From Cercozoa sp. M6MM (lineage: Eukaryota > Protista > Endomyxa: Ascetosporea): DNA of 64,000 nucleotides. The notes beneath the pieces were generated by a model. The model did no database searches. It was not told where the DNA came from and saw nothing but the letters and a program-made list of their open reading frames with translations. The DNA lies in the NCBI GenBank assembly GCA_040357565.1, contig JBDODJ010000037.1. One strand, 5' to 3'. The position numbers and the translations under genes were made by a program. Below, piece by piece: positions 1 through 64,000 of the stretch (its first letter is position 1; every line of letters starts with the position of its first letter).

Positions 1-36
<36 letters not shown>

Positions 37-131
37 ACAGGGCGGTAACTACGACAGGGCACGCGCGCTGACGATGCTGCTGCTGCTTGTAATCCGACGC
101 TCACCGTACCCTCCACTTATACCCTTTTGCT

Positions 132-169
<38 letters not shown>

Positions 170-288
170 CCCACCAACCACTTGGGAGGACAGGGATGCA
201 CCAGCAGCGCGTCGCGAATCTGTGGCAGCGTGACACGCGGCACGTCGACGCTGCGCAGAGCCTGTCCAAGCACATTATACATACGCAG

Positions 289-336
<48 letters not shown>

Positions 337-346
337 NNNNNNNNNN

Positions 347-397
<51 letters not shown>

Positions 398-2230
398 ACA
401 CACAAAAGGAGGAGGAAGGGAAATACCTCAACCAGAGGCATCGGACGAGTGTGCACTGTCACATGTCCCTGCGCCGACAGCAACTGGCACGTAGCCGCAC
501 CAGCGCAGTCGAAGAAAGCACCCAGCGCAGAGGCTACGCCACGGTAACATAGGAATAGGCAGATAGGCAGATACAGACCCACACGGAGGAAACTGACGCC
601 TGTACCTGGCACAAGAAAGCCGGGGGTCTTGGCGGCGCATGCGAGCACCCAAGCCTCCAGTCGCGCACTCCGACTCTATCGGGATGACATGGTAACAACA
701 GGAGAGGTAGATACTCGGTAAAAAAGATAGATAGGGATAGGGGGACACCTCGACAGGCAGCGCGTGCACGTGGCGATCGAACTCGTCAAAGCGCATGGCG
801 AGTCGCATGTCAAACTCGACCACAGGCGCTGCTCGGTGTCTCTGTTCAAACCAGATCTAGTGAACATAGCTGGTGCTATATAAGTGTGGCAGGAAGAAGG
901 ACAACACACGCAAGGGAACAAGGGACGCGTCGGGTACTCAGCGCGCCAGTCGACACCTTCAGAGACACCGGCGTCGTGGCACTCGGTGCTGCCTTCAGTC
1001 AGGTAGTGAACCTGCCCGTCACGGATCGCGTGCGCCGGTTCTCCGAGTGGCGACAGCACGCGATCACTCACCTCGTGACCGGTGACACCGACGGTGACAG
1101 TGCCCACACGCAGTACACCATCATACTCCTTGCTGTAAAACTGGGGAGTCTCGTCACTCACAGGGCGCACCTGACCGATCACGACGCGCAGGGTGCCCTG
1201 CGGGTGTTCGTGTGTGTCTGCACCAGCCACGTGCAACAACCGCGTATCAGTGACTGCGACTGAGGCAACTTATAACAAGCAAGGGGTACCGAGCTGTTCA
1301 TCGAACACGGTGGCTCCGTCGATCACGAGGCGACAGCGACCGCCGAGCGACAGTTCCTGTCCATTAGGGAGACGGGTACACGTGTATGGGGTACGTATGC
1401 GTATGTGTATGGAAGATACCACATGATGCCATCTGCGCAGTGGTAGTGGAGTGTGCGCGCGCACGTGTCCACAGTGACCGTGCAGTGCACCATCCGAGAC
1501 GCAGAGCTGCACGAGCGAGGCACGTGTCGGAGTGCCCACACGCAGCAGCGGCACGTCACCGGTCACGTGGCACCACAGGCGCAGGCTCACCTTGCCTGCC
1601 ACTGCCACACACACACACACACACACACTCATATTCACCAAGATGCAGGGTGGAAAGAGGAGGTACCAGACTGCACGTTGTGCATCTGCAGTGACGCATC
1701 GGGCAGGCGCAGTTCGGCGTGCGGCACCAGGTGCGCCACACTGCACGCCGACACGAGCTCGCGCAGGCGCGGCAGCGGGCAGCACTCGTGCAACACGGCG
1801 GACTCTTGTGGCGACACTTGCACCTGCGTGCAGTGTGCCGATTAGCACCAAATCACAACGAGTGTTGCTGAGTACCGAGACAAGACGCCGCAACAAGAGC
1901 CAGCGCAAGTGATCACGGTGCTGATCACTATCAGCGAGTGCATCGTCGTCGATGCCGTCAAGGGCAGTAACCGTAGTGTCAGTGGCGGTGTCGGGGCGGT
2001 GCAGCAGTGCCCAGTCGATCTGTCGCAGTAACTCAGCGACGGCACCGTGACGACACAGTTGTAGTGCGTTGTGCACGCGCTCGCCTTCCTATGTTTCAAA
2101 CCACATGGGCGACTACACAGATTGAGTGAGTATGATACACATAGGGAAAGCAGTCGCGTTAACAAGACCGTCCGTGTCTTGGCCGTCAATACGTGCCGTG
2201 CACACAGCGTAGACTCGCTATCATTCTGCA

Positions 2231-2280
<50 letters not shown>

Positions 2281-3610
2281 CACTTGCCAGCATACATAGG
2301 ACAGTCACATGCAATGTGTGCCTACCTCGGTGGTGCTACACAGTGTCAACAACGCCACCAGCGGCACTCCGTTGTGCACAGTATTGCCTTCTGCAGATTT
2401 CATGCGAATACAGCGGTACAGCAGGGGAGGGGAGGGGGACAGCACCCTCATCGCGCAGCAGTGCGAGCGACATTAGCGCCTGCACCAGGGTCTCACGTTC
2501 TGTCCTGACGCTCGTGGTAACCGCCCGCACTAGCGTCTTCTTTGTCAGCGCATCCTCTGCACAGGGACAGATTACAACAGCCTTCAAGCTTGTATAAATA
2601 TGCGCACGTGAAGTACCCAAGGCGACGCCATTGCGCGGGTGCTCGTTAGTCGAGATATCGAGCACGTCGAGCACTCTGAGTCGTATCTACAAACAGATGA
2701 GTAGTGTTGCGTGTTGATTGAGCATTTCAACACAAACGACTCAATGTACAGGTAGGTCGTTCTGCTGCGCAAAAAGTGCCGCCAGGAGCGAGACACCTGC
2801 GGCATCGGCGAAGGCGTCCTTGGCACGTTGTGACTGTTGCAGCGCCCGCTGCAGCACACCGAGCAGCGCGCGCAGTTGCTGCACACCCGAAGGTGGTTGT
2901 TCTGTCTCGGTGCTACACTGAGTGAGTGCCGTGAGAACACTGCGAATATGCGACGCGTTCGTGAGTCCGCACAGGAGTGATTTGGCCTGCACAGACACAC
3001 GCCCAAAATCCCTCCAGCAAAGATGGGCATGGAGTAGCATCAAAGTGGCAGGGAGTACAGCATTGTCGTGGGCAATGCGAGCCAGGGCACGCGTGTACAG
3101 TGGCGACCGCTGCAGCACCTGCACAGCGGAATCGCCGGCGACCTCCTCACTAAGCATGGCGGAGCGACTGCAGGCATCACCGACCAGAGCGAGCAGTGCG
3201 TTCCAAACCGTGCTTTCACCGTCATTTTCAGCATCACGATCAGCGTCATTTGGGTCAGGTGACGGTGGCGGCAGCAACATCAGCGCCTCCAGTACTCCCG
3301 ATTCCACAAGCAGCGACTGAGCGTGCGACAGGTGCGACACGAGCTGCAATGCCTGGCGCCACACGCATTGCACTTTTGGTGTCACGTGCGTACCACAAGC
3401 TGTCACCGCCCGAGTCAACGCTGTGCACCGCCGCACGCATACACCATCAGAAGCACAAGCAGGATGCAACATGCAGGACGCAGCGCAAAAGACAGTACCC
3501 TTTGAAAGCGCACGCAACTCTTGCAGCGGCCGAGCTTCTTCGGCGCCAAATCGGAGCAACTGCAGCAGCGACTGGCGCACTTCATCCTAATGCAGTGTAC
3601 ACATACACAA

Positions 3611-3649
<39 letters not shown>

Positions 3650-5728
3650 GATAGTGTTGGCACATTGAGAAAAGTACCTGTAGGGTGAAGAACTGTGCGC
3701 ACAGAACAGTCGTCATTTCGCGGAGAGCTGCCACGTTGCCCTGGTGCTGCAGAAGAGTGTCAGTCAATCGAGAGAGATAGAGAGGTAAAGAAAGCACCTG
3801 CGAGACGAATACGAGAAGTTCGTTGACAGCGGCATGCAGGAAGGTGTCGCTGCACACACGTATATATGTGAATATGGTGTAGAACGTAGGTGTACCGCTG
3901 TGCAGCGGCACTGCTAAGCAGCACACGCTGAAGCTGCAGCAGCAAGTCTCGGTTGCGAAGCAAAGGCGCATCGTCCTCACATGCCTCTCTGCGGCGCACA
4001 TTCTCCACACGTACAAGCACACTGTAACAGAGATACCGATTGTCCTCGTCGTCGTCGATGGGAACACAGGCGAACTGCAGTGCCTGCGAGAATACGGCAA
4101 CGGCAAGTTGTTCGTACTCTTCTTGCTGTTCTCGTTGCTGAGATTGACGGTGTCGCTCGGATGAGGAGTGTCCACCCAACGACAGTAGAGAACTCAACAG
4201 TGCACCTACATATAGATTAGCATCGACCGCAGAACTAGACAGTTGCACAAGGTTACCGATGTGCACAGGCAACTGGAAGTGAACGCAGCACTGCTGCGCT
4301 AGCGTGCCTTCGTTGTCGTCACGAATCGCCGTCTCCTGCAGGTGCGTGTACACTAGTGAGAATATGAGAGTCTCTCTTGAGACTGTACCTTGAGCAGCTG
4401 CAGCAAGCGGTGCAGCGTGTCGCACAGAAACGACGGTGGCAAGTGACGCGTTTGTGACAGCACGCGCGTGATTGCACCTGCCGGTAGCCATGCCGTACAC
4501 ATCACCAACAATTGCACCCACCAGGCTGCCCAGTACCAAGCATCTGCTGGCGTCGCATGCAGCGTCGTAGCAGAGCGCTACGCGCATGCGCTCCGCTGTC
4601 CAAAAGCGCTTGCAGCACTTGTTGCGACACAGCCTGTGTCTCGCCTGTTCCGTGAACACGCAAAAACACGTGCATGCGCAGACATGTGATACAGGAATGT
4701 GTGACAGGAATATACGCTGCCAGTCGTTCACAGGGATCCGCAGAGCGCGCTGCAGGTCACCAGTGCGAGTAACTGCATCGACACAGCACTACACACAAGC
4801 ACATGGTACGTGCATCAATGGTGTGACAGTGGCGGCGCCAGACGAATACCTTGAAGGGCAGGAGAGCTCGAAGCAAACGAAGCAGCACGTGGCGCGCGCG
4901 ACGGCACGGTTCCGCTCGCTGAAGTCCGTGCCGTCGCACGACGTCCTGTTGCAGTGCTTGCGCCTGTTCATGAGGAACGCACACATGCAGGAACCGAATG
5001 GGTGCCATGAATCCGCAAATACCATAAGTACGCGCAGAAGAAGAGGCACAAGGCCCTGGACGGCTTCGGCGAGTGCTTCAGTTTGCACCAGTTCTGTTGA
5101 AAGCGGTAGGTATACAATGGTACATTGTGCAAACAGATATGATATGAGTACCAGCGATGAAGAGCATCAGTGCACCGTCCTCGCGCTGGGACATGAAAGG
5201 TTTCGAGGCCAAAACCACCTGCACAGACAGGAAGTATCGAGGAAGGCAAAGGGCAGATGGAGGAATACAAAATGTGAGCTACCTCGGAAAGGGTGGAGTC
5301 ATCCGCCGACTCCAGCTGAGCAGAAAGCAATCTCGTCATCAGTCGTAGCACTAAAGTTTAACAGCCAAAGGATATGAGCTACTTGCATAGATAAACAGAC
5401 ACAACGCTATAAGTTACATTCGACGGTGTCGTCCAACATGGCACCTCCGTTGCATTCGTCGAGGTGGCATCTTAACTGTCAACACACGCACAAAGCAATC
5501 AACACAACCTGTGTCCATGACGTTAAAATAGTTTGTGTACCTGCTCGCACAGAAAGTGATCAACAAAGCTCGCGCTGGACACAATGCCATCGCCTCGTTG
5601 CAGCAGTGTGTCGAACTGACAGATCAAAATGTCGTCAACGCGCGACAACAAGAATTCTTCAAAGGTACCTGCCCCCGAAGGGAATGTTGCGTGCGCCGGC
5701 GCGTCCACCGCTGCTTCAGAAACTGCAT
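1..5728 (-). CDS. Large multi-exon helical scaffold with a ConA/LamG-like domain; probably the N-terminal half of a BEACH-domain protein (WDFY3/LvsA/SPIRRIG-like). Runs off the window start
   Basis: Spliced minus-strand exons from MQFLKQRW (ATG 5728). Leu-rich helical segments include AKDAFADAAGVSLLAALF, which resembles the KDxFxxxGG helix of WDFY3-type proteins. LamG-like motifs SLRLWCHV, PLRRWHHVV and CRLVIDG lie at ~1280-1600. The BEACH/WD40 end itself is not in the window. Confidence 0.5.
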
Positions 5729-6497
5729 ATTGGCGGCGGCCCTGCAAACGAAAAAAAAACAACATTGTGGTGGAACTAGTTGTGTCGTAAAATGACCTAC
5801 CGCACACAATGCAAGTGCAGGCGAGCGCCACAGGTGCGTCAGCTTGTGCTTACTCGGATTATATCCTATTAGGCTGATCAGCACGTTGCTAGTGTAGTCC
5901 AATGGCACTCAAAAAAAAAAATAGTACAGCAAACTAGTAGTTTTCCTAAAAAACCGATCGCGCGATCAATGTGTGGCCTTTTGGCACTCTGACCTTGGAT
6001 CAGTCTGAGTTTTTCCAGCTTTCTCGATACTCACAAGCAACTATCTCTCAAGTCATGGCGCCAGGAGGGCAAACCACCCTGCTAACCCAAATTAAATGCC
6101 GCTGGTGTCGGGAACTTGGGATTTTGAACTGTACGGTTGGTACACCTTGGAAGAGTATTAAAGTTGTTGACTCCGATTGTACAGTACTTGTTCTACTTCG
6201 ACTGTTAAGTCAGTCGACTGTTTAAAAAAAAGCTGATCCAACAGTGCACGCGTGTTGTGAAAACTGTCCACTGATCGCAACATTTTTTTAAAAAAGTGGG
6301 ACATCAAGCCCGTGCAGCATCCGACACTTTCAGCTGTTCTCAATAGCGTACTGACATTGTTCTGAGCTACTTTGCGCTCCGAAAAGGCGCGTGGATCAGG
6401 ACGTGTGAACAGATTCCCCAGGTCGTCTGCTGTGCGTCTAACTCACTTCAGGGACGGTCTAGTGCTGCACTAGTGCCGTAGCAGACCAGGGGTCGCG

Positions 6498-9400
6498 ATG
6501 TGGCGACGCTTTGTTCTTGGACTGGCTGCCCTGTCGGGTGTGTTTCTTTTCTGGTGGGTGACGTTTTTTTTTTCTATGTGCTTGGTGGCCGATCAGGCAT
6601 TGGCCAGGCAAGCCCAGAGGCGTCGCTGCTCGGTTTTACCCTTTCGTACGACTCGTACACTGATGGATCCGACACGGTGTACGATGTCAAGATTGATTCG
6701 GCGTACTCGTCGAGTTCCACAAGTGACTTCTCGGCCGGCTCGCTCATCCATGACCTGGCGCGTGTCAAGCTCGGCGACAAAACCGTCGATATGATCGGCA
6801 ACGTGCAGAACACAGGTGGACCGATCATCACTGCGTCGCAGCGCGTCTCGCTCACGACCGATGCATCAGAGTTCTCCGTACCGCATCATTCGCGATCTTT
6901 AGACCCCCCCCCCATTTGCTCTTTGTGTAGGTTGCAGCAGAGGTGACGGCAGTCATCAACGACGAGCTCAGTTTCGTCGCAGCCTCGCAGATTGGTTTCG
7001 ACTCCACCTCTGGCAGCAAGGGCTCGTCGGCGCGCGCCGCCTTCGTGCCGTACTTGTCGTTCAGCAAGTTGGAGTTGCCGGTGTGGCCGGCCGATGAAAC
7101 CACGGTGGTGTCTGACTGTGTGGCCAAGTCGCTCAGCAGTGCGATCACGGTGTCGTACAATGGCGGTCTGGGAACCTGCGACATCGTCAGCACTCTTGCC
7201 GCTGGTGTGAGCGAGTTCTTCGTTTTCGAGGTGCAGACGCAGCGCCGTCTCGGCAACACGCTGGTCGACACGCAGGCTCCGCTCATCTATGCCATGACGG
7301 TGATTGGTGGCTCAGGCACTGTGTCGCCGCAGGTCACATCCTTCTCGGGTGGCGCTCCGTTCGGCTCGCACTACGAGATTGACTTGGCCAGCCAGCTGTC
7401 CGTGCCTGGCAGTCAACTCGTGGCCACCGGTTTGCCGGACGGCTCGTCGCTCTCTGCTTCCGGTGTGCTGACGCTGCGTGCTGACGCCGGTGACGACAAG
7501 TTTGTTGTGTGTGCCTTCACGGGCACGCCCTCGAACCTGGCGTACAGCGGCTGCTACAACGTCGACCCGGACGCCACGGAGCTCACGACACTGACGGCTA
7601 CGATTGCGGATTTTTCGCGCACGTTCGGCGATTTTGCCGGTGTTAAGGTGTGTTGTACAACCGTATTGTACTGGCTCTGTTTTAAAATCATTGTTGTTGT
7701 TTCGCAGTCTAAGGCGCACGCTTCGTGGACGTCGGACGGCACGCTGCCGAGTTGGGCGTCTATCAGCAACCGCCTGGCCGTTGCCGGTCCCGCCGCGCAC
7801 TGTGTCGACGTTCAAGGCCACCTTGACAGTGGCAAGTGCTACTTCCGCAACTCGGGTGTCAACGCTGCCTGGCTTCGCGCCACGCATCCGATCACGTTCT
7901 TCGCTGAGGTGCCTTGTTGCTCATGTCTCTGTTGTAACTGCATCTGGAGCTGGGGTGGTGAAGTGCAATTATTTTTGTTTGTTGCTTTGTTGCGCAGGGC
8001 GACAAATTGGTTTTCCGTGCCGATCCGTTTTACCCGATCGATTATCAGATGCTCGGCAACGAATTCGCTGCTGACAACGTGTACTACGAGCACAACGGCT
8101 ACTTCTCCGTCTACTTGGAGGAGACACTTGATGCCACTGCTGGCGACGTTGTCTACTTCAAGGCCAACGGCTACCTTTTGGTAACACACGCACACGGAGA
8201 CCATAAAATGTGTTCCTTTTTGGGGTTGCAATACTGATACATGCTGTGCAGGTCGAGCTCGTCCTTGACGGCGGCTCGACGACCACGCTCTCCTTTGACG
8301 AGGCTGGTGGCGTCCGCAGCTCGACACTTAGCACGGGCATCTACACGGTCAAGATCTACTACCTGCATGCCACTGACGCCTACGAGCCGAAGCTGGCCAT
8401 CACGCTGCCGAACAAGCGCGAGTGCGACGTTTCCACAGCGCCGAAGGCGTTCGACTACCCGGCGACGCAGGCCTTTAACGACGGCACACTCGCCAAGACG
8501 GCCGAGGCTTCGCTTGGTGCGTCAACGGCCTCTCTCGTGCCAGCTTCTGTGACGAACTCGTACCAGGCCTTCGGTGTTGCGTACAAGAGCCTGGTGCCTC
8601 TGAGCGGTGGCTTCGTCACGCAGTTCAAGGTGAAACAGCCGACGGCGCTCGGCAGTGACTACCCGGGCTTTGTCCTGCGCATTTCGGACGACGATCCGGC
8701 AACGTTTGGCGGTGCGGCTTTCTTTGGCTACGCCGGTGAGGCTACTTCGGCCAACCAGCTCGCCATTGAGTTTGACTACGAGGTCAACAACGACGCGAGT
8801 GCTGGTGACAACCAGAACGACCCGAACTACCACCACATCTCGATTCACGCGTTTGGCAAGATTTCCGAGGACGATTCGGGCCGCTTCATCTCGCAGACGG
8901 GCGATGCTTCTAACAACAAGCTCATCGATTCTGTTCAGGTGAGGCTTTGCATTGGTTGTGCGCGCTCGTGTATGAGTGTGTTGTGTTGTTGTGTGTGTAT
9001 GCTTGTGTGCTGTGTATATCTATCTGTTTTTCGTAGATCCCAGGTGCGTTCGACTCGACTTCTGCGCTCAGCAGTGGTATCTACTACCGCGTAACTTACA
9101 AGCCGTCACCCGAGACGCTCCTCATCGAAGCGAGCACCAACGGTGCCTCTTTCACTACCATCATGGTATGTTCTTGCCTTTCTCCCACTGTTGAAATGTT
9201 CGAACGTCCCGTTTTTTCGCAGGAGCGACAGTTCGTGGCCACGCGTTCGCTGGTGGACAACATCATCAAGTCGGACACTGCTTACTTTGGCCTCATGACC
9301 GGTCCGATGCGCCCGGCGTCGAACTCGCCGACGACGCGTGCGGTCACCGTGGAGGAGTGGTTTGTGCGCACACCCGAGGTGTCACCCAACGATGTGTCCG

Positions 9401-12400
9401 TCGTCTCGTCTGCCGAGCAGGCCGTGGCCTCGCTGCTGCCGATCCCGGCCGTGTGGAAGGCTCGCGATTCTTGCGGCGCGGACGTTGGTGTGCTCGCCAC
9501 GCCATTTACCATGTCGACGGCGTCACTGCTGTGCTCGTTTGACGGCTCTGCCACCTGTACGACGACGACGTCGGCCGGTGAGATGAGCGCTCCGGGTGCT
9601 CGCTTCATTTCTCAGGCGCAATCTGGCGGTACCGTTGCTGTGTTTCTGTGCGGCTGCGTTTGTGGCATGTGTGAGTTGGACTTGAGCAGGTACCTCTGGT
9701 GTGCTGCGAACTTTCGCCACTGTTGGTGGCAGCTTCATTCCGCGCCCGATGGTCACGCGTGTGTCGGCTGCGTGGGCTTCCTCGCTTACGTCGGTTGAGG
9801 TTCTCGGCACCAACTACGCCGGTGACACTGTGACAGTCAACGTGCGACCGATCGACTCGTTCGGAAACGCCGTGAAGTACCCGAGCGACAAGATCAAGCT
9901 AGTCGCTATCTCCGGTCTCAGTGGCACGCCGAGCGCGCTCACCTGGGACAACTCAAACAAGAAGCACGTCGGCACGCTCGTTCCCATTGAGGTAGTTGTT
10001 TCTAAGATCATTGTGCTCGCTGGGGGCTCTATTGATTGTACGTTTAACGTTTTAGGCTCGCAACTACGTGTTTGAGGCGTACGTGAACACGTTCGAGGAC
10101 ATCAGTGTTGTGTCTTTGCCGGTCGCCATCGACGCTAAGGATCACGCCGATTCGCAGGTCACTGTGAACCCGCGTATCACGAGCGTCAAGGCTGGTGCCA
10201 CCGTCACGTTCACATACACGCTGCGCGACCAGTTTGGAAACCTGCTGACGGTGCAGCCGACTGGCACGGTACTCTACACTGGTTGTCACTCTCGAGCGTT
10301 AATATGTGTTTTTGTGCGTGTTTGATACAGTTTAAACTGTTCAACGCTGGTGCCGCGTGCACGACGACGCCGAGCACGCCTTACAAGCTTGTGTGTGATT
10401 ACTCGGACACGCAGGCGGTGACGGCGTCGCCACGCGATATGGAGCTGTTCTACGAAGGCACGAAGATGACTCTGCCGGTAAACGGCCAGGCGCAGCTCTC
10501 GGTGACAGCGAGCGACGAGACGTCGTTTCCGCACTCGCGTCTAAAGATCGAGGATACGCTCATGAGCAAGACGTCACCGGTCACGCAGATCACTGCTGGT
10601 GACGCGCTCATTTTCTCGGTACCTCCTTGCATGTGTGTGTGTGTGTGTGTGTGTGTGCCTTGCATTCTGATAATTTCCAGGTGGAGTGTCATGACCCGTA
10701 CGACAACATTCGCACGTCGACAACAGCGATGAGCATCACATACGACATCATGTTCGGCTCGACCAAGATTGTGGACGCTCGTAGTGCCTCTGTTATCTGT
10801 CCGTTCGATGTGACGATTGCTTCCGGCGTGCTGACGACGGTGGACGCCGAAGAACTGTCCGTCGTGGTGACGGCAGCGCCGGGGAACACCATCGGCCAGA
10901 TCGGCAGTCACGTGAGCAACAATGAGGCCTTCCCGGTCAGCATCGTGCACGGTGACTTTGACCGTACGGTGTCGACGCGCACCTTCTTAACTCCTGGCAC
11001 GATCGATGCTGGCACGGAGGTGCGCGTGCAGCTGTTTTTGAAGGACGCCTATGGCAATGCCGTTCTGCCGGCGTCGTCCAACGGCATACAGACCGGCGAT
11101 ATCGCGGTGGACTGGCGATCAGAGAGTCTCGCCGCTGTCGCCTCGGTCGAGAACGCTGCCACGGGTGAGTACCTTGTGAAGTTCACGCCGACGGTGGCCA
11201 CCTACGATCCAGCCGACCTGTCCGTGCTCGTCAACGGACTGCCGGTGCAAGACGCGCTCACTCTCACGGTGCTCCCAGACCAGTCAGCGATCGCGCTGCC
11301 GTTGCCGTCGAACCTGTACGGCGGCAGTGCGCTCGTGACCGTGCGCAAGGATCTCGAGTCGTCGTTCTGGGCCACGGCCAAGGACGAGCACGGCAACATT
11401 CTCGATTTGCAGTCGCGCAATCAGCTGGAGGCGCGTGCCTACATTGACAGCGGCTTGGGTGCGTGCCAGAAGTGGATGGATTCAAGCACTGCCCCCGACC
11501 TCACCTTGACCATCGGCGTGGTCGATCTCAACGTCGTTGCCAACGAGCGCGGTGTTTGGCAGACTAAGTTCACGATTCCGGACGGCTGCGTCTCGGGCAC
11601 GTCGTTCGAGATAATCTTGCACGTGGCTGCAGCTGGTTTCGACTGGAGCACGGTTGCCGATCCCACCGACACGAACGGTGCCACCTTCGCGATGTCGGCC
11701 ACTCCGGACTTCATTGACGCCGACTTCAAGTACCCGGCGCGTGTCGTGTTGTCTTCGTTTGATTTCACCGCCGGCACCGAGTTCTCGATCGATGTGCGCG
11801 ATTACGATCCGCGTGTATGTTTTTGTTTTGTTTCTTCGCATGTGTACTGTGTGCGTATCGAGGAATTGGGTGCGTAGGTGAACATCGACACGTGCGAAAA
11901 CAACGGCAATCCGGAAAGTTTCGCCATCATGGACAACTGCAAGATTGATGGCACCCGACAGGACTGCCAGGACGGTCAGTTCTCGAATGACTACATTGTG
12001 AACTGGACGCCGTCGTCGACCTGTACGCAGCTGTCGCACGGAAAACTCACACCGGTCGGTACGCTTTCCGAGTGCGAATCCTACTCGGAAACAAACGTCA
12101 ACACGCCTCCCACTGTTTTGGCTGATTGCAACGGTGTCGTCCTTTCTTGTTGTTTGTCTTGGTGTTGTAACATGCTTAACGTTGGCAGTTGCCTTGACAA
12201 CGACGTACACGTCATCGACGGCCGTGGACAACCAGAACGGTCTGTACAACCTGCCGTTCGCAGCCACCAAGGCCGGTATCTACCGCCTGTCGGTCAGCAA
12301 CCTGGCCGAGGAGATCATGTTCCCGAACTACTACCATTGCGACGGCTGCACTGCCGGCACTGTGCCGTACAACTCGTACCTGTGCGCTGGCTACGACTGC

Positions 12401-15400
12401 ATTAGCGACCCCAACTTTGCCATCACCAACATTGTCGTGAAGCCGGCTGCGGTATTTTGCCTGGTGAGCCTGTGTGTTGTGTATTTCTGTGTGTTGTGCA
12501 GGCCAGCGCAGCTGCTTCGGCTCTGGATTGGAAGTTCGACAACGATGGCACGCCAATTGGCGCCAATAACATTGAGGCTGGCCGTGCGATCCGCCTGGAG
12601 GTCACGGCGCGTGACACGTACGGCAACCTCATTGTTGCACGTCAGGTGAATGTCACTGTCGACGCGCGCACCGTTGCCGGAAACGTCCAGATCCCGGCGA
12701 CGGCGGCCTTGACTGATGCCAATACCGGCACGGTCACGGTGACGCTCACGCCGACCAAGGCGTCTGCTTCGGATGGCTTGCCTGCCTTCACGGCCACGGT
12801 GACGCTCGCCGACGGTGCCAGTTCAAGTTCGCGTAGCTTCTCGTTTGTCGTGCAGCCCACGACTTTGGACTCGGCGAACAGCGTCGTGACGTTTCCGCAG
12901 ACGGTGACCGCCGGCGAAGAGCTCGTGTTCTCTGTCGAGCCGCGCGACACGTACAACAACAAGCTGTGGTCTCGCCCAGCCGAGTTCGATGGTCTCGACT
13001 TCACAACGGCCGAGTTCCCGATGTGCGCTGACATCAGCGGGCCAGTTGTCCTCGCGGCGGAGGTTCGGGACTACGCCACCACCACGCGCAAGTCGACGTT
13101 CAAATGCACTGCCAAGGTCGCTGCCGATCCGGCGAGCCCTGTCCGCACCGATGTTGTCGTGCGCGACGGTGCCTCTGTCTACGGCACTGGTCAGGTCGCT
13201 GTGTTCGCTGCCGCCACGGACCCGAAGCAGTGCGACGGCTCGCACAACATCAACGGTCAATCGTCGATCTGCGATGTCGCCTCGCTTGGACAGTACAACG
13301 CGCAGGACTTGTCGGTGACCACGCAGACGTTCACGTTCACGGACACGGACGAGTTCGACAACGTGCGCGGCTTGAACTGCAAGGATGCCGATCAGTTTAC
13401 CGCATGTGCCTCTGGAACGTCCTTCACGCTGACTCTAGCGCTGCCTGCCACCGTATCTTTATCTTTGCATTTGTTTGTACTGTGTGTTTAACCGCATCAA
13501 TTCTTTATCTGCGTGTTATGTGTGTGTGTTGACAGGGTGCGACGATTGTAAGCTCGGCGACGCAGACCGCTACGCCTGGCGACTGGCAGTTCGAAGTGGG
13601 TCAGGACAGTGGCAAGCCTCTCGAGACTGGCCTCTGGGACGTGTCACTCAGTCTTGCTGACGGTACGTCCTTCCGTCGTGCCAATGGCAGCGATCTCAAG
13701 ATGGGATTCGAGGTGTTCGCCGGTGACGTGCACGTGTCGGTCACTGGCATCACGTCAGCTGTGATCGAATCGTCGCTCGCTGGCATCATCGCGGGTGACA
13801 AGGCCTCTCTCACGGTCAAGCTTATCGACGAGTGGGGCAACCCGATCGAGGCGCCTGTCGACAAGGTCGAGTTCGAGGTCTACATGTACCTGCACAAGGA
13901 GGGTGCTTCGCCGTACCGCTGCACTGGCGACGTGCCGCCGGAGCTCGGTGCCACCAACTGGACGGCACCGGGTGCGGGTGACATCCAGTACGACGCTTTG
14001 AACAAGCGGTACAAGATCGACTTTGGCGTGCAGCTCGCCAGTGTCTTTGGTGAGCACTACGTCGAGGTGCGCGCGCGTCTCAACTGTGGCGCCAGCAGTC
14101 CGTACTGCCCGGCAGCGCTCGACGCCATGCAGCCCCTGCGTGCCGGCACGTGCTTCAGTCGCCTCCGTGTGACTGCAGGCGCAGTCGACTACGCTTCTGG
14201 CGTGTCCGTCGCTTCTGACTGGGCACTTGAGCAGATGCCGATTCTTAAGACGCAGACGCTAAAGCTCACGGTTTACGACGCTTTCGGCAACGTGTAAGTG
14301 GCCTATTGCTGCGCTTGTACTTGTGGTTTTTGTATGGTTTTTGTACCCTGTAGTGCGCGCCCGGATCCTGACTGTGGTGCGTCGTTACGTCTGGGTGAAA
14401 CAGGCTGTGGCGCCGGTCTTGATGACACTCTCTGTGACATTCATGGTGCCCGCTTGACGCAGCACTGGTGTTCCCAGGCGGCGGATTGCATCGGCTCCTA
14501 CACGCCCGACTACGACGAGTCGCTCGTGCTGTTCCACTGTGATGGCAACGAGCTCGCGCTGCAGGTGCGCGGCGTGACGCCCGTGACTGATGCTGACCGT
14601 CGCTTCACCACGCTCATCTTCAGCAACACCGGACGCACGCAGAAGGTGAACTTCCTTGGCGCTGAGCCGCGCGCGATCACGTTCGTGGCGGGTTCGATCT
14701 TCGCGCCGAAGACGGAGGTGGTGTGTCCCGACGTGGGCACGGCACGTGGCAAGTGTGTCATGGACGCCGATACGAGCTTCTTGAACACGTCGATGGCGTA
14801 CGCCGGTCGCGTTGCGCACTTTAACATGACTATGCGCGACAAGAACGAGCGCACGGTGTTCGACAAGCAGCACGTTTTCGCCCCGATGATCGGTACGCAG
14901 GACCGCGCCGCTGTCTTGTCCGACGCCGCTCGTGGCACAGCCGATATGGTGCAACTCGCGCTCGAGATGAACGAGCAGCGTCTGTCGGACGGTTCGGTGC
15001 GCACGCGCGACTCGCAGTCGACGCTGTACTTCATGCCGCTGTGGCCGGGTGTGCTGTCGATGAACTTCAAGATCACGCAAGAGGACGGCGAGCAGGAGGA
15101 GAACGATCCCAGCGAGGCACTCATGCGGCATGTCGCTGGCACGGGTCAGGGGTCGATCGCTGTGCAGCCGGAGCTGTGCACGGCCACACTCAACGCCACA
15201 AATGCTACTGTCTACGACATTGTCCCGCGCGACTATGTGCGCTGCGTCATTAGCGACAAGTGCGTTGCCGACATCGCCGAGTGTGACAATGCTGAGGATA
15301 AGTCATTTGCCAACATTGCGTCGTGCGTGCAGACCGGCTTCCCCGAATGTCCGTCTCATCCGGTATGCCACTTGTCTTGTAAAACAAATATGTGTGTTGT

Positions 15401-18400
15401 TAGACAAATATGTGTGTTAGGGCCTTTGCGTCCCGGACGGCCTGTGCCCAGAGCCGACGGGTGCTGCGGATGCTTCGCTCTCGCTCAACTGCAAGGACGT
15501 CGCAAGCCACTCGCCCACTCATGCGGCCACAAAGCTTGCTATCGACCTGCACGTCGCGTCGTACGACGACTGTCCGTCGCGTGTGATCTGCCCGGTGGGT
15601 GCCAAGCTGTGTGGCGACGGTCTCACGTGCGTCGGAAACCTCGACACGTGCCCGTTCAACGCGTTCGTCGACGTGATCAAGGCTGACATGCTCTCCAAGG
15701 GCTACAAGGCGTGTGCTGGTGGTCGTTTCGTGCTGCGCAGCGAGGACTGCCCGAGCATGGTGACGTGCGCCGTCAATGAGGTGCTGTGTGGTTCCAACAA
15801 CGAGTGCATCGAGTACGTTGACGCCCTCGCCAGTGGTCAATACAGCGCCACCGCTCTCAAGTGCCAGGAGGTACTGTGCGCGCATTGTCTTGTTAGATGT
15901 ACGTACCTGTATCTGTTTGTTATGTGTGCGTAGATGCCGCGCTACGCCAACGTGACTGACGGCATGTGCCACCTGCCGCCTTCGTCTGGTGGTGTGTCGT
16001 CGGATTGGACGCAAGGCATTGTTTGTCCCACGGGTGAGTGCCGACTCTCGTTCGACCAGTGTCCGACCCTTTCGACGTGCGCACGTGGCGAAACCAAGGT
16101 AGCCCCCCCCCCTCGTTATTGTAGTATGATTTGTGTATTTGCGCAGTGCGCCGATGGCAACTGCGTCGTTGGCGGTCTTGCGGCTTGTGAGAACAGCAAT
16201 GCGATGGCCTGTCTGCCTGGCCAGTACAAGTGCAGCAACGGCATGTGCGCCGGTAACTCGCTGCTGTGCCCGGCCGCCACGTTGTGTCCGGCCAACACGG
16301 TCAAATGCGACGACGGCTCGTGTGCGTCGTCGGTGCGCCAGTGCCCGCTTGCGAGCGAGTACGTGTGCGAGAACGGCGAGTTCCGCTGTCCGCACTCGAA
16401 CCAGTGCGTGAGCTCTCTCGCCGAGTGTGCCGTGCAGGCTTCGTGTCCGTTTGAGCGCCCTGTGCGCTGTGCCGACGGTGCGTGCCGTGCCACTGCCGCC
16501 GAGTGCGCTGCGCAGACAGGTGCGCTTTCTCCTTTTGGCTTGTGTGTGTGGCATGCGTCATACACCTATTCACCCATGTTTCTTGAAAACAGGTAGCTGC
16601 CCGGCCAAGGCGCCGCTCCGCTGCTCTGATGGCTCGTGCCGCACGTCGTTTGCTCAGTGCTCGGCTCTGCCCGCGTGTATTTTTCTGCCTTGTGTACTTG
16701 TGTGGACTGGTGTATAGCGAATTTGCATAGGCCCTGAGGACATGAGTTTCCGTTGCCCGGATGGCTCTTGCCGTCCCGACTTCAACATGTGCATGCAGGA
16801 GGCCGCTCCCGAGGAGACTGGCAGCTGCGCCGCCGACGAAGTGCGATGCGCCACCGGCCACTGCGCGAAGTCGTTGGGTCTGTGCCCGCAGGTGCCCACT
16901 TGCCCGCCTGGCCGCACGCTGTGCTACGACATGTCGTGCCGCTCGCCCGAGAACTGCGCCCGTGACAACCTGAACGAGCAGCGTCCGACGGTGCGCGACC
17001 TGCAGTACCTGCCCGTGTTGCTGAGCAAGCGCGAGTATGTCGTGTGCCCCAACGGTGTGTCTGACTCTTGGTGTTCGGCTTGACTGGCGATTGTCTACAT
17101 GTGGGATGTTATAGGCATTTCGCGTCGCAAGAAACTTGCGGACTGCCCAACTGGCATGGTGTGCCCGAAGGACCGCCCTGTGCTGTGCTTCGACAACACG
17201 TGTCGTGCATCGTTCGAGGAGTGTCCCACTCTGGATGAGGGCAAGGCCGAGTGCGAACTCGAGCCGGCCGGTGAGTCGCTCAAGTTCGCTCGCTGTCCCG
17301 ATGGCTCGTGTGCGTCGACACGCTCGTTCCGTTGCACGGAGGGCGTGACTTGTCGTCCTGACGAGTTCCTGTGCTCTGATAACACGTGTCGCAAGTCGCC
17401 TGAGGATTGTGTGGCGCCACCGGCCTGCCCGGAGGGCACCTTCTTCTGCGCCGGTACGGGTACCTGTCTCAGTGATCGCCGTGGCTGCCAGGACGTGTAC
17501 GTGTCGGCGCCCGTCAGCGCCGAGGCGCCTGTGCGCTGCGCCAACGGAGACTCGGTCGCTTCTGTCGCTGAGTGCCCGAGCAGTGTGTCAACTGCGATCT
17601 CTGGTTCGGGTAACCCGCATTGGGGCTGCCCGCGTCCGCAGGACTTCCGCTGTCCCGATGGTACCTCCTGTCTCTCTGTGTTTGGTGTGCTGCAGAGTCG
17701 AAATTTGACTGCTGCTTAGGCTCGTGCTCGCACCTGGGTTGCGAAGGCCGCGACCGCCAGTGCAGCTCGCTGTCGGCGGAGCAGCTAGATAAGGTGGCTG
17801 CAATCTTCGAGGATGGTGGTCTGTCGGCTGATGCACAGCGTCTCGCCGTACGAAAGCTGCTTCCCGGTGTGGACGTGCCGCAATTCCCGTTCACGTGTGG
17901 CAACGGTGCGTGTGCGCCGCGTCCGTCGGAGTGTGCGCGATCCAACGGCTGTCCGTTTGACCGCCCGGTGCGTTGTGGCAATGGCGCGTGTGTTAGCGAC
18001 TCGGGCAAGTGCGCCAACCACCTTGGCGTGGACCAGTCGGACAGCAACCGCTGCGTGTGTCACAAGGAGCCGGGTGCCGAGTTGAAGATCGGCGCTGCCG
18101 ATGACATCATGGAGATCCTGAACGAGCTCGCCGACGGCGACTGCACGCAGCGTTGTGAGAACGGCATGTGCGTGCCGCCCGGCCACGCGACGCTCAAGTG
18201 CTCCGCGCTGCCGCGCTGTCCGGCCTGGCAGCCCGTGCGCTGCTGGAACGGCCTGTGCGTGGAGACGTCGGCGTTGTGCCCGCTCGCCTTTGACTCCAAC
18301 GCCGACGAGCAGTGCAAGGACCCGGCCAAGCCTGTGGCTTGCGCTGACGGTACCTGTCGCGCCAGTGGTGAGCTGTGCGGTTCGATCTCGCAGTGTCCAC

Positions 18401-21368
18401 TCAGAATCAAGGTAGGCACCTTCTGCTGTGTCGGCTTGTCACCATGAGTTATTGTGACTGTATTGGTTATGCATAGAGTGGCACCAAGGCTACCAAGACG
18501 TACCGATGCCCGGACGGCCACTGCACCGCAGATCTTTCGGATTGTGGCGTGTCTGAATACGGCACGTGCGATCCGGACTCGGTGCGCAATAAGGTGTGCC
18601 CGCCCGGCCTGCTGGTCGATACGCTGCGTAGCTGCGTGCCTGGCAGTAGCTCGTCGTGCATCCAGGTGCACGGCGGCATGTGCGTGGCCGACCTGTCCGA
18701 CTGTCTGAAGATTGAGAACTCATGTCCTCTGCGTCTGCCGGAGAAGGTATGTCATGACAGTTTTCCGTTTATGTCTGTGTGCCTGTCTGTGCGATGCATT
18801 TTGTGTAGCTTGAGAGCGGTGAATGCGCCAAGAATTCGACTTCGCCGCCCATTATCGACGTTGGTAGCGCCAACGGCTGCGACGACGGCTACGTGCGCTG
18901 TCCGTTCGGCGAGTGTGTTCCGACTGGTCAGCTCACGCAGTGCTTAGCGCCGGTACCAAGCTTCTCGGCTTCGCCTGGCGACGGCGAGACGGTGTGCGTC
19001 AACAGCGGCAACGTGACGAGCCTGGACTCCTACGGCGACGAGTGCCTCACAGTGCAGAACTGTCCGGTCGACAAGCCGTTCCTCTGCGCCGACCAGAGTG
19101 GCAACTCGGGCCAGCGCGTGTGCAAGCAGTACCCGAGTAGTGTCTCTGGTGTGCGTCTGCCCGGTGTGCTGTCGGCCATCACGAGCAGTCACGTCTGTGA
19201 CGTGGCGGTGGTGTGCGACGAGGCGCGCCCGTTCCGCTGCGCTGACGGCACGTGCGCCGTGTCGTCCGAGTTCTGCTCTGCCATGGTGTGCCCGTTCGGT
19301 ACGGTGCGTCACCCGACGACGCTTCAGTGCGTGCCGCAGAGTGAGGTGACGTTGCTCGCCACGGGCGACGAGATGCCGGTGTGCCCGCCCGGTGCGCCTG
19401 TCATGTGCAGCAACGGTCTCTGTGTCAGCGACGGTCTCGAATGCCCGGTAAATGCCGTTTGTTCTCCCTGTTACACACGTCGTCTGTTGTTGACTCGTTG
19501 ATTTGCGTGTCGCACGCAGTCGGAGCAGCAGCTCGCTCGCCTGCGCGGTGGTTTGACATGCGCGGCCGATCAAGTGCGCTGTGTCGACGGCTACTGCGCC
19601 AATAACAACGCCGAGTGCGTGAGTCGCACTGATCGCGGCATTCGCAAGAATCGCTCGTCGCCGGAGGTAACCTTGGTCTTCGTGTGTCTGTCTGTGACGT
19701 GTGTCTGTGATTCATTACTGTACCGACTGCGACTGGTGTATGTGCTTGCAGGCAACGGCCCGTGCTGGCTTCTGCCCGTACATCTGCAGCGACGGCATGT
19801 GCGTCGAGCACTCGTCGCTCTGTCCGATGACGGAGGCGTGCCCGGCTTCGCGTCCGCTGCGCTGTCCCGACGGCGCGTGCGTCGCCGTTGATTCCTTGAC
19901 GGGCAACTCCGACGTGAGCAGTCTCATCAGCTCCCTGTGTGCCAACAATCAGCCGACCGACTCGTGCTCGGGTGCCTTCCTCTGTGTGTGTGACTTGTGT
20001 GACTTGTGTGATGCCACTGTCGTCATGTAGGTGATGAGGTGCGCTGTGCCCATGACGGCGTGTGCCGCACGGTGGCCGAGTGCAAGGAGATTGGCTCGTT
20101 CGGCTGCTCAGGCAGCACGGCGCTGCAGTGCCCGGACGGCACGTGCGCTGCCAACACGGAGGAGTGCTTCGTGGGCGGTGCCCTGAAGTCGCGCGAGCGC
20201 TGGCTGCGCTACGAGAAGTCCGAGTCGGTGACGGTGTCGCTGCCGGTGTCAGCCGACGCCTCCTTTAGCGCCGCCGAGCGCGACGGCGAGTCGGTGCTCC
20301 GCATCGCGGCCGTGAGCGGCTCGCTGCAGCAGCAGGACGGCTCGGTGTCGCAGGCGCAGTTCTTCGTGCGCCCGGTGCCGACGTCGGATCTGAAGCCGTA
20401 CTACTCGCTGGTGCACTTCTCGCGCCGCGTGGACCTCGGCGACGTCACGACGCTCGAGCAGAAGGTGGACGCGATCGAGCTGCCGTTTGACCGCTCGGTG
20501 ATGTCGGTGCCGTTCCAGTGCTTTGTCGAGGGCAGCACGGTGCAGCCCTTCGCTGTGCCGCTGACTGTGCGCGCCGTGATCGACCGTGACATTGTTGCGT
20601 CGCAGGTGTGTTGTCTCGTGACTGCACTGACGACATGTTGGTGTATGTGTCGGTGTTGTTGCTGCAGGGTGTTCTTAAGTACTCGGATGAGCTCGTTCAT
20701 GACGAGGATGTGTGTCTGGCTCGACTGGACGAGGCTCGTGGCACGTGGGTGTGCGAGTCCTTCGGCGTCGCCAAGGTCACGGGCGACACAGTGGAGTCGC
20801 AGCTCTCGACGTGCCGCGGTGAGCAGGGCGCCGTCTTTGCCTTTGTGTTCGCTCCCAAGCCGATCGACGTTGAGCTCGATCTGGGCAGCAACTGGTGGGG
20901 TGACAACTGGGGCTGGTTCCTCATGATCATTCTGATCCCGGTGCTCGTCCTCGGCGTGCTGGGCTACTGCATCTTCCGCTGCAGTCGCTACCGCGGCAAG
21001 TACCACCGCGAGCGTGATGAGGTCGAGGACGCCAACGCGCAACTTGACGAGATCGTCGAAGGTGACGAAGAAGGCATCGCTCACTTTGGTCAGCTCGGTC
21101 CCGGCACACACGTGCAGTCGAACCCGCTGGCGGCAGCGCAGCTTGACCCGCGCGAGGCTGAACTTGAAGAGGAGCGTAAGCGCATGAAGGGTATTGCTAC
21201 CTGTGCGTCTGTGTTTGTGTCAAACATACCTTGACACGTGTAGATGAGCTTGAGCGTCAACGACAAGAGACGCGATTGGCGCAGCAAGACATCGAGCTCG
21301 CCGACGACAGCATGTTCGAGCACCGTGTTGAGCTAGGCGGCGCGCAGATGGACCGTCGAAACGTCTAG
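6498..21368 (+). CDS. Giant type I transmembrane cell-surface protein (~4,300 aa, ~30 introns): signal peptide, fibro-slime/PA14-like domain, L-type lectin, filamin/Ig-like repeats, Cys-rich repeats, ZU5/GAIN-like domain, TM helix, cytoplasmic tail
   Basis: MWRRFVLGLAALSG signal peptide at 6498. Consecutive long + ORFs are joined by GT-AG introns (e.g. 6538-6596 and 21191-21243, phase checked). TM helix WGWFLMIILIPVLVLGVLGYCIF at ~20908-20976. Stop TAG at 21366-21368. Strong GC3 codon bias throughout. Confidence 0.9.
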
Positions 21369-21554
21369 ACGAGACCCTACTGCGGACGGACAAACACTCG
21401 CTACTAGGATGCACATGAGGTCTCGCTTCTGAGCTATTGTATTTGCCACAAATAATACTATATCGAATTGAATTCATTCACCGATGATTTAAAAAAACGA
21501 TCCTGGTGCAGGGAAACTACATGGTTGGTTTCCTAGAAGACTCGACTGACTAAC

Positions 21555-23193
21555 TTAACCAAAAAAACGATCAGCGTACGTCGGTAGAAATCGAATTAAT
21601 GATGCACTTGTGCGTGGCCGGACGTAGCTTAGTGGCAAGAGACGAGAAGAAATCACCAAACGGCGAGCAGGTCGTGAAGCATACTGCCTATCCGTGCGAA
21701 CGTGACGGCTTGAATTTCGTTGGACTCGTTGGACTGCGCAGACCAAAACAGGACACTTTGAGTGAGAACTGGAGGGAGTAGCAGCGAGTACGGCAGCGCG
21801 TCGACGATCGTCGCCACTGATTGGTGTGTCCGAGGGAATACTCGGAGGATCCGATGGCCTATGCACGCACGCCATACAGTGTACGCACAAATGTGAACAT
21901 GCATAGACAGCATACGACGAAGGCGAGGACGTTGACTTGTTGTCTGTCATCAACATGCCCATGACGCCTCGTGCAATCACACCTGTGCGCGTGCGCGTTG
22001 CTAAGACATGCTTAAATTTGCGGACGGAGTTGGACAGATACCAAGAAGAATGCCGATTTTCTGTTTTCGTGGCACCGAAGGTGCCCACACCCAGATTCTG
22101 CACAAGCGTGAGCATTCAGAAACAGTGGATGCAACAGTTACAAAGAAAAAGTGTGTGCTTGGTACAGTCCGAAAATGCCAAGGGCAAAACCGATCGCGAA
22201 CCCGCACTGCTCACACATAGAGAAGACCATGAGGCGGCACAAATGAGAAAGGTTGCATATCAGTACAGCAACGAGCGCCGCTGATGAAGGTTCGTGCTCT
22301 GGCGAGGCCGTCAGCACTGTCTGCGCACACGACAAGCACTCACCCATAATAAAGCAGTACACCCAAGTGCGAAAAAAGAAAGCACCTGTGCCTCCATATC
22401 AAGTTGCGCCGCAAGTCGACGAGCCACTTGCTCGTCTTGATCCGTTTCATCATCGTCGGCCTACACTCAGCAACAAAGCGATGCAGGCACATCGAGAAGT
22501 CATCCAACGCAGGGCAGGTAATACCGGCTGTGGCTGCGTTGGTTCCTGCTGCTGCTGCTGCTGGAGCGAGCCAGGGGCGCCCACGGAGGCGTGCAGTGTC
22601 ACGCTCATCTTGTTTGTGATGTTAACATTCTCGTCGTTACTAGTGCTACTGATGCACATATCACGCAGGACGTCGCTGTCCGGGAGTACGCGACCTTGTC
22701 TGTATTTGTACAGAGAATTTGTACGTCTCTTTGCAAGAGCAAGCCAGACTATACCGAATGAGTCGTACGCGGCGTCGCTGCGACAGTTCTGCCGCAAAGA
22801 AATGCTCGCGAACTTCTGCCACCTGCGAACAGGAAGAAACACTATTCGTCCACACACGAGTACACGCAACGGTGAGCACAACTTGCCGAGGCAGAGGCCG
22901 GGAACTTGGCGCTCATTTCATCGTGCTGTGGCCTCAGAACGCGTACCTCTACTTCGGCTGCTTGGAATTAAAAACATTGAACCCAAAAATCGAGTGTACG
23001 CGATGAAAAAGCGGGACACGGGACAGTATTTACATGGTTGCTGTGTTAATTCAACATCGCGATCCTCAATCTCGACAATTCGCTCATAGCGAGCGGTCTG
23101 GCCCATTTGGCGAGTCACACGCACTGCAGGCACGCGCGAGCGCACACTTGATGGCAGCAGAACTCTTCCTTTGTCAATCGACTCTGGACGCAT
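21555..23193 (-). CDS. Ubiquitin-like domain plus C-terminal membrane hairpin protein (Dsc3/DUF2407/TMUB-like); 3' end approximate
   Basis: Spliced VAEVREHFFAAELSQRRRVRLIR|QGRVLPDSDVLRDM...VTLHASV matches the UBL RLIxxGRxL pattern. The C-terminal GFAIGFALGIFGL-IWVWAPSVPRKQKIGILLG resembles the Dsc3 C-terminal TM motif. Confidence 0.55.
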
Positions 23194-23338
23194 TTATTTT
23201 TGGCAGCCCCAGGGAAGTTTGATGTTGTCCGAACGTTTCGTTTCCCTGCGAGCAGCTAAAATACAAAAAAATTTGATCTAACAATGAACTTTGCTCGTGG
23301 AAAAGGCAGCTGAGAGTCCCTCGGTACGACAAAGGATA

Positions 23339-24077
23339 ATGTCAGTGCCCAACGTGCCCGACACCTCGAAAGCCAGCACTGGTGAGACCAGCGAGCAGGT
23401 TCCAGAAATAATAATAGAAGAGAAGATAAGACAGAGTGCTGCCCTCTTAAAAATCAAGGTAAAAAGAAACACAGGTTAAGAATGTTGTTCCTTAAATCTA
23501 GGCAGAACACCATCGCAAAGTTTGACCCGGAGCAATCCGGGATCGTCCCCGCGAGTGATGTGGGGAGCTTTCTCCGCTGCCTTGGGATGAACCCATCAAA
23601 GGTTGATATACGTCATGAGGTACTGCCTTCGCTTCGTGAGTCAAGTGCTTCGACGCTCATTGAAACCGAGAGACTTGCCACGGAGGCTTTGGGCTTGCTC
23701 GAGCAAGAACGGTTCCAGCTTACTCCCCCCGAGGGTTTGATAGACGCGTTTCGAATTATCGACCAAGACGATTTAGGGTACATCCCCGAAAAACAGGTAC
23801 CTTTACTCGTAGCTAGCTCACTATGCTTTTCTGGTACACACTGTCAAGCAAGTTTACTGCGTTGGCATTCAGCTGGTCAAGCTGCTGTGCGCAGGCGAGG
23901 ATGGATTCGATGACGATGAAGTTATCGAATTCCTCGCTGCCGCGTATCTTATCTTGTTCTATCGATATTCACGTGCATTTGTAAAGTGAAGGCAGGCGCA
24001 GCAATGACGGCAACATCTACTACAAAGAATACGTGAGCGACTGCTTCCCTCGCCACCGTTTTTGCAACGGCAGTTGA
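23339..24077 (+). CDS. EFCAB2: Dynein regulatory complex subunit 8 (EF-hand, calmodulin-like)
   Basis: LKIK|NTIAKFDPEQSGIVPASDVGSFLRCLGMNPS...PEGLIDAFRIIDQDDLGYI...FDDDEVIEFLAAA...GNIYYKEY aligns with the EFCAB2/DRC8 pattern (IGTIIRSLGCCPT, PEDVLLRAFEVLD, FSQEEMEEMLSAA, INYKDY). Confidence 0.75.
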
Positions 24078-24353
24078 CGACGGCAAAACTTGGGGGGGGG
24101 GATTCATAGTCCGCAATACCGGTAAACATGCCAGTTCGTAGCTTCCAGTTAGTACAACTGGGGAACCCACCCCTTTCGGGCGGCCCAATTTTTGAGCCGA
24201 AAACCTTGATCCAAAAAAGATATTGTGTTTGGTCAGCACAACTAAGTTAGCAGGTTTGATTTGTAGAGGCGTTGTGCCTAAGTTACTGTGAGTTGCGGAG
24301 CGTTAAAATAAGCGCGATCGGCCTGGTGTGCGTTAAAAATATCTTGATTCTTC

Positions 24354-25218
24354 ATGAGTGGCAAGCCAGAAGCGATCAAAACGCCTGAAGAGGCACTGGA
24401 GGCGCTGTATTCTGCGCGTGCGGCAACGCAATTGTCGAAACTCAGCACCAAAACCCTGCTGATTGCGATACAGGTAAAATAACAAGAAACAACACCAAGA
24501 AACAAGAAAAATATACTATGTGCATGCAGTCGCTCGTCACGGAGAACATTGCCGCAGATGACGTGCCAGAGTGCCGACACTGCAAGCAACGCCTCCAACT
24601 GGCAGTGCGCAAACGCCACGGTGAGGAGGTCCTGGTCTGGTGTTGCCTAAAAAAGGCAGGCAACAACAATCGCACGCCCAAGTGCAAGAAAGAGGCGGTG
24701 CGACTCTCGACCACCAATGACGACGGCTTTCACACCGTGCTGTCTCACGGCAACGGCTCGATGAAGAATCAGTTGTTGGCGATGCACGAGTTGCTATGTA
24801 AGCGAGCAACGATCGAGTCCATGGCCGACACGGCGAATCAGGAGCACCGGTGGGCACAGTCACTGCGACGTCGTGTTTTCTGCTCACTCGCAGGCAGTGA
24901 GAGACTGCGCCAGAGCCGGTACAAGCTCGGTGAGCGTGTCTGCGGCACGGACGACGAGGAGGAGATCAAGAAACTGTGGACGTTGAAGGCCAAGGAGCTC
25001 GGGTTTGATGACTTTTTGGGCTTTGTCACCGAGATCGATGAGGTAGGTTATTTTATCCGTTGTATTGTGTAAGCTCGAAACAAAGTACCTGGGTTGTTCA
25101 GTTCTGTCTCGGCAAAAACAAGCTGTCTCGCAACCCCCATTGTCGGCCACAGCGAGATACCAGAGTGTGGGTATTCTCGATGACATTGTCCGCTCGCTTC
25201 TTTGAAAAGGTATTATAG
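24354..25218 (+). mobile_element. Merlin-superfamily (IS1595/ISXO2-like) DDE transposase, intron-containing, 3'-truncated
   Basis: Exons 24354-24473, 24530-25042 and 25102-25209 splice in frame. Zn-ribbon PECRHC...VWCC...KC, then an HTH-like region, then KLG...VTEIDE|FCLGKNK...VWVFSM, matching the ISXO2 VEIDExxxGKxK...WVFG motif. The second D and the E are missing. No TIRs found. Confidence 0.8.
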
Positions 25219-25230
25219 ACTAACTGAGCT

Positions 25231-25423
25231 CTGTCACACACAAGTGAGTGTTAATTATGCAGGACAACAACACCGAGACGCTAATTCTTACTTACAGTCA
25301 CACACAAGTGAGTGTTAATTCTGTCACACACAAGTGAGTGTTAATTATGCAGGACAACAACACCGAAACGCTAATTCTGTCACACACAAGTGAGTGTTAA
25401 TTATGCAGGACAACAACACCGAA
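25231..25423. repeat. Composite 56-bp tandem repeat (26-bp unit A x4, ~30-bp unit B x3)
   Basis: A = ctgtcacacacaagtgagtgttaatt; B = atgcaggacaacaacaccga(g/a)acgctaatt. Order is A-B-(8 nt)-A'-A-B-A-B(partial). Confidence 0.95.
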
Positions 25424-25578
25424 TTCTTTTCTTAGGCTCCACGCGTAGCGTCAGTGTAAATCTTAGTATTCCCTAGGCTAGGTTTGCTACAGTAAACTTA
25501 AATTAAAGTTGGCGGAGCCGGGTCGGTCATTATCGTATTTCAGTTCCAACTTCGTACCGGTTTGCCGTGACTCGAGTG

Positions 25579-28500
25579 TCAGTCACAGAATCCTGCCGGT
25601 AAGTCGCCGCGTCGCAAGTAGCCACTGCGACAAATGTCTCGCTTCGACTGAAGTCGACGTTCTGGGTCCCGTCGCAGCATCGACGTGACTAGAACCCAAA
25701 TCACAATTTAGTAGAACTAGATCGTTGCTTGCCGATATAGATACCAAACTTCCACATGGGACGTCGTTTGTCCTGGTCAATCTGCTCCTGTGTGCGCTGC
25801 CACGAGTACGGCGGGTATGCGGGCAGGCCCAAATACTACACACGAAGGCGCAATGAAACTTGAAAACGAACAACTGCAGGATAGAGTCGGTATGGTAAGT
25901 TACAGTCAGTTGTCGCGATTTCTCGCGGCTCATAGGACTATCAACGAAGCGAAACGGATACTCTGCGCGCCGACTCAAGCAGTAGTTGCGCATTCTGCTC
26001 GCAATATAAAAGGAATATGGTAGGTCACTGCAAATACTGAAAAGTTATATTATAAATAATGCCGAAAACCCAGCTTGAGTACCTCCACAAGGTAATACCC
26101 AGCGACCAGTAGTCAGAAGCAGGACCAACGTCGTAGTTTTCCCACTGTTTTTTTTTATATAGAGGGATGACAAGCAGTGAGGAAATTCACTCTACTATAC
26201 CATATGACACACAAATTTACAGGAACCCAACGGCGCCAGTTGGTGTACGACAGCCATTTGATTCGCCATTGTTCGGGAGAAAAGTATTTCCTTGTACCAC
26301 CTAAGAGTGATATGATGCTTCAGTTAGGCCAGTTTTGATGTAATACCAAGTTAAATTTATCAATACCCGTTCGACCAAATCGCTGCCAGTACGACTCCGT
26401 AAACACAGCATTACTCAGATCGCCTACCCAATGTCACCAAACGAAGTAGCTAGATTTGCGGATTCGGTTTCAACGTGCTTGATGAATTTCATGATACCCA
26501 GCATGATTCTACCACCGGTACTGACGAACACGTTCGCTGCTTTGACGTCGCGGTGTACAATCCCGAGTGAATGGAGCGCATTCAAAGCGGCGACGAGACG
26601 AGCTGACAGCCAGCGAAACAGTCGAGTCTCTCGACTGTAATGTAAACAAGTATTTCTACCAATGTAACACAAGCAATTTCGTGATCAGAATTCTTAATCG
26701 TACCTAGTCGCATTAAACATGAGAGCCATCGATTCTGGGTATGGCAAGACGTCAACTTCCTCTGTGCATCAAGTTTCGGATTGTACTGTCAACTACACAC
26801 TTGCTACCATTGCGCTCCAGTTTTTCAATGCGGAGTTCACCAACGTCGCCATTGTACCTGCGTTTTACCGTTTCGATAGTAAGATTGTCAGAAGACCATG
26901 CGATATCCGTACCAGGAGCAGAAAGAGCGTCGTTGATCCCACAGTGAACCGAGCTCACCAAGTTCGAAACCTAAAACAAAAGGGTATATCTGTCATGTGT
27001 CAATGCTCGAGGTATGTAATTGCCGACAAGCTACTGCCTGTACCTATTATCGCGAACTCACGCGCTTCTGCTGCTTCGGTTGCGAACCCTCGACGTCGCC
27101 TGTAAATTATAATCACACGATAATTACCCACCTCTCTTGAATTACACGAGCGACGAAGGGCGCTCAGTACCACCAGGCAGAGTTACGCGTGCGCGCGTCA
27201 TCCGACAGAGAAACGAACGCGTCGTTCATATTTTTCGTGCTACCATGCGACAGTTCTCTTCTGCACATTATGTGTTCGAAAGAGTATACAACTAAAAATA
27301 ACATCGAACAGAACATCTTACAACCAAAATTCAGAGTCCGAATCCATATCAAACGAGTCTCCTATGTGATTTAACTGGTGGGTCAAAAAAAAAAAGTACA
27401 CGAGTTTGCAATCAGTTTACCTTCCCCGGCAGCATCTATTCGTGCACCGAGCCACAATGCATCTTCCGGAGACACCTAAATTTAGACATATTCGTGAAAA
27501 TTGAAACTGCACAATGTCAACGTGATGTAGCTTTATAACGACAATTTGTTACCACTGAAGCAAACAGAGGTCGCACAAACATCTCTGCTAGCTCTGTCTT
27601 TCCTGCTACACTCGTTTTAATATAATTGGTCATTCAAGGTAAAGTACCTTGTTTTATCAACTTGTCTCGCACGTAGCGCGCAATGCTTGTTTCGTGTCGC
27701 ATGGCGCGTCGATCCCAACTGTCGCGCACTACCTCAACCTGTAAAATGCCAGCCCCCCGTTAAGACACGACTCGGAGGCAATCGTCTACAATATGGGATA
27801 AATTTACCTTGACTGCGATCACGCTTTTGGTGGGTAAATGCTCTGCGGCAAAAACGCGACCGATGGCACCGCTGCCAAGCTCGTACAGCGGCTTCAGCTG
27901 ATGGATCGTCACTAACTCTTGACATACCTTCGTCTTGTAGTTGTTCTATATCCCGCACACAAACGTGTCTCATGTTTAATGTAGAAGGCTGGTATCATAC
28001 GTAGGCAGGGTCGAGCGTTACGTAGTCACACATGTCATTAAACAATGCTGTGTGATGCACGGGGAGCCACTTTGTCCGCAGAGCTAGCACAAGACACGCA
28101 GCTGTTAAGGGGTTCAGTACAACGAACAAACTAAATTTACCTCCGATGCCCGCTCTTAAGATTAAAGCCATTGAGATCACAACGAGCTACAGGTGAGTTG
28201 ATGATGCAATGCAAAACAAGTGATGGATAAGGTTAGGGGTATCGTACCAACCAAACGACATCAACATAGTAGAGTGGAGGGGAAAGCTGTTTCTTGTCGG
28301 CAGTTTTAGGGCCCTTTGTGGTGTCACTGTCACCACTATTGTTGCTTTCTGCAATAATCCGAAGCTACAAGATATTCACAAAACAAATAAGAAAAGGAAC
28401 GTACTTCGTCGACGCATGTTTTGATCCTTTAGCAGTCGGGCTGTCTCCCAATTACTGGGTCCATCGCTTTCATCTTGTCGCACCTTTCGTTTCGCGCGTC

Positions 28501-28648
28501 CAATAACTGCCCGCATTGCCTTGTACCGATTCATGCTGGCGTGATACGCCCATTTGTACAACCGTCGAGTCGGACACACCGTTGCTTCCTTGACGACATC
28601 AAACAGCGCGATCACCAACCTTCGTGCTCGGCAGCGAATTTGTCTCAT
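25579..28648 (-). CDS. Divergent Ser/Thr protein kinase with a probable N-terminal extension (linkage of the 27400-28648 exons is inferred)
   Basis: ALNALHSLGIVHRDVKAANVFV (26500-26590), LG|DLS in place of DFG, TRKYFSPEQ, SDYWSLGITLW, and SMLRRDPERRL (subdomain XI). Stop at 25579-25581. Confidence 0.7.
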
Positions 28649-28928
28649 TTCCTCCGATAGAAGTGGCGAACGTCCTGCACTAACTATTAGAACACAAAGA
28701 GACGATTGGGTTTAAAAACCCCGTACGGGTTAACTCGGGTTTTGAACTTGCATTTTTCTTGAGGAAATACCAAACCTAAAAAGGAAGAATACTCAAAAAA
28801 AAAAACCTAAAAAAGAATACGTTTTTTGTTTACAGCACGGTGCAGCACAATCATTGCACTGGTGTGCAGACGCGTGCGCGTAGTTGCTAGTTCCCATTAG
28901 TCCGCTTCGAATCTCTATCGAGTGACAT

Positions 28929-31088
28929 ATGCGACGGTGCGCCTGCGATTTTGTCATGTGTGTCCGACTGTTGTTGTGATACTGTATGATGTCCTCTCAG
29001 CGCGCTTTCGACCTACTCAGGCGACGATGCTGTAAGCTGAAGATGCGTTCTTGTGTTTTTGTCTAAGCTTCCAGCTGCGCTCAGGAGCGTGCTTTGCGGA
29101 AAGCCACGTTTGCAGATGATGATGTGCCCAAGGTATCACACCTGACCCGTGGGGTACTGCGCCTGCTAAGTTAGAATGTTTCGTCTGCAGGAAAAGCACG
29201 TGCAATTACTGATCAGTTTGGTCAACTCACACGGCTCCACCGTACTTTCTGCACTGCACTGGCAGCCACTTTTTTGCACCTTGTGTGTGTGTACGCTATG
29301 CGCACAGAAACTGGCAGAGCTGCTGGCGCGGAGACTACGCGCGCAGCAGCGCTGGGAGCCTGTGCTGAAGACGCTTGTTGTGCTGGTCCGTCGCTGTTTA
29401 GACTCTATTGTTTCTGTGTGCCTGTATGTGTCTGTGTGCCTGTATGTGTCTGTGTGCCTNNNNNNNNNNTGTCTGTGTGCCTGTATGTGTCTGTGTGCCT
29501 GTATGTGTCTGTGTGCTTGTATGTGTCTGTGCTTGTATGTGTCTGTGTGTCTGTGTGTCTGTGTATGCAGCACCGCTTAATGCGCGAGGCAAACGCCGGC
29601 CCTGCGCAGCGGTTGGCGCAGCGCCTTCTCTCGCAACATGCGCACGTTTTCGACCTAGCGTCGTTTTTGGACAAGAAAGACACGTACCCTGTTTATACAG
29701 CTACGCCAGCTGCGTCTGTGTCTTGTATCTGTGTCTACCGTATACATCCATCGCAGAATGGCCTGGGGTCAGTCAACCTTCATTCGACTTTATGGCTCCT
29801 ATTTGGTACGATTTTTACAGGGACACACACACACACACACACCCACGTGCACATATGTGTGCAGCACGAGAAGACGCTGAGTGTCGCGACGCTCGGTTAC
29901 GATGTGCCAGAGCGACTGTACGAACCTCTCTGTGTATCTCTGCAATGTGTCGGGAAGTGGGGTATGCATGCAGGAAGAGATCACGTGCGGCGACGCTGCG
30001 CGAGTGGCAAACGGTACCACTCTGCTCTGTCTCTGTCTTGGTGTGTGCTGATGAAACTGAGTTCTCCATATGCGCGCAGACCAACAGTCACGCGTTGAGT
30101 GAGATGGCCCCGCTGCTGCTTGCGCAACTCAATGCGATCGTACTCTTTCAACAACCTTTGACCGTCTATTCGTCGTGTAGCGTACCTTGCCCTTGTTCAG
30201 GTGAAGTGCGAAATGTACCAACAAGAGGGCCGCGTGGCGTCTGCTGTCTCCGCCATGCTGCTGATGCTGAAGGATGCAATGCCTCTGTTTGCTGCTGTTT
30301 CGACCCTGTCCCTTAATGGTACTTCATTCTCTGCACGCGTACCTGTCTATCTGTATCTGTCCATTTCGTCTAATGAGTGTGTTATTGTGCAGTGCTGCAG
30401 TCGTATAAACGCATGCGTGCGTCGCAGCTGCGCGCGTCGCTGCCGCTGTGCACGTCGTTCGCCGCACTCGTCGCCGCCTTCCGCGAGTGGGCGTCGGTGT
30501 GACTGCCTATGTTCTCACGTTCCTCTATTCTGCGTGTTGATGCTGTGCTTTGTGTGGGTAGCAACTCATTCGAACGGGCATTGTGCGGCAAGACATGCTG
30601 CCGGTATTCCTTCGCGTCTCTGCGCGCGCGTGCGCGCGTGTGTGTGTGTGTGTGTGTGTGTCGAAAGTTACCACTATTGCGTTGGTCTTTGCTCTGCTTA
30701 GGAGTTCTGCGCGCTGCCAGAGAGCACGTTGGAGCAAATGCAGGCTCATTTGGACGACCTTGAACGCGGCGATCATCACGACAGTGACCGCAGTGATCAC
30801 GACGATGATCATTGCGACGACCGGTACTGTGATCACTTCGACGATCAGAATGAATCGTTGCGTGACGTTCTCGGTGCCGACGTGCACGTCGACGTTCATG
30901 CTGTACATTTTCTCTGTCTTCAAGCTGTGTGCTGTCGCACGGGCTGCGCTGGACAGGACTCGGATGATGACTTTGACCCACGCGCGATCAGCACCAGCAA
31001 CAACACTGCCACTGGTACCAGTAGCACCTTGAACCAACACAAGGACGTCACGGTGGACGACTTTTTCGACGACTTTCTGTCGTCCTAG
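28929..31088 (+). CDS. ANTH-domain clathrin assembly protein (AP180/CALM/PICALM family)
   Basis: Spliced ERALRKATFADDDVPK|EKHVQLLI (PIP2-binding KAT...PKxKH motif), WEPVLKTLVVL|HRLMRE, LLMLKDAMPLF and LPESTLEQMQAHL. The acidic tail contains DDDFDP and DDFFDDF. Confidence 0.85.
29415..29565. repeat. Intronic 18-bp minisatellite (ctgtatgtgtctgtgtgc)n with an N-gap
   Basis: Repeat visible directly; 10-N gap at 29460-29469. Confidence 0.9.
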
Positions 31089-31416
31089 GCTGCCAGCCAT
31101 CGCCGGCGCATTCATTCGATTTTCTTGTACAAATTGTACGGTAGCGTAGGTCGGGTTACGATACTTGACGCGAGCTCCTCACAGCGTTGTATAATTTGTA
31201 TCGCACGCGTAGCGTAGTCGAGTACACAAGACAACACTACTTAGTCGGTTTCTTAGAACTCACAGCAAGTCAGGCAGAAATGCAGTATCAATCCAACCTC
31301 GCGTTTTTGCAAGGGGAGCAGATGACAGGTTTCCGCGCGGATCCAGTTCGAGTTTAGACGTGCTGCAACAGCTTCGCTAGCATCTGACAGAGGAGCCCAA
31401 GCTACCGTCACAGCCG

Positions 31417-32304
31417 ATGACTGATCCCGAACAGAAGTCCCAGAGCGCTTCAGACGAGCTTGTTGCAGAGAAACAGCCGTCTGCATCTGACACGGAAAAA
31501 GTTGAAGCACAACAAGAAGAAAGCGCCAGTGCTGAGACGAGCGAATTTGAAGTTCTCGTGACCAACGTGCCTAAAACGATACTTATCGCCATCGATGATA
31601 ACGATCCCAGCGAAAAAGCGCTCGCGTTTGCGTGCAAGCACTTTTTGCAGCCTCCTGATCGGGTTATCCTTATGACCGTGCGACCAGAGCCACCGGTACA
31701 AACGTTGTAAACCTGCAGATTCAGGCAACTACTAATCGAAGCACAGGTCTGGGTCACCCGCGCCACGAAGGACGAGTTTGTGCGTCACTTCTCAACGCTC
31801 GTTAACCTTCTTGAGAAGCACCGCGGAAGGATTTTCATGGACGTAAATTGTTTTAACACAAAATCCACCGAGTTTGGACTACAACAGCTGAGTGTTGTGT
31901 AGCACAACATCGACTGTGAGACGCACATTGGCATAGGTGATGCACGTGACGAAATTGTTGAGTATGCAAAGGAGCAAAAGGTGGATGTAATTGTGCTTGG
32001 TTCGTCAAGCAAGGTAATATTACAGTAAATGAACTGCGACTTGGGCATTTGTTTGAGGCAGAGGTTGCTGTGGGTTTAGTCACGCCTGAATTTGGGAAGC
32101 GTCTCTCAGCATGTTGTCGTAAGTTCTTGGATGTGTAAATATAAATTTGCTACCGCGGCGTACGAACAGGCCAACGCGCATTGTGCTGTGACTGTTGTTC
32201 GCGGCGAACCAAAGGCCGGCCCCCTTCGTCGCTTAAGCAGAAGACTTTCATTTTCTCGGCGAAGTCGGACGGGCGAAATCGATACACCGACGACTTCCCC
32301 GTGA
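31417..32304 (+). CDS. Universal stress protein (UspA family)
   Basis: KTILIAIDDNDPSEKALAFA, IGDARDEIVEYAKEQKVDVIVLGS, LGSVSQHVV and AHCAVTVVR are canonical USP motifs. Confidence 0.92.
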
Positions 32305-32630
32305 TAATGCGTTCGCGTGTTTCGTTTTCCTCGGCGATCCCTTGGCATGTGCATGACTTCGCTCGCGATAGGAACTTCAAGAGGAGCATGCAAGTCAATG
32401 GGCGGAAAATGCGACCGTGGCGAAACGTAAACTGCACGCACGGCAACGAGATCTAAAAAAACAAAGGAAAAAGGGGTTTTTACAGTCGTGCGGTGGTCTC
32501 TTTCGTGTAATTTGTAGTGCATGTAGTGACAGTGAGAAAGATAGTAATAGTTGGATCCCTCACTGTACTATCGACAGATAGCGTCAGACTTTAGTCAATA
32601 GTGTGCGGCTGTAGTCAGAAATACCGCGCA

Positions 32631-32768
32631 CTATCCCCATCCGATTTGCTCCCCCCCCCCCCGCGCTCTCCTGGTATAGCCCGTGGGCCATCTCGGGCGG
32701 GCTCGGAGACTATACCCGTATAGTTCACCAGCACGTCAAAGGGTGGGGCACAAAACGGATGGGGATAG
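32631..32768. repeat. Inverted-repeat-bounded ~138-bp element (MITE-like hairpin)
   Basis: ctatccccatccg (32631-32643) and cggatggggatag (32756-32768) form a perfect 13-bp inverted repeat that extends imperfectly inward. There is an internal hairpin actatac-cc-gtatagt. Confidence 0.6.
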
Positions 32769-32910
32769 CACAGGGACTAGATTTTATCCCGATTAAATGC
32801 TGGCACTATCCGGCTAAATGCTGGATATAGGATTTGAAGGGGTCACAAGCAACTTTTGGTATGAAGTTGATGGAAAACGATACTAATAGGATGAGTGCGG
32901 ATGGAGTCAG

Positions 32911-33783
32911 TCAGAATATCGAAGCCCCGGGGAGTGACGTGATGTGTTTGGTACCGTTACTTGTTTTGTCGTCTACACACTGTAGCACAATATGTTGCCT
33001 ATTGACTAAAGTCATAGTCAGGTGCATCGTCGTCCATCGCCCCTGGCATATTGAATGCCATATCGTCCTGCGCGTCCTGTTTCTGAATGGCCATCGATGC
33101 GACATGTTCACCTGCGGAGTTGATAGAAGTGGTACTGAAGCAGGAGGCATGCGCAGAACAGCACCGGCGCGCGTGCAAGCGCTGGCCAACAGTTGGTTCT
33201 CAAGCCGATGCGCAGCCTTGTCCGCCTGCGCACAAAGAACGGACATGTTCCCGGCAGATTGCAGTGAGATAAATAAAAAGGTACCATGTCGATGGCGACT
33301 TCAAATGCGTTGCTCCGTGTGTTCTTTTGTTGCGACAGCAGGACCTTGGAATGCGAGTCCACGCGACCCGTCAACGAACCCTCAATGATCATCTAAACAA
33401 CAGTGACAAAATGTCGTCGACACCGACACAAATACAGGAAAAATACATTCACAAGCTCGTGCTCCAAACTGGTCACCGTCGTGCCTGATGAATGGTCGCA
33501 TACCAACAATAAAAAGGAGACATGTCATAAGACTTAGGAGCATGGCAAAATACTGAACGCTGCTGCCATTTTCGTGATCGATGCCGCTGCGTACGGTTCG
33601 CAGTACCTGCAGACATAAATGTACACCACACACGCATTTGTAACATTGGTCTACGACAAAAAGTACGTTCGAACGGCTGCAGCCCGCGCTTTCTTTTGTA
33701 AGTCCACCACCAAAGTGAACTAAAAGTACACATACATAGCATTGTCGGATCCATGTATACAGACACATCGACACATCACATCG

Positions 33784-33815
<32 letters not shown>

Positions 33816-34036
33816 ACACACACACGATAGGAGCAGTACCAAGAATGGGTGTAGCTTGCATTCTGCGAACAGAACACAGACACATACATACAAACGCACA
33901 TGCAGATTCAGGCACGGATGCACCTTCGACCGTGAGAGTAATCAGCGAGAGGAACTCGGTGAAGCGACTCGACAGAAAGGCATGCAGTGCGCGCACCGAT
34001 GCGTTCACGTTGTGCTCAGACTGCAGACGAACATAC

Positions 34037-34086
<50 letters not shown>

Positions 34087-34096
34087 NNNNNNNNNN

Positions 34097-34144
<48 letters not shown>

Positions 34145-34362
34145 ATACATAGAATCAACAGAAAAGGCACAATGAGAGGCGACAAGTGCTTATTGTCCAG
34201 AAGACGAGTCTTAAGTTCGTTCCGCGGCAGGCGTGCCAGAGCAAGGAGGCACACAATATCCTGAGTACACCGTTAACCAATATACTCCGTCATTATACAC
34301 GAGAAACACACATACAAGAGAGAAACATACCACCAAGGCAGAAGGGAACAGGATGCGCGACT

Positions 34363-34438
<76 letters not shown>

Positions 34439-35037
34439 GGCACTTGTCACCCCAACGCAAATCTGGGATGCGATACCACAGGCGACTCGGCGTACTCCGG
34501 CGATAGCAGTACAAAGTAGTCAACGGCATTCTGCATAGACGTATTCAAAATAGACGTATTCAAAATAGTAGGGTTGTCTGAGTGACAGGATGTACCAGGA
34601 GCTTCTTGTTTCGTAGTTCTTGCAGCGCCAATGTTGCCTGTGCATAATCGCATCACTGCGTAAAACGTACATATACACATGGGTATGTACCAAAGCACCG
34701 CAGACGTAGCGGTTGGCCGCGGGTCGGCGACGCTTGGAGAACACTCGTCGCGGCGTGTCCGCGTACATACTGTAGTGCACACACAGGGAAGTCGCAAGTA
34801 CACATGTACCGCTAGCTGTGGTGCACTCAAACGAAAGTACGAGTCTTCTTTTAGGGTGCGGTTCGCCCAGTTGCGCGCGGCTCTGTCGTTCGCACTCGTT
34901 GGTACTTAATACGCATCCAAACAAACGCAGGTGGGACAAAGTGTACGTGAAGTCATTGGCACACAAAGCAAGCACAATGCCGCGTTCGCACACCGAAAGA
35001 ATCGTCTGCCTGGCCTTCTGTGCACAGAAAGCATGTG

Positions 35038-35089
<52 letters not shown>

Positions 35090-35236
35090 TACATGTATCG
35101 TATTTGCCGATCACAGGATGCCGCCGGCTCCAANNNNNNNNNNNNNNNNNNNNNNNNNNNNNNNNNNNNNNNNNNNNNNNNNNNNNNNNNNNNNNNNNNN
35201 NNNNNNNNNNNNNNNNNNNNNNNNNNNNNNNNNCTT

Positions 35237-35315
<79 letters not shown>

Positions 35316-35951
35316 CTACTCGTAGTTACGCAGGTGTACCATTGTGCGAGCGACCTGGTAGGCGCCCTGTAGCGCGTTCTGTGCTTTGTGCGGCTCGCCG
35401 GTGGAGCTTTGGAGCTGCGCCAGCTGCAGCTGCAACTGGACTTGCGTCTCCAGCGCGGCGTCCTGCTGACTCATCTTGAGCTGGCGCTTCAGCTGCTCCA
35501 GCTCACTCTGCGGAACATTCATGTCGGACAAAGTGTACGCGAAGTCATCGGCACACGGTACAAGCATCACACCAACAAAACACTGAGTACCTGCACGGAG
35601 GAAGCGGCGCGACCCTCCCAAACCGCGTCCGTCTGAACGTCCATGTTGTGCTGCACGCACAGGCACAAAAATCCACACATGCACCACACATGCAAGAAAC
35701 GCCGATTTGGTCCGTACCCGACGTGCAAGAGCCACAAGTTGCCGCACGAGCTTGACGTCCTTGGAGTTCGTCTGAACATGCTGCAGCGCGATTTGGATTG
35801 CCAGCCCTGGCTGCACCTTTTGGTGCACAAGGTGCTGCATGTGTTGCGCCTGTGAGGGCACAAATAATCACAAAGATCAACATCACAGAAAAATGCTCAG
35901 TACCACTGCCTCTGGCAGCAGCTGTTGCGACAACTCGTGTAAATTCAACAT
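32911..35951 (-). CDS. GPS1: COP9 signalosome subunit 1 (PCI domain), divergent; 3' end approximate
   Basis: MIIEGSLTGRVDSHSKVLLSQQKNTRSNAFEVAIDM compares with CSN1 [23 protein letters not shown]. Also CLLALARLPRNELKTRLLDN and ELEQLKRQLK...TGEPHKAQNALQGAYQVAR. Start MLNLHEL at 35951. Confidence 0.75.
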
Positions 35952-36254
35952 CTGCCAAGCCAGTCAAACTTCGTGATCAATTATGGGCTTTCCAATGCAA
36001 GAACGACACTGTCGTGCTTCTGGGGTTAAGTGAATGCAACTTAGCTAAGTGAAACCACCCGTGGGCACATTAAGTGACTGCAGAAAACCCAACCCGGCTA
36101 CTGGTCCAGGAACTTGAAAACCAACAAAAAAAGAAAACTCGAATGCGTCGGCAGTTGGCCAGTATTCAAAACCAGTGAAGGCCATCGTCATTGATGTGTT
36201 TACATTACATGATCATCATGAACGGAGTGTTCTGACCACTGGACCAACCAAGAG

Positions 36255-40103
<3,849 letters not shown>

Positions 40104-40541
40104 TGGGTGGCAGAGATCAAAGACTGACTGCAGCGTACACACGCCTCACCGGTTTTCAGACGACGGCGTCGACAGGAAGGGAACTGTACGGAACAACATC
40201 GATAGCAGATCTTTGAGACCTTACAGTGCAAAAAGTACCACATCCGACGCTATTGAACCAGAGTTGTTAAACTGGGCGCAGCCGCCCACAGCTATTTGGC
40301 GGCTATAGCTGTCAAAAACGGTGTTTGTCTTTGCAATTGAGCTTGCGTCGTCGGCCACTGCTTGTAAATTAGTATCGGAATCGAATTACAGCAAAAAAAA
40401 AAAAAAAAAAAAACAACTACACGCCGCCACTTGGTTCGTTGTTTTCGCCTGGTGGCGTTGTTTTCGCGCCAAGCCAGCTGCCGGATTTTAGTTCAACCTC
40501 ACGCACACGACGAGTCTCCAAGCCGAGCAAGGACGGGAAGG

Positions 40542-41243
40542 TTACTCGACCTGGTCGCCGAACAGACGCAAAAAGGCGCGATTACGCAAGACCTCGTCGC
40601 GCAAGCCATGAGCCACCACCTGTATGCAGTTTAAGTAGCGCACACATTGGCAACATCACTCCGTGTGACCCTGGATACCTCGCCCTTGTCGAGAACGGCG
40701 ACGTGTGTAGCCACTTCCTTTACCTACAGGGAACCACAAGTTACTTGTGCATGCGTGAACACAAGCATGCGAACTACGGTGGAGTGTCGGTGCGCCACAA
40801 TGACGACAGCTGCTCCCGCCGCGACCATCTCGCGCACTTGGCGCAGCACGCTCTGCTCCGTCGCGCCGTCCAGAGCCGAGGTCGGCTCGTCCTACATGTC
40901 AACATCCACATACACACACACACACACCCAAGTTATGCACACGCATAACGAACAAGCCAAGGTGACTACCAAGATGACGAGCTGCGCATCGCGGCGCATC
41001 CACGCGCGCGCCAGTGCAAGTCGCTGTCGCTCGCCGCCACTGAGCGTTTGTCCGCGCTGATGCAGACACTCGTCTTGTCCGTGCGGAAGTTCATCGATGA
41101 CCTGACGAACGTGGGCCTGCTCGAGTGCGAGGTGCAGCTGCTTGGGCGACGCGTTGCTTTGAGTGTCAGCAAGGCGCAGGTTGTCTGCCGTCGACATTGA
41201 GAAAAGTGACGGGTCCTGCGGCACTCTATGTGTGCGTCATCCG

Positions 41244-41279
<36 letters not shown>

Positions 41280-43796
41280 ACATAGCCATGTTGGACACAA
41301 CATACGCCATCACGGAGGAAAGAAGGGGAAAAGTACAGAGCAATGTGACGACGCCATTGCTGCGTGTCAAGATCAAGGACGCGCTCGGTGCTACTGTCGT
41401 CAGTGACACGAGTGCTGGCTGTGACACTGCCCTGTTGCGGTGAATAGAAACGCAGCAACAGCTTTGTCAACGTCTAACGATCAAAACACAGCACACATAC
41501 ATACACAGACACAGACATGCGATGCCTATTTATTGTGCGAGTAAAGACGTTACAGACTTGCCGCCGCCGGAAGGTCCAACAAGCGCAGTCACGGTACCGG
41601 CACGCAAAGGCAACGTCACGTTCTTACTGTGCCATCTCACAGCGTAAAAACAGAGAAGTCAAGGGATATACGGAGTGGAGGAGTACAGCACCGGTCGTTC
41701 GGGTCGCGACGGGTATGCAAAAGTGACGTTGTGAAGAGAGACACCGGTCCAGGTGCACTCACTATCATCCGCCTTCGACTCTGATACGACAGAGTAAGCT
41801 ATAGGGGACGTAGAGATGTATAACAGCAACAAAGTTACCCTCAATGACTTCAGGTTCAAACTCGGTCTGCAGCGATCTGACGAAGTTGAATTGGGCGGCA
41901 CCTGTGCAAGTGTCAGTTCCCCTTGTGGTCGCCCCCAACCTGATACCAAACTGAGAATGAAAGTCGCACCCTCTCGCACACACCGCAGCGACTTAAACAG
42001 CGACACCTGTTCCACATGCATATACACAGAAACAGACATACAGACACAGACACACAGACACACAGACACACAGACACACAGACACACACACACACACACA
42101 CAGCGGGAGACAAAGAGCATACCAAGTGAAGCACGCCGACGACTGCCTTGCTCACGATGCCAGGCACGGCAGCAGCAGGCAGGTGCCGCAACGTCACAAT
42201 GCTCCAGGTGCACATGGCCGGGAAGGCATTGCGCAACAGTGACTGAGCACACACCTCTCGCATTGACAGACAGGAAACCAGCCGGCATCTAGGGTACCGT
42301 GCGCAGTTGAGACAAGGTTTCGGCAGCAGCGTTCATCATTTGCGCAGACATGCACCTACAACACGCAAACACACATGCATACGCTGCAACATCGTGAGTG
42401 ATTATATCAGAGGAAAAACACATCTCTGACACGCGTCTAAGCTGCCAATTCTGAGCGTCGGCACCCTGCAAAGATACAAGGCACATTGTCCTAGGTACGG
42501 GCAAGAACAGACACTAAATGCGATAAAGTAGAAGGAACCAAGGCGCGCAGCAGAGAGATACCCGTGGATGTGATACACTCTGCGCACACACTCTCACATG
42601 CACATGCGCATACAAAGAGGTGAGTATCATGCCAATCCGCGATACCAGCAAAAGCACTGGTGGCACGCGCCAAAGCCTCCTTGGCGGCTGCACAAATGTG
42701 GGGTGTATAAACACAGACACAGACACAGACACATTAAACGCTACCAGCACGTCGGCGCGCACTCATGCCCTGCAGCGCGTTGATGCCACCGACGACAACC
42801 ACCAAGGGCAAAATGGACCCTGCATGGGACGGACGTAAGCAACGGGGGGGGGGGGGTGAGTAGGTAAACGAGTGTATGTTACATCCAAGAGAGGAGATGA
42901 GCGACTTGGCGTGCCACACTGTCATCATTGCCGACGCCAGAAGACTCGGCACACCTGCGGTACCAACATGATCGATCAGTGAACACGTGCAGCACAGTGT
43001 ACCCTCAATGGACAGAGCAGATGTGACACTGTCGTCGCTGCAGATGCGCACCGCCAGTGCAGTGGCCGCGTGACGGTTGTGTCGCCGCCCAGTGTCACCA
43101 TCCTCACTCGAGGACTCGGTCACACTGTTCGACTCTGTCACATCATCACTGTCACCAGTGTGGCTCTCGTGCCCTCCAAAGTAAGCATCGTAGGAGGCTG
43201 CAGTGGCCAGCAGCGGAGACGCCTGGGCCTCATCGCGCAACTGACGCGTCTTCCGACTACGGCATCGAAGAGCAGATACTTGTTTTGCCTTACCCTCTTG
43301 TTTCTCAGTCGATAAGAAAACTCACCGAGCGAGCCACGAGGCCGCAGTGTCGTTGGCAAACTTCACAAGCGCCACCGAGGCAGCGAAACGCAGCAGAAAG
43401 CGCGGGTCGGCAATGCCTGTCGCACAGAGGTGTACAAGACTCAACCGCTCGTAAATCGCAGAATGTACCATCAGCGTTGAAGAGAGTCACAAGCGGCGAC
43501 AACACCGGCGACTACGCACAGGGTACAACCAGGAGCAGATCATACCGATGCGGAGATAATTTTAACATTGATACCTTACACGCGCCAAAATCCGAGAGCG
43601 CTGGCGACGTCAAAGAGCGCAGGAACTCGCTTTCGGCAGCGCCAACGCAAGTAGACACTGCAAACTTGACAACACACTCAAAATATCAGGTATTCGTAGT
43701 GGATCGCGTACCTGCAGCATGAGCAATCATGCACGGCGCACCCAAGCCCGAAAACGCAAAGCCCAGGAAGGAACTTAGACCGTTGTTGTCCCCCAT
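40542..43796 (-). CDS. ABCB-type half ABC transporter (TMD-NBD)
   Basis: VSLHNVTFAYPSRPERPVL, Walker A ALVGPSGGGKS, LLLRFYSPQQGSV, Q-loop QDPSLFSMSTADNL, signature LSGGERQRLALARA, Walker B/D-loop LVIL|DEPTSALD, and H-loop IVAHR. Confidence 0.9.
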
Positions 43797-44000
43797 TTCG
43801 TAGTAGACCGTTCCTGCACTTGGTGAATTCAGCTAGATACACGAAAAACAAGGGTACATTATTTACTGTATAATCACGATTTTGTCTTGGCCGCTGGACT
43901 CTGTGTTGCTGTCTACTCTACATAGGTTGCCATTGTGCTTATCGTTGTGTTAATCTAACACACTGGCGTAATTCGACCTTTGTGCCTCACGCGCGCTCCA

Positions 44001-45992
44001 ATGAACCAGGGCGTTTTGGGCGCCTTCCACGACGACGTTGCTGTGCCGGCGACTTCGTCGCGCTCTGGTACGCTTCTTTAGATGGGACTGGTACGCGATA
44101 CACTTTCCGCAGATAGTCGGTCGCGCAAAAGCCGCAGCAGATCGCGATCGCGCAGTCGCACCCGTCGGTATACTTGTGCGTGAGCACGTGCGTGCTTAGG
44201 GGAATGAAAGTTATCACAGGGAGCGCCGCGAGAGAGAGCAGGGACCGCGTGATGCCACGATGCTCTCCAGTGCTGCCGGTAGATTATCTCTGCTTTTCCT
44301 GTAGCTAGCCCGCCTTATGTGTGGTCCGCTTAGCCAAGTGGCAAGCACACACGATCAAGGATCGATACTTCATGCCCGCCAGAGGCGAGAACAAGATTGG
44401 TCAGGGCACCTACGGTTCCGTCTTTGTTGCGCATCGTCGCCGGTATGTCATTTTGTGTTAACACCCCTCTTAAATGGTATTCCCTATGTTATCCCTACGT
44501 TTTACCGATGTCGGCGCCGTCAGGAAGCAGCAGATGGGCAAGGTGGAGGTGCCGCGAAAAGGCGAGCCCGTGGCCATCAAGCAGCTGCACCTGGAGCGTG
44601 AGAAGGAAGGGTTCCCTGTGACAAGTGTGCGCGAGATCGCTCTGCTTCAACTCAGTCAGGTGAGTGACTCTGTCCGCGCGGACCTGTGGCCTGTGCGAAT
44701 GGCCTGTGTGATGGCCTGTGCAAATGGCCTGTGCATGTGATAAGGGTGTGTGTGCGTGTCCAGGCCCGGCACGCGCAGGCACTCAAGAGTCAGCAGCAGT
44801 CGCGGCACTCCCTGCAGACGCTGCCGTCGCAAGAGCCCGTGGTCAGTCTGCGCGACGTGTGCGCACTCGAGCGAACGCTGCGGCAACCCTCGGCGCCGCG
44901 CGACGTCTTCCTCGTGTAGGCCTATCCTAGGCCGATCCCTCCTAGCCCTCATACAACTTTCCTTCTGTTGTCGCTCTATTGGGGTGGGTGCTTTCAGCTT
45001 TGAAAAGTGCGACCATGACCTTCGTGGTCTTATTTTAAATCGTAGGTACACTGACACACGCGTGTTCTTCTTGTGCTTTCGACACTGTATATGTGTTGTG
45101 TGTTGTGTGTTGTGGATAGGAACTTTGGCGACCAACTGCGCACCAATCGTGCTTGGCAGAAGGTGTCCTGCCTGTTTGTATACGTATACGGAGAGTGTAT
45201 CGATGATATGTGTGCTTTGTGGGGGTTATGGCAAAACAGTGGATTCTCGGGGCACTGCTGGAGTCGCTGCAGGTGCTACACGACGAGTGTGGCGTACGCT
45301 TGTCCCTATTTCTCTCACTCCTTTCCCATCTCTCTCTCTCTCTCTCTCTCTCAGGTTCTCCATCGTGATGTCAAGAGTGCCAATATCCTGGTACTTTTCC
45401 TCAGTTCCGCGCCTCGATCTCCATGTGCACGCGTATTTCTGCGTGTGGGAAAAAGGTGAAAAACAACGGTGCTGTACGACTGGCGGATCTTGGTCTGGCG
45501 CGGTACATGTCCCGTTCGCATGTTTTAAAAAGTGACCACACACACAAGCTTGTTTCTGGTGTCTCAGGCAGTACCTGCGCGACCCGTTCCGACGTCTGCG
45601 CGAACTTGACCGCACTGGCGCCTGTACAGTTCCTTGTTTCCCTTTCTTACTCTGTGTCTTAAGACCTCCTCACTCTGACTGCACAGGCAAGGACGAGGAC
45701 AAGGACCTGGAGGATGCCCGCAAGACGCCCAACGTAGTCACATTGTGGTACCTGAAAGCGCACCTGTGTATGGCGGGTCTCCCTATCTGATAGGCGTGCG
45801 TGTTTGCAGGTACCGTGCTCCCGAACTGCTGCTGCACGAGCGTTGCTATGGCAGGTACTGGCTTTACCCCCCCCCCCGAATGTCACCCTTACCCTCCTTC
45901 TGTCAACTGTTTCAGTGGCATCGACATCTGGTCGGCGGGTTGCGTCTTTGCCGAAATGATACTGGTAGTTCTCGGCCACCCCTTGTACACAC

Positions 45993-46050
<58 letters not shown>

Positions 46051-46572
46051 CTGTTGTTTCCATTGACGTTTCTTCTTCTTGTGTTCATGTGGATAGGGCA
46101 AGCCGCTGTTCGGAGAGCCGACCGAAGTGCGTGCGCTCAGTGCCATTGTCGAGGTAGTTGGTGTTTCTGTTGAACTCCTTTTTCGCTACTTAATCCCTCT
46201 CGTGGACACAGTTATTAGGCTTACCCAACGACGATGCTTGGCCGACAGAGGTGCCCTACTGTCTTGCCTCGCCGCTCTCTGCCGTACTTTTGTTGGTTTG
46301 TGGAAAAGGGCGAGTCGTTTGAAAAACTGTGCGAACGTCACTACAGTCTGGTGCGTATCTGACCTCCCTTGTCTTTTGTTGGCATCCCCGCGGACGACTT
46401 GTGTGCTGACCTGCAGACTCCACGAGCACCTGATCGGCCGACGTTTGATGCTGTGTTTGATAGCGTCGATGCCGACGCGAAAGATGTACGTTACATTTCC
46501 TCCCAGAGAGTCTGTTTTGTGTGTCTGTGTGTGTGTGTGCGTGTGTGTGTGTCTATGTGCGTGTCTATGTGT

Positions 46573-46624
<52 letters not shown>

Positions 46625-46634
46625 NNNNNNNNNN

Positions 46635-46682
<48 letters not shown>

Positions 46683-46995
46683 TGATAGTTGCTGCGCAAG
46701 CTGCTGGCACTGCATCCGCGACGACGAATGTCGGCTCGAGAGGCGCTGCAACACGCGTTTTTCAAGCGGGTTCTCTCCCATTCAGGCTCCCTCCACTCTC
46801 TATAGCCACACATGTCTTGTGTTTTTCTGAAAGCAGGGACCTGCAAAAAAGCCACCTTTGGAGATCCTGTACCTTGCCCTGCCCTTACCCTACATATCTA
46901 TATGGTTGTGAAATGTGAATGCCGTGTTACATGATTATGCTTATAGCGAGAAGCTTGCCCCGTCGTTTGAAGCCACCTTTAGCAACGAACGTTAG
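44001..46995 (+). CDS. Transcription/splicing-type cyclin-dependent kinase (CDK9/10/11/12 group) with an RS-rich N-terminus
   Basis: SRSRKSRSRSRSRSR N-terminus, IGQGTYG, VAIK, EKEGFPVTSVRE, CDHDL, HRDVKSANIL, LADLGLAR, TPNVVTLW|YRAPELLL, IDIWSAGCVFAEM and LLALHPRRRMSAREALQH. Confidence 0.9.
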
Positions 46996-48566
46996 TAAGC
47001 TCAATGTCGCATTTGCCCAAGCGTCACCCTCACCGAGTGGCACCCTCACCAAACGCGGAAACTGGACGTGGGTGATTTGGCTGCTAGGCCGATGGGAGAT
47101 ACAAAATGTCGGTACTCTCACTACGACTAGTCCGGTCGCCTTGTGGCAGCCGATGATTCCTTTCAGTTGCTTTAATGCTGTTACCCTCTTAACGTAAGCA
47201 TAAGTGTTGTTACGAAATGGTATTTTCCATCCGGCCCGTCAGATCTGTCTGAGTTCTGGTGCTTCGCGCGGAAGAAAGCTATTCAATAAGCACTTTGAGA
47301 AGTGTGGTGTATTGTGTTTGTCTGGTATCCTGACCTCTCCGAGAGCGTTGCTAACCTCCTTACCCTGTGCTTGGTAGACTGACCTCGAAAGAGCAAGATT
47401 TTGCTCCTTTCCTGAAAAGGCTCTCTACTCACCAGGTAAAGCACCTCTCCAGGCTCCAGCCCTTGCACTCTCACGGAATCCCTTGTTGCTGTCTTCCCAG
47501 CACAGAGAGCCTTTCTTTTTCTCCTTTACGTCCCTCCTTCTCCTTCCTTCCTTCTTCTGACTACCGGGCCTCTCATCCTTCCCGACCAGTCTACTTCCTG
47601 TACTTTGCCGACCCTATCTTGGGGTAACTACCTCTGAACTGACTACGTCTACTGACTCAATTCTTCTTCACATCGATTCCATTTGTTTCTTTAGTCTTTT
47701 TCCTGGCATAGTACTCTTTTGCACTACCAAAGCCTCAATTTCTGAAAGGCTGCGGTAACAGTGTAATACTTCGTTGGTCAGTGGAAAGAACTAAATCAAA
47801 GTACGTGATAAATTAGACGAAGCGAAGGATTAAATGATTCAGTTTGAAGAAGCGAAGTGAAGCATTACCCCAACTGAGTTCTTGCGTCTAGCTAGACGGG
47901 GAACCCCCTTACCCCGTTATAGCCCCTTTACCCCTAACCTCTCTTTAATTCTGATTTTGCCTCGAAAAACCTCGCCATACCCCTGCTCGGGTTCATCCCC
48001 GCCATAATCTGAGTCAGTCTGTAACACAATAGTCACGGTCTGGGGCGGCAATGACCTGCCTCACGATTGGATTAATTGGACTAAAAAGACCGGTAACATT
48101 CACGAGCAACGGGAGAATAATGAATCAACTACTAAAACAGGCATGCGACGCGCGTTACCGCGCTCCCACCAGGGTCAGACACACACACACGCGCGCACAC
48201 ACAACGTCACCGGGGCTCAAGCGATCGCTTAATAATCTACAAAAAAGGGAAATAAGCAGGACACGAAAAAAACTGGGGAGGGAACAACTTGGTGGAACAA
48301 AGAAGCTTAAACATACAGAACGGAGATGCGAGCATCCAGCAAACGAAACAGTGATGGAGCACGGAGCAGTGAGAACGTGCGTAAGAACAGGAAGGAAACG
48401 AGAACGTGCGACACATGGAAACTTCACTCGTAAGGACTCTTTGTTTTGGTTTTGTTGCATCGCATGCGACGCATATATGTTGTGGTTTTGTTTGGCGTTT
48501 TTTTCAAAGGTAGAGGTTTGTGTGTATGTGTCAGTGCAGTAGGCGTGCTCTCGCTCCATCTTTCGA

Positions 48567-50051
48567 TTATGTGAGGAGCGCCGTGATCGCGTCCGGCGTG
48601 CTACACAAGGTTTATGTAATTAAGAGTCCCTGTGTGTGTGCGTGTGTGTGTGTGTGTGTATACCTCTCGTCGTTGAAGTGCATGGACGAGAAACGCAGCG
48701 CGTTCACGAGCGGGTCAATGTCGTTCTGCTGGCCCGGGAAGTCGCGCGGGAAGTCGCGCGTCAGCAGCACGGCCGCCGGTCGCATGAACACGGGCGAGCG
48801 CTTAAGGAAGGCGCCCTCCGGCTCGACGTGATCGTACAGCACGATGGCGCCCGTCATGGCGCGGATGGCCAGCATGTTCAGCGGCGACTCAACCGGGAAC
48901 TTCTTGTGTCGCGCCAACATCAGGCACGAGTTGGCGAACGTCGCGATCTGACACACATATACGCATCACACATCACACACACACACACCCCACAAATAGA
49001 AGCTACACACAGGCACACACACACGCACGAGACCCCAGACCGAAGGCAAACAGTACTGACTGAGTGAGGGCCTCGTCGTCCTTGAAGACGTTCTTGCAGG
49101 CCTTGCTGACGCACGTCATCATCGGGATGTGCGCGGCCAGGAAGAGCGAAATAAAGGAGGCGTCGTCGTCACGCACCACGAGGTCCGGGTCGTGCGCGTG
49201 CTTGTTGAGCGCACGGCGGTAGAAGGCAAAGTCGTTCTGCAGGCCGGGCTTCTTGAGCTTCTCCGTGTCGAACTTGAGAATGAAGTCGAGCACCTCGCAC
49301 AGCTTGCGCGAGAAGGCGGCATCGGCCACAAGCGGCGCCTGGCCATTCTTGCTGATGCCGGCCACAACCTGGAACGCCTTGGGCACCAGCTGCTCGAGCT
49401 CCTTCGAGAAGCGCCAGAAGCCCGCGATAATCTCGGCATTCTGCGTCACCTCCACAAAGGCTTTCTGCTCGTTCGCCTCGTTCGGCTTGCTCATAGCAGC
49501 GCGCACGACGTCCTGCTTCGACTCGTACATCTGCAGCTGCTCAAGGATACCCGGCACGCGCGCCAGAAGCTCCGTCATTTGCTGATACACCTCCGACGCA
49601 TCATCGCTCTGCGGTTGGCCATTCTCAAAGGCCTCCACTGCGACACCACAGAAATATCGAGCCGATAAATATTGATTGATGATCCTCCCGCAAGCAAAAG
49701 CAAAGAACACACACAGAAACCGCCCAACACGATCAAACACAATCAAAGCAAGAGTGGAAACGGAAGAGTCACATACGCCAGCATATGTTACAACACAAAC
49801 ACACAACAACGCAAAGCGCGAAAACAACGGCGATCAGAAAAACCTCAAAACGAAACGCCAAAAGGCGCAGCACACAAAACACTGCCCAGGCGTGCACACG
49901 CACTCTGCTGTGGTGCTGCCACATCTGCGAGTGCCAGCGTGGACACAGGCCACGTGGACGCGTGGCCCAAACGAGAAGCAGGAGGCACAAACGAACCATC
50001 AAAGCCGTCGACGAGCTCGACGCCCTTGTTCCGTGACAGGAGACCACCCAT
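48567..50051 (-). CDS. CYRI: CYFIP-related Rac1 interactor (CYRI/FAM49, DUF1394)
   Basis: Myristoylation-type MGGLLS start; FENGQP, EVLDFILKFD..K..PGLQNDFAFYRR, ISLFLA, RAMTGAIVLYDHVEPEGAF..SP and LVNALRFSSMHFNDE|STP. Confidence 0.95.
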
Positions 50052-50232
50052 GCTCCACTAAGACAAGGCTTGTGCGTGCTGCGTGTGTTTCTGTGCTGTG
50101 ATTACTCATGAGCTGAGTGGGGCTCGTTTTCGTCCTTTTGTTTCTGATTGAAGCACTGTTGGCTCAGAGCCCATACATGAGTTGAGCATCACGCCCTGTC
50201 GCTCAGTGCAGTGCAATGTTGTGCTTGCAGTG

Positions 50233-50957
50233 ATGCACAGATTTTTGGCTCGGTGTGGACCTCTAACATTGCAGCGGAGGCTGCCAGGCGCTAGATCCAT
50301 GTTTTTGGATGATCGCCTGTTGCCGCCGGACATGCGAGATAGCTACATCAACGGCACGTGCCGCCAGGGTATCGTAGTGAGAGGGCATATATTCCCGCAA
50401 TCGGTGCTCGTGCATCGCGATGGCGTGCTGCACTGGGCTGCACGTGGTTGGGCGGACCTGTCGCCCGAGTCACTGGCTGTGCTGCCGCTGCTGCACCCGC
50501 ACGTCGACCTGCTGCTCATCGGCAGTGCCAGCACGGCGTCCTGCACTGGTGAATCGAACTTTTTTGCTTGTCATGACGGTGTCCCTATTGGTGTTGTTCC
50601 TGTTGATGGTGTGTGCAAGTGCAGGTCACACGTACTTCCTGCCCGCTGTGCTGAAGCAGTGGCTGCGAGAGCATTGCATCCACGTGGAAGTGCTTACGCC
50701 ACAGCTGGCGGCCTCGCAGTTCAATACGCTGCTCAGTGAGGGCCGCAGCGTCGTTGCCGCCATGCTCGCCGAAAACTTGACTGACGAAGACGACACCGTG
50801 CCGCCGAGGGGTAAACCCACCTTCCTGACCCCTTCCCCGTGTGCATGCTCTGCCTGTAGGAGTCAACACGCGAGTGGACGACGACACGGTGTCCAGATCA
50901 CTACACGCAGGCCGCGACGTGCTCGACTTTGGTCCGGCACCGCCGCACAAACGGTGA
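50233..50957 (+). CDS. NDUFAF3: Mitochondrial complex I assembly factor (Mth938/DUF498 domain)
   Basis: Arg-rich presequence; LSPESLAVLPLLHPHVDLLLIG; IHVEVL...AASQFNTLLSEGRSVVAAM. Confidence 0.88.
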
Positions 50958-51357
50958 CGTACCCGCACCAACATTACATTCAATTCAGTTGTTTTTGGTT
51001 CCGTTCGAAGTTAACGCGACTTCAGTGCACGCACAGCGCTATAAGACGTTTCCGTTTCAGTCAGTTAATGATGGTCGATCTCGACTATTCTCACTTCAGG
51101 CTGTCGTCGAACCAAGTTGAAGTTTGGTGCTTAGAGGCTCTGTTGGAAAGGTGTGCTATTTGCAAACACTGATCCTGTCGGGACACTGTAAGACTCTACA
51201 TCCACTCGGCGGTTTGTCGTAGCGTAGCAAACAGCGCAGTAACTGAAATTATCGTATACGCGGTTGGTATGCATGTGCTGCGAGCCTGAGGCGCCGTTCA
51301 AATCGAATTGGCCAATGCAACACGAACTGGCCGAGTTCACGTTGGGTAAACCGGCGC

Positions 51358-54300
51358 CTACTGATCCTGGTGCCGCCGCTGTCGGCGCCGCTCCTCGTCA
51401 AAGAGTTTGTTAAAGCGTCGACGGGCGCGCTGGATGTAGGAGCCGGTCTCCCTTTCTAAGGTGCACACCAGATACACAGCATCGAGACTGGGGACAGTTG
51501 GTGCGTACCACGAGTGACGGCGTGTTCTTGCAGAGCGGGTGCAGTACCGAGGCCGCCTCTGCCACGTCGCAGCACTCCGAGCATCACCGACTGCTCGGCA
51601 TCACGCTTTGCAGATGCGAGTGCCTTCTCGGAAATCTGTGCGGTGCCGTCGACCGTAAAACGAGTGCTAGCAGCAAGCATGTCTTGTTCGTTGCCTAAGA
51701 ACGAGGGGGAATACACAGACACAGACAGACACACAGACACACAGACACAGACAGACACACAGACACACAGACACACAGACACACAGACACACACACAGAG
51801 GGTAGTTGATGTCACCTTGCAGCTGGGCGACCTGCCGCGAAATCTCGTGTCGCAGCGCCTTGGTGTACTCGACCTCTTTCTTTGTCTTGCCCTTGTCGGT
51901 CTCAGCCGGTCCCTCCAGAGCACGACACTGCGCACGCAGCTTCTGCACACGCAGCGCCTGTGCCTGTCTCCGCGACTGCACAGACACTCATATACACAAG
52001 TGTGACGAGGGGAAGGGTCAAGGTACCTGACTGGCCTTGCGCATGGCGAGTACATGAAGGTTGCGCAGGTGCCGCACCGAGTTCTCGCAATGCAATCGCA
52101 GTGCTCGATGTCTGTACAGGCGCACACACGGGGGGGGGGGGGGGCGGGAAGGCAAGGGATAGACGGAAAGGCGCGCGGGTGGGGTACCGGTGGAACTGGC
52201 GTCGGCACAGACGGCACCTGAGACGAGTGGAGTCAACGTGCGGCAGGTGTCGCTCCTGGCACTCGCGGCGTACCTCGTCGCTGTCGTCGTCGAACTCAGT
52301 TTCGTCAACCTCGCGCTCGTCGCACGCGACGCCGTCCGCCGCTTCGTCGTCTGGTTGGTCGAGCCGTCGCTGCAGTTGCTGCTGTTTCTGCTGTTGTTCC
52401 TGCTGCTGCTGTGCGCCCGTCTTCTGCAGCGTCTTGAGTCCTTTAGTGACACGTCTCACACGCACTGTTGTCTTCTTGTCCTACGAGGGAAAGGGGGTAA
52501 AGTCTAAAAGCACGAAAGAAGAGTGGCTCACATTCTGCTCGTTGTCGCTGTCGTCGTCGGCACCGAGAACGATTCGCTTCATTTTGTTCTTCTGCCGAGC
52601 GGGGGGGGGGGGGTAAGAAGGGTAGAGGAGGTCAGCACGAACTCTACCTTCTTGTTGGAAGGTTTGGTGAGACGCACGCCCGTGCCGCCCAGCAGCAGCG
52701 TCGACGGTTTCTGCGCCAACGCTTTCTTCTTCTTGCGTTTCACGAGTGCCGGTTCCTCCGCGTCTAGGGCGACACTTGTGGTACTGCCCATTGAGACTGC
52801 ACAGCGAGCGCACATAGTTAGTCACAAAACAGTGGGCATACGAAAAGACATGGACACACAGACACACAGACACACAGACACAGACACACGAAGGAACCAC
52901 TGTGTGCGACAGAGTGTGAGGCAGCGGAGGCAACAGAGACAGCAGAGACAGCAGCGGCAGCGACGGCAGGGGCAGAGACAGCGACGGCGTTACCACCGGC
53001 AGCATCAGCAGTCACGTCGACGGCATCGACTGCCTCATACTGCTGCCGCGCGCGGTCAAACCGATACAGTGCGTTGCTTTGCATGTGCCTGCGCAATCGT
53101 ACCACAAACACAGTCACTCGGACACCGAGATGCGCTAGACACACTCACTGTGCCAGGGGTAGATGAAAGTGGGGCCCACCGGAAGAGCTGTGTCGTGGCG
53201 TCGAACTCGTAACCCGTGCTGGCACAACGGAACAGCGTACGACTACCAGGCACTGGTTGGAAGCCCTGGCCATCATCACATAGACATGGTGCAACAGTAC
53301 AGGGTAGTTGTGGGAAAGGCATCGTCGCAGGTACCTGTGGCAAGGCAGCGAGCTGTCGCTGAAAGGCGTGCAGGGTCTGCTGCTTCTCAATCAGCGCGCG
53401 CACGGTGTCACGAGCCAGGAAGAAGGGCACTGTCGCCTCTCCGGCTTGCACTCGCACCTCTTGACCATCCACATCTAATCGAGGGCTACGCAAGTACATA
53501 TACACATAGGGGGATATCAAGAGTATGACACTGGATGGGTGGAGGAGGCTACCGACGAAGAACACGCTCGCACTCGGCGTGATTGCGCAGCTGCACAATG
53601 GTGACGCCTGGCGGCACACGGAGCACCTCGCGCAGCGACATCTGATCGTTGCGGAACCTGTCGCCCGTGCCTGAGGAGGTAACAACAAGGTAAGGTAAGG
53701 GGTGGGGGGAAAAGCGCGGTGGGGGCAAAGCGCGGCGGGGGGCAAAACGCGGCGGGGGGCAACAGTAGGGTACCAGCACGGTCAGAGCGCACGCGCTTGT
53801 CGGAGTGTGGCGTTAGAGGCATACGAAGTTGCAGCAACGGTTCTAGCGGTGCCAGTGTTCCCAAGAAACCCTCGTCCGATGACGTCAGAGTAATGTCTGT
53901 CTCAAAATGTGTGTTGATCATGTCAAATCTCAGAGTTAAACCTGCACGTGACACGGAGAACACTACCATCTTCAGTGACGTCTTTCTTGCCTTGCTCACG
54001 CAGTGCTTTAATCTACGAAAAGCAGATGTAACAGAAGCGAAAAAGAAGTGAAGTGTCCTACCTGTTGAGACACGCGCATGAACACGTCCTGAAGTCGCAT
54101 GACATCGACACCTTGCACTCGGAAGAAGGAGACACCGAATGCGAACGGGTCCACACTGATGCGACGCACGTGCACACCTTCCACCGGTGCCAGCGAGTAC
54201 CGCAGCTGTTCAATCAGGCAGCAAGAAAAAGAGGTGAAAGCACACAGATTGTCGTCAATGAGTGAAAAGCGGTACCGCATCCACCGGCAGGTCAGTGCAG

Positions 54301-54745
54301 TGCAGGAACAGTGCCGACGACCAGCGGAACTCCTCGTCGATCACGCGATCCCTGCTGCGTGGTCGGGCACTTCTGCCGACAGAGACAGAGGCGTATCACA
54401 CAACACTACACAGCACAGCACCACTCGTGTCTCTTTTGACGCGAGGTGGCTACCGAGAGCGGCGACGTCGACGGTGCCTGCTGCGGCTACGAGTGCGACT
54501 GCGACTCCGGCTGTACCGACGACGGTGCCTACTGCGACTACGGCTGCGACTGCGCGATCGCGAGCGACGCGATCTTGAACGCGAAAACGAGCGCGAGCGA
54601 TGTCTTGGACGCGAGCGAGACCTGCAAGAAACACTCATACCCACTCGCATTTGAGCCAGACACCCCCCCCCCCACTTCGTACTTACCGTGAGTGTGAACG
54701 CGAGCGACGCCGACGCGACCGCGATCTCGAGCGAAAGCGGCCCAT
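51358..54745 (-). CDS. RBM5/RBM10/SUA-like splicing regulator (RS region, divergent RRM-like region, OCRE, C2H2 finger, degenerate G-patch)
   Basis: MGRFRSRSRSR... RS tract; OCRE-like TGYEFDATTQLF...FDRARQQY; C2H2 LRCRLCRRQF..HRALRLHCENSVRHLRNL (RBM5 has CLLCRRQF...LHKQN); RGRGGLG; C-terminal SYIQRARRRF. Confidence 0.7.
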
Positions 54746-55297
54746 CTTCAACCTCGTATCTGTTGCGGAAAGCGACTGTTTGGACAGCAACGACTCTCAC
54801 GCACCATAATAGTATTTTTGAAATGAGTACGAGCCAGTTCAGCACTAATCCAGCCACGCCAGCGTTATTCGGACAGTCACCACGACTTTGGGCACACGTG
54901 AGTGCGTTCTTTGCTGTTGGAGCTCCGACTTTGTTTTTGTTTTTGTTTTTATTTTTTGAGTTTTGTTCGCCACACATCGATCAATACATGATGCACATAA
55001 CGTAATTATCGAAAACCTGGACACTCAACTACTGTAACTACGATCGTTAGGACCGCGTGATTGCGAGGGTAATTGAACCCTTCACTCCGCTCAAACAACT
55101 GAAGTGAATGCGGGTGAACGTGCACAGCGCAGTGACATCGTCTGCCCATTGCGCGTCGGTCAAAAACGAATATGTACTAGATACAGCAATGAATTCAAGG
55201 ATCGAGTTTCATCGCATCATGCGCCTGCTTGTATCACACAATGAATGAACCCAGCAGATGCAACGGTCCAAAGCAACTTGAAGGCCACAGGGTTGTT

Positions 55298-55887
55298 TTA
55301 CCTTCGACTGGCGGCCCGAACGGCGCAGCTGTGACCCAGTCTGGCTTCTTCCTGCTGCTGTTTTGATCGCGCAGCCAGAACCTTGACACCGCGTATGTGC
55401 ACGTCTCGTCCATTGAGGTACAGGTCATGCACGGTGAGCCGCAGCATCCGCAACTTGATTCTGCAAGTGAGTCCGATGTGGGTGGGTACAAGCAACATCA
55501 GCAACCGTACCGATCAGGCAGGCGGAACAAGACCCAACCCGTAGGATCGTCTAGCTGCACATGTGCGTGCACGAGTTCGAGCGACTCCTCGTCGGAGCCG
55601 CACTCGATCGACACGTGCAGTGGCGTGTAGCTCTCGTCCTGCTCGTAGTCACACAGAAAGGCGAGTGCGAGTACCTCGGTGCGCCCAGCGGCCGGTCGAA
55701 TCTCCAAGCAGTGCGGTGCCTCGCCGCAACTCTGCCAATACTCTTTCTCGTCACGTGACAGCAGCTGCCGCGTGCCGTAACCTGGCTTGGCTGATGACAG
55801 TTCAATGACGCACTCGCTGGTGATATCTCTGCCCACCGAGATGGCGCTCCACTCCCGTGCGATAACGTAACCCTCTTCGAACTGCAT
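55298..55887 (-). CDS. ANAPC10: Anaphase-promoting complex subunit 10 (DOC domain)
   Basis: LSSAKPGYG..QL......YWQS.G..PH, DYEQDESYTP, PTGWV and NGRDVHIRGVKV. Confidence 0.93.
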
Positions 55888-56211
55888 CGCTCTTTCGCGG
55901 AACCGTTAAAGCGTAACTTAGTTGACCTACGACAGCCACTTAATTCACAAGAAAAAAAAAACAATGGTTGCATGAAAGCAAACTAATCTGCTGACAATTT
56001 GTGAGTGATCCAAGCTGCTGGAGATACCAGAACAGGCATTAAGTCCAAAAAAGTACTGCACTGGCAGATAAGCACGACTTTCGTTGCACGATTCACTGGA
56101 AATATTATTGTGAACTTTTTGATAGTTTTGATCAGTCTGTTGTCGTGCGCGCGCGCATTTGAACCACTTGAGAGTGTCTGATACAGCAGTGGCACAGAAG
56201 CAGCACCCATA

Positions 56212-57636
56212 ATGCAAGGCCTACCCGAAATGTCGCGATGGCGCGATCTGTCTGCGTACCTGCGATTTTTGGGGTGGATTCCTTCACTGAGTACTCTCTA
56301 TTTGTCGAACAGCGCGCAGCTGAGCTACATGGCGACAGTTCACATATTTCCATTCTCGTGCATGGGTAATTGCAGGCTTGTCCCATATCTTTCTGTATCC
56401 TGAAAAATGTGCATGTGCATGTGTTGGACAGGCTTCACCGTCGGTGTAATGCAGCAGTTCAAGTACGCAGCCGAGCGCGACATTAACTTCTTTAGATCGT
56501 TGCGCAAGCTGCCTTTCGTTTTCTTCACTACAATGTACCACAAATGCCATTCATTGTGGAGTGTTGATGTTGAGTCCTGATGTGTACGCTGCAGCCCCTT
56601 CACCTTGTTCGGCGCCGTGAAGGCAGGCCTCCCCATGATGCGTGCCTACAAGTTCGATATGCTGCAAGGGTACATGACGCAACTTTTCTCTTTTAAAAAT
56701 GTGCTGACTGTACACGCGAGGCAGAGAGGAGACACCCAAGATGGCAACCCTGCTCCGCGAGAATCCGTACTTCCAACGCACAGCCTCGTTCCTGCGCAGC
56801 ATGCCCTTCGTTGGTACCGCTTTTCGATCCTTAAATCCTTCAACCCTTGAATTCCCGCTTGCTTTGCCTGGTGTAGATGATGTTTTGGCGGACCCGAGAT
56901 ACCCATTTGAAAAGCGGTACCTTGCATGTGTATCTGATAATACTGCTGTTTGTGCTGCCGACTTATCTGAGTGTTGGTAGAGAGTCGGACACATTGGCCG
57001 CAGTGTTTTTGGCATGGTGGTCCTGGGCGGTAACACAGGCGCACATCGTGTCCACCTTTGCGCCCTCACGGACCCCCGCTGGTACCCGCCTTTCTCACCT
57101 ACTGGGGTGTGTGTGAGTGCCCTTGTGTGCGTGTGTGTATGTGCCCTTGTGCGTGTGTGTGTGTGTGTGTACATGCTCTTGTATGTGCAGTACTGACCGT
57201 GATGCGACAGACGATGCATTTCCCGTTGTTGTACGTTGCGTCGATCGTATTCTTTGCTCCCTACCTGCGGTCACTCTGGGAAAATTTTGTCGTCGCCGAC
57301 GAAACCGACGACATGGTACCTCCCTTTGGTTTTCACTCGCTTCTTACTTTATCCCAACACAGAACGTGCACCACGCCTTGATTCAAGAACGCCTCATCAG
57401 CAACGCCAACGCCGTGCGGCAGACACTCCGCATCGCACAGCACCCGGGTGACGTGCGTGCCCTCAAGGTATCCTATACAGTCTTCACCCTTTGGACTAGT
57501 GTCTATGAGCCATGTGCATCAGTTCCTGTACAAAACCGACAAGGGTGCAACGTACGACATTCGAGACGCGGAGAAACTTGACGCCTACGAATCCGCCGTG
57601 CTGTTCGAACAGCGACTCGAGGCCGCCACCGAGTAG
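56212..57636 (+). CDS. Hypothetical multi-exon membrane protein; start uncertain
   Basis: Chain of short coding exons flanked by GT/AG. Hydrophobic segments LAAVFLAWWSWAV and FPLLYVASIVFFAPYL. Stop TAG at 57634-57636. No family recognised. Confidence 0.45.
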
Positions 57637-57919
57637 ACTGCGCGACTGACGCTGCTCGACCCATGTACCGATCGCAGGCTTCGATATGCACCGGACATTT
57701 CGTTCCTCGAACTCTCGGTTGTCCTTACGTTAAGCTTGGTTTCGTTTTCTGCGGTATGTATGACTCGTATCGGCGCTATCGTATCGGCGAGCGCGCACTG
57801 TACTCTACGCTAATTGCTCCGCTCAGCGGAGTTCGACGTCATGCGATGAACGGGTCGGGCCGGCACGCCGGCGCATGCATGAGAGGAGAGCGAACTGAAT
57901 GATACTAGTTTTATTCATA

Positions 57920-59208
57920 CTACATGTCGCGGGTCGTGTGCGTGGATGTTGCACGTTTGTACCTGCACAAAAAAGCATATACAAGTACATACACCTTTCA
58001 AACCCACGCATAAAAAGCCGCACATAAAACCCATGCGCAAAGCCACGCATAAATGACTGAGGTACGTGGTCTCCTTGCCGTCGTCGAACTTGGCTGCGAC
58101 ACGTGCGGCCATGAAGAGCCAGTCACTGCGAGTGCAAACACAATATAAATACAGTGCTTCCAAGGAAATGAACACAAAGTAAGACGTACGACAGGCGGTT
58201 GAGGTAGCGCGTCACAAGCGCGGCGTTCTCACACGTCTGATCACTCTCGATCTCACTCTCGGTATCACTCTCGGTGTCACTCGCGGTGTTTTCGTTGGTG
58301 TCGACGCCTGAGTCATCACGCACAAAAAGGGAGACAGCGCGCCGTTCCGCGCGACGGCACACTGTTCGACACACGTGCAACTGCGCTGCGGTCACACCTG
58401 CAGAGAAATGACGTGAGAGAGGCACACGGGGCACGAGGTACGTTTCACAAGTACCGCCACTGGGTAGAATGAATTCCTTCAACGGCGGCAACACCTGACT
58501 ACAAAGGCAATGGTTTGCATGCACCCACAAAACACATGCGCGAAAAACATGCAAACACGAGGGTACTCCCACTGGTCGATATCGTGCTCGAGACGAGCGA
58601 TGCTGTCGGCATCGAACGCAACGTTCGCGCGCTTGCGTTCGTTCGTGGTGCTACAATACCAACGGCAAAGGATACATGGGTAGTGGTACAACAAGGAAAG
58701 GGCCGAGAGAAACCTCGGCGTGGCGACAGCGCTGCCTACGTCGATAAGTCGTGACTGCACCTCGGCCAGGCGGTCACTCAACCTTCGTACGAACACACAA
58801 GGGCTGTTATTTGCCTGAGACAAATCAAACGGCTTGTTGGCACTTAGCACCCCTGCAGAGTATCAGTTTCAGCGTGTCGCTGGAGTAGCGTCAAATGCGC
58901 ACGCGCCAATCCAACGTTCGAATTTAACTCGTCGACATCGCCAAGCGTCTGCGCAACACACGGTCTCGGTCAGTTGGAGTGCGTGCGAGGTTGGAGGGTG
59001 GGTACCTTAAATACGGCGTCATCCTTGCGCCGGCGTTCGCCCGTGTACAACGAGGAGCGACCTTTATCACCCGTGCGCGTGTAGATCTGTATTCAAACAC
59101 AGAAAAACGTCAACTTTAAAGGACAGTTGCTTGACTTGGCCAGCATACCTTCATTGCAAAAAATCGTCTCTGTGCTGCACCAAACAGCAGATTCCGAGCC
59201 AGCAGCAT
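57920..59208 (-). CDS. MMAB: Mitochondrial ATP:cob(I)alamin adenosyltransferase (PduO/MMAB type)
   Basis: Presequence MLLARNLL...MK|IYTRTGDKG; GDVDELNS; QSRLIDVGS; [10 protein letters not shown]; [13 protein letters not shown]; YLNRLS|DWLF.AAR. Confidence 0.96.
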
Positions 59209-59500
59209 AAACAAACAAAAAGACTTGGGCGCGCTCAAGTCATTCTTGCCCGGATTCACATCGAATATCGCAATTCCATAAAAGCCAGGAAACAACCGGC
59301 ACTCAATTGGTCCAATAATTTGACTCGTCTTTACTGTACCGTACAAATTTATACTGGACCATACAGCACTAGTGTGAATTGCTGATCCACGAGGTTTAGC
59401 GGTTGACTTGCACCACGAGCACACCTAAGCTGCTGTTGTTACCAAAAATAATCTTGCACAAGCGATTGAGCCTTCCGCGCGGATACAAGTAGTCGGTGCT

Positions 59501-60152
59501 ATGGATCTGCTGAAGTCAATCGGTCACTCGCTCGTGTACGGTGACACGGATGGATCCGACAATCGGTACGACTGGGCTCTGTACCTTCGAGCGCACACAT
59601 CCGTGCTTTACCTGTGGTTGTGTAGCACGCTGCACATTGAAGGCCGTGATGTTCGCGTTGTCCGCCAGGTGTGCCAGCCACAGGAGTCAGTGTTGTGTGG
59701 TGTTTGAGCGTGTGTGTTCCTTAGATTGGTGAAGGCGGTTTCAGTTTCGTCTACGAAGCGCGCGATCACAACAATGTTGCCTACGCGCTCAAGAAGACTC
59801 TGGTACAGCAATGTGCCTGTGCAGACACATAGTTTGCGTACACGTGATATGTAGGCACAAGATGCCGATGCCAGAAGACTCGCGGCACAGGTACGAGTGT
59901 CCACAAAACGTGTGTGCATATTTGTGCATGGGCGCCGTGCAATGTGCAGGAAATCGACGCGATGCGCGCTGTGGCCAGCACTTCTGCCGGCGCTCGTCAC
60001 TGCGTGTACTCCTTCTCCTTCTGTGTATGTGCGTGTGTGTGTGTGTGTTTCTTTCACCTGCTTTGCCATCGCAGTCGCTTCTACGGTGCCGCATCGAAGC
60101 GTTCGCCCGATGGTCGTTGCACTGAGTACTGGTACGACTCCCCTGTACGTGT

Positions 60153-60207
<55 letters not shown>

Positions 60208-62355
60208 TTGCCCTGTCGCCCACTGTATGTATCTTACGAGGGTGCACATAGGATTTTGATGGAGTTCTGTGACCGCTCGCTGCTGGATGTGGTGCAAGCC
60301 TCGCTGAAACGCGGCGTCGTTTGGAAGGAAGAGCGGGTGCTCCGCGTCTTCCGTTCCGTTGTCGCTGGTGCGCTACTTGTCCTTTTCCTCTGCCCCCTTA
60401 ACTCTGTACTCACTCTGTCACAGGCGTGGCAGCGTTGCACTCGCTTAAACCTCTGCCGCTCGTGCACCGCGACGTCAAAATTGTACCATGCAAACGTACT
60501 GTTAGACAGTACGTTTCTACCGCTGGCTATGTGGACAGGAGAACGTGCTGTTGGACGCTAAGGGAGCGCCGAAACTGTGTGATTTCGGCAGTTGCATGCG
60601 CACGACTCGAGAGGTGGATTTACCCCTCCCTCTTTCTTTTCTTTTTACATCGGGTGTCGGATTAACTGCAGGGTGTGGTGTTGCACACGAGGAAGGAGAT
60701 CAACGAGCAGGAGGACCAGGTCAACAAGTTTACGACGCCAATGTACCGCGCTCCGGAACTTGTAAACCTGTACTCCAAGAAGGTACCGCCTGCTTATGCC
60801 TTTTGTGTTCATATGTGTGTCCATATGTACGGGACAAATGGATACCTGTAAGCCCAGCCAATTGGAACGCCAGTGGACGTGTGGGCACTCGGCTGCGTTC
60901 TCTTTGTGCTGTGCTTCCATGTGCACCCGTTCGAAGGTGCTTTGTCCTTGCCTTGCCGTTGCCCCCTCTCTAGTTTATATATATATATATATATATATAT
61001 GGACAAACAGAAGGCGGCGCCGCTCAAATCATGGGTGCCAATGTGAGGTAGGCTTTCATGTGTGTATACGTGTGTATGTGCGCGTGTATGTGTGTGTGTG
61101 TGTTGTCTCAATGGTATGAGCTGCTGGTAGGTGGCCCACGGCACCAAAGTTCGGCAAGCATGTGATTCGCACGATTCGTCGGTGTGTGCCTTTTGTCCGG
61201 TCCTTCCCTTGTGGGAATTAACACACGCACACACACTTCACAGTTGTTTGTCGGTGGACCCGCGCAAGCGACCAACGGCAGCCGAGTTGCTGCAGCACCT
61301 GGACTCGGTATCTCTACTTGTCTGCATCTTATTGCCCCTGAACCATGAATTTCTATGGGGTGGGGGATAGTTGTTGAGTGGCGGTGGCGGTACCTTGCGA
61401 CGACGACGTCAGCATGCCGCTCACAATGCCAACAATGCCACAAGCAGCAGTGCTAACCGAAGCACCTCGTGTTTAAACGATCTGACTGCTCCGTCAGTGT
61501 CGCGATCAGTGTGCCTGTTCTCGTTGTTGGATCCACTTGGGTCTCTTCTTGCATGCATTCTCTTTTATACTACAGGTCGACAGGTGCGTCGGTGGACGGC
61601 GATGATTGGGCATCCTTCGATACATTAGCCGTGTCTGAGGTGTGTCGACCCCTTTTTGTGTCCATTAGGAGGTGTGCCTGTGGTTGCAGACAACGGCCCG
61701 ACCGCAGCAGCCTCTGAGTGCCTCGCCTGACCCCAGCAGTCAAAACGGCCACCTGCGTAGCCACAGTGCCAATGAGCTGCAGAAAAGTACGCCGCCGCCT
61801 CCAGAGATGCTCCGCAAGCTCGGTGTGTCTGCATGTGCTCTTTCTCCCCCTCTGTCCTATGTGTGTTTGTACTTAGACGAGATGAGTCTGTCACGGCCGA
61901 GCAGTACACGTCGTCGCCGTCGCTCTATTCAGGTACAACGCGTCTGTTGCGCCGTCTCTGCATCTTGGCTAACACTGCAAGTTTCTCGCAGGGCTCGGCA
62001 ACCCCGTCGAATAGGAGTGTTGCCACACCTGTAAGCTCACTCATTGTCTTTGTGTGCTGCCTGTGATTTCCTAGTATCTGATCTCAATCACAGACACCAG
62101 CACAGACACAGTCGGATGGTTGGGCTGACTTTGGCTTCGACACCGAGACCAGCGACCAGCACCTGCAACACCACGCGCGTGCACGGTCACAACCATCGAC
62201 ACCTGCCGCGCATGTACACTTCCTCGTTTGGATGGGACGCATCAGGCGTGTGTCCTGTACAGGCGGCGCATTTCTCTATCTTGTAGAGTCCGCTGCCGCT
62301 GCACGCGGCTACGGGGCCGCGTGTCAACGTTGATGACTGGGCTTCTTTCGATTGA
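59501..62355 (+). CDS. Numb-associated kinase (AAK1/GAK/BIKE family)
   Basis: IGEGGFSFVY, YALKR, ILMEFC, HRDVKI|ENVLL, KLCDFGS, the NAK-specific activation-segment helix EINEQEDQVNKFTTPMYRAPE, and DVWALGC. The tail carries WxxF motifs. Confidence 0.92.
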
Positions 62356-62500
62356 ACAGCCCCGCCTTTGATTTGTGCTTTCACGCCGCTTTTTCTGTGC
62401 TAGTAATTGCAGTGACGGCGGTGCAGTTTATCAATGTAAAAAAACAATGCAGTGCGCCTCAAGCCCGACGCGAGACGCAAAATCCATTATACTATTTCAG

Positions 62501-62552
62501 TATTATCTCAGTTGTTCTATGTTTATGGCGATATTATCTCAGTTGTTCTATG
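62501..62552. repeat. 21-bp perfect direct repeat, intergenic
   Basis: tattatctcagttgttctatg at 62501-62521 and 62532-62552. Confidence 0.9.
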
Positions 62553-62743
62553 ACATCGCGCAAGGTAAATTTATGAATGATGATTTTTTAAAAAACCACA
62601 ACAATCGTAGCCAGCTGCCAAACAAGGCACGACAAGCCCTCTAGAACACGTCCACGTGTGTTGTAGTGTCATTTAGGCATTTTAAGTGCTGTAGAAGGTC
62701 GTGAAAAGACTTGTCTAGGGTCGACTGTTGGAGCACTTTTTGG

Positions 62744-64000
62744 ATGGAAGATCTCAAGCGCTTGGTCGCGTCCAAGAAGAACGCGCAGAAGCGTACTTGG
62801 CGACAGGCGTCGGCAACCGATCGAGCTGAGCGCACCTCAACTGAGAGCGCGCCGTTCGATGTGCCAAGACCGAAGCGACGTGAGACGGGTGGTGCGTCGA
62901 GTCGCCGCGACCTCTCGAGTGCTTCGTCATCGCGTTCCGCGCAGAGCTCGCGCAGCGCACGCCGAGCCGCTGCGAGTGAAAGCGAAAGCGAGCAAAACAA
63001 GGAACATCAAGAGAACGAGACCACCTCTATGCAGGGCAGCGAAGACACTGCCGTTGGCATGACACCCGAAGAAGTGACGTCCAAGTTGCGCGAGGTAGAA
63101 AGTCGTTTGTTCCCTGTGATTATTGTTGTGTTCATTTGTTGTTGTGCTGCAAAGTTGAGTCAACCAGTGCGCTTGTTTGCCGAGACCGAGCGCGGGCGGT
63201 GGTACCGTCTGCACCGCGTGCTGCGCGGTGATTTCTCGGCGGCCGCTGCACAGCAGAGTGACGCCGAGTACTTGCGTGCCACGCGCGACTCTGCCGCCAA
63301 GAAGTGCGTTTCTCCTCTTTGTCACTCTTTGCCTCGCATCACCTTTTACCCCCTCCCCCTATCTATTAGGGAAGCAGCTGCGCGCGAGAAGAAGCGCCGT
63401 TCCGTCAAGCGCATGCGCAAGTACGTCGCCTGGAGGTCTCGTGACGCTGTTCGCACCACTGCTGATTACGTATGTTGCGATTTCACTCTCTCGTCGCTCT
63501 TTCCCTCTTGACTTCTCTTTATTTCAACGCAGGTGCACTTCTTTATCAAGCGCGTCTTGCTCTTCTGGCAACTCGAACTCGCGCACGAAGCGCAGAAGGT
63601 AGCTTTCCGAGACTTGTCATATATACCTTGCTTGCTGTGTACTTTGAACTGACCCTCTTTCTTCTTGTACGTTTTAATGAATTGTGTGTGATTTCACTGT
63701 AGCACGTCGTTGCCGCTGCTGGCGATATCGAGGTAGTTTCTTTTTGACTGCGACGTTTATCTCTGAGCTTTTAACAAGCAAAATGGTGTATGTGTATGCG
63801 CAGTCGGTTGTGCTGCCGGAGGAACTGCGTCAGTCGCATGCGATGTGGAGTGAGACTCGGCGTGACCTGAGACCCTTCGTTCGTGATCTGTACTGCTTGT
63901 TGCTTTCTGTCCTACTTCAAGAAGTAGCATTACGTTCACGTGCACTCTGTGAGACAGAATGGATCGAACAATGGACGACACGATTGTGAAGAAGGCGGCT
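62744..64000 (+). CDS. PRPF18: Pre-mRNA splicing factor 18; runs off the window end
   Basis: SFM/PRP4 motif EEVTSKLRE|LSQPVRLFAET...RL, followed by FIKRVLLFWQLEL and ETRRDLRPFVRDL (Prp18 has QTESYLRPLFRKL). Confidence 0.85.

Follow-up and report, generated by a model that had tools for sequence, protein, structure and literature searches.

Acanthamoeba L8HDD6 is an amoeba surface protein with a legume lectin, filamin repeats and a transmembrane (TM) helix; it is enriched on and induced by beta-1,3-glucan and is implicated in its recognition (PMC10880599). Myxococcus TraA and Dictyostelium PsiA/DicA1 carry a PA14 head on a stalk of Cys-rich repeats, and these proteins and the yeast flocculins act in cell-surface recognition and adhesion (PMC3325183). 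GEX2 and FUS1 are single-pass gamete adhesion proteins with Ig arrays (PMC13601591). Here we describe one gene that assembles adhesion parts, most of them known, into a combination that searches of limited reach did not find elsewhere. Its product is probably a giant type I receptor for stalked glycan recognition and adhesion at the plasma membrane of Lemnamoeba sinaloensis.

Gene structure

The window is a 64,000-nucleotide stretch of contig JBDODJ010000037.1 (assembly GCA_040357565.1). Its source, Cercozoa sp. M6MM, is now named Lemnamoeba sinaloensis and is a marine rhizarian amoeba (strain M6MM). Our own gene model, built by dynamic programming on codon usage and splice sites, found a single + strand open reading frame that ends at 21368. 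An exhaustive protein search found a public record of 4,316 aa (P0001, "MAG: hypothetical protein MHM6MM_002033 [Cercozoa sp. M6MM]") with 100% identity over exon 8252-8938. The two models differ in four splice choices and nothing else, and a 31-exon map from 6498 to 21368 yields P0001 exactly. The gene has 31 exons and 30 introns, all GT-AG, and a 12,951-nt coding sequence (GC3 0.77) for a single-pass membrane protein of 4,316 aa. Introns are 48-98 nt in length (median 61.5 nt), and all 30 keep the frame. High GC3 may point to strong expression, as the first-pass annotation proposed.

Both gene models are computational, and the protein might be an artefact that fuses two or more adjacent genes. 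This is very improbable: 30 of 30 gaps between coding blocks have these short lengths, GT-AG ends and a conserved frame, so none is long enough for an intergenic region. Hydropathy over the whole protein revealed neither a signal peptide nor a TM helix in its interior. A paralogue on another contig, C85, has the same order of PA14-like domain, lectin, Ig repeats, Cys array, juxtamembrane domain, TM helix and tail. The first-pass annotation proposed one ~4,300-aa spliced reading frame for a giant surface receptor; a single gene is upheld, and its giant product is a membrane protein of type I. Features of the locus are listed below with their basis.

6498-21368, +, whole gene MHM6MM_002033 (P0001); own model, protein search, exon map
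6498-6613, +, signal peptide, MWRRFVLGLAALSGIGQAS, aa 1-19, interrupted by intron 6538-6596; direct reading
6614-7821, +, N-terminal region rich in Ser/Thr, aa 20-384, no recognised family; profile and BLAST searches
7822-8410, +, putative divergent PA14/fibro-slime-like domain, aa ~385-527; alignment to C85 exon
8438-9384, +, L-type (legume-like) lectin, aa ~537-800; phmmer, conserved residues, AF2 fold
9725-11547, +, Ig-like (filamin/invasin/Big_1-type) repeats 1-5, DxxGN in each; motif scan, self-built HMM
11548-12424, +, insert separating Ig repeats 5 and 6, ~250 aa with 11 Cys, no family; profile searches
12425-14477, +, Ig-like repeats 6-10; Pfam and repeat HMM
14478-15311, +, pre-Cys region conserved in C85, aa 2312-2589, no family; BLASTP
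15312-20173, +, Cys-rich array; pattern and spacing counts
20174-20862, +, membrane-proximal domain, ~210 aa, ending in strand AVFAFVFAP; similarity to C85
20908-20976, +, single TM helix, WGWFLMIILIPVLVLGVLGYCIF; Kyte-Doolittle scan
20977-21368, +, cytoplasmic tail, 112 aa and stop, intron 21191-21243; direct reading

Head domains

The N-terminus (MWRRFVLGLAALSGIGQA) reads directly as a cleavable-looking signal peptide, as had been proposed, and its start is the same as in the public model. The N-terminal region had no Pfam or NCBIfam match and no BLAST match among C85 exons; it is not common to the two paralogues.

A fibro-slime/PA14-like domain had been placed at ~7590-8420. PA14 and Fibro_Slime profiles did not match P0001 at E<=1, nor the window gene in a six-frame genome search, and a direct assignment did not stand. 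Homology did: P0001 aa 389-492 align colinearly with a C85 exon (L021:4362-4829; E 7e-6, 30% identity) that scores under cut-off with both TIGR02148 (Fibro_Slime; 8.4e-7, 29.4 bits, cut-off 45) and PF07691 (PA14; 0.002, 18.4 bits, cut-off 24). Through this profile-matching paralogue exon, the window segment, now 7822-8410, is indirectly supported as a putative divergent PA14/fibro-slime-like domain. At the position of the acidic GDD-type motif, which is the Ca/sugar-binding motif in the PA14 family consensus, the window protein has ANGY (FKANGYLLVELVLDGG there versus AASGDLWVFLDGELVVDLGG in C85).

The acidic site is not present in every PA14 domain (PMC3325183). TraA, PsiA/DicA1 and the flocculins resemble the window protein in having an N-terminal PA14-type lectin-like domain on a long stalk of repeats, which in TraA and PsiA are Cys-rich. 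The PA14-like domain of the window protein is, however, very divergent and appears to lack the acidic calcium motif. Their Cys repeats are of other kinds, they have neither an L-type lectin nor an Ig array, and they use a sorting tag, a GPI anchor or secretion where the window protein has a TM helix and tail.

The L-type lectin proposed at ~8530-9370 was borne out, with a span of 8438-9384. Exon 8252-8938 was searched against 1.84 billion representative sequences using phmmer and gave 12 non-self matches (E 1.9e-7 to 9e-4). The lectin families considered were PF00139, PF18483 and PF03388. Lectin_legB or Lectin_L-type_dom lay under the match in 9 of the 10 matches scanned. The Pfam lectin profile gave no match to P0001 itself at E<=1; the lectin of the C85 paralogue scored 37.9 bits with Lectin_legB, over the cut-off of 26.3. 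Exon residues E173, D175, D190, P191 and H195 (E647, D649, D664, P665 and H669 of P0001) are invariant in 13 aligned sequences. We take these E-x-D, D-P and H positions to be the Mn/Ca metal ligands of legume lectins. An AF2 model of the exon, which covers part of the lectin domain, has core pLDDT of 70-81. Foldseek matched it to legume lectins in at least the top 40 matches (best E 1.6e-4), and VIA-align placed L-type lectin domains at ranks 1-12 (Z 9.0-10.6) before a drop to 7.9. Sequence, metal ligands and predicted fold, whose top PDB matches are all L-type lectins, confirm aa ~537-800 as an L-type lectin domain with a jelly-roll beta-sandwich fold.

L8HDD6, compared by its published description, has in common with the window protein a signal peptide, an N-terminal legume-type lectin with a Mn/Ca site, a set of filamin/Ig repeats and a TM helix at the C-terminus. 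At a much smaller size, it lacks the PA14-like domain, Cys-rich array and juxtamembrane domain; its host belongs to Amoebozoa and that of the window gene to Rhizaria, which are distant, and the likeness is one of shared domain types. Staphylococcus epidermidis Aap, S. aureus SraP and Lactococcus YwfG have L-type lectin modules that are among the best structural matches (Z 9.0-9.9), each borne on the end of a long stalk of repeats, but are bacterial and wall-anchored with unrelated stalk repeats, and identity is 10-16%. ERGIC-53, VIP36 and Emp47p combine type I membrane topology with an L-type lectin ectodomain and match structurally (Z 10.0-10.6); they differ in size (~350-510 aa), location in the secretory pathway, short sorting tails and absence of an Ig or Cys-rich stalk.

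Lectin loop A reads DYPGF in the window protein versus A-D/E-G-F in relatives. Because this loop is altered and the PA14-like domain appears to have no acidic motif, either of the two head domains may lack sugar binding.

Ig-like and Cys-rich stalk

Ten DxxGN Ig-type repeats of ~90-100 aa each were found in aa 894-2311 by motif scan and a self-built HMM. The Ig families considered were PF00630, PF23616, PF02369 and PF09134. Pfam gave Ig_GEX2_N (1.1e-14, 54.8 bits, cut-off 27) and Filamin (PF00630; 28.7 bits, cut-off 26.9) on the window protein. The strongest Pfam Ig stretch is aa 1721-1787, within repeats 6-10, and an exon in repeats 1-5 has weak Filamin and Ig_GEX2_N matches. The insert between repeats 5 and 6 matched neither the repeat HMM nor Pfam. 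The ~11 filamin/Ig-like repeats of the first-pass annotation (~9800-15150) are real, with 10 detectable and the block running from 9725 to 14477.

Such an array could belong to a molecule of amoeba-amoeba recognition, acting in self/non-self discrimination, cell fusion or gamete adhesion in the manner of GEX2/FUS1, TraA or Flo. Ig_GEX2_N is the best Pfam family, GEX2 and FUS1 are single-pass adhesion proteins with filamin-like Ig arrays, and TraA performs kin recognition via a PA14 head on a Cys-rich stalk (PMC3325183, PMC13601591). Between the window protein and C85, heads and Ig arrays are highly diverged while stalk base and tail are conserved, the pattern expected of recognition molecules. 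However, Ig_GEX2_N matches 1 or 2 of the 10 repeats, and Filamin, Big_1 and Invasin_D3 overlap the same stretch, which argues for a generic Ig subtype and not for GEX2 orthology. GEX2 and FUS1 also have neither lectin heads nor Cys arrays. We consider this role quite unlikely. Membership of the GEX2/FUS1 family itself (~1,000 aa, Ig-like array only, TM) was rejected: the window protein, at 4,316 aa, is about four times the size and has a lectin head and Cys array as well as an extra domain.

The pre-Cys region had no Pfam match; C85 exon 19 aligns with P0001 aa 2419-2618 (BLASTP E 1.8e-5). The Cys-rich array, proposed at ~15200-20170 over ~5 kb, was recovered at 15312-20173, with 154 Cys within aa 2590-3957 in ~38 four-Cys modules (C-x6-7-C-x2-G-x-C-x6-C; CPxxxPxRCxDGxC). 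It had no Pfam family match, and TIGR04201 and Dicty_CTDC profiles did not match the repeats. The same modules occur in genes on C85 and C118. Module spacing is like that of the first four cysteines of LDL-receptor class A (LDLa). Unlike LDLa, the module has four Cys and lacks the fifth and sixth, the acidic calcium cage and DxSDE. Ldl_recept_a (PF00057) had no Pfam match on the window protein and no bona fide LDLa was found in the genome; its single weak match (E 0.053) was on one C85 module. Assignment to LDLa was rejected.

Membrane-proximal domain, TM helix and tail

The membrane-proximal domain was found in common with C85 only (35% identity, E 1.2e-15), and a profile search agrees. It had been called ZU5/GAIN-like, which is not sustained: exon pieces of the window, C85 and C118 genes had no Pfam match at E<=10, and a profile of the domain had no match among PDB sequences. 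An AF2 model of the complete C85 domain was unusable (pLDDT 37). A genome search with ZU5 (PF00791) gave no match, and its controls were likewise silent. GPS (PF01825) scored over cut-off at three loci elsewhere in the genome (C64, C188 and C23), and at E<=1 matched none of the window gene, C85 and C118. Up to and into the last strand the domain reads RGEQG-AVFAFVF, without the HL-T/S of the GPS cleavage motif CxC-HL-T/S. A GAIN/GPS domain next to the TM helix was rejected on both counts. Together, the N-terminal region, insert, pre-Cys region and juxtamembrane domain leave ~1,100 aa with no family match.

The TM helix is the sole segment over 1.8 on the Kyte-Doolittle scale, and the tail is 112 aa, in line with the one helix and ~110-aa charged tail proposed. 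In the tail we read a basic stretch, RCSRYRGKYHRER, together with an acidic helix, an NPL motif and the charged segment ERQRQE. No signalling or cytoskeletal motif was recognised on direct reading (NPL, not NPxY). Alignment to the C85 tail shows it to be conserved (E 3.6e-17 and 2.6e-10), and the TM helix has 51% identity to the C85 TM exon.

A structural role in the cell coat or glycocalyx would suit a very long, repetitive protein with an ectodomain rich in disulfides and Ser/Thr and a tail free of recognised signalling motifs. The protein would then be a membrane-anchored scaffold, its lectin head cross-linking glycans of the amoeba's own surface, and would take no part in sensing or uptake. 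Cys-rich repeat proteins are also typical of extracellular matrix (PMC3325183). However, conservation between the paralogues is highest in the tail and the TM juxtamembrane region (51% identity), which argues for a cytoplasmic partner, and lectin-tipped stalked proteins of known function are adhesins or receptors. We regard the scaffold as unlikely.

In the favoured reading, a glycan-recognition and adhesion receptor, the protein carries a distal head of the putative divergent PA14/fibro-slime-like domain followed by the L-type lectin with canonical metal-ligand residues. Ten filamin/invasin-type Ig domains and ~38 disulfide-rich four-Cys modules form the stalk, and the ~210-aa unclassified membrane-proximal domain, one TM helix and the 112-aa charged tail, whose motifs recur in the C85 paralogue, complete the protein. 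Targets of the head may be the glycans of bacteria or prey, of the substrate, or of host mucus. The head could reach ~100 nm or more from the membrane, with a rigid stalk holding it past the cell coat, and the conserved tail might link engagement to the cortex in adhesion, crawling or phagocytic uptake. As a candidate receptor for recognising prey or surfaces, the protein is good though not astonishing.

Paralogues and domain order

The first-pass annotation saw an undescribed system here. This is too strong, as the protein is publicly annotated as hypothetical and smaller precedents of the design exist; the same domain order was nonetheless not found outside the L. sinaloensis genome in searches of limited reach. 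Those searches likewise found no characterised family with this architecture. Within the genome, the gene has one full colinear paralogue of ~4,700 aa with the same domain order (C85), and one shorter gene has the same Cys modules (C118). We infer a small gene family restricted to the lineage.

The plus strand between 6.5 and 21.4 kb carries stop-free blocks of high GC3, spaced by short T/G-rich gaps. A gene finder was built here from codon usage and splice-site matrices learned from the data, and linked these blocks as a single ~4,327-aa ORF that terminates at 21368. Its distant first exon was rejected as implausible, and ATG 6498 was preferred because it yields, after a 59-nt intron, a textbook signal peptide, MWRRFVLGLAALSGIGQA. 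One exon, used as the query of an exhaustive HMMER search, retrieved a public 4,316-aa protein (P0001; "MAG: hypothetical protein MHM6MM_002033 [Cercozoa sp. M6MM]") that is 100% identical across that exon. Start and stop are the same in both models, and four splice choices differ. A 31-exon map with the P0001 splice choices reproduces P0001 exactly, with 30 introns of 48–98 nt (median 61.5), all GT-AG. Homology searches were run with single exons or with P0001, and our models of two related genes on contigs C85 and C118 of the same genome were compared exon by exon. The genes and ORFs concerned are:

6498-21368, plus strand: window gene encoding P0001
23482-23913, plus strand: EF-hand ORF (weak match, EF-hand_6 3.3e-5)
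G000:C85:1216-17285, minus strand: C85 paralogue (loci L019 and L021; our model ~4,700 aa, 5′ end uncertain)
G000:C118:about 7058-15554, minus strand: C118 gene with four-Cys modules (loci L020 and L022)

Indirect evidence is strong that 6498-21368 is one predicted gene, since the largest gap between coding blocks is 98 nt, the only signal peptide is N-terminal, the sole hydrophobic helix of the whole product lies 112 residues before the C-terminus, and the C85 gene is colinear. These same points make a fused gene model highly improbable. The first-pass annotation had called a giant single spliced ORF here, as do our model and the public one, and most of its domain calls were right: lectin, Ig repeats, Cys-rich array, transmembrane (TM) helix, and charged tail were all recovered. 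Its inference of strong expression from the high GC3 gained no support.

Pfam and NCBIfam searches of P0001 detected neither a PA14 nor a lectin domain. The exon at 8252-8938, searched exhaustively against 1.84 billion representatives, gave 12 non-self matches (E 1.9e-7 to 9e-4), and Lectin_legB or Lectin_L-type_dom lies precisely at the matched stretch in nine of the ten relatives scanned. The 13-sequence alignment shows little or no variation at the hallmark positions G-F, G-F-x-F, G-Y, A-x-E-F-D, D-P, and H, among which are the Mn/Ca-binding residues of legume lectins. AF2 modelling of this exon, which covers part of the domain, gave a core pLDDT of 70–81, and the top Foldseek matches of the model are legume lectins only. 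In an all-against-all comparison with VIA, ranks 1–12 (Z 9.0–10.6; next fold Z 7.9) are L-type lectin domains from peanut lectin, ERGIC-53, VIP36, Emp47p, M. jannaschii and Entamoeba proteins, Aap, SraP, and YwfG. The staphylococcal adhesins found by fold search have L-lectin modules and are a precedent for the design of P0001. By these four lines of evidence (sequence relatives, hallmark residues, AF2/Foldseek, and VIA), the L-type lectin domain called at first pass is a well-supported prediction. The C85 paralogue's lectin exceeds Pfam's own cut-off, at 37.9 bits. A third Lectin_legB match in the genome (L036, G000:C1:209533-209796, minus strand) is sub-threshold at 24.2 bits. An ER/Golgi cargo receptor was considered and rejected, as the size, stalk, and tail are unfitting.

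Evidence for a PA14/fibro-slime domain ahead of the lectin is weaker and comes from sequence homology. Profiles detect the C85 exon only, both under cut-off (TIGR02148 8.4e-7; PA14 0.002), and the window segment aligns to that exon at 30% identity (E 7e-6). The call made at first pass is supported indirectly, by homology to C85, and not by a direct profile match on P0001; the window copy does not keep the acidic motif of the domain. Residues 20–384 have no family assignment and are not common to the C85 paralogue.

No close relative of the head exon is present among the 1.84 billion representatives, EukProt transcriptomes included. The closest lectin relative is P0002, an unnamed 419-aa protein from Logan assemblies (39% identity, E 1.9e-7). 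This small protein has an L-type lectin followed by a Cys-containing region and a TM helix. A PDB sequence search with P0001 gave no match at E≤1. In the Atlas all leads were sub-threshold: lectin clusters reached 0.77, and the C-terminal exon drew unnamed bacterial clusters. Length-matched word-based searches with whole P0001, residues 3960–4316, and one Cys exon returned self only; they are weak negatives, because they also missed the known C85 paralogue.

The stalk begins with an Ig block (aa 894–2311) of ten ~90–100-aa repeats with a DxxGN motif and a 250-aa insert in between. Pfam matches Ig_GEX2_N (1.1e-14) and Filamin over cut-off, and Invasin_D3 and Big_1 under it. The filamin/Ig-like type proposed earlier holds, with ten detectable repeats, not ~11. 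A conspecific recognition or fusion molecule of the GEX2/FUS1 kind (PMC13601591) is a doubtful reading of the protein.

Residues 2590–3957 hold 154 Cys in ~38 modules that follow the pattern C-x6-7-C-x2-G-x-C-x6-C, frequently as CPxxxPxRCxDGxC, which confirms the predicted Cys-rich array. Regular three-module windows in the array number only 13. The four-Cys module also takes up much of the C85 gene and of a third gene, on C118. It has no family in any library searched. In spacing it matches cysteines one to four of LDL-receptor class A, but it lacks the calcium cage of that class. The LDLa profile gave one marginal match only (E 0.053, in the C85 paralogue), and no bona fide LDLa was found in this genome.

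A mostly Cys-poor juxtamembrane domain (aa 3958–4166) has AVFAFVFAP as its last strand, 15 residues ahead of the TM helix. Within the genome it is shared with C85 only, as are the TM helix and tail. A ZU5/GAIN-like domain had been suggested at this position and was not borne out. The juxtamembrane domain has no Pfam match even at E≤10, its profile matches no PDB sequence, and no HL-T/S or HFS motif occurs at the expected place before the TM helix. A GPS profile matched three other loci in the genome and not the window gene, and a ZU5 profile search of the genome was blank, as were its controls. The C118 membrane-proximal region (CSVLHFSSW) had looked like a homologue; this impression was not upheld by profile search, so that region was not used as ZU5 evidence. 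AF2 modelling of the whole domain, for which the single-exon copy on C85 served, gave an unusable result (pLDDT 37). The tail is basic beside the membrane (RCSRYRGKYHRER), then acidic, followed by an NPL motif and a charged helical stretch, and these features recur in C85. The three GPS motifs, bona fide and over Pfam cut-off, are at C64:20835-20945 (plus), C188:9636-9752 (minus), and C23:53919-54026 (plus) (L029–L031). They possibly belong to adhesion-GPCR-like or polycystin-like proteins.

Colinear segments of the C85 paralogue are the PA14-like segment, pre-Cys region, Cys array, juxtamembrane domain, TM exon, and tail. The juxtamembrane domains are 29% identical (E 6e-26) and the TM exons 51%, with 34–51% identity over TM helix and tail. 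Fibro-slime/PA14 and Lectin_legB domains are better conserved in C85 than in the window copies. The C118 gene has its own signal peptide, MRFVPCLLLVGGLQSLIQA, and an N-terminal Cys repeat, EVLCFNPNTGxRECxxPxxC, different from the window gene. It is without Ig array and lectin, has a lower GC3 (~0.5), and encodes a Thr/Pro-rich stalk after CSVLHFSSW, and a TM helix.

The window protein is most likely a plasma-membrane receptor or adhesin. Its N-terminus would be secreted, and the L-type lectin with putative metal-site residues, beside the PA14-like domain, is a candidate glycan-binding head. The very long ectodomain of Ig and disulfide modules would lift this head far from the membrane, by a distance of order 100 nm were the modules extended, and glycan binding could be coupled to the cortex via the protein. 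A structural coat protein would be another reading of such an ectodomain, and is unlikely. A narrower form of the receptor reading, that with C85 the protein forms an Apofilosa- or Rhizaria-specific family whose PA14-like and lectin head reads prey or substrate glycans and whose new four-Cys and membrane-proximal modules relay engagement, perhaps force, to the conserved tail, is speculative and improbable as a whole. If true, Rhizaria would have, as far as known, its first phagocytic or adhesion receptor defined at the molecular level, and the two modules would be new folds.

Lectins on long stalks are already well known as a principle in yeasts, bacteria, Dictyostelium, and Acanthamoeba. Acanthamoeba L8HDD6, with legume lectin, filamin repeats, and TM helix, all shared with the window protein, is enriched on and induced by beta-1,3-glucan (PMC10880599). 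Myxobacterial TraA and Dictyostelium PsiA/DicA1 share the design of a PA14-type head and Cys-rich stalk, and yeast flocculins bear a PA14 head upon a stalk (PMC3325183). Fibro-slime proteins of Fibrobacter are cellulose binders at the surface (PMC4668043). The window protein joins its domains in a new combination, two of its modules being unclassified, and falls within the well-known class of stalked, single-pass surface proteins with a lectin tip. It is in public annotation already, yet uncharacterised. We know of no characterised receptor for prey, substrate, or host recognition in rhizarian amoebae. For this reason, and because the strain is culturable and the gene combines a recognisable lectin head with a conserved tail and has a paralogue whose head has diverged, this complete, verified candidate gives studies of adhesion and phagocytosis a concrete entry into a supergroup that has received little attention. 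Structural work is merited on the 210-aa juxtamembrane domain and on the four-Cys module, which has ~38 copies here and many more in the C85 and C118 genes.

No family was recognised in 1-6000 of the window, and the other large flanking ORF pieces (1-5400; 21555-23089) match no Pfam family. AT skew in 1-6000 runs counter to the skew of the window gene (A>T, plus strand), which points to at least one upstream gene on the minus strand, in head-to-head arrangement with the window gene.

The window lies on contig C37 of a eukaryotic assembly totalling 23.6 Mb. Cercozoa sp. M6MM belongs to Apofilosa (Rhizaria) and has a draft genome of 23.67 Mb with 52.8% GC (PMC11069148). It was recently named Lemnamoeba sinaloensis, and AC:GT microsatellites are unusually abundant in its genome (PMC13746701). 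The strain came from fish gills and is culturable (PMC11069148, PMC13746701). Contamination as the origin of the window gene was ruled out, as its introns and AC:GT repeats are typical of this amoeba. The abundance of such repeats in the genome (PMC13746701) explains why several of the gene's introns contain (TG)n runs. These (TG)n/(GT)n microsatellites, e.g., at 10619-10680 and 10269-10330, translate as CVCVCV.
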